A DNA stretch of 64,000 nucleotides, taken from contig CM075989.1 in NCBI GenBank assembly GCA_038087875.1, positions 21,144,001-21,208,000 on the forward strand. Reading direction: 5' to 3'. The position numbers and the translations under genes are program-made. Below the pieces are notes generated by a model. That model was not told where the DNA came from and made no database searches. It saw only the letters and a program-made list of their open reading frames with translations. The stretch comes from Malacoraja senta (taxonomy: Eukaryota). Shown in pieces: positions 1-64,000 of this stretch (within the stretch, counting starts at the first letter, position 1; each line of letters starts with the position of its first letter).

Positions 1-837
1 CCGGCAGCGGCCAATATTGTTGGTGTTTCTTTTTAATCATTTCAGCTCAGAATTCCTTTTGAAAGGATAAGCAACAGCTGTCTGGTTTCCTGTGTGCTGT
101 TGGATCTCGCAGAGTTACAGAAATCTACACTGAAATTCTCGGAACACATGAATATCAAATGGAGTTTTGAAAAAAGCAAATGAATACCTTTTTAAGCGGT
201 GACATTTCCAGGCAGCATATGGTTGCAAGCTCAGGGGACAGTGGTTTTTTTGATGAATGTGTCCCATTGAAGACTGAGTCTGGTGGTAGGCAGATGTCAC
301 CCAACGCTTTCTCTTATGAAATGATAATGTAAACCCTTTAACGTAGAAGCTACAGTCAGAAGCATTGATTCCCTCCTGATCCACACTTTTGGATATCAGT
401 GAAGATACATACAAGGAACAAACACAGTCCCCAAACTGTACTAAAAATAAAGGTTTAGCGTTAAAGGGAAAAAAATAATCTTATTGTTATTTTACATTTA
501 GTTGATACACCTAGAGTGCTCTGTGTGGTTAGTGACGATCTGTTTCAATAAAATCAAAGTTATATGAATGTGAAGGACCAAACACATCAATGAATTAAGG
601 ACATTCTCACGCATTTGTGCCTTGCTTACCTTTGTGACCACATTTATTTCCATAGTCTTTTCTTTTCTGTCAAAATGCAAGGAGTCTTCCCAAAGTGGTT
701 ATTCACAATATTCCTTTGACTTGTTTTAGTTTTTTACACTTTTACGCAAATAACGGTGATCACCCTGTTTTACATCTTTGCTAGAAACACTGTTTTTGTT
801 GCTACTTCTCCACAACAGAACTTTTACATCCAGTTAG

Positions 838-1527
838 GGCGGCACGGTGGCGCAGCGGTACGGTTGCTGCCTTATAGCGCCAGAGACCCGGGTTCGATCC
901 CGACTACGGGTGCCGTCTGTACGGAGATTCTATGTTCTCCCCGTGACCTGCGTGGGTTTTCTCCGGGTGCTCCGGTTTCCTCCCACACTCCAAAGACGTA
1001 CAGGTTTGTAGAATAATTGGCTTTGGTATAATTGTAAATTGTCCCTAGTGTGTGTAGGATAGTGTAACGGGCCTGTCCCACTTAGGCTATTTTTAGACGA
1101 CTGCCGGCGACTGTCATAGTCGTAGCAGGTCGCCGAAAAAACGGCGACTGGACCCCCCTTCGACATAAAATTTGAAATAGAATCATTACTTGAACAACAA
1201 AAAAAAATGAAGTCAGCACCGGCGACAACCTATGTCATCCTGATGACAACCTACGACAGCTCCTACGTCAGGAGAAGTCAAGCTACGCTCATTGGCGTCA
1301 AACCCAGCGGCGACCAGAAAAACGCTACGACTCTTTGGGCGACTGAGGAGACGACTCACGACCATACAGGCAACACCCTGGTGACCGTTTGGCGACAGCC
1401 TAGTCGCCTGTAGTCGCCTAAAAAATAACCTAAGTGGGACAGGGGCATAAGTGTGCTGGGATTGCTGTTCGGTGTGGACTCGGTGAGCTGAAGGGCCTGT
1501 TTCTGCTCTGTATCTCTAAACTAAACT
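838..1527 (+). mobile_element. HE1-like tRNA-derived SINE, interrupted by a MITE
   Basis: Head GGCACGGTGGCGCAGCGGTA (A box) and GGGTTCGATCCC (B box), central GTTCTCCCCGTGACCTGCGTGGGTTTTCTCC domain, 3' GAAGGGCCTGTTTC..TATCTCTAAACTAAACT tail; about 30 related copies in the window. Confidence 0.9.
1068..1447. mobile_element. PIF/Harbinger-type MITE (family A)
   Basis: ~35-bp imperfect TIRs (GGCCTGTCCCACTTAGG / CCTAAGTGGGACAGG), TAA at 1065-1067 and 1448-1450, CGAC-rich interior; the SINE resumes on both sides. Confidence 0.9.
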
Positions 1528-1554
1528 ACTTCTGAATAATGTTAATCCTTTTTA

Positions 1555-2010
1555 GTTTTAGGTTTAGGTTCATTATTATTGAGGTGATGCGCTGAGGTAC
1601 TGTGAAACATTTTTTTTTGCATGCGTACTCATTAAATCAGATATCGCTGTACACAAATACATTTGAGCCAAGCTCAGGTACAATAGGTGGAGTGAAGAGA
1701 GAGAGAGTGCAGAATATAATTCTCACCGTTGTAGCGGAACTGTTCCAGAGACAAAGTCCAATGTTCACACTGAGGTAGAGGAGTAAATCGGACAGTACCC
1801 TGGCTTATGGAAGGACTGTTCGGAAACCTGTTAACAGAGGGGAAGAAGCTGTTCCTGAGTCTGGTGGTGCGCGGTTTCAGGCTTCTGCAACTTCTGACCG
1901 ACAGGAGCGGGGCGAAGAAGGAATGACTGGGGTAGAAAAAGGCCTTTGATTTTGTTAGCTGCTTTCCCGAGGCAGTGCGTAGTGTAGATGGAGTCACTGG
2001 TGGGAGTCTG
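1555..2010 (-). mobile_element. Rex1/Babar-type LINE 3' fragment
   Basis: Minus-strand peptide RSCRSLKPRTTRLRNSFFPSVNR parallels the C-terminus of the 52429-53193 RT ([21 protein letters not shown]), followed by 3' UTR. Confidence 0.75.
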
Positions 2011-2044
2011 GTCTCTCTGTTTCCAAGTAGCCAAATGGGAAAGG

Positions 2045-2195
2045 AAGCTCTTGATTAGTACCGGTGTCAGAGGTTATAGGGAGAAGGCAGGAGAATGGGG
2101 TTAGGAGGGAGAGATAGATCAGCCATGATTGAATGGCGGGGAAGACTTGATGGGCCGAATGGCCTAATTCTGCTCCTATCACTCATGATCTTGTG
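2045..2195 (+). mobile_element. CR1/HER1 LINE 3' UTR fragment
   Basis: GGGAGAAGGCAGGAGAATGGGG...GATGGGCCGAATGGCCTAATTCTGCTCCTATC, the end shared with longer CR1 copies. Confidence 0.85.
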
Positions 2196-2884
2196 ATCTC
2201 TCTTCACTGACAAACTTATCTTCAAATGGTCGTCTGAAGGAAGCTGATGCCTGTTGACATACTGCCAGTCCCTGCATTAAGTGAAATAAAAGTTAGTTCT
2301 GCAAAATGCATTTTAACGATATAACAGTAATTTGTAGGTCAGAAATGAGGGGATACAAACAACTCATTTTGTTCTGAACTGACAGATTTTTACCTTCAGA
2401 TTTCCTTTTATTCGGTTTGTTTTTGGTAAGAGAATTTCTAAATTATTCTAACTAGTCTGATGTGAATGCTGCATAATTGCTATTATTGATGGGTTTATTG
2501 TTCCAAAGAGCATTGTGCCTTAAGAGTGATTTTTGTTTTCAAAGTAGAAATAGATTAGTACAAGCCCTTCTCCAACAATGGATCACACGTTTGGACTCTC
2601 TCAGAACATAGAACAATATCAAAAGAAATCAAATTCTCAGCATTTTGTTCTGTTTGTAATGGAGCAGATGACAGAAACCATCAAACCTATACTTCCTCCT
2701 TTATTTTTCTCCCTTGCCTCTGGGTTAAATCAATTCTAAATCTTACCAGGTTAAAGGTCTCCTGACTCCTGGAGCACTGGAAGGTGTGAGATGTAGAATA
2801 CACGTGCCAGCTTGTCTATATCACATAGAAGCAGAATTAGGCCATTTCGCCCTTCGAGTCTAGTCCGCCATTCAATCCAGGCTC

Positions 2885-3155
2885 ACAATCCGCTCCTCTC
2901 CCATCCTGTCTCGCACCTTCTCCTTTTATCTCTGGCCTTTGTTCCAACCATCTGCCTATGAAACCACCCCCCCTCCCCCCCTCACCTGTGTCCACCTATT
3001 ACCTGCCACACTTAGTTCTGCCTCTCGCCTCTTCTAGCGTTCTTCTCCCCACTGCGATGAGTCTAAGGAAGGGTCCCGACCTGAGAGGTCACCTATTCAT
3101 GTTCTCCAGAGATGCTGCCTGACCCGTCGAGTTACTCCAGCACTTTGTGTCCTTT
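2885..3155 (+). mobile_element. Penelope-like element 3' UTR/pLTR fragment
   Basis: Pyrimidine-rich UTR, then a degenerate hammerhead core (CTAAGGAAGGGTCCCGACCTGAGAGGTC) and the CCAGAGATGCTGCCTGACCCG..GAGTTACTCCAGC block. Confidence 0.7.
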
Positions 3156-3296
3156 TACTTTTTACGTTAACCTAACTTCGCAAACTAATTTCTTACTCAA
3201 GTGATGGGTGCTAGATGAAGATTAACGTGTGAATAACGTTCTGTTTTGGAGCTGCTATAAAATCTCATTTTCTGCAGATTAAAAGATCAATAGAGA

Positions 3297-3748
3297 TCCC
3301 AGGGATGAGTGGGTTAACGTATGAGGAATGTTTGGTAGCTCTAAGACTGTTCTCACTGGAGTTTAGAAGACGAGGGGATCACATTGAAACCTACAGAATA
3401 ACAAAAGGCCTAGATAGAATGGATGTGGAGAGGCTGTTTCCAGTAGTCGGAGAGTCGAGGACCAGAGGGCACAGGCCCAGAATATATGGATGTACTTTTA
3501 GAATAGAGATGAAGAAGAATTTATTTCACCAGACGGTGATAAATCCATGGAAATCCATGGAATTCAGTGGAGGCCAAGTCATTGGGTATTTTTAAAGCGG
3601 AGATCGACTAGTACGGGTGTCAAAGGTTATGGGGAGAAGGCAGAAGAATGGGGTTGAGCAGGAAAAATACATCAGCCATGAGTGAATGGCAGAGCAGACT
3701 CAATGGGCCGAATGGCCTAATTCTGCTCCTATGTCTTATAATCTTACT
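3297..3748 (+). mobile_element. CR1/HER1 LINE 3' fragment (ORF2 C-terminus + UTR)
   Basis: Peptide LFSLEFRRRGDHIETYRITKGLD...SRTRGH is the CR1 ORF2 C-terminus. Confidence 0.9.
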
Positions 3749-4517
3749 TTAAAAGTATTATTGCTTCTTTTACTCCCCTTGCATTTGCTTTTGGTTATTT
3801 AATTGATTTCAATATGTTTATTCTTCTTGGAGTTTTATTGTCTTGTTGACTTGTATCTTCATTATGCATAGTTTAGATTTATCTAGGAAAGTGCAGGTTT
3901 TGCAATGATAATTAGCGTTCAAGAGATAGTTCTTAGATTAGCATCATGTTCGGCATGAACATTGTGGGCCGAAGGGCCTGTACCTGGGCTGTATGATGTT
4001 CTATGACTGAGGAAGGCCTCATCAGCTCTGCCCAATAATAGATATATTAAAGTACATTTATTAACTTAAATGTCGTTTTCTGTTGCATGCTTACCATGCA
4101 TGCCCAAGCAAAAAGTATACAACCAATCAATTACAACCCATATCTCATTATTAATTATAACAGTGAATCAACATGGAAATTTTGCAGCAGAATTAATATC
4201 ATGGTTTAGGGCAATTAAAAGCAGTTTTAAGCTTGATTAACTACAATTGATTAATTGGATAATCAAACTATTAATTATGTCCCTGTTTTTGCATCTATTT
4301 TATTTTACTTTCTTCCAGGGTGGTACAGATATATTTTGGAAAACTCTCAGAATAACTCGCACTCTCCCTTCAAACCCATTTGATGTAACCCAAGTTTTAG
4401 TTTAGCTTATTATTATTATTATTATTATTATTTGTGAGTGCACATTTTTCTCAATGTCTACAAAGACCTAATGTTTTCCATGTGACCAAAAATCAAACTG
4501 CTGTAGGAACTGAGTGC

Positions 4518-5080
4518 AGTTTATTATTCTCACGTGTACCGAGGTACAGTGAAAAGCTTTTTACTATTTTTACATTGTTGCCTATGGTCACTTTTTATTG
4601 AGTTTCTTGAACAATACAATATTTGAACACAAATTCTAAATTACTCGTAGTGCTGGGTGAGCAGGCGCACGGGTGGGTCGACGGCTATATCTCCCCTCTT
4701 TTTTCTTTTTTCTCTCTTTTCTCCTTCTCTCTCTTTTTAATTTAATGTCCTTTTTGGAAAGTGTTAAAATTGAAGCTGTTCACTGAACTGTCAAATTGTC
4801 AAGTATTTGGCATAAACGCTTCCAATAAAAACATTGAAACCTATTTTTACATAGTTGCATCTATGCAGTCAACGAAAAGATTATAAATGATTGCTATCAA
4901 GCCTTCCACAGTGTACGTATTCAGGATAGAGATATAATGTTTAGTGCAAGATAAAGACTAGTAAAGTCCGATTAAAGATAGTTCGAATGTCTCCAATGAT
5001 CTCTAGTTGGTGAGAGGATGGTTCAGTTGTTTGGTAACAGTTGGGAAGAAACTATCCCTGAATCTAGAGGTATGTGTTCA
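4518..5080 (-). mobile_element. Rex-type LINE 3' UTR, interrupted by an insert at ~4565-4850
   Basis: CACGTGTACCGAGGTACAGTGAAAAGCTT and TTTAGTGCAAGATAAAG...GGGAAGAAACTATCCCTGAATCT match the 32488-32925 copy. Confidence 0.7.
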
Positions 5081-5091
5081 TTGAACCCTAA

Positions 5092-5318
5092 AGGGCATGT
5101 CCCACTTTCACTACCTAATTCACGACCTCTGCCGAGTTTGCCCTTGACTCATACTCGCAGCATGGTCGTCACGAGGTCGTAGGAGGTTGTAGGTAGGCCG
5201 TGATGCTAGTCGTAGGTACTCGTGGCATCAAGTAGGTCGGGGCGTTTTTCTAGCCTGATGAAAAATGTCCACGAGTAAAAACGGTCGTGAATGAGGTCGT
5301 GAGAATGGGACAGGCCCT
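5092..5318. mobile_element. PIF/Harbinger-type MITE (family B)
   Basis: TIRs AGGGCATGTCCCA / TGGGACAGGCCCT, flanks TAA and TTA (not identical), GGTCGT repeats; highly similar to 45701-45932. Confidence 0.88.
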
Positions 5319-5355
5319 TTACTTGGAATAGCATTCACCAAGATATCTTTGGTGT

Positions 5356-5490
5356 AGGAAGGAACAGCAGATGCTGGTTTATATCGAAGATAGACCCAAA
5401 ATGCTGGTGTAACTCAACGGGCCAGGCAGCATCTTTGAAGAAAAGGAATGGGTGACATTTTGGGTTAGAACCTTTCTACAGACCTCCTTC
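5356..5490 (-). mobile_element. Penelope-derived short element
   Basis: pLTR sequence flanked by a 15-bp direct repeat AGATATCTTTGGTGT (5341-5355) / AGATGTCTTTGGTGT (5491-5505). Confidence 0.75.
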
Positions 5491-5684
5491 AGATGTCTTT
5501 GGTGTTAGGTTATCCACAGTAGAAATATAAGCATATCTGTTTGTGGGAGGAGGCTCAAGGTCAAGTCTGCCTAGCTCAATTGTAATCATGTATAGCCTTT
5601 CCGCTGACAGGTTAGCACGCAACTAAGGCTTTTCACTGTACCTCGGTACACGTGACAGTAAACTAAACTGGACGTAGTTCATAT

Positions 5685-5812
5685 GTCGGAAGGAACTGCA
5701 GATGCTGGTTTAAACTGAAGATAGACACAAAAAGCTGGAGTAACAGCAGGTCAGGCAGCATCTCTGCAGAAAAGGAATAGGTGATGTTTCGGGTCGAGAC
5801 CCTTCTTCAGAC
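5685..5812 (-). mobile_element. Penelope-derived short element with hammerhead-like core
   Basis: GGAAGGAACTGCAGATGCTGG...GATGTTTCGGGTCGAGACCCTTCTTCAG. Confidence 0.8.
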
Positions 5813-6854
5813 CTCAGTTCTTCAAACTTAGTTCTTCTTGGGATCATGTTCAGTACGGACGCTGTGGGCCGAAGGGCCTGCCCCAATGCTGCACTGTTCT
5901 ACAGTATGTTCCATGTCTACTGAGGCATTCTGATTGCAAGTCTCAGTGGGAAAATTACAATAATTACAAATTAATAATGATTTTTAAGCAGGCTGCGTGT
6001 GGTTGGGGACAATGACTTTGAAAGTGTGAAGGGGAGATTATGAAAGGAAATTGGGTCATTTTGCTCTTGCATCTTCCGTGAGGTACCGTACGTTTTCCAA
6101 ATAGGTGCATAAGGCATTTACTTTATAGATGAGACAGTGGCCATGAAAATGTCTAATGAAATCAGCATAATTTCATGAAAACATTTCACACATTCTGAAT
6201 TAAAAGTCCACGAGAGAAGACCATAGCTCATATAGATCTGCTTGAACTATCACAATAATTCACTATTAATTAAATATTCAAATAATTTTTGCAGCTCTAG
6301 TAGCCAATAAAAAAGTTAGCGCATAAAACGGTACTTTACGTTTCCAAGTTGTTAATGTTTTAGAAAAATCAGGAAAGCTAATTGCGTATGGAACCAGGGT
6401 TAAAAAGTAATGTAACAGTCTATTAACTTTAATATAGATATGTGAGTTAAGCATATGCAGAGACCTATTAGCATAAATCCCTGTTACAGAAGAATAACCC
6501 AATGTCGAGCATATAAAATCACTCAGCTATGAGTAATGTATGTGTTTTGGTCTTCGAGATTCCTCTTGGCTCGCCAATTTTTTCACAAAGCAGTCAGTTG
6601 TAGACAGCAGATTAGTCAACATTAACTAAAAGGATAACATGCAAAAGAACCTTGTGGATGTGGCAGTGCCTTTAAACTGGAAAGGTAGTGGATATTTTGA
6701 GCTTCCGACGGTGGCGCAGTGGTAGAGTTGCTGCCTTAGAGCACCAGAGACCTGGGTTCGATCCTGACCACGGTTGTTGTCTGTATTGAGGCTAAATAAA
6801 ATGAGAGCCTCTTCGACGAGAAGGCACGATGCTACTGAGATGCTGTAGTTTAGG

Positions 6855-7166
6855 GATGGCATGGTGGCAGAGCTGTAGAGTTGCTGCCTTCCAACGCCAG
6901 GGACCCGGGTTCAATCCCGACTACGGGTGCTGTCTGTACGGAGTTTGTACGTTCTCCCCATGACCTGCGTGGGTTTTCTCTGAGATCTTGGGTTTCCTCC
7001 CACATTCCAAAGACGTGCAGGTTTGTAGGTTAACTGGCTTGGTATAAATGTAAATTGTCCCTAGTGTGTGTAGGGTAGTGTTAATGTTTTGGGGTGAGCG
7101 CTGGTCAGTGCGGACTCAGTGGGCCGAAGGGCCTGTTTTGGCGCTGTATCTCTAGTCTAAACTAAA
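6855..7166 (+). mobile_element. HE1-like SINE, full length
   Basis: A/B boxes, central domain, CTAAACTAAA tail; a separate head fragment lies at 6707-6786. Confidence 0.9.
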
Positions 7167-7225
7167 TGATTGGGGCTCCCAGTTCCTTTGTTGCATCGTT
7201 GAAAGTGAATGGTTAGGTGGCAAGC

Positions 7226-7858
7226 ATGTTACGCTCTCCCGGTGACCACGTGGGTTTCCTCCGGGTGCTCCGGTCGTCTCCCACATCCCAAAGACGTGTG
7301 AGTTTGTAGATTAATCGCCCTCTGTTTAGAATGATGAGTGGCGATCTAATTGAAGCCCAGCAAATGATGAAAGGCCGAGGTAGAGTGGATGTGAAGAGGA
7401 TGTTTGTGAGATAATCTCGGACCAGAGAGTACAAACTCAGAATAAAAGGACGTACCTTTACAAAGGAGATGAGGAGGAAATTCTTTAGCCAGAGGGTGGT
7501 TGGAATTGTGGAATTCATTGCTACAGATAGCGGTGGAGGCCAAGTCAATGCGTATTTTTAAAAACGAGATTGATAACTTCTTGATTAGTATAGGTGTCAA
7601 AGGTTATGGAGAGAAGGTAGGAAAATGGGGTTGAGAGGGAAAAATAGATCAGCCATGATCAAATGATGGAGCAGACTCGTAGGTCGAAAGGCCTAAACCT
7701 GCTCCTATGTCTTATTGCTCCTAGTGTGCGGGGTGTGGATGCGAAGGTGGGACAACATGGGTGAATGTAATGGGTGCGAATAAGTGATCGATGGTCAACA
7801 TGGACTCGATGGGCCAAAGGGCCTGTTTTCATACTTTCAATCAATTCAATCAATCAAT
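7226..7858 (+). mobile_element. SINE variant with (TCAA)n tail, carrying a nested CR1 fragment (~7326-7715)
   Basis: SINE core breaks after GCCCTCTGT and resumes at TTGCTCCTAGTGTG; the insert is a CR1 C-terminus/UTR. Confidence 0.8.
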
Positions 7859-8527
7859 TTCAAAGAGGTGAAGTTTGGGTTTCCTCGTCTGCAATTAAGG
7901 GCTTGATGTAACGCAGACATCATCTGTGTCAGTGGGACCAAAACACCTTTTTCTCTTTGGCTTTTTTCTCCGTGGTTTTCTCTCGTTAGACGTTATTGCA
8001 TTTGCTGAGTGTTCCATGCATTTGCTTACTGTTTTTAATTTTAAAAAAATTACTCCATATTGAATGAATAAACATATCAATAATTAGGCAAAAAACTTCA
8101 ATGTAGAGAACGAAAATACACTCTGAGGATGGATGACCTATTTTTGTGACAGGCAATGTAATGAAAGTTAACAGCAGCATTTAGGTCATAAGCAATGAAA
8201 CACTCAATCAGTCAGTCATAAGTTCATGTGGTTATGCAGCCGGTTGATGATGTATTTTTCTCCTTTTTTTAAAAGGTCAACATAGATATTCTAGTTCACA
8301 ATTTACAATTGCCGTAGTCACCTTGATCATGAATTTCCCATTGTCATAGCGTCGTAGATAGAGCCAGACAGCATAAAAAGGCCCTTAAGACCATTATGTC
8401 TGTGTTGACCACCTCATTAACACCCTGGGGGGCAACTTAATGCCAGTACATTACCTCTTGGCTTTCCAAAAATCACTCCCCCCCCCCATCCTTCTAAGCT
8501 CCAGTGAGTACTCCTGTGAGTAATGTG

Positions 8528-8820
8528 TGGCACGGTGGCGCAGCGGTAGAGTTGCTGCCCGGAGACTCAGGTTCGATCCCGACTACGGGTGCTGTCTGAA
8601 CAGTGTCTGTACGTTCTCTCTGTGACTGCGTGGGTTTTCTCCCAGTTCTTCGGTTTCCTCCCACGCTCTGAAGACGTACAGGTTAGTAGGTTCATTGGCT
8701 CGGTATCAATGTAAATTGTCCCTATAGTTTATAACTATGATAGTGTTAATGTGCGGAGATCTCTGATCGGTGCGGCCAAAGGGCCTGTTTCTGCACAGTA
8801 TCTCTAAACTAAATTAAACT
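8528..8820 (+). mobile_element. HE1-like SINE
   Basis: Head, core and tail present. Confidence 0.9.
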
Positions 8821-9134
8821 GCAGGCCCAGAGCACATCAAATATGGATATGCAGAGAATGGAGATATATGGATCATGTGCAGACAGATGAGATTAGTTTC
8901 TCTTGGCATCAGCATGGACATTGTGGGCCGAAGGGCCTTCTCCAGTGCTGTACTCTTCTATGATCTATATTTTATGTCACTCAGATCTGAAATCTGAAGC
9001 CATAGTTTTGGGATGTCAAGAAGACTTGCACCGTTTCAAGGGAAGGTGAGACCAGAACACTTGGATTAGATTTCACTTGGTGTGTTCACTAGCCTTTTGA
9101 GACATGTAGTCTCCCAGTCTTTAGACTTCAAACT

Positions 9135-9440
9135 TTAGACTTTACAGATACAGCGCGGAAACAGGCCATTTGGCCCACTGAGTCTGCGCTGACCAGCGAT
9201 CACGCCGTACACTAGCACTATCCTACACACACTAGGGCCAATTTATAATTTTTACTGAAACCAATTGACCCGCAAGCCTGCACATCTTTGGAGTGTGGGA
9301 GGAAACCGGAGCACCTGGAGAAAACCCATGTGGTCCCAGGGAGAACGTACAAACTCCGTACAGACAGCACCCGTAGTCAGGATCGAACTCTGGTCACTGG
9401 TGCTGTAAGGCAGCAACTTTACCGCTGGGCCACCGTGCCG
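9135..9440 (-). mobile_element. HE1-like SINE
   Basis: Reverse complement of head (CCACCGTGCCG), core and tail. Confidence 0.9.
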
Positions 9441-9825
9441 CGTTTATAGTCATCTGTTCATGAACATAATTTCCATCAAGACTTTGCAAATATGAGAATA
9501 ACATCTGATGCAATAGATGTACAACTCCAGCTGCATCGTCAAAATAAGGGATCAAAGGCAGCTGCACAGTGGGTTCTATGTAGAGATGTATTTTGAAATT
9601 AAATGCTCTTCCATAAAATGACTTAATGAACTGAGGGATGAATGCAAAAGATGTCCTTCTCTCAGTTCATTCAAAGAATGCAGAGGATTGAGAAAAGGTC
9701 CAATCTCACTCTTTCAAGTCTCCCTTACACTTCCTTCGGTCAAAATTACAGAATTTATTGTTGCGGACTTTAGTGGCACATCATATTTGAAAGGGCATAA
9801 GTAAAGAAAATATTCAGTGTTGCTT

Positions 9826-10029
9826 AGACACAAAAAGCTGGAGTAACTCAGCGGGATAGGCAGCATCTCTGGAGAGAAGGAATGCGTGACGTTTCGGGTC
9901 GAGACCCTTCTTCAGAGCCGAAACGTCACCCACTCCTTCTCTCCAGAGATGCTGCCTATCCCGCTGAGTCACTCCAGCTTTTTGTGTCTATCTTCGGTTT
10001 AAACCAGCATCTGCAGTTCCTTCTTACAC
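9826..10029. mobile_element. Penelope-derived fold-back element with 14-bp TSD
   Basis: Inverted pLTR arms; ATTCAGTGTTGCTT at 9812-9825 and 10030-10043; hammerhead core on the minus strand at 9888-9915. Confidence 0.85.
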
Positions 10030-10144
10030 ATTCAGTGTTGCTTGTCAGAGAGTTAAATGGATAATAGAGGTCATGTAAGCAATCAAAGTGTGCTGCCCTG
10101 TTCTAACAGGCAGTGAAGCCAAACAAGACCCAATGCAAAATGCA

Positions 10145-10343
10145 CACAAAGTGCTGGAGCAACTCAGTGGGTCAGGCAGCATCTCTGGAGAGAAGGAGTG
10201 GGTGACGTTTCGGGTCGAGACCCTTCTTCAGGCCCGAAACATCACCCACTCCTTCTCTCCAGAGATGCTGCCTGTCCCGCCGAGTCACTCCAGCATTTTG
10301 TGTCTGCCTTCGTTTTAACCAGCGACTGCAGTTCCTTCCTACA
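10145..10343. mobile_element. Penelope-derived fold-back element
   Basis: Same inverted-arm structure; minus-strand hammerhead core at 10204-10231. Confidence 0.8.
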
Positions 10344-11714
10344 CCCTATTCAAAACATTTGTACATGTCCCGGTGCTAGAGACCTTCTGCTTCTATTTTC
10401 CATTTGCGCACATAAAATATGCATGCCATACTTAACATTTATGATCTGACAATTTGTATGCCGCATCACTGCACATTAGAAGAGTTAATATCCATATATA
10501 ATCTATATAGAATTAAATGATCTTGCTTAATAAATTGACTTTGAATTTAAGGGACTAACGCCAGGAAATTCCTGCTCGAGTGTGTTTGTTTTAGGCATTG
10601 GCTGTAAGAGCAACATTTACTTCATTGATCCGCGCTGTAATTAATTGTGAATGGCAATGAAATGGCGGGCGAGATTCAGCTAGCCGCGCGTCGCTGCTAG
10701 GTTGTGGAGCAGACTGGAGGTCCCCACAGTTGTTCCGTGAATATTTAGCTATGATCTACAAGGTGGCAGCAAGTAATAGGTTAAATTAGATTGCTAGCAT
10801 ATGTTTCATGACCCAACATGCCTCACCAAGCTCATTCATTAGAGTTGAGCAAGCAAATGAGGACTTGTGAACTGTGTTTATGCGCTACTGGGATTGTGCA
10901 CATAAACGTAATGTGGCTCAAGCATTTAAATTTTGATTTTTGTAATGAGTTTTGACATGTTTCATTTCCTAAGAGGAAGCGCATAAGACCCCCCGAAACT
11001 AAATGTTGCTAAGAAGTCATCAAGACAGAATATTAAAATGCCATCAAATAAATATTTCACTAATGCAATCAGGCTTTCACTTCAGGTATTCCAGCGAAAG
11101 GGAAGGTCAAGGGTTGATGGTTCTTAGTGAAACACTATTTGTTCCTCTTCAGTGGCTATCACTGTCAATAAATTATTTACCGTCATCTCTCGGTTGCTCA
11201 TGGACCTTGTAAAGTTCAGAGATTCATTCTCGGTGTGGGAAATACACGCAATAGCAGCAAATTTGCCGTACTTTAGGAATGTATATATTTGCCAGCCAAA
11301 TAACATCCAGGCAAAAAATAAATTTTTAATTGAATCCAAACTTCTTGTGGATTCCCGCTTTAATGTATCTGCTTGAGAAAATGCCTAACCTTCTTCGCAT
11401 CTCCCATCCGAGGTCAATTTAATATTAAGGTCAATTACGCAATAGTAATTGTCACGGATGATGCAGCGTTTAATAATTAAGAGGTTGTGTTAGTAAATGC
11501 TGTTTTATTCATTAAAAATTGTGTTTCCACTCTCAGCTGTTTAGTGAGTAAATGAACAGATGAGGGTTTTTCGATGAGAGACGAGCTGTTAGACCCTGAT
11601 CTATACTGTGCTGGTTCACCTCAACTGGGATTGCAGTCAAGCTGTTAAAATTGGCCTCAATTTGCTAAACTGGTGAATCATTGTTATCGGCCTGCTCTTA
11701 ACTGCCATCAAGAG

Positions 11715-12985
11715 TCAAAGAGTCAAGAGTCAAAAGTGTTTAATTCTCATCTGTACCGGCAACAGAACAACAAACTTCTTACTTGCTGCAGCTTAACAGG
11801 TCCGTTAATGCAATAACACACAGATACATATATCATGATCAATAATAGAATGAATTAATAATCAGCAATACTAGGTAACCATGAAAGTGCAAAGCCAAAC
11901 TCCAAAGACGTACAGGTTTGGAGGTTAATTGGCTTGGTATCAATGTAAAATTGTCCCTAATGTGTGTACGATAGTGTTAGTGTGCGGGGATTGCTGGTCG
12001 GTGCGGACTCGGTGGGCCGAAGGGCCTGTTTCCTTTGCTTTTATCTCCAAACTAAAAACTAAACCAAAATCTGAAATGCAACAAAGAACAGAGTGCATGG
12101 AAGATCATAGTTGCTGAGGTTAGTGTTGTGCGGTATTCAATAGGCTGACGGTTGCTGGGAAGAAGCTATGCTTGAACCTGGTGGTCATGGATTTCAGGCT
12201 CCTGTACCTTCTTCCTGATGGTAAGAGAGACATGAGAGGGAAGCCAGGGTGGTGTGGGCATTTGATGATATTGACTGCCTTTTTGAGGCAGCATCTCCGA
12301 TAGATTCCTGGGATGTCAGGACTTTCATATGAAGAAAGACTGGATAGACTTGGCTTATACTCGCTAGAATTTAGGAGATTGAGAGGGGATCTTATAGAAA
12401 CGTACAAAATTCTTATGGGGTTGGACAGGCTAGATGCAGGAAGATTGTTCCCGATGTTGGGGAAGTCCAGGACAAGGGGTCACAGCTTAAGGATAAGGGG
12501 GAAATCCTTTAAGACCGAGATGAGGAAAAACTTTTTCACACAGAGAGTGGTGAATCTCTGGAACTCTCTGCCACAGAGGGTAGTTGAGGCCAGTTCATTG
12601 GCTATATTTAAGAGGGAGTTAGATGTGGCCCTTGTGGCTCAAGGGATCAGGGGGTATGGAGAGAAGGCAGGTACGGGATACTGAGTTGGATGATGAGCCA
12701 TGATCATATTGAATGGCGGTGCAGGCTCGAAGGGCCGAATGGCCTACTCCTGCACCTATTTTCTATGTATCTATGTATCTATGTAGATCTCTTCGATGGT
12801 GGGGTGGTCAGTACCTGTGATGGACTAGGCACCGTCTACCATTCTCTGTAGTCTTCTTAATTCCTGGGCTTTTGTGTTGCCGAACAAGGCCATAATGCAA
12901 CCAGTTTGTCTACTCCCTACCGTACACCAATAGAAGTTCAATAGAAGATTGAGAAGATTTACCAAATCTTCTCAATCTTCTAAGG
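11715..12985 (-). mobile_element. Rex-type LINE 3' region with a nested SINE tail (11900-12065) and a nested CR1
   Basis: Peptide [31 protein letters not shown]; a related copy lies at 13545-13850. Confidence 0.75.
12303..12785 (+). mobile_element. CR1/HER1 LINE 3' fragment, well preserved
   Basis: Uninterrupted 123-aa frame LSYEERLDRLGLYSLEFRRLRGDLIETYKI...FFTQRVVNLWNSLP, 3' UTR and (CTATGTAT)n tail. Confidence 0.95.
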
Positions 12986-13205
12986 AACTGCAGATGCTGG
13001 TTTATACTGAAGATATCCACAAAATGCTGGAGTAACTCAGCGGGTCAGGCAGCATCTCTGGAGAAAATGGATAGGTGACTTTTCAGGTCAGAATCCTTCC
13101 TCAGTCTCTGAGTCTGAAGAAGGGTTCTGACCTAAAAAGTCACATGTCCTTTTTCTCCAGAGATACTGCTTGACCCGCTGAGTTACTCCAGCATTTTGTG
13201 TCCAT
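12984..13205. mobile_element. Penelope-derived fold-back element
   Basis: Inverted pLTR arms around 13090-13115. Confidence 0.8.
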
Positions 13206-13853
13206 CAGAGGCATTCATGAGCTTACTGCAGGAGGTTAATGGGAAGAGCAACCCAGCAATAATGTATAAACATCCTTCTAACCCATGGCTAAATACTACA
13301 TGGACTCATGACCAAGTAGCTTCATGACTGCCCAGGGATCTCCAGGGTTCATGAACAACTAGCTCTTGGTCAAATAACTAACGGACCCAGGGTCAAAAGG
13401 TCCATCATCCTAGTGATAAATATTGCAACAACCGATGGTTCCACGGTACACTGTTCAGGACAAAATTATCCTTCATCCCAAGAATGAATCATCCACTTGA
13501 TTCCAGGGTCAACTGGTCAAATGTCCCTTAGTCAACTGTGAAGAGTCAAGAGCATCTAATTTTCAACAGAACAATGAAATTCATATTTGCTGCAGATTAA
13601 CAGTCCCGTAAACATAACAACACACAGATTAATATATAATGATCAATAATATAATGAAGTAATAACTTTAATACTAGGTAACCATGATGGTGTAAAACCA
13701 AAGTCCAGAGTTCAACCAAGGACATGGTCTATAGAAGGTCATGGTTGCTGAGTGATATTGTGTAGCATTGAAAAGGCAGATGGTTGCTGGGAAGAAGCGG
13801 TTCTTGAACCTGGTAGTCATGGTTTTCAGGCTCCTGTACCTTTTCTTCACAAA

Positions 13854-14158
13854 GGGCGGCATGGTGGCGCAGCGGTAGAGTTGCGGCCTTACATCGCTGG
13901 AGACCTGGGTTCGATCCTGACTATGGGTGCTGTCTGTACGGAGTTTGTACATTCACCCCGTGACCTGTGTGGGTTTTCTCCGGGTGCTCTGGTTTCCTCC
14001 CGCACTCCAAAGAGGTACAGGTTTGTCGGTTAATTGGCTTCTGTAAATTGTAAATTGTCCCTAGTGTGTAGGATTGTGCTGGTCTCCTGGGCGATCGCTG
14101 GTTGGTGTTGACTTGGTGGGCCGAAGGGCATGTTTCCACTCTGGATCTTTAAAGTAAA
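13854..14158 (+). mobile_element. HE1-like SINE
   Basis: Full length, TAAAGTAAAG tail. Confidence 0.9.
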
Positions 14159-14670
14159 GAGAAGAGCAAATACTGGATATAAATATTGTTTCATTTACCA
14201 TCATGTCTACTCAATAAGAAAAGAAAATTACTTTTTTTTTAATTAAGTGACAACTAATGGGAAATGTACAAATCCATTAATCCACTACAGAGGATCACTG
14301 AGCACAGTTAGGGAATTCCTACACCCACTTTAAGATCAAGGAAATAACATATACATTTAAAGATGTAAATCGAAATGGAAACCGTTTTGAAGCTGCGTTC
14401 TTCCAATGGTTCACGAGATTTTCCTCTCTCATTTGTACATTCCTCGGAGCCAGCAACATATGTTGTACTGACTTGGTGTGATTCATGGGTGTGAGGATGG
14501 GTGCGAGTTTGTGGGAAATCACAAACTAAAAGGTCGGGAATTTGTGGTGGGAACTGTGGTGGCATTTGCAGCAACTACCGTCATAGTTAACTACGGAGAA
14601 AATCTGGTAGTAACATTTGGGAAGTAAAATGCTAAATCCAATGATTCACTTCATAAGTTCATATCATAAG

Positions 14671-14848
14671 CTTCTTCTTCTTATCGAGTCCACACACAAG
14701 ATTAGAAGTTGTTCAGCCAGAGCTGAACACACTTCTCGGCATCTGCATACAATGGTGTCTGTCTTGTCGCTTCTTGTGCTTCTTGTGCGTGGTTGTGGAA
14801 AGATTGGTGAAGACCGGGCCGCGACGTGAACGCTCTTTCCTTGACCCC
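14671..14848 (-). mobile_element. Short non-tRNA retroposon, Vingi-like bipartite element (copy 1)
   Basis: Starts GGGGTCAAGGAAAGAGCG, ends GGACTCGATAAGAAGAAGAAG; TCATAAGCT on both sides; second copy at 24291-24480. Confidence 0.65.
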
Positions 14849-14859
14849 AGTTCATAAGC

Positions 14860-15408
14860 TGAGGCTTTATAAGGCAGTGGTCAGGCTGCACTTGGCGCAT
14901 TGCAAGCAATTTTGGGCCCCGTATCTGAGGAAGGACGAGATGGCTCTGGAGAGACTCCAGAGGAGAATGATCCCAGCAATGAGTGGGTTAACATATGATG
15001 CGCGCTAGACGGCACTGGAGTTGCTGGAGTTTAGAAGGATGAGGGGGCATCTCATTAAAACGTACAGAATAGTGAAAGGCTTGGATAGAGGATGTTTCCA
15101 CTAGTGGAAGAGTCGAGGACCAGAGGTCATAGCCTCAGAATTAAAGGATGTTCCTTCAGGAAGGAGGTGAGGAGGAATTTCTTTAGTCAGAGGGTGGTGA
15201 ATCTGTGGGATTCTTTGCCAAGGAAGGCTGTGGAGGCCGTCAATGTATTTATTTAAGGCAGAGATAGATAGATTCTTGATTAGTACGGGTGTCAGGGGTT
15301 ATGGGGAGAAAGCAGGAGAGAGAGATAGGTCGGCCATGATTGAATGGTGGAGTAGACTTGATGGGCCGAATGGCACAAATCTGCTCCAATCACTTATGAC
15401 CTTATGAC
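14860..15408 (+). mobile_element. CR1/HER1 LINE 3' fragment
   Basis: Peptide LYKAVVRLHL..CKQFWAPYLRKD..LERLQRR plus UTR; an inverted UTR copy lies at ~15500-15665. Confidence 0.9.
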
Positions 15409-16096
15409 TTTACTGTAACTATGGAGAAAATCTGGCAGTAGCTTCGGGAAGTACAATGCAAAATCCAGTGATTCACTTCATAAGTTCATAAATTCATTAC
15501 TGATAGGAGCAGAATTTGCCCATTCGGCCCATCATACTAGTCCACCATTCAATCATGGCCGATCTATCTCTCCCTCCTAACCCTATTTTCCTGCCCTCTC
15601 CCCATAACCCCTGAAACCCGTACTAATCAAGAATCTATCTATCACTGCCTTAAAAATATCCATTGTCTTTGAAAAGCTGCAGCCTCCCTCTCTTTTCTGC
15701 GATAATCAGCATGAAAACAATGATTTTGACAAGAACTTTAATTATTCATGAACTATTTGGATCGTGAAAATATTACAATTCGTTGAACGAGGCATTTTTA
15801 ATAACACTGCATAACAAGCTCTCTGCACCTATGAACTGAATTAATTATTAGTTTCTGTTTTAAACTTTATGAAATGTCAGTTTCCAAATGCCTCAATCTT
15901 TATTTTGTTCACTTTTTAAAAATGTTTCGAGAAAAAAAAAAATATATATATTTGAGCTCTTTACCTCCTACTTTGACGTTGATGAGAATTGTTCAATGTG
16001 ATTGGTGGTCAGTCTTGATGAATGACTTCACCTCTGCTGGTCCCTAAGATCACGAGAAATGCATCATTAATGAAAGGGAGGCATATCCGTACTAAA

Positions 16097-16335
16097 GGGT
16101 GGTGAATCTGTGGAATTCATTGCCACAGGAGGCTGTGGAGGCCAAATCAATGGATATTTTTAGGGCAGAGATAGATAGATTCTTGATTAGTACGGGTGTC
16201 AGGGGTTATGGGGAGAAGGCAGGAGAATGGAGAGGGAGAGATAGATCAGCCATGATTGAATGGTGGAGTAGACTTGATGGGCCGAATGGCCCAATTCTGC
16301 TCCTATCGCTGATGACCTTATGATCTTATGACCTT
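16097..16335 (+). mobile_element. CR1/HER1 LINE 3' fragment
   Basis: Peptide VNLWNSLPQEAVEAKS plus UTR. Confidence 0.88.
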
Positions 16336-17501
16336 ACATTAACAACCTGCTGAGTTACTCCAGCACTTTGTATCTATTTTCATGATATATGATCAGATTG
16401 GACAGCAGACTTAACAAAGATTTTCACTGTGTATTGGTATACATGACAATAATAAATTAATAGCAATACCATTTCACACAGCACACCGTATTGGTCATTT
16501 TGAGGCATAAGTACTGTTTGTGCAAACCACTTTGATCTGATTTCACAAGCACACAGGTTTAGAGGGATATGGGCCAAGTGCAGGCAGTTGGGACTTGTGT
16601 AGATGAGACATCATGTGGGGAATTTGGGCCAAAGGGCCTCTTTCCACGGTCTTAGACTGTATGACTATGACACACCCTTCTGTTCTTGCTTATCTAATGG
16701 ATGCGTCAGTATGTAGTGGACAGCTCTGAGCTTACAATGGTTCAATTCAAATGAAGGCATTGAACCCTGTCCCAACAGTGCAGCTGCTTTTGAAACATAC
16801 CACCGGACCATTCCAACAATGTGTCAGGATGCGGCTTTGAAAAGTCACTGCTGTAAACATTCTTCTAATCTCGCCCAAGCTGTCCGAGCCTGCCCTTTCC
16901 CATTAAAGTTGGCCCACGTTTACTGTTTGGTGCAATGATATGTTTTCAGCAGTCAGTCCATTCGCATTTTCCTGAGTGCACATTTTTTCTCAGTTTCTGC
17001 AAAAAAAAGCTAACATTTTCCATGTGATCAAAAGTCAATGTGCTGGAGGAACTCAACGGGCCAGGCAGCATCTGTGTGGAGGGAACGGACAGACGATGTT
17101 TCGGGTCAGGATCCTTCTTCAGACTGAAGAAGAAGCAGTGAGTTTAGTTGAGTTTAGTGGAGTGTATTATTGTCACGTGCGCCGAGTTGCAATGAAAAGC
17201 TTTTGTGTTGCTTTTTATCCAGTTACCGAAAAGACTATACATGATAACAATCAAGGTTGACATGGTGTACGGATATAGGATGAAGGGAATAACGTTTAGT
17301 GCAAGATAAAGTCCAGTAAGGTCCTGTTAAAGATATTTCTAGCACTCCAATGAGGTAGATGTTAGGTCAGGGTTGCTCTCTATTTGGTGATTGGATGGAT
17401 CAGTTGCTTCCATTCCCTCCACAGATGCTGCCTGACCCACTGATTTCTATTTTATGGACAAGTTGGGTTGAAGGACCTGTTTCAGCTCAACACAGTGCTT
17501 A

Positions 17502-17817
17502 AGGGCCTGTCCCACTGTACGAGGTAGTTCAAGAGCTCTCCCGAGTTTAAAAAAAATCAAACTCGTGGTAAGCACGTAGAATGTACGTAGCGGGCACGTC
17601 GGAGCTCGGGACGTCTCTTAGCGGCTCGTAACGCTAACGGCAGGTACTCGGGAAACGCGGTAAGCTCGTGAAGACTCGTGAAGATTTTTCAACATGTTGA
17701 AAAACATCCACGAGAGCCCCGAGTACCGACGAGCGGCTATTACCGTAATTCTCCGAGTTCGAATCAGGGGAAACTCGGGAGAGCTCTTGAATTAGCTCGT
17801 ACAGTGGGACAGCCCCA
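17502..17817. mobile_element. PIF/Harbinger-type MITE (family C)
   Basis: ~45-bp TIRs AGGGCCTGTCCCACTGTACGAG..AAGAGCTCTCCCGAGTTT, flanks TTA and TAA, CpG-rich interior. Confidence 0.88.
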
Positions 17818-18064
17818 TAAGACTAAAAAAATAGAGACTCGTTATTGGACAGTATAAATCCACATGCCGATGCATTGTTTGCTAATTAACACCTTTATTT
17901 CAATGTCTGCTGTTTGTTGCCACTACAGCCTATTGCACAGATACACTATCATTCCAGTTCCACATTGTGTAGGAAGGAACTGCAGATGCTGGTTTACATC
18001 GAAGATAGACACAAAATGCTGGAGTAACTCAGTGGGTCATGCAGCATCTTTAGTTTAGTTTAGT

Positions 18065-18315
18065 CAAGATCGTCCCGTCAACGGAGGGCTCAATGCCCCC
18101 GACCGTGGGAGAGCAAAGAAGGGAAGAGATTTGAACTTTTTTTCGCCTTCCATCACAGTGAGGAATGTGGAGGAGTCACTGTGGTGGATGTTTATGTTAA
18201 AATGTATTTTGTGTGTTCTGTTGCTTTTTATTTGTATGACTGACTTGGCAAAATGAAATTCCTCGTATGTTGCAAAACATACTTGGCTAATAAAGTATTA
18301 TTGTGATTGTGATTA
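18065..18315 (+). mobile_element. Unclassified retroposon 3' end with stem-loop and (GATTGT)n tail
   Basis: GAAATTCCTCGTATGTTGCAAAACATACTTGGCTAATAAAG followed by TTGTGATTGTGATT, the layout of a LINE-type 3' end. Confidence 0.55.
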
Positions 18316-18319
18316 TTGT

Positions 18320-18603
18320 TTAATTTAGAGATACAGCGCAGAAACAGGCCCTTCGGCCCACTGAGTCTGCACTGACCAGCGATCCCCACACAGTAAAACC
18401 ATCCTACACGCATTAGGGACAATTTTACAATTATACTAAGCCGATTAGCTTACAAACCTGTTCGTCTTTGGAGTGTGGGAGGAAACTGGAGCTCCTGTAG
18501 TAAATCCATGCACATGGAGAACATACAAACTCTGTACAGACAGCACCCGCAGTGAGGATTGAACCTGGCGCTGTAAGGCAGCAACTCCTACTGCTGCACC
18601 ACT
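18320..18603 (-). mobile_element. HE1-like SINE
   Basis: Reverse complement of core and tail. Confidence 0.85.
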
Positions 18604-18889
18604 GGAGAAAGGGAATGGGTGACGTTTCGGGTCATATGTATCGCTGGATCATGACTTCCTGGCTCCTACACCCGATGCCCCGACCAATGAAGGTGAGTAT
18701 ACCATACGCCTGAAGCAGCGGAGTGATATCCAACAATAGGAGACAAATCCATGGCAATGCATATCCATTTTCCCATGGGTTAGAAGTGTAGATTTCTTCC
18801 CGCTTGTCAACCAATCATTTTAAATGTGAATCATGGATTCCTATTTAAATGTAGGTATTAACATTTCAGACTTATCAAGTGCATAGCCC

Positions 18890-19180
18890 GAGGCAGCGGT
18901 AGAGTTGTGGCCTTACGGCGCCAGTGACCCGGGTTCGATCCTGACTACAGGTGCTGTCTGGACGGAGTTTGCACGTTCTCCCTGTGACTACGAGGGTTTT
19001 CTCCAGGTGCTCCAGTTTCCTCCCGCACTCCAAAGACGTGCAGGTCCATGGGTTAATTGGCTTCGGTAAAAATTGTAAGATGCCCCTTGTGTGTAGTGTG
19101 TGCTAGTATATCAGGGGTCGCTGGGTGGGCCGAAGGGCCTGCTTCTGCTCTGTATCTCTAAACTAAGCTAAACTAAACTA
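18890..19180 (+). mobile_element. HE1-like SINE
   Basis: B box, core and tail. Confidence 0.9.
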
Positions 19181-21055
19181 CAACACTCAGATGAAACGGA
19201 ATGTTCTCTCTGAGTCATGGAGAGGAGCAATTACACCCAGAAAAAAAAAATCCTTCTTGGCTGACATCAATTTGTAGGTCCTACATTGGTTCATCATGAA
19301 AGGAAATGAATATGAATTATCCTGTGTGGTGTGCTGTCTTGATGCCAATATGTTCCCCACAAGACAGTGCATGTGTGGCACGGAGAATTGCCCTTCACAG
19401 CAGCCATGCTAATAGAAATGAATGGGTCATTTGGCATTGGAGAACAAGTAACTTAGCATTTGCACTGAACAATTCTTGCCAGACTGTGCATATTGAAGGA
19501 GCTCCTTTCAACGGTGATTAATGGGTCTTTCAAGTGTACTGCTCCCTAGTTATGAGGAGGGCGACCTGGTCATAGGACAACTTTATGAAGCCATAAAAAA
19601 TGTATGTCAGCCCCGACTTTCTAATGTCAGACTAAACAGTAAAAGTGGCAGAGTAATAAGGCTGTTTTCTTTGGTCTAAATAGCTTTGTGACTACAATTT
19701 CGCACTTCTCTGCTTATCTGACAATCGTATTTACAGAGACCCATTTTGCTGCTCTGTCCTTTTAATGATTTTGGAATGCTTGCGTTTCCAACTGAATGCA
19801 CCAAATTCTTCAGCGGCGACGATACAATTTGTTCAATGCATAACTTAGAGACTGAATAGCTTGAACGCAAAAACATAAAGTCCAAGTCTCTTATTCCTAA
19901 CTTGCTACATTCAAATTATTTGATTACTGAGATATTTCTCGCACGGAATTCCAACCTGTTTTACACACTGCTTCATTTTAAGTGTCGACACCACTCGACT
20001 ATTTTATTGTCAAATGATCTGAGATATCAGGATTAGTAGAATACAACTCTTTCACCAATGCAGGGTGACAATTAGGGTGGAATCAATGCACAAAATAAGG
20101 AGGGATTTTAACTATCTGTAGTATTATCAAAGGCAATTTTTTTTTGTTGAAGAAATGAATTCTGTTAGATGATAACTGACATTTGCAGGGATACTGCCCG
20201 GTCGTAAACGAGACCTGGGAATGTGAAAAGGCAGCATTTTATTTATTCATGAAAGTAATTAGGCCACAGCGGCTAACAAGTAGTGTGTGTGTGCTTCTCG
20301 AGACCTCTCAGACCAGACGTGACTTCGAATGCCCATGTTTTATTGAAGCACAAAATCTTCCACTACAAAAGTTAATTTCACTGAAATGCAAGTTTTTTAA
20401 TGTCAGAACCTTTTCCTGTTCTATTCCATTCAAAATGCGGTGAACATTAGATGCTGCCCATGTAGTCTACATGTGAGGGGGGGGGGGGGGGGGAAGTATA
20501 GCCAGTGGAAGAAATGCTGCGGGGGGGCAATAGAAAAGAACACAATTTTGCCAATGTGCAGTACCACGACATAATTTAAATGTTTTTTTTGCTCACTACA
20601 CTATTGTCTATTTATTAAAATCTTCTATTTAAATAATTTCAGCATTAATTTGTTTAGAGGGATATGGGCCAAATGCAGGCAGTTGGGACTAGTGTAGATG
20701 GGACATGTTGTGGGGAAGTTGGGCCGAAGGGTCTCTTTCCACACTCTGTAAGACTCTACGACACACCCTCTGTTCATTTCTTTTCTCGTTTATTAGATTG
20801 TTTACAGAGTACTATGTTTACACATTCTGTTGTGCTGCTGCAAGTAAGAATTTCATAGCTCTATCTGGGACAAGTGATAAATAAAACACTCTTGACTCCC
20901 TTCTGCCTTATCTAATTTCTTCTCGATCGGATGCGTCAGAATGTAGAGGACTGCTCTAAGCTTACAATGGTTCAATATAAATTAATGCATTGGAGTCATA
21001 GAGTGATAATTCAAAATGCAAAGTGAACATTAGATGCTGCCCATGTAGTCTACAT

Positions 21056-21110
21056 GGGGGGGGGGAGGGGGTTGGGGGGGGAGGGGGTTGGGGGGGAGGG
21101 GGGGCGGGGA
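21056..21110 (+). repeat. G-run tract with G-quadruplex potential
   Basis: More than four runs of 4-10 G separated by 1-2 nt. Confidence 0.8.
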
Positions 21111-21637
21111 GAGTGGTGCCAGTGAAAATAAAACCCAGTTGAAGAAATGCTACAGGGAGCATTTGAAAATAACATAATTTTGCCAACGCTTTATAATTTA
21201 GATGTTTTTTTTGCTCACTACACTATTTTCTATTTATAAACATCTTCTAATTAAATAATTTCAGCATTAATTGGTGTTTTATTTAATTTTAATTCATTTT
21301 TAATGAGAACTATTACAGGGGCACTTTAATATCATCATTAAGTTTGGCGTGCTGCCTCTCTCTTCAATGTCAAAATGACTGGCCGCCATCTTGAAATTCC
21401 CTTCATTGGGGATTAGATCGGTTTAGTATATTTGGTTTTGAAAACAAATGAAAACCCACACCAAAAAATGTGGGTTTTTTTCTCCCCACTTTCAGGCATG
21501 GGATGGTTACTCATAGATGTAACATTATCAAAAAGGAACAAGCCGTGGTTTAGTGGGGACTATTGACAGTGGGCAGTCTTACTTTGAGTCAGAAACTTTT
21601 ACCCTGGGTGAAAATGTTGAAGACTAGAGGTTGACGA

Positions 21638-21852
21638 GAGACACAAATATCCTGGAGTAACTCAGTGGGACAGGCAGCATCTCTGGAGAGAGGGAATGGG
21701 TGACATTTCGGGTCTTCAGACTCTGAAGAAAGGTCTCAACCCGAAACGTCACCCATTCCTTTTCCCCAGAGATGCTGCCTGTCCCGCTGAGTTATTCCAC
21801 CATTTTGTGTCTATATTCGGTGTACACCAGCATGTGCAGTTCCTTCCTGCAC
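21638..21852. mobile_element. Penelope-derived fold-back element
   Basis: Inverted arms; CTGAAGAAAGGTCTCAACCCGAAACGTC from 21723. Confidence 0.8.
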
Positions 21853-22180
21853 AAAGACGAGAGATATGGTCTTTAAGGTGAGAGGGGCAAAGTTAGGGGG
21901 TGGCCGGGACGTGCTGTCAGGGTGGTAGTGGTGGAAGTAGATGTGATGGGGTGCGATTAAGAGCCTCTGACAGGCACACTGATATGCTGGGGATTGAGGT
22001 GTATGCTTCAGATGCAAGCCAAGACAAGTATTTAACTTCGCATGAGATTCAGTGTGGACATTGTGGGCAGAAGGGCCAAGTCTTGCGTTGTACTGTGTTC
22101 TATGTTCTGAGTTCTAAAATGTGACATTCCATCAGCTTGGTTAACATGGGACTAGAGAACTCAATTTGTCTTTTTCAGAG

Positions 22181-22632
22181 TTAATTCCAGGGATGGCGGG
22201 ACTGTCATATGTTGAAAGAATGGAGCAACTGGGCTTGTACACACTGGAATTTAGAAGGATGAGAGGGAATCTTATTGAAACATATAAGATTATTAAGGGA
22301 TTGGACACGCTAGAGGCAGGAAACATGTTCCCGATGTTGGGGGAATCCAGAACCAGGGGCCACAGTTTAAGAATAAGCGGTAGGCCATTTAGAACGGAGA
22401 CGAGGAAAAACTTTTTCACCCAGAGAGTTGAGAATCTGTGGAATTCTCTGCCTCAGAAGGCAGTGGAGGCCAATGAGCTCTTAAAGATAGTGGAGTCAAG
22501 GGATATGGGGAGAAGGCAGGAATGGGGTACTGATTGTGGATGATCAGAGATGATCACAGTGAATGGCGGTGCTGGCTCGAAGGGCCGAATGGCCTACTCC
22601 TGCACCTATTGTCTATTGGCTATTGTCCATTG
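22181..22632 (+). mobile_element. CR1/HER1 LINE 3' fragment
   Basis: Peptide IPGMAGLSYVERMEQLGLYTLEFRRMRGNLIETYKIIKG...; (CTATTGT)n tail. Confidence 0.92.
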
Positions 22633-22784
22633 TTTCAACAAAACAGCTTCATAGAAAGAAGATTGACTAAGGACTCGCTAACTAATTAAAAACAGTCTGA
22701 AATGTCACCAATGGCACACAATACCATCTTTCCTTTTTCAATTGCTGCTGAATCCAATCCTTCAACGGACCAAAGGATGTGCCT

Positions 22785-23447
22785 TTAGAATTCAGATGAG
22801 GAGGGATTTCTTTAGCCAGGGGGTGGTGAATCTGTAAAATTTATCACCACAGACGGCTGTGAGGCCGAGGAAGACATTGGGTATTTTTAAAGGGAGATTG
22901 ATAGGTTTTTGATTAGTAAGGGGATCAGAGGTAATGGGGAGAAGTCAAGGGAATGGGATTGAGAGGGAAAAATCGATCGGATGGCAGAGTAGACTCAATT
23001 GGCCAAATTGACTAATTCTGCTCCTATGTCTTATGGTCTTCGATTCCACGAGAATAATCCCAGGAAGGATTGGGTTAACATATGATAAGCGTTTGATGGC
23101 ACTGGGCCTGTACTCACTGGAGCTTAGAAGGATGAGGTGGGACCTCATTGGATATATTTAAGGCGGAGATTGACAGATTCTTTGTGCAAAAAAGAACTGC
23201 AGATGCCGATTTAAATTGAAGGTAGACACAAAATGCTGGAGTAACTCAGCGGGACAGGCAGCATCTCTGGAGAGAAGGAATGGGCGACGTTTCGGGTCGA
23301 GGCACTTCTTCAGGCAGATTCTTGATTTGTACGGGTGTCAAGGGTTACGGGGAGAAGGGAGGAGACTGGGATTGAGAGGGATCGGATGGCGGAGTGCACT
23401 TGATGGGCTGAATGGCCTAATTCTGCTCCTATAACTTGAACTTATGA
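22785..23447 (+). mobile_element. Two degraded CR1 3' fragments, the second with a nested Penelope-derived element (23183-23314)
   Basis: CR1 UTR motifs; the insert is flanked by CAGATTCTT at 23174-23182 and 23315-23323. Confidence 0.8.
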
Positions 23448-24290
23448 ATGAATGAAATGACAGTGAATGCAGTAACAAGGTTCAGCACCATAAGTGCTCA
23501 TCGTTCTGTTTCCCTTCACCAGACCCAATGAATCTGAGGCTATTTCACCACATGCATCAACATCCCTGTTTAGATCACCTCCTTCAGTATAAATCGGGAT
23601 TAAAATCCTGGCCCCGTTGCAATGCTTCTTCCAAATGTTGAGGATTTTGCGGACTGGAGTGAGTATAGGCGTGGGTGGAATGGTGAGGTGCTGCCAATGT
23701 CGTTTACACTTCCAAAGCTGCAGAACATGTCCTCAGTATAATTACATGCAGGCAGGCATACATTTGATATTCAATTATCTCCGCATTTAAAATTTAAATA
23801 AGACCTCCAAGAATTTTTCATGTCTGCAGTGAACTGTAATCAAAAGTCAGTTTCTTCAAGTCAGGTACAGTTGTAGTCCTTGACCTGAAAGACTCATCTG
23901 TATCGTTTCTGCTACAATATCAGGTTTGACCTTCTGTGACTGCTGCACTCCAAAGACTTTGCTTCATTATCCACTGTCGATGCTTTGGTCTCTTTTCCGT
24001 ACCAATCCTGACATTTTCTGACGCTCTGACCTCTGTGTATGTGATCATGAATGCACCAACGTTGTCCTCAAATTATTGCCTAATGGAATAGAGTCTGGGT
24101 GAGGTTTCCACAGCTTGTTGGCACGGTGGCACAGTGCTTTACAATGCCAGAGACCCGAGATCAATCCTGACTACGGGTGCAACCTGTAGTTTGTATGTCC
24201 CCCCCCCCCACCCCGTGACCTGCGTGGGTTTTCTCCTGGATCTTCGGTTTCCTCCCACAATCCAAAGATGTACAGGTTTGTAGGTTAATT

Positions 24291-24480
24291 CTTCTTAATC
24301 GAGTCCACATCATAAGATTAGAAATTGTTCAGCCAGAGCTGAACACACTTCTCAGCATCTGTATACAATGGCATCTTGCGCTTCTTGTGCTTCTTGTGCT
24401 TCTTGTTCGTGGTGGTGGTGGAAAGATTTGGTGGTGGTGGTGGAAGCAGGGCCGCGACGTGAACACTTTTTCCTTGACCC
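24291..24480 (-). mobile_element. Short non-tRNA retroposon, Vingi-like bipartite element (copy 2)
   Basis: Same 5' start GGGTCAAGGAAA and AAG tail as copy 1; TSD GTAGGTTAATT at 24280-24290 and 24482-24492. Confidence 0.65.
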
Positions 24481-24499
24481 AGTAGGTTAATTGGCTTCC

Positions 24500-24634
24500 T
24501 AAGTCTGAAGAAGGGTTTCGGCCCGAAACGTTGCCTATTTCCTTCGCTCCATAGATGCTGCTGCACCCGCTGAGTTTCTCCAGCACTTTTTGTGTACCTT
24601 CGATATTTCCAGCATCTGCAGTTCCTTCTTTAAC
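24500..24634 (+). mobile_element. Penelope-derived short element with hammerhead core
   Basis: CTGAAGAAGGGTTTCGGCCCGAAACGTT at 24505-24532; TSD AGGTTAATTGGCTT at 24484-24497 and 24635-24648. Confidence 0.82.
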
Positions 24635-24709
24635 AGGTTAATTGGCTTGGTGCAAATGTAATTTGTCCCTCGAAAAGGCATGATGCTACTGAAATGCTGT
24701 TGTTTAGGA

Positions 24710-25235
24710 ATTGGCTTGGTACAAAGCCGTCGAGTTGCTGCCTTCCAACGCCAGGGACCCGGGTTCGATCCTGACTACGGGTGCTGTCTGCACGGAGTTT
24801 GTACGTTCTTCCCGTAACCTGCGTGGGTTTTCTCCAGGTGCTCCGTTTTCCTCCTATGCTCCAAAGACGTGCGGGTTTGTAAGCTAATTGTTAGGAAGGA
24901 ACTGCAGATGCTGGTTTACACTGAAGATAGACACAAACTGCTGGAGTAACTCAGCGGGACATCTCTGGTTAGAAGGAATGGGTGACATTTCGGGTCGAGA
25001 CCGTCTCAAGCTGAAACGTCACCCATTTCTTCTACCCAGGGATGCTGCCTGTCCTGCTGAGTTCCTCCAGCAGTTTGTGTGTACGTTCTGTAGGTTTAAT
25101 TGGCTTTGGTAAAGATTGTAAATTGTCCCTAGTGTGTGTAGGATAGTGCTAGTGTATGGGGATCCCTGGTGGGTGCGGACTCGGTGGGCCGAGGGGCCTG
25201 TTTCCGCGCTGTATCTCTACACTAAACTAAACTAA
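24710..25235 (+). mobile_element. HE1-like SINE with a nested Penelope fold-back element (~24890-25085)
   Basis: SINE head/core, inverted pLTR arms, then SINE tail. Confidence 0.85.
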
Positions 25236-26184
25236 CCGAATGCAATGTCGACCTGCCTGTGTTTCATCTGTAATAAATTCTGATTTTTGTTTTATGGAGC
25301 TAATACTGTTGATTTTCTTTCTTCATCAGTAACCAAACTGTCAGCAGTAAGCCTTCAGGAGGTTGGAGCCGTTTCAACATCTCAGGAGCCTAACAGTAAA
25401 AGATCTCCTAATGCTCAGTGATATTGTTGCGATGTACTCTTGACCCAAAAGTGATCTATTTCGCTGCAACCGTTAAATTTTTAATGGTGCAATGATATTT
25501 TGCACGTGGACTTTGGAGACAATTTGTCCAGTTAGGAGCTGAAGGTACCTGATAACAAACTCGAGGAGTATATTAAAAGACTTGAGGAAAAGTAAAGTAT
25601 CTGAAAACTTGATAAGTTTTGCAAAGCTGCCAAGTTTTGCAATTTAAGAGTCAGGCTCGCTACTTCTCCATGTTCCACTCTTAGAAAATAAAGGCATCTT
25701 TATATATTGCAGTAGACTTGTAATTCATCTCTTTTCTTTGTGCTTATAAAATCTCACTGCAAGTAATGTGCCAACGTTGGCAGCTATAGGTTTGTTGACT
25801 TTAATACAAAGTTCATTTCGGGGTCAAGCACTTACGGTTGGTTCATTGAACATTTGGGACGTCTAAAACTCTGGGCCAGAAATTGGAGCTAATTTAAATT
25901 TAGATGGTTCAATCGGACCAGATCAAAGCTAAACATTGCTTGGGTCTAGCACAGATTATTTTTAAATGGCAGCTATTCACTTCTTAACCCCACCAGCTGC
26001 AAACTTGCTTTTGATTTAATTTTTTTTTTAAATCCTCCACAATTGAATGCAGTGCATCAGTTAACATTGTGGCATTCGTGTGAATTGGTGTCAGAAGTAG
26101 AGATGAATGCTTTAGCCATAAATTGAAGCTTGCTTTTACATGATCAATGTTGTCAGATTAATTTGAGTTTTGTTCAGTTATTTA

Positions 26185-26495
26185 AACATGCAGCATGGAG
26201 ACGGGCCCTGCGGCCTGTCGAGTCCACGCCGAGTCCACGCCGACCACCCGTTCCCACCAGTTCTATTCAATTTCCCGCTTTCTCATCCACTCCCTACATG
26301 CTGGGGGACAATTTACAGAGGGCCGATCAAACTGCAAACCTGTACGTCTTTGGGATGTGGGAGGAAACTGGAGCACCCGGAGGAAACCCACGCGGTCACT
26401 GGGGGAACGTGCAAACTCCACACACCGACAGTACCTGAAGACAGGATCGAACCTGGGTCTCTGGCGCTGGGAAGACGCAGCTCCACCATTGTGCT
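26185..26495 (-). mobile_element. HE1-like SINE variant
   Basis: Reverse complement of core and B box. Confidence 0.8.
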
Positions 26496-26609
26496 TCTGA
26501 AAAGGTGGAATGCAGAAATTGAAACTTAGTTGAATTTGGTTTCTTTGGATTGAAGGATGTCTTTTTTTTGTTAAGTGGTGCTTAAATTAAGTCATTCAAA
26601 TTAGCAGAA

Positions 26610-27110
26610 ACAGGGAACTGCGGATGCTGGTTGATACACAAAAGGACATGAAGTGCTGGAGTATTTCAACAAGTCTGGCAGCATCTCTGGAGAACACGAG
26701 TAGATGTCCCTGCACCTATCCATGTTCTCCAGAGATGCTGCCTGACCTGCTGAGTTACTCCAGAACTTTGTGTCCTTCTTTGCATTGGCAGTAGGCCCAA
26801 AGCAGCCCGTGGCAACCTGTTAGGTTCAGTTTCAAACTGGAACAGCAGCTTCATGATATACAGTGTTAAATGCGATCTTCAGAGAGAGGTAGACAAAAAT
26901 GCTGGAGAAACTCAGCGGGTGAGGCAGCAACTGTGGAGCGAAGGAATAGGTGACGTTTCGGGTCTAGACCCTCGAGATCAGTTTGAAGAAGGGTCTCGAC
27001 CCGAAATGTCACCTATTCCTTCGCTCCATAAATGCTGCCTCACCCGCTGAGTTTCTCCAGCATTTTTGTCTACCTTCGATTTTTCCAGCATCTGCAGTTC
27101 TTTCTTAAAC
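26610..27110. mobile_element. Two Penelope-derived fold-back elements (26610-26780; 26887-27110)
   Basis: Inverted pLTR arms; TTGAAGAAGGGTCTCGACCCGAAATGTC near 26983. Confidence 0.8.
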
Positions 27111-27305
27111 ATTTAGAGAGATTTAAACACTTGCTTCACCTTTGATATCAGCTGGAGAAAGTCTCTTTATTTTACACTGGTCAATCAGAAAAGATACCCC
27201 TGGTTATTAGCACACCTGTACAGTTGGTCTTCAGCTGAGTCAAAATAGATATCTCATAAGTATTGTTGAGTATTCATGGATCAGAACAGATTAGAGAGAT
27301 GCAGC

Positions 27306-27762
27306 GACACCCAGGTCTCGCTGCATCTCCCCATTTCCTAATCGGCCACCATTTAGATAATAGTCTGCTTTCCTGTTTTTGCCACCAAAGTGGATAACCT
27401 CACATTTATCCACATTATACTGCATCTGCCAAACATTTGCCCACTCACCCAGCTTATCCAAGTCACCTTGCAGTCTCCTAGCATCCTCCTCACAGCTAAT
27501 ACTGCCCCCCCAGCTTAGTGTCATCCGCAAACCTGGAGATGTTGCCTTCAATTCCCTCATCCAGGTCATTAATATAAATTGTAAATAGCTGGGGTCCCAG
27601 CACTGAGCCTTGCGGTACCCCACTAGTCACTGCCTGCCATTGTGAAAAGGACCCGTTTACTCCTACTCTTTGCTTCCTGTTTGCCAGCCAGTTCTCTATC
27701 CACATCAATACTGAACCCCCAATACCGTGTGCTTTAAGTTTGTATACTAATCTCTTATGTGG
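27306..27762 (-). mobile_element. CR1 LINE reverse-transcriptase core fragment
   Basis: Peptide [13 protein letters not shown]...[22 protein letters not shown]...FADDTKLGG, frameshift, then LQGDLDKLGEWANVWQMQYNVDKCEVIHFG. Confidence 0.95.
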
Positions 27763-28427
27763 TGAGACAAAAGAGGAGCTTGCCAGCTGCGTGGAGGACT
27801 GAGATGTGTGGAGCGTCCGTCACCGTGCCCGGCGGAAACCAGCACCACCGCATCGCTAATAATTTCAACTAATAATCGCTAATAATTGGACGGGGCATCT
27901 TGGTCGACAGGGGCAAGCTGGGCTGTACGGCCTGTTTCCGTGCTGTACAACTCTATGCCTCCAAATGGGATTAATGTATTTGGGCAAAGGGTCAGCACAG
28001 TTGTGATGGGCCAAAGGGCTCATTTCTGTGCTGTATGGCTGTATTCCACATCTCTTTAATAGCTGCCGGTCGCAGTGGAACACTAGAGATGGAGTTGATG
28101 GTCTTGGCACTCTGTATTATTTTCAAACCAGCAAGTCAGAATATTTTATTTCATTCCATTTTTAATTCATTATCTTTGCTCCTTTGAGGATAAGGGTGGC
28201 TGGGAGCTGGAGAAAGAATCTTCACTGCCTAACGATTGACCAGAGTGGAGCATGTTAGATGTGCCAACTAAAGGGGAAGTTCTTCCAGTTGGGAGTTGTA
28301 AAGATGGACTTTTCCAACCTGATTTGGCCCAGCATATTCCCATTGATACCAGCCAACTGGATTTAAACGCAAGATGCATCCGAATTTCACCAGCTGTCAT
28401 TGTCTACTGATCAAAAGTAGGAGGCAT

Positions 28428-28857
28428 AGAAACATAGAAAATAGGTGCAGGAGTAGGCCATTCGGCCCTTCGAGCCAGCACCGCCATTCAATATGATCAT
28501 GGCTGATCATCCAAAATCAGTACCCTGTTCCTGCTTTTCCCCCATCTCCCTTGATTTCATTGGTCCTAAGAGCTAAATCTAACTCTCTCTTAAATACATC
28601 CAGCGAATTGGCCTCCACTGCCTTCTGAGGCAGGGAATTCCACAGATTCACAACTCTGCGTGAAAATGTTTATCCTCATCTCAGCCCTAAATGGCCTTAT
28701 TCTTAAACTGTGACCCCTGGTTCTGGATTCCCCCAACATGGGGAACATGTTTCCTGCATCTAGCCTGTCCAATCCCTTAAGAATTTAATATGTTTCTACA
28801 AGATCCTCTCTCATCCTTCTAAGTTCCAGTGAATACAAGCCCAGTCGACCCATTCTT
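28428..28857 (-). mobile_element. CR1/HER1 LINE 3' fragment
   Basis: Peptide DRLDAGNMFPMLGESRTRGHSLRI plus UTR and tail. Confidence 0.9.
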
Positions 28858-29287
28858 TGGGCAGGGCTGGTTTAGCCTCTACAGCACTGAGAACGACATC
28901 TCACCACAAGCCTGTACTGACTGAAGTCGGCTAATTCAGAGCAGATTAGTTTTGCAGGGAGTTCTTTGCCTCGAGAGCTCCTTGCTCTGGTGTAAAATCT
29001 CTTTTTGATTCTGAAATGGAAAAGCTGGATTTGAACCAGTATGCTGTTATTCCATGGGAATTTTACTTTCCAGAACACACAACCTGAGAAATATCCTGCA
29101 CTTTAGTTGTAGCTGGGTCAATGTTTGATCAAAACACCTTGAGTGATTGCTACATATCTTTATTTTGAGCTCAGTCTCGGCTGAGAAACCATCACACCTG
29201 ATAGTCTCCGCTTCGGTACATACACAATGTGTTTGAGAAACATTGATTACTGTTTACTCCTTGGTTTGGGAACTATTCTTTTTGAAG

Positions 29288-29552
29288 TTCAGTTTAGTTT
29301 ATTGTCACGTGTACCGAGGTACAGTGAAAAGCTTTTGTTGCGTGCTATCCAGTCAGTGGAAAGACAATACATGATTGCAATCAAGCCATTTACAGTGTAG
29401 AGATACATGAATAGGGGAATAACTTTTAGTGCAAGGTAAAGCCAGCAAAGTCCGATCAAGGATAGTCCAAGGGTCACCAATGAAGTAGATAGCAATCAAC
29501 ACTGCTCTCTGGTTATGGTTAGATGATTCTGTTGCCTGAGAACAGCTGGTAA
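29288..29552 (-). mobile_element. Rex-type LINE 3' UTR
   Basis: Closely similar to 32488-32750, with (TAAAC)n tail. Confidence 0.8.
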
Positions 29553-29777
29553 GATGTTTAGCTGGAAAAATAAGCATGGCCCGTCTGGGTAAAATATCGA
29601 ACTATATTTTCCGCATGCTAACTATAGAGTGTGATCATGCAATCTCACTCTGTTTATATATTAGTCTCGGATTAATTTTTTGTTAAAGTACTTACAAGGG
29701 GCAGAAATTCACCAAAGACGGAACATTAATTGACTTAACTTTGGAAGTGTCCTTAAAGACAAAATTTTTAATTTTAT

Positions 29778-30122
29778 TTAGAGATATAGTGCAGAAACAG
29801 GCTCTTCAGCCAACCGAGTCCGCACCGACCAGCGATCCCCATGCACTATCTAGATGCACTAGGGACAATTTACATTTATACCAAGCCAATTAACTTACAA
29901 CCCATGACCTGCGTGGGTTTTCTCCGAGATCTTCAGTTTTCTCCCACACTCCAAAGACGTACAGGTTTGTAGGTTAATTGGCTTGGTGCATGTGTAAATT
30001 GTCCCTAGGGTGTGTAGGATAGTGTTAATGTGCGGGGATCGCTGGTTGGCGCGGAGTCGGTGGGCCGAAGGGCCTGTTTCTGTGCTGTATCTCTAAACTA
30101 AACTAAACTAAACTAAACTAAA
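29778..30122. mobile_element. Inverted pair of HE1-like SINE 3' parts
   Basis: Minus-strand tail (29778-29900) joined directly to a plus-strand core and tail (29901-30122). Confidence 0.85.
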
Positions 30123-30644
30123 ATCATACATCTTCTTTACCAACGAGGAAACCCCCCATAAAAGCAGATCTGACAAAGGGTTAGAAATGTTCACAGTTTC
30201 TCTCCCCATGGATATTGCTTGTGCAGTAGACAATTTCCAACATTTCCTCTTTGATATCACAGTTTTCTTTTGATTTTCAAGGAATCTTTCTCTCCAGATT
30301 CAGGGACAATTTCTTCTCAGCTGCTATCAGGCAACTGAACCATCCTATCACAATCCAGAGAGCGGTCCTGACCTCCCACCTACCTCATTGAACACCCATT
30401 AGACAATCTTTAATTGGACGTTACTGGACTTTATCTTGCACTGAATGTTATTCCATGTATCCTGTACCTGTACACCATGGATGGCTTGATGTAATCATTT
30501 ATAGTCTGTAGATCCCTCGGTTGTTGGAGAGGTCAGTATCTTATATGGACCAGGCAGCGTCTACTAATCTCATTCATTGCTGGGCCTCGAGTTTCCAAAT
30601 CAGGCTGCAATGCAACCAGTCTGGCTGCTCTCAACCAAACTCTG

Positions 30645-30900
30645 CAGAAACAGGCTCTTTGGCCCATTGAGTCCGCGCCGACCAGCAATCCCCGCACACT
30701 AACATTTTCCTACACGCACACGGGACAATTTACATTTATACCAAACGAATTAACCTACAAACCTGTACATCTTTGGAGTGTGGGAGGAAACCAAAGATCT
30801 TATGGAAAATCCACGCGGTCGCGGGGAGAACGCACAAACTCCGTATGGATAGAACCCGTAGTCAGGGTCGATCCCAGGTCTCTGGCGCCACTGTGCCACC
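30645..30900 (-). mobile_element. HE1-like SINE
   Basis: Reverse complement of core, B box and head. Confidence 0.85.
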
Positions 30901-31049
30901 CATTTGTTGTTATTTAATTGAGAGAATAATTCCATCTAGATCTTTGTAGATTATCCATTTTATCCACTACAGCAACATGGGTGAGATCAGACCGTATGTA
31001 CATCTAATATTTTTAGTCACTCCTCTGGAGAGGTACGGTTAATTCTAAC

Positions 31050-32090
31050 CTTCTTGTTTCTCATTGTCACCTTCCCCTCAGCCAACAATGAACCATTCTG
31101 AATCAACACGAAAAGCTGGAGTGACTCAGCGGGTCAGACAGCATCTCTGGGTAAAAGGAATAGGTGACGTTTTGGGTCGAGACCCTTCTTCAGACTGAGA
31201 GTCTGGGGAAAGGGAAACGAGAGATATAGACGGTGATGTAGAGAGATATAGAACTAATAAATGAAAGATATGCCAAAAGGTAACGATGATAAAGGAAACA
31301 GGTGATTGTTAGCTGTGGGCTCGGTGAAAACGAGTTACAGACAATGAGAAACATTCAACATTTCCTTGATCGTTGTCTGCTTTAAGGGGCTGTCCCACTG
31401 CGGCGACCTTATTGGCGAGTTTAGAAGAGTTTAGGAGAGTTTGAAAAAATGACATGTTAAAGACCTCCTTCGACCTCCTTCGACTATGCTGAAGTCTAGC
31501 TATGACTAACTTCGGGAAAATTGGACACCGAATAGTGGAGAGTGAAGACGACCTCCTTCGATCTCCTTCGACCTCCTTTCGACTATGATGAAGACTATCT
31601 ATGACTACCTTCGACTACCTTCGACTACCCTTGATTACCTACGACTAACATGCCGATCTACTACGACTAAACCTACCAGTAAAGAAAGGATTGATTTTTT
31701 TCATGGCGACCTTTAATTGCTCGCGGGCATTTTTCAAAATGTTGAAAAATACGCCACGACCTAGCTGAGGCCTTGAGTACACGGGGACTACTCTTAAGCA
31801 TGAAGGAGAGCTACAAAGACCTCCTACAATCTCGTGTCGACCATGCTGCGAGTATGAGTCGAGGGCAAACTCGCCAGAACTCGCAGATTAGGTCGCCCAA
31901 GTGGGACAGCCCCTCTAACCTGTCATTTTCACACCTTACATTCTCTTTGTGCCCATCCATATCTCAGGCTTCCTTCTCCCCTGATTGCCAGTCTGAGGAA
32001 GGGTCTGGACCCGAAACGTCACCTGTTCCTTCTCTCCAGAAATACCACCAGTCCCACTGAGTTCCTCCAGCATTTTGTGTCTATTTTCAG
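31050..32090 (+). mobile_element. Penelope 3' UTR/pLTR with a nested inverted Penelope UTR (31105-31352) and a MITE
   Basis: Ends CTGAGGAAGGGTCTGGACCCGAAACGTCACC...; the nested piece matches 58675-58905. Confidence 0.7.
31385..31914. mobile_element. PIF/Harbinger-type MITE (family D)
   Basis: TIRs AGGGGCTGTCCCACT..GGCGACC / GGTCGCC..AGTGGGACAGCCCCT; flanks TTA and CTA; tandem GACCTCCTTC and GACTACCTTC units inside. Confidence 0.88.
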
Positions 32091-32487
32091 GTTAATGGTA
32101 ACTATGGTTATGAAGGAAGAGCAGAGTTTTATGTAATAGCACAAATGTTGGTTGCCGCATGCTTCTTGTTCTTTAACCTCAACCTGCTGTATCCCCCATG
32201 ATGTTGTGAATGGTAATCACACTGAATACTGCACAATAATCACCAGCTTCTAAAAGTCCTTCACTTCAAACACTCAATGTACATTTGAGATAGGAGAGAG
32301 TTGGGTCACACAAAAGGGCAGAGGATTCGGGGGATTCAGCTTGATAAGACGCTAAACACAGAATCTCTTGTGGTTAAAGCCATTAAGAAAAGCTAATTAA
32401 CACTGTGTTTAATAGAATGGGTTACAGAATGTAGAAGTTGAACTGGAGCAGCAATTGTGAATGAGTAAAGCTGTAATTGAAGTACTT

Positions 32488-32925
32488 CAGTTTAGTTTAT
32501 TGTCGCGTGTACCGAGGTACAGTGAAAAGGTTTTGTTGCGCGCTATCCAGTCAGCGGAAAGACAATACATGATTACAATCGAGCCATTCACAGTGTATAG
32601 ATACATGATAAGGGAATAACGTTTAGTGCAAGGTGAATCCAGCAAAGTCCGATCAAGGATAGTCCGAGGGTCACCAATGAGGTAGATAGTAGTTCAGCAC
32701 CGCTCTCTGGTTGTGGTAGGATGATTCAGTTGCCTGATAACAGCTGGGAAGAAACTGTCCCTGAATCTGGAGGTGTGCGTTTTCACACTTCTATACATTT
32801 GCCTGATGGGAGAGGGGAGGAGAGGGAGTGGCCAGGGTGTGACTGGTCCTTGATTATGCTGCTGGCCTTGCCGAGGCAGAGTGAGGTGTAAATGGAGTCA
32901 ATGGAAGGGAGGTTGACTTTTTATG
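32488..32925 (-). mobile_element. Rex1/Babar-type LINE 3' end
   Basis: Minus strand reads YRSVKTHTSRFRDSFFPAVIRQLN, then UTR and (TAAAC)n tail. Confidence 0.82.
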
Positions 32926-34302
32926 ATGGGGGAGTTCTGGGCTAAAACAGACTAAAACGGAACTAGTGTGACCAATGTTTGGAGTGGAGGCTTCTTTCAA
33001 GAACAGAGAGAGGTAGAATATACACTGTAGACCGTGCGATGCAGACAGGTTCAAAGAGGCTGCTTTCATCATAGCATTTGAAATGTAATAAAGAAAAGTG
33101 TTTGAAAAATTATGAAACAGCGATGCAAGGAAGATAGACAGTGGTTGTAAAATGACATCTGAGAGAGGTCAGAGGGAGCTTTGTGGGTGGAATGCTTGAC
33201 AGAGCAAATGAATGAAGTGTCACAGTGTCTGCATTAAAGAATCAGTTAAATAGATGGTTAAAGAGAAGGGGAATAAAGGCATACGGAAAGAAACGGAATA
33301 TGGAATTAGAACAATTAGTGATGTTAAAGGACATTGGCTCCCTGGGACAAATAGCCTGTGTTTAGAATTTAATTTCTACGCAGTTTTATCAAATGGTTGC
33401 CCGCGACCAGGGATTATTAGTGGATAAATGCACCTAAATTAATACTCCATTTCACAGCTCAATATGTTTGGAGACAGTCAGAACCTGCTGTGATAATAAC
33501 ACTGGACAAGTGCTTCAGATATTGATGTTAACGGAAGCTTAATGGTTTAAATACTCTTGGTCACATTAGATGTCAAGCTCTCTGGAACTGAACTTAATGG
33601 ACTCCCCTAAATGCACACAGTGTCTCGCGCTCGGCCCCAGTCCGTAGAACTGAGCGCACTTTACCATCTCAGCAAGTTATGTTTCATTTCAGAAATTCAT
33701 CCCATTTACTAAATCGGAACTGAATTTTTGAAGCTGGTTTATAACGCACTTAGCAGTAACAGCCTGTGATGAATTTCTAGCCAGTCTTACTTCTGAAAAT
33801 GTGTCACATTAGTAAGGTTGTACCATATCATTTATTAGACAGTATTTGGAAGAGATTAATCTATATTGATATTTGTACTCCAGATGACAAAGTAACTGTG
33901 AATTGTGGGGAAACCCAGGACAGCCAATGTACCAGTCCCATGTGCTTTTACGCCAAGTGTGATGCAAGTATATTAATTGATTATTTAACAGAAAAGACTA
34001 ATTATTTAATTAGGATGGCTAAACAAACACATTTATTTTCTAGTCAGCAAAATAAGTTCAATCTGTGGTAATTTTGCAACAACAGAATTCACAATCAAAC
34101 ATTATAAACAAAACATATTTTTTTAAACTACAGTATGAAATTGTGCACTTTTTTTTCGAAGAGATGTGAAGTTGTGAAGAATGAGGGACAAAGCAACTTA
34201 AAAACTAACTCGTAGAAACAAAGATCTGCAGGTTCTGGTTTATACGAGAGTTAGACACCAAGTGCTGGAGTCAACGGGTCATAAGGGCATAAGGTTTCAA
34301 GG

Positions 34303-34890
34303 ACATGAAGAATAGGAGTAGAATTAGGCCATTCGGCCCATCAAGCCTACTCCGCCATTCAATCATGGCTGATCTATCTCACCCTTCTAACCCCATTCTC
34401 CTGCCTTCTCCGCATAACCTCTGACACCCGTACTAATCAAGAATTTATCTATCTCTGCCATAAAAATATCCACTGACTTGGCCTCCACAATGTGGCAATG
34501 GATTCCACAGATTCCACAGATTCATCACCCTCTGACAAAATAAAATACGCCCTTTAATTCTGAGGCCATGACCTCTAGTCCTAGACTCTCCCACTAGTGG
34601 AAACATCCGCTCCACATCCACTCTGTCCAAGCCTTTCACTATTCTGTATGTTTCAATGAGGTCTCCCCTCATTCTTCTAAACTCCAGCGAGTACAGGCCC
34701 ATTGCCGACAAACACACATCATAGGCTAACCTACTCATTCCTGGGATCTTTCTTGTAAACCTCCTCTGGACCCTCTCCAGAGCCAGCACATCCTTCCTCA
34801 GATATGGTGCCCAAAATTGCTCACAATATTCCAAATGCGGTCTGACCAGTGACTTATAGAGCCTCAGCATTATCTCCCGGTTTTTGTATA
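34303..34890 (-). mobile_element. CR1/HER1 LINE 3' fragment
   Basis: Peptide [46 protein letters not shown]. Confidence 0.95.
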
Positions 34891-34984
34891 CAAGCAAAAA
34901 AACAAGTTTGTTGGTGTTTGGATTTGGGTCAAAGCAGACGGCGTATGTCATTCTAATGATTATGTTATTTATGGAGTCAGAGAG

Positions 34985-35318
34985 TCAAGGAGTGATACAG
35001 TGTGGAAACTGGCCCTTCAGCCCAACTTGCCCATACTGTCCAACAATGTCCCAGCTACACTAGTCCCACTTGCCTGCGCTTGGTCCATACCCCTCTAAAC
35101 CTGTCTAACTGTTTCTTAAACAATGGGATAGTCCCTGCCTCAACTACCTCCTCTGGCAGCTTGTTCCTTACACCCACCACCCTTTGTGTGAAAAAGTTAC
35201 CCCTCCGATTCCTATTAAATCTTTCCCCCTTCACCTTGAACCCATGTCCTCCGGTCCTCGATTCCCCTACTCTGGGCAAGAGACTGTGCATCAACCTGAT
35301 CTATTCCTCTCATGATTT
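34985..35318 (-). mobile_element. CR1 LINE 3' fragment, second subfamily
   Basis: Peptide FFTQRVVGVRNKLPEEVVEAGT; its 3' end (GGGCTGAAGGGCCAGTTTCCACACTGTAT) resembles the SINE tail. Confidence 0.88.
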
Positions 35319-35426
35319 TAGACAGGGTAATTAGAGTGAGGAAAAGCTTGCATTTATAGACTGTCCTTTCAGTGTCCCAGTATTTCCAAGCATGATTTAG
35401 GGAGAGAAAAATGAAGCATTTGGAAG

Positions 35427-35667
35427 CCTGGGTTCGATCCTGACTATGGGTGCTGTCTGTACAGAGTTTGTACGTTCTCCCTAGTGACCTGCGTGGGTTT
35501 TCTCCGGGTGCTCCAGTTTCCTTCCACACTCTAAAGACGTGCAGGTTTGCAGGTTAATTGGCTACTGTAGATTGTAAATTGTCCCTCGTATATGTAGGGT
35601 AATGACCACTGATCGGTGTGGACTCGTTGGGCCGAAGGGCCTGCTTCCGCGCTGTATCTATATCTAA
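35427..35667 (+). mobile_element. HE1-like SINE, 5' truncated
   Basis: B box, core and tail. Confidence 0.85.
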
Positions 35668-36336
35668 ATCACATCCTAGTTTTCTAGGCACAGCACTTGA
35701 GATAGGCTGGAAACATATAAATAATCCTGTGGTACTCAAGATTCACTTCCCATGAGAGGCGACTGTAAAAAATGTCTTCAGCTGCCAGTAATGGACAGTT
35801 TCCACAACCAGACCTTACCGAAGGAAGAAGCAGATGATAAGAGTACCGGTGATTTATTTTCAGTGTCATCCATCAGAGGGTTTGCCTTCAGTATCTTTCA
35901 TAACAGTGGTGATACAAATATTTAACACTTCGGTAAATCATCTTTCCCCTGGCAAAACACACAGAAAAAACAAAGTGCTGGAGCAACTCGGAACAATGAT
36001 CTGTCTGTAGAAGGCTCCCGACCCCAAACGTCACCTATCCATGTTCTCCAGAGATGCTGGCTGACCCGCTGAGTCACTCCAGCGCTTTGAGTCCCTTTTG
36101 CTGGGGGAACTCAGCAGATCAGGCGGCATCTGTTCAAGGAAATGGACAATGATTGGAGTCGGGATTCTTCTCCAAACCCCACCCGGACTGTTGTCTGACC
36201 ATTCCCTCCACAGATGCCGCCTGACCTGCTGAGTTCCTCCGGAAAAATTCCTTGCACGGGTTCACAGGGAGAACGTGCAAACTCCGTACAGACAGCGGCC
36301 ATTGTCAGGATCGAACCTGGGTCTCTGGCACCGTAA

Positions 36337-36802
36337 AGGGCCTGTCCCACGGGCATGCGACTCCATGCGGGAAGCGCTACCAAACCGTAAGTGGAGGCCG
36401 CGCGGGTGCCGCGCAGAGGTCGAGTGATCCCCGTACAGGGCCGGTTCCACCAGCATGCGGCTGCATGCGGCAAGTGCTACCAAATCGTAAGCGGGGGCTG
36501 CGCGGAGGTCGAGTGACGTCAAGACGGTGCGTACGGCGGCGAGGCGGTGCGCACGGCCTCGTTGCGGCTGCGTCCGGCGTCGAGGCCGTGCGCGCCGCAT
36601 CGAAGGCTGCGCGGCAGCAGGCCGTTGCCGGACGGAATTTTTGAACACGGTCAGTTTTTCGGAGCCCTGCGCGATGTCGGGACCAGCTCCGCACAACTCC
36701 ATACGGCTCCGGCGATCGAAGTGGGACCGGCCCCCGCACGGCCCCCGCTTGCGGTTAGGTCGCGCTTGCCGCATGGAGTCGCATGCCCGTGGGACAGGCC
36801 CT
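36337..36802. mobile_element. PIF/Harbinger-type MITE (family E), GC/CpG-rich, inside a minus-strand SINE head (36258-36838)
   Basis: Perfect 34-bp TIR AGGGCCTGTCCCACGGGCATGCGACTCCATGCGG; TAA at 36334-36336 and 36803-36805; uninterrupted SINE copies have a single TAA here (GCTGTAAGGCAG), confirming a 3-bp TSD. Confidence 0.93.
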
Positions 36803-36867
36803 TAAGGCAGCAACAGAGTCGCTGCGCCAATGTGCCACCTCCAAACGCTAAATTACAATTGTTGAGA

Positions 36868-37097
36868 TAATAGACAATAGACAATCGGTGCAGGAGTAGG
36901 CCATTCGGCCCTTCGAGCCAGCACCGCCATTCAATGTGATCATGGCTGATCATCCCTAATCAGTACCCCCGTTCCTGCCTTCTCCCCATATCCCCTGACT
37001 CCGCTATCTTTAAGAGCCCTATCTAGCTCTCTCTTGAAAGCATCCAGAGAACCGGCCTCCACCGCCCTCTGAGGCAGAGAATCCCACAGACTCACCA
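36868..37097 (-). mobile_element. CR1/HER1 LINE 3' fragment
   Basis: UTR of the 22181-type subfamily with (CTATTGT)n tail. Confidence 0.88.
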
Positions 37098-37358
37098 CAG
37101 ATGGGACAAATAAGATAGTTAGCTCACTTTACCCTCTGCCGATCATGGCGCTGCCTTGCCCGGTGTTCCTGATCTCTATCGTTTAACTCCACCATGTAAT
37201 TCTTCCAAAGAGGATGATTCATTGGGAAAATTAAAAATTAAAATTAAAATTAAAATTGAGGAATAACCAAAAAAAAAATCGACATTAATTTGGTCACCAA
37301 ATTAAAAAAAAAATCACAGCAAGTAAATGATTGTGAATTACAGGTGTCAAAAAGAAAA

Positions 37359-37672
37359 TGGCTCGGTGGTGCAGCGGTAGAGTTGCTGCCTTACAGCGCT
37401 TACATACCGGGTTCGATCCCAACTACGGGTGCTGTCTGTACGGAGTATGCACGTTCTACCCGCTTCCCGCGTGGGGTTTCACCGAGATCTTCAGTTTCCT
37501 CCCACACGTCCAAGTTTGTAGGTTAATTGGCTTGGTATGAATTTAAAATTGTCCCCAGTGTGTGTCAGATAGGGGTCAGTGTGCAGGTAATCACCGGTCG
37601 GCACGGACTCGGGCGGGCCGAAGGGCCTGCTTCCGCGCTGTATCTCTAAACTAAACTCTAAACTAAACTAAA
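37359..37672 (+). mobile_element. HE1-like SINE
   Basis: Full length. Confidence 0.9.
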
Positions 37673-38566
37673 AACCGCGGAAAGGGTTAAGTGTTCATGA
37701 AATGTGAAGGCTGTACGTTTCTGTCTCCAAGAGTCTAATCAATCATGGGCTTTCATGAGCTGCGGAGATTTAAAAACAGCTGTAATCTGCGGTCATTGTG
37801 GAAGGAGTAGATTGTTTGGCAAACTATTACCATAACTGTCAGCCGAAATCAGAAAAATCATCTCATCTTGCTGGACAGATGTGTTTCCTGCATTATTGAT
37901 ATGGCCAGCTAGAGGTAATAGAGAAATATAAAGCACAGCTCTATTTACAAAAGTAGATTGTCTGAGTCCTTGGGAGTGTGTGAGGGGACAGACAGTGACA
38001 GGAAGTGAGACAAATTCATCTCAGAAATTTCCTGTGAGGTCACATGATCCGAGAAGTCCACTCATGCAATTATTTTTCCCGCTATTTACTGCATATTGGG
38101 TCCAGTTTTTAATCTTTTCTCTCCCTTGCCAATTTTTCACCACCAATTTTCTCCTGCTCGCCACCCCCACCCTCCTGTGGAGGTGTTGTCTGGGGTTAGT
38201 TCCAAATCACTCAGTGCTTTCTCTCACCAAAAGCCAAATGACCGTTATCAGTGTAAGTCCTGACTTAGAATTCACATGCAGCCGTTCCCCTGAGATAGAT
38301 GTTTTTTTTGTGTTTTTTTTTAAGGTATAAAAAAACAGGAACTTAGAATAAGAACTTGGAATAGGAAACTTCTTGTTAGATATAGCTCTTAAGGCTAACA
38401 AAATCATGGGATATGGGGAGAAAGCAGGAATGGGGTACAGATTTAGGATGATCAGCCATGATCATATAGAATGGCAGTGCTAGCTTGAAGGGCCGAATGG
38501 CCTACTTCTGCACTTTGATCCTTAGTATATCAGTGTTCTGGAGAGCTTCCCACTACCCTTGCATTG

Positions 38567-38830
38567 AAGACGTCAACGGTGGAGCAGGCGGAGGATGATG
38601 GCTGACTTTAGTGGAGCGTCACAACGGCTGGGAAGGCGGATGAAGGCTGCAGCAGAAAAGGGTCCCCAGTCGTCTCGGACTCCATGCCACTGGATCTTGA
38701 CCCAGATCTGTCAAGGACAGTGTGGTGGCTGTCTGTGCACCAGTCTCTCCACGCCAAACAAAGTCACGCACAGGCGTCCTTCATGAGAGGACAGCCGTAC
38801 TCGTTTCGAGTGACCGCCGATGATGATGAT
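38567..38830 (+). mobile_element. Short retroposon with (GAT)n tail, probably RTE-derived
   Basis: TSD CCTTGCATTG at 38557-38566 and 38831-38840; ends CGAGTGACCGCCGATGATGATGAT; CCAGTCGTC..TGCCACTGGA recalls RTE 5' UTR/MAR1-type motifs (from memory). Confidence 0.7.
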
Positions 38831-39051
38831 CCTTGCATTGCCCCTCGGATCTCTCAGCCCTGTCTGAATTCCTTTTAACAAATAGTTAATATCTCTTTCC
38901 TCATAACCCTTCACCATAGATCGGTTTGGGAACAACTCTACCCAAGATCGCAAGAGTTGTGGATGTAGCCCAGTTCAGCACACAGGCCACGCTCCCCACC
39001 ATCGACTCCAGCTACACGTCACGCTGCCTTGGGAAAGCAGCAAACATAATC

Positions 39052-39239
39052 AAGGTACACAAAAATGCTGGAGAAACTCAGCGGGTGCAGCAGCATCTAT
39101 GGAGCGAAGGAAATAGGCAACGTTTCGGCCCGAAACGTTGCCTATTTCCTTCGCTCCATAGATGCTGCTGCACCCGCTGAGTTTCTCCAGCATTTTTGTG
39201 TACCTTCGATTTTCCAGCATCTGCAGTTCCTTCTTTAAC
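39052..39239. mobile_element. Penelope-derived fold-back element, perfect palindrome
   Basis: 39052-39206 has perfect 77-bp inverted arms centred on 39129; ACATAATCAAGG at 39044-39055 and 39240-39251. Confidence 0.9.
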
Positions 39240-39292
39240 ACATAATCAAGGACCATTTTCAACCAGGTCATTCCATCTTCTCTCCACTGTGA

Positions 39293-39570
39293 GTAGGAAG
39301 GAACTGCAGATGCTGTGTTAAACCAAAGATAGACACAAAAAGATGGAGTGGGCTACGTTTCGGGTCGAGACCCTTCTTGTTAGGGCGGAAGATACAAAAA
39401 GCTTGAAAGCACTTACCAGCAAACTCAGGAATAGCTTCAGTCTGAAGAAGGGTCTCGACCCGAAACGTCACCCATTCCTTCTCTCCATAGATGCTGCCTC
39501 ACCCGCTGAGTTACTCCAGCTTTTTGTGTTGACCTTCGATTTTACCAGCATCTGCAGTTCTTTCTTACAC
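39293..39570. mobile_element. Penelope-derived inverted pLTR pieces with intact hammerhead core
   Basis: CTGAAGAAGGGTCTCGACCCGAAACGTC at 39442-39469. Confidence 0.82.
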
Positions 39571-39786
39571 ACAGCTTATTCCCCTCTGTTATCAGACTTC
39601 TGAACGGTCCTTCTGAACGGTCCTTCAATAAGTTAGAGTATAGTTCTGATCTTCCAACCTACTTCATTACGTACATTGGGCTTTTTCTCTGCTATACTAC
39701 AATGCTGAAAACTATATTCTGTACTCTAGTATTTTTTCTTTGCTCTACCTGTTTTGCATGTCTTTTGCTTGATTGTGTTCATGTCA

Positions 39787-40092
39787 CGGAGCAGAATTAG
39801 GCCATTCAGCCCATCAAGTCTACTCCGCCAGTCAATCAGGGCTGTTCTATCTTTCCATCTTAACCTCATTCTCCTGCTTTCTCCCTATAACCCCTGACAA
39901 ATAAAACTATCCATTGACTTGGCCTCCACAGCCTTCTGTGGCAATGAATTCCACAGATTCACCATCCGCTGACTAAAGAAATTCCTCCTCCTTCCAAAAG
40001 GAATATCTGTTAATTCTGAGGCTATGACCTCTGGTCCTAGATTCTCCCATTAGTGGAAACATCCTCTCTATGTCTGCTCTATCCAGGCCTCC
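39787..40092 (-). mobile_element. CR1/HER1 LINE 3' fragment
   Basis: Reverse complement of CR1 C-terminus and UTR. Confidence 0.85.
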
Positions 40093-40190
40093 TGTACAGG
40101 AGTATTTGATTTTATAGGACAGCACACAAATAAGAACCTTTCACTGTACCTCAGTACATGGGACAATAATAAACCAACAACAATACAAAT

Positions 40191-40569
40191 CTCCCGGTGG
40201 CTCAGCACTTCAACTCCCCCTCCCATTCCGAATCCGACCTTTCTGTCCTGGGCCTCCTCCATGGCCAGAGTGAGTCCCACCGCAAAATGGAGGAGCACCA
40301 CCTCATATTTCGCTTGGATAGTTTACACCCCAGCGGTATGAACATTGACTTCTCCAATTTCAGGTAGTCCATGCTTTCTCCCTCCTTCCCCTCCCCTTCC
40401 CAGCTCTCGCACAGCCCACTGTCTCCGCCTCATCCTTTCTTCTTCCCCGCTCCCCACCCCCCACCCCACATCAGTCTGAAGAAGGGTCTCGACTCGAAAC
40501 GTCACCCATTCCATCGCTCCATAGATGCTGCCTCACCCGCTGAGTTTCTCCAGCTTTTTGTCTACCTCC
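40191..40569 (+). mobile_element. Penelope-like element 3' end: GIY-YIG endonuclease C-terminus, UTR, pLTR
   Basis: 40191-40367 translates as LPVAQHFNSPSHSESDLSVLGLLHGQSESHRKMEEHHLIFRLDSLHPSGMNIDFSNFR* (PLE endonuclease HF..H/R..E/P.G.N motifs; not in the ORF track); hammerhead core at 40476-40503. Confidence 0.9.
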
Positions 40570-41629
40570 AATACGAAGTAAAATCCAGCTCAACAATGGG
40601 AAGAGATGTTCGACTCAAATATCAGAAAGCCAAATTATTCCAGTTTTGAGAAAAATAACACATCCTATACTTCCTTGTAATTAATGATCTGTAAATCAAT
40701 TACAGAAATACGCATCATGGAAATGTATAATTTCCACAAATGCATTTCTATTAGCGGCTTTGTTAATTGCAGCAAAAAGAAAAACTGCACCCTACCATTT
40801 TTTTTTTGTCGAGGAATTTCGCCACAGTGAATGTGCATAACCTGTGCTGTGTGTTAATTAATTACAACTGATGTGAGCCGCTGAGCAAGTGTTTGCATCT
40901 GCCGCAGATGTAATGCGCATTAAACAACTCTTTTTCCATTAACAGATACGAAGTTTATCTCACAAACGCGCTGCATGTTGCTTCACCCCCTTCGGGCAAC
41001 TGTCAAAATATGTTGATAATGCCGCCCCCACCTCACCAGTCCCCCCATCCTACTGTGAGTTTCTGCTGCTCCTTTCCAAGCCTCTTATGTCTGCAAACAC
41101 TTACCGAAATGATCAGAGTAGAACTATCATTATTGCAGCTCCCCATTAGCTTGTATTTAATGAAACTTTTAGCTTCTTTAAACATAATAGATTTAAATGG
41201 GATCAATAAATAATGCATGAGCCTAAATTACTTTAAACACATCTTTGCAAATGTACAAGATGTCAATTGTCATTGCTCTGCGATAGAACTCTTAACTCTT
41301 GTCTGTCCATATTGTTTGTTAATGTGGAATTAAATCAATAAGGGTTACGCTTTTACTACCTCCAGGGAACAACTTGGACATTGTGACGTTTCATCTACTT
41401 TTGTTGGTTGGTTGGTTGCATTGGTCCATAATACTGAACCTCTGCCACTAGGTTCATAAGGTCAAAAGGAATAGGAGCAGAATTAGGCCACTCGGCCCAT
41501 CAAGTCTGCTCCGCCATTCAATCATGGCTGATCTATCTCTACCTCCTAACCCCATTCTCCTGCCTTCTCCCCATAACCTCGAACACCCGTACTAATCAAG
41601 GTTGTGGTAAGTTTATCGAGTGGCCTAAG

Positions 41630-41920
41630 AGCGGCGCAGTGGTGCAGCTGGTAGAGCTGCTGCCTCACAGTGCCAGAGACTCCGGTTCGATCCTGACCTG
41701 TGCGGAGTTTGCACGTCCTCCCTGTGACCAAGTGGGTTTTCTCCAGGTGCTCCGGTTTCCTCCCACACGTCCAAAGATGTACAGGGTTGTAAGTTAATAG
41801 GCTCTGGTAAATTGTAAATTATTCCTAGTGTGTAGTGTGTGCCTGTGTATGGGGTGATTGCTGGTCAGTGCAGACTAAGTGGGCCAAGGGGCCTGTTTCC
41901 ACACTGTATCCTTAAAGTAA
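41630..41920 (+). mobile_element. HE1-like SINE, preceded by a minus-strand CR1 UTR (41455-41600)
   Basis: Head, core, TAAAGTAAAG tail. Confidence 0.85.
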
Positions 41921-42309
41921 AGAGACGGGCAAATGCTGGTTAAAAAAAATTGTTTCATTTACCGTCATATATTCTCAATAAAAAAATAAAATTACTTTTT
42001 TATTAATTAAATTAAAACTAATGGGAAATGTACAAATCCATTAATCCACTAATGGGGATCATTGAACACAGTTAGGGAATTCCCTACACCCACTTTAAGA
42101 TCAAGGAAATAACATATACATTTAAAGATGTAAATCAAAGTGGAAACAATTTGGAAACTGCATTCTTCCATGGAAAAATGCCCTTTCATCCAGCTCATCC
42201 ATACCGACCAAGGTGCCCGATCTCAGAACCTGTTTAATTATTTATTTATCTGCGTTCCTCCATCTTGGCACTGATCCACATCACGTCCGCTGACCTCGTA
42301 GCGAGAAGG

Positions 42310-42900
42310 ACTAGAAGGTGTGAGCTATAGGGAGAGGTTGAGTAGGCTGGGTCTCTATTCCATGGAGCATAGGAGGATGAGGGGAGATCATATAGAGGTG
42401 TATAAAATCGTGAGAGGAATAGATCGGGTAGATACACAGTCTTTTACCCAGAGTAGGGGAATCGAGGACCAGAGGACATAGGTTCAAGGTGAAGGGGAAA
42501 AAATTTCATAGGGATCCAAGGGGTAACTTTTTCACACAGTGGGTGGTGGGTGTATGGAACAAGCTGCCAGAGGAGGTAGTTGTGGCTGGGACTATCCCAT
42601 CGTTTAAGAAACATCTATAAGATTATCCCTCAACCTCCTCCACTGAAAGGAATAAAGTCCTTGCCTCCCCAACCTCTCTCTCTACTTCAGGCCCACAAGT
42701 CCTGGCAACATCCTCATGAATCTTCTCTGCACTCTATCCAGCTCGATGACATCTTAAACGTCGCTAATTCCTTCTCTCCATAGACGCTGCCCCACCCGCT
42801 GACTTTCTCCAGCATTTTGTGTCTGCCGACATCTTTCCCAAAGCAGGGTGACCAAAATGGAACACAATACTCCAAATGCGGCCTCACCAACATCTTGTAC
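42310..42900. mobile_element. Opposed CR1 fragments (+ 42310-42605; - 42615-42900, with a Penelope-derived insert)
   Basis: Plus strand LSYRERLSRLGL...RGDHIEVYKI; minus strand [18 protein letters not shown]. Confidence 0.85.
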
Positions 42901-43061
42901 AAGATACATTTTCAGAAGCACCCACTCAGGTTGAAGGTACTGGGCCCAATTAAAGATGCTGTTGATTTAAACAAAGCCTGAAGAATGGCCCTGACCCGAA
43001 ACATTGCTTACCTGTTCCCTCCACAGATGCTGTGTGATCTGCTGGGCTACTCCGATACTTA

Positions 43062-43387
43062 TGGGCCTGTCCCACTTACAGGACTTTTTTGGTGACTGCC
43101 GGCACTCGTCATAGGTCATTGCAGGTCGCCGGAAATTTTCAACATGTTGAAAATCCAACGGCAACCAGAACAAGGTACGATTCTTTGGGCGACTACATAC
43201 GACCATACAGGTTCGCCCCGCGACATGTCGCCAGGGTGCCGCCTGTATGGTCGTGAGCAGTCTCCTCAGTCGCCCAAAGAGTCGTAGCGTCATTCTGGTC
43301 ACTGCTGAATCTTCAACGCGTTGAAAATTTTCGGCGACCCGCTACGACCTATGTCGCCGAAAAAGTCGCATAAGTCGGACAGACCCA
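43062..43387. mobile_element. PIF/Harbinger-type MITE (related to family A)
   Basis: TIRs TGGGCCTGTCCCACTTA / TAAGTCGGACAGACCCA; TTA at 43059-43061 and 43388-43390; interior shares ACGCTACGACTCTTTGGGCGACTGAGGAGAC (inverted) with 1068-1447. Confidence 0.9.
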
Positions 43388-44197
43388 TTAGTGTTTTGCT
43401 GTTGATTTGTTCGGACAGGCAGCATCTCTGAGAGAAGAAAAAGGGGTCTGAAGAAGGGTCTCGACCTGAAAAGTCACCCATTTCTTCTCTCCAGAGATGC
43501 TGCCTGGCCCGCTGAGATACTCCAGCATTTTGTGTCTATCTTTGAAGTGATTTTGGAATGTGAAGTCAGGTGAAGGGATACAGGTGGAAGGGGGCAGGAG
43601 ACAGGAGGGGAGGAATAGAGGGAGAAATGGGTGCGTATCCAGATGCGGCTCAGTGAAGATGCGGGGGAGAAAGCGGAGAGAAGGTGTGTTTGTTGGTTAG
43701 TTACCTAAAATTGGGGAATTCAGTGTTGCTTCCATTACCTGCAACGATTCATAACAGCAAACAATTGTTTGTGTCTTGAGTTTATGCTATCTACTTCAAC
43801 AGCGGTGAAACATAGCCAGTCTTGTATGCTATCTATTGACGAACAGCGTTGTAGATAAACAATTGACTATGAAAAAAACATATTCAGCGTGAGGTGAAAT
43901 CTTTCAGTGTACAGGGTTCATGCTGAGGTTATCTTTCTCCATTGATGGTATCTGTTAATAACCTCTGGTGAAGCTTTGCTCTACAGGTTCTACCTCAATT
44001 GCGCATTACAAACATCTCGGTAATATTCTGGCCCCAGCGCCTCAAACGCATAATGTGAGACGATAGTTCTGTTTAGCAAAAAAAAACACATTGAAAGGAA
44101 TGATTTAGCAGTTTGAAAAACCTTGACTTGACACAGCAGAGTGGAGCTTGAAAATGAATTGGACTTGTTGATGGAGTACTTTTCTTCTATTTATTTT

Positions 44198-44645
<448 letters not shown>

Positions 44646-44851
44646 AACCAATTGCTTTGCTGAGGTGACATTAATGTTTAGCACAAGATGATGATCGAAG
44701 AACCGTTACACTTCCAGTAATGCTGTCTGTTTGTGTTAATCACATTTTGATTCCTAGTTTAAAGCAATAATAATGACTTCACAAAGACACCGTGGGATGC
44801 TGAGTATCTGAATGTTAAACACATGTGTCTGAGATTTTTCTTCCTGCTACC

Positions 44852-45380
44852 AGAGCTGGTAGAGCTGCTGCCTCGCAGCGCCAGAGTGCCGGGTTCGATC
44901 CTGACATTGGCAGCTGTCTGTGTGGAGTTTGTTCGCTCTCCTGGTGACCGCACGGGTTTCCTCCAGGTGCTCTGGTTTCAAGCCACTTTCCAAAGAGTCA
45001 AGTTTGGCTAACACTATCCTACACACACTAGGAACAATTTACAATGTGGGAGGAAACTGAAGATCTCGGAGAAAACCCACGCAGGTCACGGGGAGAACGT
45101 ACAAACTCCGTACGGACAAGCACCCGTAGTCAGGATGGAACCCGGGTCTCTGGCGCTGTAAGGCAGTAGCTCTACCACTGCACCACGGTGCGTGGGTTTT
45201 CTCTGGGATGCTCTGCTTTTCTCCCACACTCCAAAGACATACAGGTTTGTAGGTTAATTAGCTTCGGTAAATTGTAAAATTGTCCCTGGTGTGTGGGAGA
45301 GTGCTGGATTACAGGGTGATCGCTGGTTGGCGCAGAATTGGTGGGCCGAAGGACCTGTTTTCAAGCTGTGTCTCTAAAGT
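44852..45380. mobile_element. Cluster of three HE1-like SINE pieces (+, -, +)
   Basis: 44852-45000 +, 45010-45190 -, 45187-45380 +. Confidence 0.8.
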
Positions 45381-45517
45381 CTTAATCTGACAGATAATTG
45401 TCTGCTGTAACTTGCCCCTGCTGTGGGTAGGTAGTCGGAGCTATGAGACAAGGGCTTGTGAAAGAGAACAGGCTAACGGGAATAAGCAGGGGAATGGAGA
45501 ATTATAAGGGAATTGTG

Positions 45518-45960
45518 TCGGAAGGAACTGCCGACGCTGGTTTTTTAACCAAAGGTAGACACAAAATGCTGGAGTAACTCAGCGGGACAGGCAGCATCTC
45601 TGGAGAGAAGGAATGGGTGACGTTAGGGTCGAGACCCTTCTTCACCCTGAAACGTCACCCATTCCCTCTCTCCAGAGATGCTGCCTGTCCCACTGAGTTA
45701 AGGGCCTGTCCTACCTTCACGACCTAATTCATGACCAATGCCGAGTTTACCCTTGACTCATACTCGCAGCATGGTCGTCACGAGGTCGCAGGAGGTCGTA
45801 GGTAGGTCGTAGCAGGTTGTGATGCTAGTCGTAGATACTCGTGGCATCAAGTAGGTCGGGGCGTTTTTTCAACGAAAAATGTCCACGAGTAAAAAAGGTC
45901 GTGAATTAGGTCGTGAAAGTGGTACAGGCCCATTACTCCAGCATTTTGTGTCTACCTTCA
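45518..45960. mobile_element. Penelope-derived fold-back element hosting a MITE
   Basis: The pLTR motif GAGTTACTCCAGC is split at TTA by the MITE. Confidence 0.82.
45701..45932. mobile_element. PIF/Harbinger-type MITE (family B, copy 2)
   Basis: TSD TTA at 45698-45700 and 45933-45935, confirmed by the host motif; similar to 5092-5318. Confidence 0.92.
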
Positions 45961-46469
45961 ATATCAGGGAATTAACAGGTTTGCTCTGATGGACTCAGTG
46001 AACGAGAGGACTTCCTTCTCTGTCGTGAGAAATATAAATACATCAGGAGCAAGCTATATGTTTAACGATCTGTGGGGAAATGGCAGGAGACTGGAAGCCA
46101 GGCTAAAAGGAAATCCAAATGTTTATAAAGATATATAAATAGAATAAATAGTAAATTATGGTAAAGGATGGGTGGAGACCACTGTGGAGTAGAACGGAAA
46201 TCTATGCATGGAGGTTTGAGAGGTACTAAATAGGCGCTTGGTATTGCCGTTATCATGGGAGATATTTGAGATGCCGGTTCAATTAAAATGGAGAATGATA
46301 AAGGAGGTGAAAGACTGCACTTGAATTAGACTAGTTAGCAAGTCTGGAGAGTATTAGTCTTCCCAGAGAAAGTGAGGGTGGATATTGGAGTGGGACTGGC
46401 CACTTCCTTCCTTCGATACCTCGTGGTGCAAATCTCACATCCACATTCAACACTTTTGGAATGCACAGA

Positions 46470-46737
46470 GGCACAGCTGTAGAGATGTTGCCTTACTGAG
46501 ACCCAGGCTTAACTCTCACCTCGGGTGCTGCCGATACGGAGTTTGTACGTTCTCCCTGTAACCGCATGGGTTTCCACCCACACTCCAAAGACGTACAGGT
46601 TTGTAGGCCATTGGCTTCGGTAAAGATTGTAAATTGTCCCTAGTGTGTTGGATGGTGTGCGGAGATCGCTGGACAGCGCAGACTAGGTGGGCCGAAGGGC
46701 CTGTTTCTGTGCTGTCTCTAAACTAAACCAAACTAAA
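46470..46737 (+). mobile_element. HE1-like SINE
   Basis: Degenerate head, core and tail. Confidence 0.82.
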
Positions 46738-46861
46738 GGGTCAAGTCTCCAGGTCCCGTGTTCTTAAAACAAGGAGCTGGTGAGATTGTTGAAGTTTTGG
46801 TTTTAATTTTCAAAATTACCTTCTTCCTTTGAGTTAAATCGAACAATAGCAAATGATCAAT

Positions 46862-47268
46862 AGTTTAGTTTAATTTAATTTAGTTTAGAGATACAGCGCT
46901 GATACAGGCCCTTTGGCCCACTGAGTCCGCACCGACCAGCGATCCCCGCACGCTATCACTATCCTAGTCACACAAGGGAAATAAAAGAAAAATTATACCA
47001 AGCCAATTAACCGACAAACCCGTACATCTTTTGAGTGTGGGAGGAAAACCGATCTTGGAGAAAACCCATGCAGGTCACAGGGAGGATGCACAAACTCCAT
47101 ACAGACAAGCACATAGTCAGAATCTAACTGTCCTCAACGCTGCTAAGTTTCAGTGCTGATTAAAGATGTGTTTAAATCATATACTGTCTCTGGTGCTTGT
47201 TTACATGGTGTCAGAAGTGGGATGCGAACCCACGCCTCCAGTTAGCCCTACCGCTGCGCCACCATGCC
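46862..47268 (-). mobile_element. HE1-like SINE with its B-box region replaced by a foreign insert (~47125-47247)
   Basis: SINE runs from the tail to AGTCAGAATC and resumes at CTACCGCTGCGCCACCATGCC; about 34 nt of SINE are missing. Confidence 0.85.
47206..47240 (-). pseudogene. tRNA-Leu 3'-half copy including CCA (PBS plus extension)
   Basis: Minus strand TGGAGGCGTGGGTTCGCATCCCACTTCTGACACCA matches the vertebrate tRNA-Leu(CAA)-type 3' end as I recall it, with one mismatch. Confidence 0.85.
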
Positions 47269-47279
47269 GGCGAAGTCAC

Positions 47280-47510
47280 TGACAGAGAAAATGCTTCAAG
47301 GATATTTTCCAAGCCTCCCTGGAAAAGGACAACATCTTGACAATCGTTGGCCACAAACAGCGATAGGAATGCACAGCATCCCACTGCCACACTCATCCCC
47401 CCCAACACAACCTGTCCTACCGGACGCAGAGTTTGCAGATCCTGATTTTCCAACCTTCTCGGAATTAGAAAGGAAAGGAAAATTGTCCTTGACTCACTGG
47501 GACTACATAA
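47280..47510 (+). mobile_element. Degraded RTE-clade LINE C-terminal fragment
   Basis: Translates QRKCFKDIFQASLEKDNI, similar to the RTE motif GQRKRFKDTLKASLK. Confidence 0.55.
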
Positions 47511-47675
47511 GAAGATCCAACATCTCTGGAGAACAAGGATAGGTGACGTTTCAGGTTGGGACTTTCCTTCAGTCTGAAGAAGTGTCTAAAGTCCTTTAGA
47601 CTTTATAGATACAGCACAGAAACAGCTCCTTTGACCAACCAAATCTGCGGCGACCAGCAATCCCCCTACCCATGT

Positions 47676-47892
47676 GAAGGAAGGAACTGCAGATGTGGGT
47701 TGAAACCAAAGATAGACACATAAAGGTGGAGTAACTCAGCATCTCTGGAGAGAAGGAATGGGTGACGTTTCGGGTCGAGACCCTTCTCCAGATACCAATC
47801 CACGTTCTCCAGAGATGTTGCCTGACCCGCAGAGTTACTTGAGCGCATTTTGTCTTTATTTTTAAACCAGCATCTGCAGTTCCTTGTTTCTG
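47676..47892. mobile_element. Penelope-derived fold-back element
   Basis: Inverted pLTR arms. Confidence 0.78.
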
Positions 47893-49148
47893 CTCTCCAG
47901 GGAGAAGCAACGCTGGGCACAAACAGAAACCATTATACAGCGCAGGCAGCATTAAGTCGACACAAGGCCTACATCACTATCAACAGATGCCAGATTAATT
48001 GTGTTTCCCATTCTCTGCACCCATTTTCAGGGGCCATGCTGCATGGCCCCTGGAGTATTTTTATAGTAATCCATCTCACGACCCTAGATTCATTTAATAC
48101 TAAATTGACACCACACACGAGAGTTCAGAAATACTCCCTGCTCATCACCAAATGATTTACTACTGACAAAATTCTTTGCGACTCCCCTCACTCCTGGAAA
48201 TTCGGCAGACGGCAGCCAGAGAAAATTCAGCCTCATAATGTCACCCAATTTTATTTCACTCTACAAGATAAAATGGTTTTGTTAAGCAATACCTGCCACA
48301 GTTTAAGCGAACATTAGCAGTTCAAATATATTGGACACCATTCTTGCATTCCGGGGATATCTTTCAATATGAAGTTTGTTCTGCCTTCAAGTTCATTGTT
48401 AGAAGGTAGTCCGAGCCATGCCAATTTGTTGAGGACAATAAGCACCTGTGTAATATTCTAATTGTCTATTTTCAGCCCAATCCTAGTGTGGAATCCACTG
48501 GTATAATATATTTTTGTTGGCGATTTTGGAAGAAAATTCATCGTTCGGCAACTACTGCGGCAGAAAGGTGGGTTAAAAATATACAGAAAGGTTGTACTTG
48601 TAGATCCCATTGTCCTCTGTATATGTCCAAAAACAATCTTAGAAATGCATGAAACAGAACACATTTATATACGTAGATGAAAATTTCAAATTACTAAACA
48701 ATATACGGATGTATTTTATTATATCCAGTGCATTTCTTCTGCATTCTGTTGTAATTCTTTGGCGTGATTTATTATTCTGTTTCATTGTGGTTGAAAATTA
48801 CAGAATACTTAATTTCCAGTGGCGATAATGTTAAAAAATTAAAGTTTTAAAAATTCAGAATGTTGTCCGTCTGAATTAATCAAGTGAGCCTTTCTCTTGA
48901 AAAGTGCCCTTACGGGTAATTATCAATCACAAAATAAATCATTGCGCTTATGGTCTCCATACTACAATTTTTCTCAAAATATATAATTTTACAAGAATCT
49001 GTGCAGTTAAAAAAAACTTTAAACTGGAGGACGGTAGATGTGGAAACTATTCATTTTCTTGCTCCAAAAATCCCCATTTGTGGATAGTGTGTGCTCCAAT
49101 ACTTCAAGAGATTCCAGTAACTCTTTATTCCCCAGTTATTGATTGTGG

Positions 49149-49446
49149 TGGCACGGTGGCGCAGCGGTAGAGTTGCTGCCTTACAGCGCCTCAGACCCGG
49201 GTTCGATCCTGACTACAGGTGCTGTCTTTACGGAGATTTTACATTCTCCCTATGACCTGCGTGAGTTTTCTCCGGAAGCTCTGGTTTCCTCCCACACTCC
49301 AAAGATGCACAGGTTTGTATGTTAACTTTCTTGGTAAAAATCGTAAATTGTCCCTGGTGTGTGTAGGACAGTGTTGGTGTGCAGTGATGGAGCGGACACT
49401 GTGTGCCTAAACCAAACTAAACTAAATTAAACTAAACAAAACTAAA
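49149..49446 (+). mobile_element. HE1-like SINE
   Basis: Head, core and long (CTAAA)n tail. Confidence 0.88.
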
Positions 49447-49911
49447 TCTGTACCTGAATTTCCTTCTGCAAATTACTTCAATATTTCTGAAAAATGTTCC
49501 AAATTAAAAAACTTTAATTCCTCTGAAAATCTTCGCTCTCCTATTTTTCTTGGTTGCATTAATATTTTAAAAATGCAACATTTATCCTTGTTAGCTAACT
49601 AATCCAAAATACTTAGAACAGAAGGCTGTATTTAGTTTTGGTGGTTCGTAAGGAGCTGGTTCTCAGTTTTGCTACTTCCATTAAGCCATTAAAATAATGT
49701 GTACCCAGCCTGGATTAAATTTACTAAATGAAACACAGCAATCAAAAAATAACAGGAGATGGGAAAAGATGTAATGATGGAGAAAAGAAAGGAAATGTTC
49801 ATGTCTCCTCAGAGGAAGATTAATCTCTGCTATCTTCAAAAAGAGAAAAGATAGATAATATTGGCACATTTTTTTGTGTTGGTAAGATGAAAGAGGTACT
49901 ATTTGGCCTCT

Positions 49912-50142
49912 CATAAGGTCGTAAGTGATAGGAGCAGAATTAGGCCATTCAGCCCACCAAGTCCACTCTGCCATTCAATAATGGCTGATCTATCTCTCCC
50001 TCCAAACCCCATTCTCCTGCCTTTTCCCCACAACCCCTGACACCCTTGCTAATCAAGAATCTATCCATTTCTGCCTTAAAAATATCCATTGACTTGGCCT
50101 CCACAGCCTTCTGTGGCAAATAATTCAATGATTCACCACCCA
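49912..50142 (-). mobile_element. CR1/HER1 LINE 3' fragment
   Basis: Peptide LPQKAVEAKSMDIFKAEMDRFL plus UTR. Confidence 0.88.
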
Positions 50143-51734
50143 CACATCCTCTCTTGCTTCCCTATATACTTTTTACTTTTCAAAGCTATAAACCGCACAG
50201 CTTAGTTCAATTGGGATACAAGGAACTGCAGGAGCTGCTTTACAAAAAAAGACACAACGTGCTGGAGTAACTTAGCAAGGCAGGCAACATCTCTGGAGAA
50301 AATGGATAGATGATGTTTCAGGTCAAGACCTTTCTTCTTCAGAAGAAATCCAAAATGTCACCTATCCATATTCTTCAGAGATGCTGCCTCTTTTATTATG
50401 GATAGCATGCAAACAAAAGATTTTCACTGTATCTCGGTACACGTGCCAATAATATACAAAATTAAATTAAATCTTATTTAGTTTTAGTTTTGTTGACATT
50501 AATGTAGAAACAAAGAACTGCAGGTGCCAGTTAATACAAAGTGCTGGAATAACTCAGTGGGTCTGGCAGTATGTCTGGACAACATGGATAGGTGATGTTT
50601 CGGGTCGGGTCCTTTTTTCAGACCTATGTGCACGCTGATCCATATCAGTGAACATGCATGTGCGTGTGTGGTTGTGTAACAAATAAGGGCCCAAGGAAAA
50701 ATGCTGCCGCTCCATGCAACAAGGTCTTTGATCACATTCCAAATGTATCCATTTAAAAATAACCTGTGTTGCGTGATAGAATCTCCAGGTCTCCAATCTT
50801 GACTGGTGAAGTTTAGCTGGCAGTGTGTAGACATATATTAATATATCTGCTGGGCTCCCGCACTGCAGTCTGAACTCTTGCAAAGAATGAATCATTGTAC
50901 TTAGGGTTGAATTACAGTTTAAGAATTTGCAGTGACAGGCATGAGGAGCAGGCATAATGAGATCATTGTCTCTTGCCAACATGCCCACCTCTACTAAACT
51001 CCTGCCACTCTATCCCGTTAGACATTCAGCAGATTATAATGCCCCTTTCAAGCAACACTCTCACCACGAGCTCGGACAACAGGCTCACTGTTCCCCTGGT
51101 CGTGAACTGATACCGAATATTTTCCAAAGCAGTCAGAAAATATGTTGGTGTCGTGTTGAATCGGGCTCTGCGGGGGAAGTTAATACCGTGCTCAACTTGA
51201 TAAATGAAAACATCAGGACACATTTTGGTTCGCAGGATGTGTGAATACATTTGTGTTGGCACGGGGCAGGCGTTGGCATGAACTGTCCACTTACAAAGCC
51301 CAGCATATGGGGAGATAAGGAGTTACCACACAGCGCATCGGGTCCATGCCATTTTCCTGTCGCCATCGATGATCGTTGCAAGGTCTCTCCCTCGGTCGTT
51401 GGCTGGACAAATGCCAGGCAGCTTCCAGGACAATATTAGCACGCAGGTCAGGATGGGCGAGGCTTACGGAGAGAGCAAGACTAACCAGACGAATTAAACC
51501 AACAAATATTTTCATCAAAGACCAACCTTTCTTTCCAAACAACAATCTTAAGCAAATAAAGATACCAAGTGCTGGAGTAACTCAGCAGGTCAGGCAGCAT
51601 CCATGGAAAATATGGACAGATTGGGTGGGGACAGAAAGTTCGAAAAGTGGGGGGTGGGCAGGAAAGAGGGTTTTTTAATATGTAGATTGGACAATTTTAA
51701 ACGAATGATGGCCAATGAAACTTTTAGATTAGTC

Positions 51735-52050
51735 TAGCTTAGTTTAGAGATACAGCATGAAAGCAGGCCCTTCGGCCCACCGAGTCCATGCAAGTCATCA
51801 GTCACCCGTTCACATTAGTTTGTGTTATCCTGCTTTCTCATCCACTCCCTGCACATTGGGGGCAATTTAGAGAGGCCAATTAACCTTCAATCCTGCATAT
51901 CTTTGAGATGTGGATGGAAGCCGGAGCTCCTGGAGTAAACGCACGCGGTCATGGGGAGAACTTGCAAACTCCACACAGAAAGCACCCCAGGCCAGAATCT
52001 AACCCGGGTCTCAGGCACTGGAAGGCAGAAACTCAAGCGCCGTGCCACCT
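51735..52050 (-). mobile_element. HE1-like SINE variant
   Basis: Reverse complement of tail, core and head. Confidence 0.8.
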
Positions 52051-52250
52051 ATATGTGACAATAATAAACTAAACTAAATTAAAATATCTCCATTAAACTT
52101 TCTCCTACTCACCTTACAGCTACTCACCTTATAGCTATGCACCTTATTGTTGGTCATTTCCACCCTGTGGAAAAAAGTTCTAACTGTCTAAAGAAGGGTT
52201 TGGACTATCTAAAAAAAAGGTTTTGAATATCCGACTGAGAACTAGGAAGC

Positions 52251-53810
52251 AGATTCAGATTCAGATTCAGATTCAGATTCAACTTTATTGTCATTGTGCA
52301 GTGTACAGTACAGTGTCAACGAAATGCAGTTAGCATCTCCCTGGAAGAGCGACATAAATATGAGCAGTAAATAAATAAATCTAATAAATCCTGGTGGGAG
52401 GAGTGTCCGGGGGGGGGGTGATTGGCAGTCACCGAGGTACAGTGTTGAGTAGTGTAACAGCCGCAGGGAAGAAGCTGTTCCTGGACCTGCTGGTCCGGCA
52501 ACGGAGAGACCTGTAGCGCCTCCCGGATGGTAGGAGGGTAAACAGTCTGTGGTTGGGGTGAGAGCAGTCCTTGGCGATGCTGAGCGCCCTTCGCAGACAT
52601 CGCTTGCTTTGGACAGACTCAATGGAGGGGAGTGAGGAACCGGTGATGCGTTGGGCAATTTTCACCACCCTCTGCAGTGCTTTCCGGTCGGAGACAGAGC
52701 AGTTGCCATACCCTACTGTGATACAGTTGGTAAGGATGCTCTCGATGGTGCAGTGGTAGAAGTTCACCAGAATCTGAGGCGACAGATGGACCTTCTTTAG
52801 TCTCCTCAGGAAGAAGAGACGCTGGTGAGCCTTCTTGACCAGAGTTGAGGTATTGTGGGTCCAAGACAGGTCATCGGAGATGTTGACCCCCAGGAACCTG
52901 AAGCTGGAAACACGTTCTACCTCCGTCCCATTAATGTGGATGGGGGTGTGCGTGCCGCCCATAGACTTCCTGAAGTTTACAATGAGCTCCTTGGTCTTCT
53001 TGGAGTTAAGGGCCAGGTTGTTGTCAGCGCACCATGCTGCTAGGAGCTGGACCTCCTTCCTATAGGCCGACTCATCGTTTTTGCTGATGAGGCCAATCAC
53101 CGTTGTATCATCTGCATACTTGATGATGGTGTTAGTACCATGTACAGGTGTGCAGTAGTAGGTGAAGAGGGAGTAGAGGAGGGGGCTCAGCACACAGCCC
53201 TGTGGAACGCCGGTGTTCAGGGTGAGGGTTGAAGAGGTGTGCTTGTCTAACCTAACAGACTGGGGTGTGTTGGTTAGAAAGTCCAGTATCCAGTTGCAGA
53301 GGGAGGGGATTTGGTGATCAGTTTAGAGGGTATGATGGTGTTGAATGCTGAGCTGTAATCGATGAACAGCATTCTAACATAAGTGTCTCTGTTGTCGAGG
53401 TGGGAGAGGGCGGAGTGAAGTGCCGTTGAGATGGCATCCTCCGTACTCCTGTTCTTGCGGTAGGCAAACTGATAGGGATCCAACGTGGGGGGTAGGCAGC
53501 CTTTGAGGTGTGCCAGGACCAGCCTCTCGAAGCACTTGGCGATGATGGGAGTAAGTGCAACTGGGCGGAAGTCGTTGAGGCTTGCCGCAGTGGAGTGTTT
53601 TGGCACCGGCACGATGGAGGTGGATTTAAGGCACGTGGGCACAACTGCTTGGGCAAGTGACAGGTTGAAGATGTCAGTCCAGACGTCTGTCAGCTGCGCA
53701 GCACAGGCCCTGAGGACGCGCCCGGGGATGCCGTCGGGGCCAGCAGCCTTACGTGCATTAGTCCTACTCAGTGCCACGTACACGTCGTAGGGGGTGAGTG
53801 AGAGGGGCAG
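52251..53810 (-). mobile_element. Rex1/Babar-clade non-LTR retrotransposon, 5'-truncated, RT domain
   Basis: [17 protein letters not shown]..., [69 protein letters not shown]; one frameshifting deletion near 53310; stop at 52429; (GAATCT)n tail at 52251-52280. Confidence 0.93.
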
Positions 53811-54000
53811 GGAGCCAACTGCCGATTGTCGATGCAAGGAGTTCTACATGTGTGCAGGGATCACTGGTTGGTGCAGACTCGGTGGGCCAAGGGCCTGTTT
53901 CCGTGCTGTATCTCTAAACTAAACTAAATTCCTCTCATCAGCTAAAGTGCGGTCCTGACTTCTCATCCACCTGATTAGAGACCATTGAACTATCTTTAAT

Positions 54001-54129
54001 CTGAAGAAGGGTCTCGACCCGAAACGTCACCCATTCCTTCTCTCCAGAGATGCTGCCTGTCCCGCTGAGTTACTCCAGCATTTTGTGTCCACCTTCCATT
54101 TAAACCAGCATCTGCAGTTCTTTCTTACA
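54001..54129 (+). mobile_element. Penelope-derived mini-element starting at the hammerhead core
   Basis: CTGAAGAAGGGTCTCGACCCGAAACGTC at 54001-54028; TSD TATCTTTAATC at 53991-54001 and 54130-54140, inside a Rex-type UTR. Confidence 0.87.
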
Positions 54130-54457
54130 TATCTTTAATCAGACTTTATCTTGCACTAAATGTTGTATCCTTCATCTTTGTTCTGTGGACAGCTTGGTTG
54201 TCTTTTCTATGACTGGAGAGCACGGACGGAAGCTTTTCACTGTACCTCAAAACGTAACTGTGATAAACTAAATTAGACTAGCTAACATTGAGGCCAGTCA
54301 TGCCTGCTCAGTTAAGCCTGCTTCAGTATGTGACAGGTACACGGAGAGGCAAGGTTTGGAGGGATTTGCCCAAACATGGGCAAACATGGGCAAATGGGAC
54401 TAGCTTCGATTGGGGCATCTTAGCTGGCATGAATCATGGCTTGGCTGGCTGGCTGGT

Positions 54458-54630
54458 ACCAATGGATATTTTTAAGGCAGAGATGGATAGATTCTTGATT
54501 GGTACGGGTGTCAGGGGTTATGGGAAGAAGGGTGGAGAATGGGGTTAGGAGGGAGAGATAGATTGAATGGCAGAGTAGACTTGATGGGCCGAAAGGGCTA
54601 ATTCTGCTCCTATCACTTATGACCTTATGA
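54458..54630 (+). mobile_element. CR1/HER1 3' UTR fragment
   Basis: Standard CR1 end. Confidence 0.85.
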
Positions 54631-54950
54631 ATGAGTGGGAACGAAGTGCCTGTTTCCTTGCTGTATGACTGTATGACTCTCTGAGTGTTCTCTGTGTTCG
54701 CTAACTGAGAACATGCATATACTGTGGGTTGTGTGCAGATCACTGCACAATGTAACTGAGCACGCATGACTGCCTCCATGTGTTTGCATGTCCCATACGA
54801 AGGCAGAATCCAGAACAAACATCCAGATTGTGGGCAAGTTAGGCCAAAGGGCTTGTTTCCATGCTGTATCACACAATGACTCTGACCCTATGACTCTATG
54901 ATGTAACTTCTTCAAAAATTGAAATATTGAAAAAAAATCTCAGGAACATT

Positions 54951-55385
54951 ACTTTACTTAGACTTAGTTCCTCCCACACTGTTGAGTGCATTGGGCATCA
55001 AGCTTTCACCATTCTGTTAGGATATGTGCGACGTCTTCCACCCTTGATAGGCTTGCGTCCCGGGCTTCCAAATCCTTCTGGGATGTTTGCGTCCGTGTGA
55101 GTTTTGGTCGGCCTCTTTTCCTTCTTCCATCAGCTTGCCATGTCATTGCTATCTTAGGTGCAGGTTCTGGTGACATTCTGAGTACATGTCCTGCAGATTT
55201 CATCCTGCGTACCTCTATGTCCTGGCTGAGAGGCTTTGTTCCATTTCCCAGTAGATCTCCTCGTTTGTGATGTGGTCTTCAGGATCTTCCTCAAGCAGCG
55301 TTGCTGGAATGCATCCAATTTCTTTTTCATCTTCACGTTGATTGTCCATGTCTCATTGGCATAGATGGCTGTAGGATGGAACATT
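54951..55385 (-). mobile_element. RTE/RTEX-clade LINE 3' fragment
   Basis: Peptides PTAIYANETWT..KKLDAFQQRCLRKIL and AGHVLRM...WQADGRRKRGRPK; tail GAGGAACTAAGTCTAAGTAAAGTAA. Confidence 0.85.
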
Positions 55386-58300
55386 ACCAGATATAAATTA
55401 TGTCTGGTGACAAAACACTTGGCTGAAGCGTTACAGTTATTCTGGCTCCACTCTGTGGAGCCCAAACTCACTTTCCCTTAGGGATTACATAACGGAAGCA
55501 TGGCAATGGGCAAATGTGGACAACGTATAAATTCCGTACTGACAGTACCCATAGTCAGGATCGAACCTGGATCTCTGACGCTGTAAGGCAGCAACTCTAC
55601 CGCCGTGCTGCCCTCATCTTATCCTCAATGAAATTGTGTTGGTAACCAGTAATATCCGATTAATCCAATGAAGATATTTACCTAGTTTTTCTCCCGTAAT
55701 AGATGCTAAAATTGATTTGAGGCTAACCCAATTTAACGGTATTTGCAAATAAAAATGTAAGAGCCATCTCTGCATAATTTATTATAGCAGAATAATGGCC
55801 CCATAGCAGAAGCGTCCACGTCACGGGGCTAGAAACTGGAAGTGTCCTGAGCTAATTCTGCTACTCCCGTCATCCATGGCGTCAAGTGATGGCTCCCACT
55901 GATTGTCGCCGGAATCCTGCGTCCTTTTCAGGACGGATGATGACAGCGAGGTCAACGTTTGTAACAAGATGGACACGAAAAGAAGAAGAAGCAGAATAAT
56001 GAACTGTTCTGGAGAGAAAGAAAACAATCTCCAGTAACCCACAAGGCTACAAAACATATTTGAAATCCATAGCTGGGTTCAATGTTTTATTAAAGCAAAA
56101 TACTGACACAAAGGATTACAAATCCTAACAATGGAACAATAGGAAAAAATCTGGTTGGCTTTTCACAAAATGATTAGGAGGAGAAGGTTTAAGCAATGCA
56201 TCTGGAGATTGCTTTCCCTGATTCTTCATTAGCCTTTAATGTTCTTAGTTTTCTTAGTTGCAATTATAACTAATGAAATATTTGTGAAGTCAAATACTAC
56301 ATCTGTAAATAGAATCTGCTATTAGAGCCTTTTCTTGCAAACTTGAAATACCATGGAGCTTTTAAAAGGCAACATGAGGGGATATTATTACTTTAATTAA
56401 TCAGTTTTTATTATAATTGCATCCATTCAATCATTAAGAAGGCTTGTGCTCGGAAGCACTCATGCTGGAGTTGCTGGTGAGAATAACTGTGGTGCAGGGA
56501 GGCAAAAACAAATTTGCAATGTCAGTATTGATAATATGTTGCGGAGAAAGAAATGTCCAAATCAATTGAGCCTCATCTGGGCAATTGGACAAATTCAGGC
56601 TTCCAGCAGGACTAGGCCGACTCCTGATAAATTTGCCCTTATTATCGCTATTGATGTTTGAATTTCTTCAGGTTGTTGTTACATGGGCACCAGGCAGCAA
56701 CAGTGGTTCCACGACCTGCTTCAATCCATAATCTACACCTGTTAGTGCTTACCCTTGTTGCCTTCTGAGTATGTTTCAGCTAAAAGGTTAACAAAAGATT
56801 TGTCTGAGAAAACAGGCTAGCTCTTTACTCCTGCAGCAACAGATCAATGCAGAGTAAATAACCTTTTCTACCTTATTTCCCAGAGCACTATTGATCTCCG
56901 AGATTTTTTTTCCCCCTTCCTTTTTCCTTCAGCGCTCCTGTCTGCTAACCCCTGGGACTCTAACGATCGCCTCATATTGGACATGCTAACTGGCATATTA
57001 TGACAGCTAGTGTTTTGTCACTCTGCGCATTGCTATATAAAAGTGTCTGCTCTGAGTCCCAGCCTCACGATTCGGCAACATGGCGAGGAAAATGTGAAAG
57101 ACCACAATTTTTCTTTTTCTTTTCCTGCTGCTTCCTTTCCGCCATTAATTTCTTGGATCTCTTCCCAAACGCCGAACCGGGACCAACAGCGAATGTCGGG
57201 AAAGCGGCCCTTCACGGAGCACATTTCAATGTGTTTATTTGTAGGGTAAGTCTTCCTTCTAAGCCGGCAGTAAACCAAAAGAACCACTTATGGTTTTGAT
57301 AGACATTGGTCGAGGGGTAGCAAGACATCACAAATGTTGTGCCCTCAATTATGACAGGAATCAGAACTCGAGTAGAATAATTGTTTTTTTTTAAAACTTT
57401 ATAAGCTTTGTTTACCAAAATTAGAAGCAGGTAATTTTAAGATTCTAAGGGTGTACTTGATGTGCAATAGAAGAAATATTGGATATTTTGTGTGTATCCT
57501 CAATGCTGGTCTAATTTTATTGAACTGTAGCTATCATTTATACATCTCAGTTACACATTTGATGGTTAGCTAGCAAAACCATGCTGTTAAACCACAGTGT
57601 AGGCATCAATCTTATTGAATATTATCTGTTTATAAAGCACCGGACTTATCTCTCCTCAGCAGGATAATGTTGCTTCCATTTTATGATACAATATTTGAAA
57701 TAGATATATTTACTCCACTTCATGATGCCTAACAAGGTAGAGGTGAAAACTATTTCAAAAAGAAACTCATTCTCAGGCATTTAGCAATACACACAGATGA
57801 CATATTATTTTAGACATAATTCTGAAGATTTGTTTTACAATTTTATTTAAATGGATTCAAAATGACTGCACAATGAAAGGTTGCAGCAACAAGATACTGT
57901 TGATAATATTATGCTCTTAACAATGACAAAAGGTTAAAACATTACACAGAACTACACAAACGGTGAGTTTGATATATTCAGAGAAAAATGCTCAAAACTT
58001 TTTTTTCCCCACTTTTTATCTTCTTTGTATAATAAGCTGGTGCTATGATGTATTACTGTCAAAACTATTACTGGTAACAATCTGTAATGGCTGAGATTAC
58101 TTGTCAAGCATTCGTTATCAAAGATTAAAATGATTTTAAAAATATTGTTCCGTTTTCAGTTCTAACATGTTAAACATAAAGTTCAAATTCTCGAGATTAA
58201 CATTGTATATATCCCTTAAAAGAAAATAGACTTGCAAATACAGACCAACAGTTTAATCAAAATTTTATTGCAGGATTATTCCTACATTGTGGTATTTTGC

Positions 58301-58669
58301 ACAAATCAAATTAAGTTTTCATAAATTACAGAAAATCTATTGTACAAGGGTTAGAAGAGTCTTTTGGGGAAAAGTGCTGTTTATTTTAGGTTTACGGTGA
58401 ATTTTATATATGAAGTTGGCAATGTTTGGTATTTAGCCTGTTTCTAATCTATTCTGGCGCTGCCAAATCCAGAACAGTTTTAGATACATTTGCAAATCTG
58501 TGACGTGCATTTGAGAAGCATAGATGATGGTCAGGTTATCTCCTAGGACCTAGACCAAAGATGCTTCTGAGAAAGACAAGACTGTTTTAATTTCTCAAAG
58601 CTTGAAAGAAATGTCCGTCCACCTTGTCAATTGTGAACTAAATCTAAACTAAGCGGCAAAGAAATTACA

Positions 58670-59042
58670 CAAAGATAGACGCAAAAAGCTGGAGTAACTC
58701 ATCGGATCAGACAGCATCTCTGAGGAAAAGGAATAGGTGACGTTTCGGGTCGACACCCTTCTCCAGACTGAGAGTCAGGGGAAAGGGAAATGAGAGATAT
58801 AGACGGTGAGATAGAGAGATATAGAACAAATGAATGAAAGATATGCAAAAGAGTAACAATGAAACAAGAAACAGGCCATTGTTGGCTGCGGGCTAGGTGA
58901 AAACAATGATGGGTTGGGGAGGGATGGAGAGAGAGCAGGGATGCAAGGGTTACTTGAAGTTAGAGATATCAATACTTATACCGCTGGGTTGTAAGTTGCC
59001 CAAGCAAAATATGAGGCGTTGTTTCTCCAATTTGCATTTGGC
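58670..59042 (-). mobile_element. Penelope-like element 3' end, second subfamily
   Basis: 59042-58950 translates as AKCKLEKQRLIFCLGNLQPSGISIDISNFK*, followed by UTR and a degenerate hammerhead pLTR. Confidence 0.85.
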
Positions 59043-60169
59043 AAAATACATGAATGACTGAATCAAATAACAAGAAGGTAAAGAAGATAAAAGTGGAAAT
59101 GGAATAAGGTTACTGCTGAACCGTTTACCACAATATTGATTTTCCCTTTCTTTTATTCCCGATGAGTATCTTTTTTCTCCTTGCTGTTAATGACTGATTA
59201 CAGCCTTTCCCTTTATGATGACAACACCACTAATATTGTCAACACTTTGTCAATTGATCAATGCACTACAAAGTAATATTTGTTTCCCATGCCACTAAAA
59301 ACATTGCCTCTAATTGAAAAACGATGGGACACTTCACAGGCGATACGACAAACTGCAGATGCTGCGATCTTGAGCAAAGCACAGAGTGCTGGAGGAACTC
59401 AGGGGTTTAGGCAGTCTGAAGAATGGTCCCGACCCGAATGGTCATCTGTCCATTCTCTTCACAGATGATGCCTGACCCGCTGAGTTCCTCCAGCATTATG
59501 TGTTGTACACGTTACAGGACATGTTTGATGTGTGGAGATATTGTCCTGTGACTTAGAGTCATAGAGAGTCGTAGAGTGATACAGTGGGGAAACAGGCCCG
59601 ACTTGCCCAAGCTGGCCAACATGTCCCAGCTACACTAGTCCCACCTACCTGTGTTTGCCCCATATCCTTCCAAACCTGTCAAACCCATCATCTCCCGGAG
59701 AACTGTTCAGTCTGGGTGGATTCATGAAGTTTAAATTTCAAAAGAAATCCTGTCCTTTATTCTAGTTTAGGTTAGTTTAGAGATACAGCGTGGAAACAGG
59801 CCCTTCAGCCCACCCTTCTCCCCGTTACCTGGTCAGCGTGGACTCAGTGGGCCGAAGGGCCTGATTCCACGCTGGATCTCTAAACTAAGCTATAAAAGTG
59901 GGTACCTCTATGACCACAAGGGCACTTACAATCAGCTTTAGGTTCTGGCTGTTCCAACAATACCCACAACCTGTGGATGACTTTTTCAAAAAAACTTTAA
60001 ATAAGGAATGAACTGTCTTGTTCAATTCTCTTCCATGTTGTCTTGAAGTTGCAATTTCTTACAGGGTATTTGGCATGTGGGCTTGTGGATTTATTGGCCG
60101 CTGTACAATTGGCCCTAATGTGTAGGGGGTGGATACGAAAGTGGGATTTCTGGTATAGTTTAATTACAT

Positions 60170-60640
60170 TTAGAGATACAGCATGGAAACAGGCCATTCG
60201 GTCCACCGAGTCCACGAGGACCAACGATCGCCCGTACACTAGTTCCATCCTACACACGAGGGACCATTCACAGAAGCCAATTAACCTACAAACCTGCACG
60301 TCTTTGGCGTGTGGGAGGAAATCGGAGCACCCGAAGAAAACCCACGCAATGACAGGGAGAACGTACAAACTCCACACAGACAGCACCCGAGGTCAGGATT
60401 GAACCGGGGTCATTGGCGCTGCGAGGCAGCAGCTCCTCTGCTGCGGTCCCTGTGCCCTGTGGAGTTAACCTGGAGAAAACCCACGCGGTCACAGGGAGAA
60501 CGTACACACTCTGTACAGACTCTGATGGCATAGAACTGGTGTGCATGGCTGCTCACTGGTTGGCATGGAGTCAGTGGGCCGAAGGGCCTGTTTCCATGTT
60601 GTATCTCTAAACTAAACTAAACTAAAGTAAAGTAAACTAA
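60170..60640. mobile_element. HE1-like SINE (-) with adjoining SINE fragments
   Basis: Minus copy at 60170-60445, plus-strand tail at 60530-60640. Confidence 0.8.
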
Positions 60641-61336
60641 TAGGAACAGCAATTAAAAGAAGAATCTGTGCGTGAGATGGCATCACAGTGGAATAGGCCT
60701 TGGTGTTCAGTAATTTAAACTGGCAAGATGAAATGAGGATTGATAGTAAGCGATGTTTAGTGTGGAGCTGAAACGTTCAACGTATGAGTGCATTAACTAT
60801 TGTAGCCGTGCATCTAAAGGTTATACTACTTACAAGGAGACATAGGACTGTTGAATATACAATTTTTAATTCAACAGTGTCGTATTTGTATAAATTATTC
60901 AGATACAATAGCCAGAATACTGGGCTATTTCCTTCAGTTTCCCAGAATCACCTCAGTTAACTTTGCAAAAATTATGTTTGTGATATTTTGACTGGGGACT
61001 AATTTAGGTTTATAAGAAAATAACTACGTCTTAAAATTGGCAAGTTGGTGTGGACTCAAACCAAGAAAGATTACTATTATTGCCCCATAAAGATAAAACT
61101 ATCCGGCTGATTTCAATTGATTGTAGTAACCTGGTGGTGGAAGTGGAATTTAACACCGTGACAACTTATTAACCATCCATTATTTAAATGTAATTATTGT
61201 TGAGGAGGTTTTCAAGACGGTGGCAAAAGTGAGAAAGCTCAAATATAAGCTATCAGTGCAGCAGACATTGCTCACATGGTGTATTACAGAAAGAAAGTCT
61301 GAAATGGGGACCAAAGGATTAGACAATTAGATAAGG

Positions 61337-61730
61337 GGGTGGACCTCATTGAAACTTACCGAATAGTTAAAGGCCTGGATAGAGTGGATGTGGAAAGGAT
61401 GTTTCCACTCGCGGGAGAGTCTAGAACCAGAGGTCATAGCCTCAGAATTTAAGGATGTACCTTCAGGAAGGAGATGAGGTGGAATTTCTTCAGTCAGAGG
61501 GCGGTGAATCTGTGGAATTCTTTGCCACAGAAGGCTGTGGAGACCAAGTCAATAGATATTTTTAAGGCAGAGATAGATAGATTCTTGATTAATACGGGTG
61601 TCAGGGGTTATGGGGAGAAGGCAGGAGAATAGGGTTGAGAGGGAAAGATAGATCAGGCATGATTGACTGGCAGATAGACTTAATGGGCTGAATGGCCTAA
61701 TTCTGTTCATATCACTTCTGGACTTATGAA
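61337..61730 (+). mobile_element. CR1/HER1 LINE 3' fragment
   Basis: Peptide DLIETYRIVKGLDRVDVERMFPLAGESRTRGHSLRI plus UTR. Confidence 0.9.
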
Positions 61731-61898
61731 CAATAAGCTAAATGGAGACACAAGGAACAGCAGCTAGTGAAATCTTGATTAAAAGACAAAGTGCTGGAGT
61801 AACTCGGTGGGTCAGGCAGCATACTGTATGTGGAGGGAATGGATAGGCAAAGTTTCACTTTCTAATCCTTCTTGAAACAATAGTAAATAGTAATAGGA

Positions 61899-62130
61899 TG
61901 GCACAGTGGCGCAGCGGTATAGTTGCCAGAGACCCGGGTTCGATCCTGACTACGGGTGCTGTCTGTACGGAGTTTGTACGTTCTCCCCGTGACCACGTGA
62001 GTTTTCTCCGAGATCTTCGGTTTCCTCTCACATCCCAAAGGCGTACAGGTTTGTAGGTTAATTGGCTTTTGTAAATTGTCCCGAGGGTGTAGGATAGTCT
62101 TGGTGTACGGCATGATCGCTGGTCGGCGTT
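61899..62130 (+). mobile_element. HE1-like SINE
   Basis: Head, B box and core. Confidence 0.85.
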
Positions 62131-62525
62131 GTGGCAATGGGAATTATAAAAAGTGAGGAGAATAACATGGAGAGATTAATGTAACAAAATGGGTACTTGA
62201 AACTCTGCACAGACTCTGTGGGCTGATGGGCCTCGCTCTGCAGATTTGGTGATGCCTGGTAAGATAGTGACATTTAAGAGACTATTGTTTTGGCACATGG
62301 ATATGCAGGGAATGGAGGGATGTGGATCATGTGCAGGCAGATAAGAGTTGGTCTTGCCATCATGTTCGGCATGGACATTGTGGGCCGAAGGGCCTGTTCC
62401 TGTGCTGTTCTATTCTATGTTCTAACTCTATGATTAAATTATTTGATGACATCCAGTAGTCTGATATTACTGACATTTGTATATATTAGCCTATAATGGA
62501 TTTGTTGTACTCAGTTAAAGAAGGG

Positions 62526-62810
62526 GTGGCACTGTGGCTCAGTTGCTGCCTCACAGCGGCAGGGACCCGGGTTCGATCCTGACCGCGGGTGCTGCCTGCA
62601 CAGAGTTTGTACGTTTTCCCTGTGACCGCGTGGGTTTTCATCGGGTGCTCCGGTTTCCTCCCACATTCCAGAGACGTGCAAGTTTGTAGGTTAATTGGCT
62701 TCTGTAAATTATCCCCAGTGTGTACAATAGTGTTAAGTGTACGGGATGATGGCTGGTCAGCTCAGACTTGGTGGACCAAAGGGCCTGTTTCCACACTGCA
62801 TCTCTAACTA
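62526..62810 (+). mobile_element. HE1-like SINE
   Basis: Full length; a MITE sits in its tail. Confidence 0.85.
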
Positions 62811-62813
62811 TAA

Positions 62814-63187
62814 AGCCCCTGTCCCACTTAGGAGACCTAAACAGCAACCTCTGGTGACCTTGCCCACCACCCAAAAAAAAAATCAAGGTCGAGGTGACCT
62901 GGAACCTCCTACCACCTCCCACCCATATGTTGAAAACCTTCCTCGACTGTGAAGAAAACCGGCTTCGACTAGACCTGTGACTAAAATATTATCGATTTTT
63001 AAAACGGCAACCGGTTTTAATCCTGATGAAAAAATAGCAGCAACCTAGATGAAGCCTCGACCACGCGGAAACCACTTTTGACCATTAGGGAGAGTGACCA
63101 AAACCTACGGTGACCTCATGGAAACCTTGGGTGGCGGGCAAGGTCACCAGAGGTTGCTGTTTAGGTCTCCTAAGTGGGACAGGGGTA
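62814..63187. mobile_element. PIF/Harbinger-type MITE (family F)
   Basis: ~60-bp near-perfect TIRs CCCCTGTCCCACTTAGGAGACCTAAACAGCAACCTCTGGTGACCTTGCCC; left flank TAA, right TSD not preserved. Confidence 0.85.
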
Positions 63188-63535
63188 CTTTTGACTTTTG
63201 CACTATTACTGTCTATTTAAAAAAATATATACTGAACTTTTTTCGTAGTCTATTCTGTATTTTACAGAGTACTATATTTGCCAATCCATTGTGCTGCTGC
63301 AAGTAAGAATTTCATTGTTCTGTTTCTGGACACATGACGACTCTTGACTCATGACTACCTGTAACTAATGAGATCAAATCTCTACAGCTCGGCTGCAATT
63401 CATGAATAAATACGTTGAATCAATGGAAGCAACAGGAAGGTGTGAATTTTGTATTCGGTTAATTACTAATTCAATCCTAATCTGCTCCCTCTCTCACCAT
63501 GTCTAACACCTTGTCACAGTTTACACAACTTGGTG

Positions 63536-63840
63536 GTCATGGTGGTGCAGCGGTAGAGTTGCTGCCTTACAGCGCTTGCAACGGTTCGATCCCGACTACA
63601 GGTGCTGTCTGTACGGAGTTTGTACGTTCTCCCCGTGACCTGCGTGAGTTTTCTCCAAGATCTTCGGTTTCCTCCTACACTCCAAAGATGTTCAGGTTTG
63701 TAGGCTAATAGGCTCGGTGTAAGTGTAAATTGTCCCTAGTGTGTGTCGGGTAGCGTTAGTGTGCGGGGATCGCTGGTCGGCACGGACTCGGTGGGCCGAA
63801 GGGCTTGTTTCCGCACTGTATCTCTAAACTAAATTAAACC
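63536..63840 (+). mobile_element. HE1-like SINE
   Basis: Full length. Confidence 0.9.
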
Positions 63841-64000
63841 ATGCTAAACGAAAGCATCACTGAGATAGAATGTGAATGTTAAGCACATGCTCATAGTTTA
63901 TAGCAAGGAGTCACACATGCACTATAAAAAGATCAATACACAGTCAAACAGTACAATCTGTCTCTTAGTTCACTCACAAGAAAGACTTAGATAACTCACA

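Follow-up and report, generated by a model that had tools for sequence, protein, structure and literature searches.

Structure of the insert

The window analysed here is a stretch of 64,000 nucleotides (G000:C13:21144001-21208000) from a genome of 1.94 Gb. At 46860-47271 it contains a tRNA-headed SINE that is interrupted by foreign DNA, in which the end of an LTR is followed by a primer site and by further complement of a leucine tRNA. Positions in this complement are called places and are counted from the CCA end of the tRNA. The locus is made up as follows:

46860..47128, minus strand: older tRNA-headed SINE that hosts the insert, tail and body (the window has dozens of its copies)
47129..47205, plus strand: final 77 nt of a 209-nt Gypsy-type LTR, with the terminal CA (LTR-family matches)
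47206..47223, plus strand: 18-nt primer site, a perfect complement of tRNA-Leu including CCA
47224..47224, plus strand: G opposite tRNA A58, where T is expected (nucleotide 19 from the CCA end)
47225..47243, plus strand: read-through copy of tRNA-Leu(CAA), covering its T arm and one half of its variable arm (matches genes L130 and L137)
47244..47271, minus strand: 5' head of the interrupted SINE (A box)

The preliminary description of this locus had reported about 120 bp of foreign DNA in the SINE; the insert itself was confirmed, with an exact span of 47129-47243 (115 nt). Two of the lengths given there had to be revised. The replaced part of the SINE, put at about 34 nt, is 26 nt (between 47128 and 47244) when scored against other SINE copies (26 nt in 5/9 scored copies, 35 nt in 3/9 and 23 nt in 1/9), and the tRNA complement, said to extend to about 35 nt, reaches 38 nt (47243) in comparison with the tRNA-Leu(CAA) genes. 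No target duplication of 4-6 nt flanks the insert, in agreement with the absence of a TSD noted earlier, and the G at 47224 does lie at nucleotide 19, that is, at tRNA position 58. The place corresponding to the variable-loop base Ce2, 47241, is read correctly in the insert.

The LTR part carries a poly(A) signal (ATTAAA) at 47159-47164 and is short of the 5' 132 nt of the LTR. Its 77 nt show a median identity of 96%, and up to 100%, to 73 LTR hits; the best other SINE copy is 81% identical over 249 nt, and the kin of the SINE reach 81-84% at best. The right junction and the G are intact, with zero differences, in contigs from two runs on organism A (X1, 47211-47547; X2, 47214-47547), and their agreement indicates that the right junction is no assembly artefact; the contigs listed cover the right junction, none spans the left one, and X1 or X2 is possibly the assembly's own source. 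ARAGORN predicted no tRNA gene in the window, and Rfam gave no match in 46400-48000.

Two SINE copies, at 46500-46735 and 46860-47271, lie head to tail-inverted less than 130 nt apart, and such an inverted pair (46500-47271) could be a setting that favours breaks. At 47352-47353, about 110 nt from the insert, organisms B (65-66 nt) and D (about 53 nt) carry extra DNA.

The donor LTR family

Alignment of 47125-47205 to LTRs, which the preliminary description had proposed, recovered an LTR family with this 3' end. The family is large, with the 77 nt present at 42 places among those listed (40 scored of 1516 candidates). Its LTR measures about 209 nt in 18/18 fetched copies (201-209 nt where scored), and most have 5-bp duplications. 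The LTRs have TG...CA ends, the primer site follows the 5' LTR, and a purine tract before the 3' LTR was seen in two copies (L004, L010). A Pfam search of the six frames of L226 gave the domain order protease (below the cut-off)-RT-RNase H-integrase, by which the donor family is Ty3/Gypsy.

The native primer site of the family is usually imperfect. In 8/11 copies with a native leader it differs from the tRNA at place 4 and at places 16-17, whereas the window insert and the read-through copies have the tRNA letters at the places where native leaders differ. Because the native site is usually imperfect, the primer site of the window was likely copied from the tRNA, which in turn points to plus-strand cDNA. 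The native leader itself (L013, L016, L018, L021-L030) resembles the complement of the tRNA T stem and variable arm with a 3-nt gap; it is either an old read-through that became established in the family or a primer-pairing site of extended length, comparable in the latter case to the HIV primer activation signal.

Over-long primer sites across the genome

A pattern with places 1-15 and 24-31 fixed and places 16-23 free matched 412 over-long sites genome-wide, and the reversed control gave 0 matches; this contrast, together with the identity of the 77-nt LTR piece, rules out that the insert arose by chance. From the 100 matches listed, all on contig C1, 92 were fetched. After 4 duplicates had been dropped, they comprised 88 distinct junctions in 47 LTR clusters, which rules out a single amplified subfamily as the source of the counts. 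The tRNA copy is preceded by CA in 90/92 cases, with a poly(A) signal at most 70 nt away in 85/92. A LINE-made tRNA retropseudogene would take the form of a lone tRNA copy with its own duplication and no LTR, and the LTR context of these copies does not match that form.

The extensions of the class range from 27 to 87 nt. A canonical plus-strand strong-stop product would end at 18 nt, before m1A58, and the window copy runs to 38 nt. The ends of the extensions peak at place 35, just before Ce2 (27/88), a peak to which the scoring of the mismatch at place 36 contributes in part; an end at place 23, in the U54/U55 region, was seen in 1/100. Among the first 100 of 1269 LTR-end plus primer sites, which are consecutive and unselected exact sites, 36 are read through, a proportion that describes perfect primer sites, probably enriched for aberrant products, and not all insertions. 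Eleven of these 36 mismatch at place 19, and one more skips places 19-20. Many of the other 64 sites (L245-L312) have the primer site directly joined to internal or inverted element DNA, and premature plus-strand transfer thus seems common even without read-through.

For primers other than tRNA-Leu, one loose pattern gave 3 matches against 2 in the control and no LTR-linked case, a weak test in that it required ACA and one form of the T stem. Of the 3 matches, one is a Leu copy with mutations, one arose by chance and one is a copy of tRNA-Pro that lacks an LTR. At L183:1504-1600 (G000:C17:5074970), a CCA-ended tRNA-Pro complement of about 40 nt is joined to telomere-type repeats beside a SINE head, with no LTR, and this may be a break that was healed with tRNA cDNA and telomerase.

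Mismatches at A58

According to the preliminary description, mismatches should concentrate at place 19 if the copies had been made across m1A58, and such a concentration was found. Place 19 is mismatched in 38/88 independent junctions (A 24, C 12, G 2), against 5/440 at the non-CpG places 16-18, 22 and 23 (Fisher p 5e-28) and 12/176 at the CpG places 20-21 (Fisher p 6e-12). CpG decay was rejected as the cause, since place 19 is not a CpG and exceeds the places that are. In a wider pool the mismatch is present in 51/115 copies, with G in 3/115 (about 3%). All four bases occur at place 19 within the window's own LTR family, and the 17 exact G copies found genome-wide come from many LTR families. 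Judged from this pattern of bases, it is highly probable that the G at 47224 is a misincorporation opposite m1A58.

Mismatches at A58 were seen in 2/19 copies with LTRs at least 98% alike and in 8/20 older ones (p 0.065, tallied by eye), a trend that counts against the misincorporation reading, and differences in error rate between families are suggestive at most (p 0.06). A tandem array at L154:1150-1600 consists of 48-nt units, each with LTR end, primer site and tRNA extension; its last unit has G at place 19 and the others have T, and repeated rounds of copying on one molecule would give such an array.

Further peaks and the tRNA-Leu genes

Place 36 corresponds to the C in the variable loop named e2 or 47d and reads G in all genes. 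A count by eye of CAA-type copies with an anchor on either side, made after one gene row had been taken out of 86, found this place not to be G in 65/85 (A 53, T 8, C 4) and the next place changed in 1/85. In CAG-type LTR copies it is not G in 6/6 (5 independent, L171 and L173 counted apart), and in CAG genes or pseudogenes it is G in 7/7. The mismatches at places 19 and 36 are not linked (p 1.0). For Leu-CAG, m3Ce2 is known in human and zebrafish, and the available text of the same two sources does not give it for Leu-CAA (PMC5066629, PMC11417395).

Seven copies cross the anticodon, with the exons joined and without the intron that is present in all 4 CAA genes. Among these splice-junction-crossing copies, G37 (place 50), which is a known m1G site, is mismatched in 6/7; the copy ends at places 59-61 in three of them, and a mismatch at G26 in one is a hint only. 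L139:1501-1587 (minus strand; G000:C4936) shows an LTR end joined to an entire spliced tRNA-Leu(CAA) including CCA, with element DNA following. Here the read-through extends as far as the tRNA's 5' end, and both Pol III boxes are present. The CCA complement is found in all copies, and the intron is missing in the seven copies and in L139; the template was therefore mature tRNA, and the tail of the insert is almost certainly an RT copy of it.

The mismatches are concentrated at places 19, 36 and 50, in the manner of a methylation signature, and are absent from the assembled genes. The tRNA gene search gave 14 hits, of which 11 are genes or pseudogenes with a T arm, and all 11 have A58. A tRNA-Leu gene with C58, and an LTR family leader that already holds the extension, were two alternatives named in the preliminary description; the former was not found among these 11 nor the latter among the native leaders, so that a variant gene or a pre-existing extension was rejected as the source. 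For the primers used, the assembled gene set is incomplete: of the common T38 isodecoder it contains only a form with an altered place 20, and no single assembled gene has the combination of letters seen in the CAG-type copies. From the assembly alone, an unassembled gene with A at place 36 could still be a source; four bases at one place, two isodecoders and two isoacceptors argue against variant genes. The two genes for the commonest primer isodecoder, L137 and L138 (G000:C7:13402204, 13461245), have A at tRNA position 57, where most read-through copies of that isodecoder have G, and either a gene is missing from the assembly or the gene changed after copying.

A further reading takes the G at 47224, like the variants in general at places 19, 36 and 50, to be a later point mutation or to derive from a variant tRNA gene. 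A single base in a single copy proves little, the copies are 1-14% diverged with more mismatches in the older ones, and the gene set is incomplete as described. However, the neighbouring non-CpG places are altered in only about 1% of copies, the spectrum consists mostly of T to A transversions, and diverged pseudogenes retain A58. In addition, three separate peaks coincide with known methylation sites, and G is found in about 3% of read-through copies, while drift would be expected to produce it in well under 1%. Thus, an origin of these variants by mutation or from variant genes is very unlikely.

Fates of the read-through copies

Most read-through copies continue into element DNA. Pol-like DNA lies within 600 nt downstream in 82/108 copies. 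When 40 copies were followed over 8 kb, a second LTR was present in 22 and a 5-bp duplication in 17, of which 16 are perfect; over 1.5 kb, 18 of 92 copies had a second LTR, 11 of those with a duplication. The junction between the tRNA tail and internal DNA shows 3-9 shared nt in 5/8 copies of the window's family and about 2 in 1/8, with none visible in 2/8.

Several other forms were observed. Mini-elements with duplications are represented by L046, L094, L123 and L127. Fold-backs, in which the tRNA tail is followed by an inverted primer site or LTR, are found at L007/L009/L017/L020, L105, L145 and L051. L180 is a full LTR in a SINE, with no duplication and with a short shared sequence at the tRNA end, and about ten other full LTRs have host DNA after the tail. 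About 5/92 copies have a 5'-cut LTR with element DNA following; automatic calls of truncated LTRs, which are unreliable for poorly sampled families, were left out of the counts.

These forms can be accommodated in one scheme. RT on the mature tRNA primer would run past the m1A58 stop and insert a wrong base there. The first plus strand would thus copy the tRNA too far and would then be displaced, probably in the manner of the dead-end plus strand of Ty3. Its over-long tRNA tail, unable to pair with the primer site, would mis-prime on the growing minus strand, and the common outcome would be deleted elements with two good ends that are inserted by integrase. Other outcomes would be fold-backs, mini-elements, one-ended insertions and, as for the window copy, a loose fragment patched into a break. 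We hold with considerable confidence that read-through past m1A58 took place and left a record of the modification in the genome.

Entry of the window copy into the SINE

The window copy has no LTR start, no second LTR and no duplication, and thus none of the marks of an integrase-made insertion. Its features are those of Ty1-type capture: a 77-nt fragment of the LTR end, the loss of 26 nt and no duplication. Microhomology at the right junction is a possible CAGT (4 nt), deduced from 2/2 SINE copies of the same subtype, and at the left it is imperfect. Contigs from organisms B and D match the window from 47248 rightwards and then have 20 and 27 further letters unlike it, the mismatch left of 47248 being known by length and not by letters; these related organisms appear to lack the insert. 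The difference between the identity of the LTR piece (96-100%) and that of the SINE to its kin (about 80%), together with these contigs, indicates that the insert is younger than the SINE.

On the same grounds, a chimeric SINE formed at insertion was rejected. This could have come about through a template switch of a LINE RT, from the SINE RNA to a tRNA-linked minus strong-stop and back, and its polarity would fit, as the tRNA piece and the SINE head run in the same direction. Nevertheless, the disparity in kin identity just given and the organism B and D contigs, which have the flank in common with the window and differ from it left of 47248, make such a switch extremely unlikely.

Two further scenarios assume an insert that is younger than the SINE. 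The first assumes a one-ended insertion of a complete LTR together with the tRNA tail, followed by a deletion that took away the 5' 132 nt of this LTR as well as a few SINE bases. L180 and the roughly ten comparable full-LTR copies illustrate such insertions, and the 5'-cut LTRs before element DNA in about 5/92 copies indicate that later deletion is able to yield the left end of the window copy. However, this scenario needs a second event within a short time (1-4% divergence) that was confined to the 26-nt gap, and we regard it as a possibility of lesser weight. In the second, the 115 nt were copied during break repair from another genomic read-through copy, so that the RT event took place elsewhere. 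There are hundreds of potential donors, and at least 16 read-through copies belong to the family among those fetched; yet the same LTR and extension recur in none of the other 16 exact G copies, as found by a search that needed a 22-nt exact match in an assembly with gaps. Copying from a donor is therefore improbable, and the modification record would stand even if the 115 nt had come from one.

The simplest single event for the window copy is the capture of a loose fragment at a break, which we favour by a modest degree of confidence. The proposal of the preliminary description that cDNA was captured at a break fits this copy, although it is unproven and is not the usual fate: break capture is a minority fate, most copies continuing into element DNA, many of them with duplications.

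Occurrence in other genomes

A contig of organism B contains an LTR end, the primer site and an extension to place 38. A metagenome scan gave 28 matches, or 17 distinct junctions by filter, with T at place 19 in 14 and A in 3; the A rows include two that seem to stem from a single locus, and the pattern fixed all other places, so that these matches speak for presence and not for rate. One metagenome match crosses the splice junction.

Implications and comparison with known systems

Taken together, it is reasonably probable that Gypsy elements primed by tRNA-Leu have written single-molecule reads of tRNA into animal germ lines. Each genome would hold hundreds of integrated, datable copies that record m1A58, m3Ce2 (including an unreported site in Leu-CAA), m1G37 and perhaps m2,2G26, so that past and present germ-line states of tRNA modification could be read from assemblies, and the rescue of read-through products would be a major source of deleted non-autonomous elements as well as of new elements headed by a tRNA. 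If this is true, it amounts to a record of RNA modification that is made in vivo, inherited and datable and can be read from DNA without RNA, in which the paired LTRs, here 86-100% alike, date each event. The variable loop of tRNA-Leu(CAA) is then predicted to contain m3C, and read-through becomes a concrete source of internally deleted elements. Such tRNA look-alikes can also mislead read mapping exactly where modifications are called. Ohshima et al. in 1993 reportedly proposed a tRNA fused to an LTR end as an intermediate in the origin of tRNA-headed SINEs, and L139, with its spliced tRNA and LTR end, resembles that precursor.

A genome-wide, inherited class of copies with a record of several modifications was not encountered in the literature searched, in which older and subscription papers are poorly covered. 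In its available text, PMC7472051 considered modification errors only inside the 18-nt site and rejected them there, and the accessible parts of PMC10924933 and PMC6894440 contain no genomic modification record.

As in the retroviral strong stop, the plus strand copies the tRNA primer. According to the available parts of the sources, plus-strand synthesis normally stops at m1A58, and longer HIV-1 products end at later modified bases (PMC8599865, PMC13191261); over-long plus strands are there stated, for HIV-1, not to be integrable (PMC8599865). In contrast, hundreds of over-long copies are fixed here in a germ-line genome, many with 5-bp duplications, and failure of the m1A58 stop would be common for these Gypsy enzymes and not a dead end. 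The ends also differ from those of HIV-1, as they cluster at the variable loop and anticodon arm and hardly at U54/U55, with the mismatches retained.

Deletions that start from the primer site in retroviruses, sometimes with extra tRNA sequence, and tRNA sequence at circle junctions were reportedly described by Pulsinelli and Temin in 1991 and by Colicelli and Goff in 1986. Unlike the present class, those mutants are said to have been rare single clones from culture, with no modification statistics.

Among the yeast elements, the first, tRNA-copying plus strand of Ty3 is described as a displaced dead end that stops after 12 nt (PMC5371799, available text). The present elements are likewise of Gypsy type, and an unused tRNA-copying strand would explain why native primer sites are imperfect and aberrant ones perfect; whereas no inheritance was reported for yeast Ty1 or Ty3, the copies here are 27 to 87 nt long and have been rescued into insertions. 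Ty1 cDNA that is captured at double-strand breaks (Moore and Haber 1996, Teng et al. 1996; via the available text of PMC7175516) likewise contributes about 100 nt from the end of the LTR, with a small deletion but without a duplication. The window copy differs in being natural, inherited and from an animal, and in its 38-nt tRNA tail with a modification mismatch; the break is inferred.

The peaks at A58, Ce2 and G37 resemble the RT signatures of tRNA-seq, in which mismatches and stops are described at m1A58, m3Ce2/47d and m1G37 in the available text of PMC4787781, PMC5066629 and PMC11417395. Unlike those signatures, for which a demethylase control can be applied that is impossible here, the present ones were written in vivo by endogenous RTs into chromosomes over evolutionary time. 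All the single steps have precedents, namely the m1A58 stop, minor read-through, RT signatures and cDNA capture.

Follow-up and report, generated by a model that had tools for sequence, protein, structure and literature searches.

Hammerhead-bearing insertions in a skate genome as probable by-products of a Penelope-like retrotransposon

The window analyzed here, a 64,000-nucleotide stretch of the Malacoraja senta genome (positions 21,144,001 to 21,208,000 of contig CM075989.1), carries at positions 54001-54129 a 129-base insertion with an 11-bp AT-rich target-site duplication on both sides. The host repeat has two further copies, at 4997-4931 and 30359-30449, in which the flanks are joined without this segment, so the segment is a true insertion. 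It begins with a predicted minimal type-I hammerhead ribozyme motif and continues into the 3' region and tail of a Penelope-like element (PLE). A fairly young LINE-type reverse transcriptase (RT) with two long frames (189 and 297 aa) adjoins the insert on the minus strand (52429-53843). Related copies occur throughout the window, as short stubs, as head-to-head pairs and as longer 5'-truncated copies (Table 1). Positions within the element are numbered from the C of CTGA (+1, which is 54001 in the 54001 copy), so that the A of the AGT just before it is -3 and the predicted cleavage base is +28.

Table 1 Features of the Penelope-like family in the window (positions are those of the window)
Position	Strand	Feature	Remarks
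53991-54001	+	Left copy of the 11-bp AT-rich target-site duplication	Last 2 bases also element -1/+1 (microhomology)
54001-54129	+	Solo mini-copy: hammerhead motif, 3' region and tail of a PLE	Duplication, empty sites
54001-54030	+	Minimal type-I hammerhead motif, predicted, of the 54001 copy	Features as in PMC4209133
54001-54007		Core of this hammerhead
54008		Extra A
54009-54012/54017-54020		Stem II
54021-54024		GAAA
54024-54027		ACGT palindrome	Predicted cut after 54028
54090-54129	+	Optional tail, about 35-40 nt, between the two 3'-end clusters	Tail described in PMC8557442, PMC11167929
54130-54140	+	Right copy of the target-site duplication
40188-40367	+	C-terminal 59 codons and stop of PLE GIY-YIG endonuclease (P0001)
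40368-40565	+	Longer 5'-truncated copy: pyrimidine-rich 3' UTR, initiator-like TCAGTCT, hammerhead	No tail; TCAGTCT at 40471-40477, A = 40473
58672-59042	-	Second long copy, other subfamily: endonuclease C-terminus, 3' UTR, hammerhead	Core change; no tail
31103-31331	-	Long copy, subfamily of 58672-59042	88% over 221 nt; no tail
31933-32085	+	Copy with upstream 3' UTR	No tail
2983-3152	+	Older copy, pyrimidine-rich upstream taken as 3' UTR	Upstream without close partner in window; no tail
39439-39569	+	Intact solo mini-copy	Starts at AGT
24502-24633	+	Solo mini-copy, UUCG-loop subfamily	14-bp target-site duplication
9825-10028		Head-to-head pair, arms -1 to 91 and 16 to 129	16-bp duplication, 1 mismatch
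10143-10343		Head-to-head pair	Junction register as in 9825-10028
39052-39238		Perfect 77-nt inverted pair, centre in stem II	14-bp duplication, 1 mismatch
43411-43545		Pair, inverted arm from +29	Shares 2-nt stem-I register with the other arm's -2/-1 bases
12982-13206		Head-to-head pair
21636-21846, 24892-25092, 26608-26780, 26887-27107, 36099-36240		Other head-to-head pairs
45521-45700, 47677-47889, 50220-50390, 59351-59505		Other head-to-head pairs

Results

The family was mapped by BLAST with ten window copies as queries, which gave 56 segments at about 39 loci, amounting to 5.7 kb or 8.9% of the window (among the segments, 39293 and 39341 probably belong to a single copy that has a deletion, and 35970 is doubtful). 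An earlier estimate of roughly 20 copies in 64 kb was thus too low. The exact hammerhead motif, originally noted at 39442, 54001, 9915 (minus strand) and 10231 (minus strand), is present at these positions and also at 5810 (minus strand), there followed by ATC and not GTC. The motif pattern had seven matches in the window and none in 100 shuffles, and the exact pattern had none in metagenome, viral or prokaryote contigs. Variants at 21723, 24505, 31993 and 40476 are as first described. Stem II is indeed kept in the GGGT(TTCG)GCCC variant, as had been claimed, but the change is one-sided (U-G) rather than compensatory, and the cleavage triplet of that copy is GUU.

In 27 aligned copies that span the motif, all 11 core positions (CUGANGA / GAAA / UH) are intact in 14, and core, 4-bp stem II and ACGT palindrome are all intact in 7; the 58766 copy has an altered core. 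ACGT is the majority form of the stem III palindrome among the aligned copies. Mean identity in these 27 copies, which were chosen by BLAST similarity and are related, is 0.955 in non-CpG core columns, compared with 0.778 in free columns (P=1.4e-4) and 0.893 in the tail (P=0.009), the columns not being independent. The original prediction had proposed this comparison of catalytic nucleotides with their flanks, and the catalytic positions prove the better conserved. An extra A at 9/10.1, which had been raised there as a caveat, is present in all 27 copies, and the G10.1-C11.1 pair is kept in 22; the caveat is needless, given that a nucleotide between 9 and 10.1 is among the conserved features of PLE minimal hammerheads in PMC4209133. 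The description in that paper is matched by the core, the extra A, the closing G-C pair and the ACGT, and the original prediction was right that these are PLE terminal sequences with a minimal type-I hammerhead and a palindromic stem III. The five long copies each have a stem I of 2 bp, which is also the length of helix I in D. virilis (PMC4209133).

Pairing is found in 88% of the cells of stems I and II, with covariation not above that of shuffles. The hammerhead-type dimer is predicted at -12.7 kcal/mol versus -21.1 for a competing cofold, and in monomer folds the hammerhead is hidden in other pairings, with a stability no better than that of shuffles (z -0.03 to -1.5). No hammerhead family appears among the 52 Rfam matches at E<=5 in the window. 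The predicted scissile bond is present uncut in nearly all copies; slow or protein-assisted cleavage is described for hammerheads of relatives (PMC4209133, PMC11167929).

The motif had been placed downstream of a GIY-YIG C-terminus, and this holds at 40188-40364 (P0001) as well as at a second endonuclease C-terminus (59042-58953). Only the C-terminal 59 aa are encoded, the GIY-YIG motif itself being absent from the window, and Pfam gave no match to P0001. Skate pieces that do carry GIY-YIG are 72-81% identical to P0001, with the best protein matches in Leucoraja and Rhinoraja, and the C-terminus of a shark RT-endonuclease protein (P0153) is 52% identical. Relatives come from whale, zebra and bamboo sharks as well as from rays, and full-length ones have 803-893 aa with DKG and RT. 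A PLE-type RT is absent from the window and present in shark and other relatives; the 64-kb window holds no full-length copy of the element, and protein searches recovered no intact skate open reading frame (ORF) of it. Homologues of P0001 from skates and sharks have a CxxC inside GIY-YIG and, upstream, a CX2-5CxxC linker (P0003, P0154, P0156, P0158 and others), seen in these relatives and lying outside the window's own sequence. This linker is a mark of Neptune/Nematis (PMC8557442), and the window element is, judged by motifs and not by a tree, of a Neptune/Nematis-type lineage. In the zebra-shark model P0153 the RT-endonuclease is followed by a low-complexity stretch and then by SLMKGLRPKRQ, which resembles the hammerhead frame of the window, SLKKGLDSKRH (a match at the peptide level, in 1 of 273 proteins searched). 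This peptide is indirect evidence suggesting that the endonuclease-hammerhead layout is shared beyond skates. Several skate and ray gene models (P0002, P0003, P0004, P0158, P0206) join PLE ORF pieces to unrelated exons or to a LINE RT and are probably annotation chimeras; in P0002 a LINE RT is joined to the PLE endonuclease, and the representative-protein search with this model was uninformative.

Short copies have diagnostic changes in common with the long, ORF-bearing ones (by eye): 40476 with 26983, 31193/58766 with 5810, and 3063 with 36005/50621. Duplications of 9-16 bp (score at least 8) flank 8 of 25 units with hand-set boundaries, compared with 2.8% of mismatched-flank controls. The 3' ends are bimodal, with 23 of the 56 segments ending at 80-100 and 22 at 119-135, which resembles the pair of RT start sites by which the tail is defined in Anolis (PMC11167929). 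At 54056-54118 and in other copies, a 5' strand at about +51-58 can pair with either +79-84 or +109-116, and each of these 3' strands lies just 5' of one 3'-end cluster. These alternative tail stems are 85% and 92% paired, without covariation, and may position the two RT start sites.

Head-to-head pairs number 14 (15 were listed and a doubtful one was dropped), with one tailed arm in 11, two in 1 and none in 2; an inverted partner with a one-sided tail is a known pattern of Penelope insertion (PMC8557442, PMC3846280). Arms are more alike within a pair than between pairs (0.893 versus 0.825, P=3e-4), and the own partner is the closest arm for only 4 of 14 short arms; gene conversion could be another cause of the identity within pairs. 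Pair junctions vary between insertions yet reuse hammerhead complementarity: arms start at about +16-19 in 9915, 10231, 45645 and 50339, whereas +29 is joined to -2/-1 in 43446 and nearly so in 47791. In four copies that have lost A(-3), 3-6 of the bases upstream are complementary to the copy's own +29 region, as they are at 5481, 5810 and 50621. PMC3846280 argues that head-to-head self-priming needs an antisense template, but the same arrangement would also arise, with no such template, from fold-back or end-to-end annealing of minus-strand cDNA. Fold-back alone is insufficient for the pairs (9915, 10231) whose untailed arm extends further 5'; two cDNAs from the two start sites fit. The first ~9 hammerhead bases recur, in direct or inverted orientation, at 5484-5492, 5813-5830, 17123-17135 and 47573-47585, immediately upstream of stubs, and look as if a cDNA end had re-annealed before it was joined to the target. 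Head-to-head inverted pairs are also formed by other repeats (SINE/LINE tails, 29850-30017 and 59768-59892), so inversion is not unique to the PLE family. The inverted pairs score in Rfam as microRNA-like hairpins below the gathering cut-offs; we regard the miRNA matches in the window as artefacts of these pairs, and in annotation the palindromes of the element could be taken for miRNAs or MITEs.

The 5' ends of the family crowd at the edge of the hammerhead, a boundary that, like the head-to-head pairs and the two 3' ends, the original prediction had missed. Between +89 and +5, 27 of the 56 segments stop (0.77% per base), many of them within the hammerhead. The other 29 reach +4, and 21 of these stop at -8 to +4 (23 by script, from which two long copies with partnerless upstream sequence were moved out), 3 are overlap artefacts at -9 to -20 and 5 run into the 3' UTR. 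Hence, 21 of 29 edge-reaching segments end within 12 nt of the hammerhead's 5' edge, whereas the downstream rate predicts 8.9% (P=2e-16). Contigs from public runs that align to 40160-40610 number 118,059 and 127,890 in two large runs and 11,721 and 9,151 in two small ones. Among the six loose ends listed per run, those with unrelated flanks fall at 40473 (628, 778 and 103 contigs), 40474 (749) and 40470 (47), with an agreement of 0.32-0.40 and with AT-rich flanks in the two large runs; because all long copies share at least -3 to -1, the ends with unrelated flanks there are real element boundaries. Among the ends listed, those at 40471 are as many (818 and 1,034) as those at 40473, with the 3' UTR of the other subfamily as their consensus, and long copies are therefore not rare in those runs. 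In each of the four runs the hammerhead and tail have a higher contig depth than the 3' UTR, but depth is no copy number and is given no weight here.

The boundary coincides with TCAGTCT, with its A at 40473, which we take to be a full match to the (short) initiator consensus. A DPE-like match at the expected spacing (4 of 5 positions of the consensus) was dropped, its chance being about 1 in 6 by a hand estimate. A promoter within PLE repeats (PMC2377424) and an initiator-like sequence in a rotifer pLTR (PMC3846280) have been described. The habit of starting just before the ribozyme motif may well mark the start of the element's RNA, and the sharp boundary predicts an RNA start at the adenosine of TCAGT. 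The tail is present in none of the 5 long copies and in 7 of 11 edge-starting solos (hand-sorted, P=0.034), which fits an origin of the two kinds from different ends of the RNA.

Discussion

The account we favour is that 54001-54129 represents the final 129 bases (hammerhead motif and tail) of a PLE of Neptune/Nematis-type lineage that encodes an endonuclease, and that the stubs are likely by-products of the enzyme of the full-length element and not a separate family, a reading to which we give a probability of about 0.7. That the stubs derive from the full-length element as by-products is, taken by itself, highly probable. As to how they form, another PLE provides a guide in vitro: its RT-endonuclease nicks AT-rich DNA on both strands, and cDNA synthesis, on an uncleaved RNA template, begins at two internal sites that lie ~110 nt past the hammerhead (PMC11167929). 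The skate RNA would start at the A of the initiator-like TCAGT, 3 bases before the core, which would leave an intact start site ~130 nt from the RNA 5' end, and priming there would end in run-off after ~95-130 nt. The free cDNA end could then be joined to the target by microhomology, giving solo copies, or pair by 2-3 bases with hammerhead-derived sequence, its own or that of a second cDNA, giving head-to-head pairs; priming in the downstream repeat would give the longer ORF-bearing copies. The ribozyme would be a slow, dimer- or protein-assisted cutter in the master RNA and only a passenger in the stubs. We hold the run-off step, drawn from the positions of copy ends, at a little under even odds. 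The 27 of 56 segments that stop downstream of +4 count against it and suit stalling as well, and the precedent of D. virilis Penelope, in which transcription starts ~120 nt upstream of the hammerhead and before a 75-bp intron (PMC4209133, PMC2377424), differs from a start at -3.

Two alternatives concern the run-off step only. The RT may end prematurely on a long RNA, by stalling or because the new cDNA snaps back after copying the self-complementary hammerhead segment or at the upstream pyrimidine tract, with no RNA end involved. Junction registers that follow hammerhead complementarity (stem I, +16-18), the 14 of 56 segments that stop at +5 to +22 and the heavy 5' truncation that is normal in PLEs (PMC8557442) all agree with such termination, but solo copies with duplications abutting -3 to +1 (54001, 24505, 23313) show no fold-back, pairings of 2-3 bp are a weak trigger and the monomer fold is not unusually stable; we consider it unlikely, if a serious competitor. 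The boundary could otherwise be a 3' splice site (pyrimidine tract, CAG|T), with stubs made from spliced RNA; D. virilis offers a precedent in an intron that extends up to helix I (PMC4209133). A pyrimidine tract and AG do precede the hammerhead in five of five long copies, but AG is kept next to unrelated upstream sequence in the short copies 24505, 26983, 39442 and 59416, the copies share no exon 1, and no joint of the required form is found among the best 15 of 225, which leaves splicing with a slim chance.

The other two alternatives change what the stubs are. The original prediction saw a heavily amplified, protein-free, ribozyme-marked retroposon family; the stubs would then be an independent non-autonomous mini-element, transcribed and re-mobilized in trans, SINE- or retrozyme-like. 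The very high density and defined length of the stubs would suit it, as would their retention of the whole region matching the protein-binding and RT-start segment of PMC11167929, which would make any stub transcript usable as a template; PLE-derived non-autonomous retrozymes have moreover been reported in vertebrates, including one chondrichthyan (bioRxiv 10.64898/2026.07.22.740005). However, no tandem array containing the hammerhead motif is found among the 24 TRF rows or in the BLAST map of the window, the short copies belong to subfamilies of long ones, pair junctions vary and the scissile bond is uncut, so that a stand-alone family is not supported. Few segments begin beyond the cleavage site (5 of 56, at +23 to +33), and there is no tRNA-like head: ARAGORN, which misses decayed heads, found 0 genes in the window, and the element starts at the hammerhead. 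We consider an independent family improbable, and judging from one window, some stubs may have been re-mobilized. Even less credible is a rolling circle, proposed for PLEs in PMC4209133, in which hammerhead cleavage and ligation give a circular RNA that is then copied. A few joints do return to 40473-40474, as it would have it, but circular RNA would lack an end at -3 and should give rise to tandem units, none of which occur among the 24 TRF rows, and insertion in vitro did not need cleavage (PMC11167929).

A more specific form of the by-product reading is speculative, and we rate it as rather doubtful. The stubs would be integrated cDNAs of the 'strong-stop' kind: on an RNA that starts 3 bases ahead of the hammerhead, an RT primed ~95-130 nt from that start would run off and normally jump to the RNA 3' end, where hammerhead cleavage would leave a 31-nt repeat (-3 to +28) like a retroviral R region, and the ACGU palindrome would pair two RNAs for the dimeric enzyme. 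If true, this would account at once for pLTR regeneration, the uncut ribozyme in genomic copies and the head-to-head pairs, and skate genomes would be a very large record of the intermediate. Literature listings gave no description of a skate PLE, of palindromic non-autonomous PLEs or of a strong-stop model. Regeneration of the terminal repeat and the role of the ribozyme are questions raised by PMC2377424 and PMC11167929, for which the skate stubs are material in abundance, with more than 100,000 contigs per run carrying the element in two large runs (118,059 and 127,890).

Hammerheads in PLE repeats, abundant solitary copies and the inverted-plus-tail layout are already published, and the finding is ordinary and well explained by known PLE biology. 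Like canonical PLEs with a C-terminal endonuclease (PMC8557442, PMC3846280), the family has the order GIY-YIG C-terminus, 3' UTR, hammerhead and tail, the CX2-5CxxC linker (in relatives), head-to-head copies, a one-sided tail (30-40 bp in theirs), duplications of ~8-16 bp and 5' junctions with microhomology. It differs in that most window insertions are just the last 90-130 nt, with 5' ends crowding at the hammerhead edge, two features not described for PLEs in the portions of the literature at hand. Metazoan PLE minimal hammerheads (PMC4209133) have the same core, extra 9/10.1 nucleotide, G10.1-C11.1 pair and palindromic 15.2/16.2 without loop 3, as well as many solitary copies and opposite-strand neighbours, but stems II and I are 4 and 2 bp in the window, compared with 7-8 and 4-5 bp in Schistosoma and 6 and 2 bp in D. 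virilis. Cartilaginous fish are not named in the available main text of PMC4209133, and the supplements of that paper, of PMC11167929 and of the retrozyme preprint may hold cartilaginous-fish motifs or end distributions. The Poseidon element of Anolis (PAc, PMC11167929) shares AT-rich targets, the copying of an uncleaved hammerhead and a spacing of ~35-40 nt between two 3' ends that lie downstream of the hammerhead; it belongs to another clade, has an ATG at stem II that is absent from the window copies, and is known biochemically, whereas the skate element is known from sequence alone. Non-LTR retrozymes (bioRxiv 10.64898/2026.07.22.740005) are likewise PLE-related and non-coding with a type-I hammerhead, but are defined by head-to-tail tandem units, of which the window has none.

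Other ribozyme-like motifs in the window

A predicted HDV-type ribozyme motif lies at 55787-55862 (plus strand), matching the Rfam CPEB3_ribozyme model at 34.7 bits against a cut-off of 35, with a whole-window E of 1.7e-5. In P2, 7 of the 8 bp have the bases of the Rfam consensus in both strands, P1 pairs over 6-7 bp with an altered sequence, the J4/2 C is kept and P3 has one mismatch. A scan with short motifs found no CPEB3 exon in the window, and literature listings gave no statement of a shark CPEB3 ribozyme. Because an ATG at 55876 opens a short broken frame and a 23-nt motif is common with the repeat at 14816/24449, a LINE 5'-end ribozyme appears more likely than a CPEB3 orthologue, and either would give a clue to where the CPEB3 ribozyme came from. 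Two repeats on the minus strand (14651-14847 and 24289-24480, 81% alike) do not fit the full HDV descriptor; their starts match positions 14-45 of the CPEB3 model (26.7 and 24.8 bits), and they are possibly decayed relatives of the 55787 motif.
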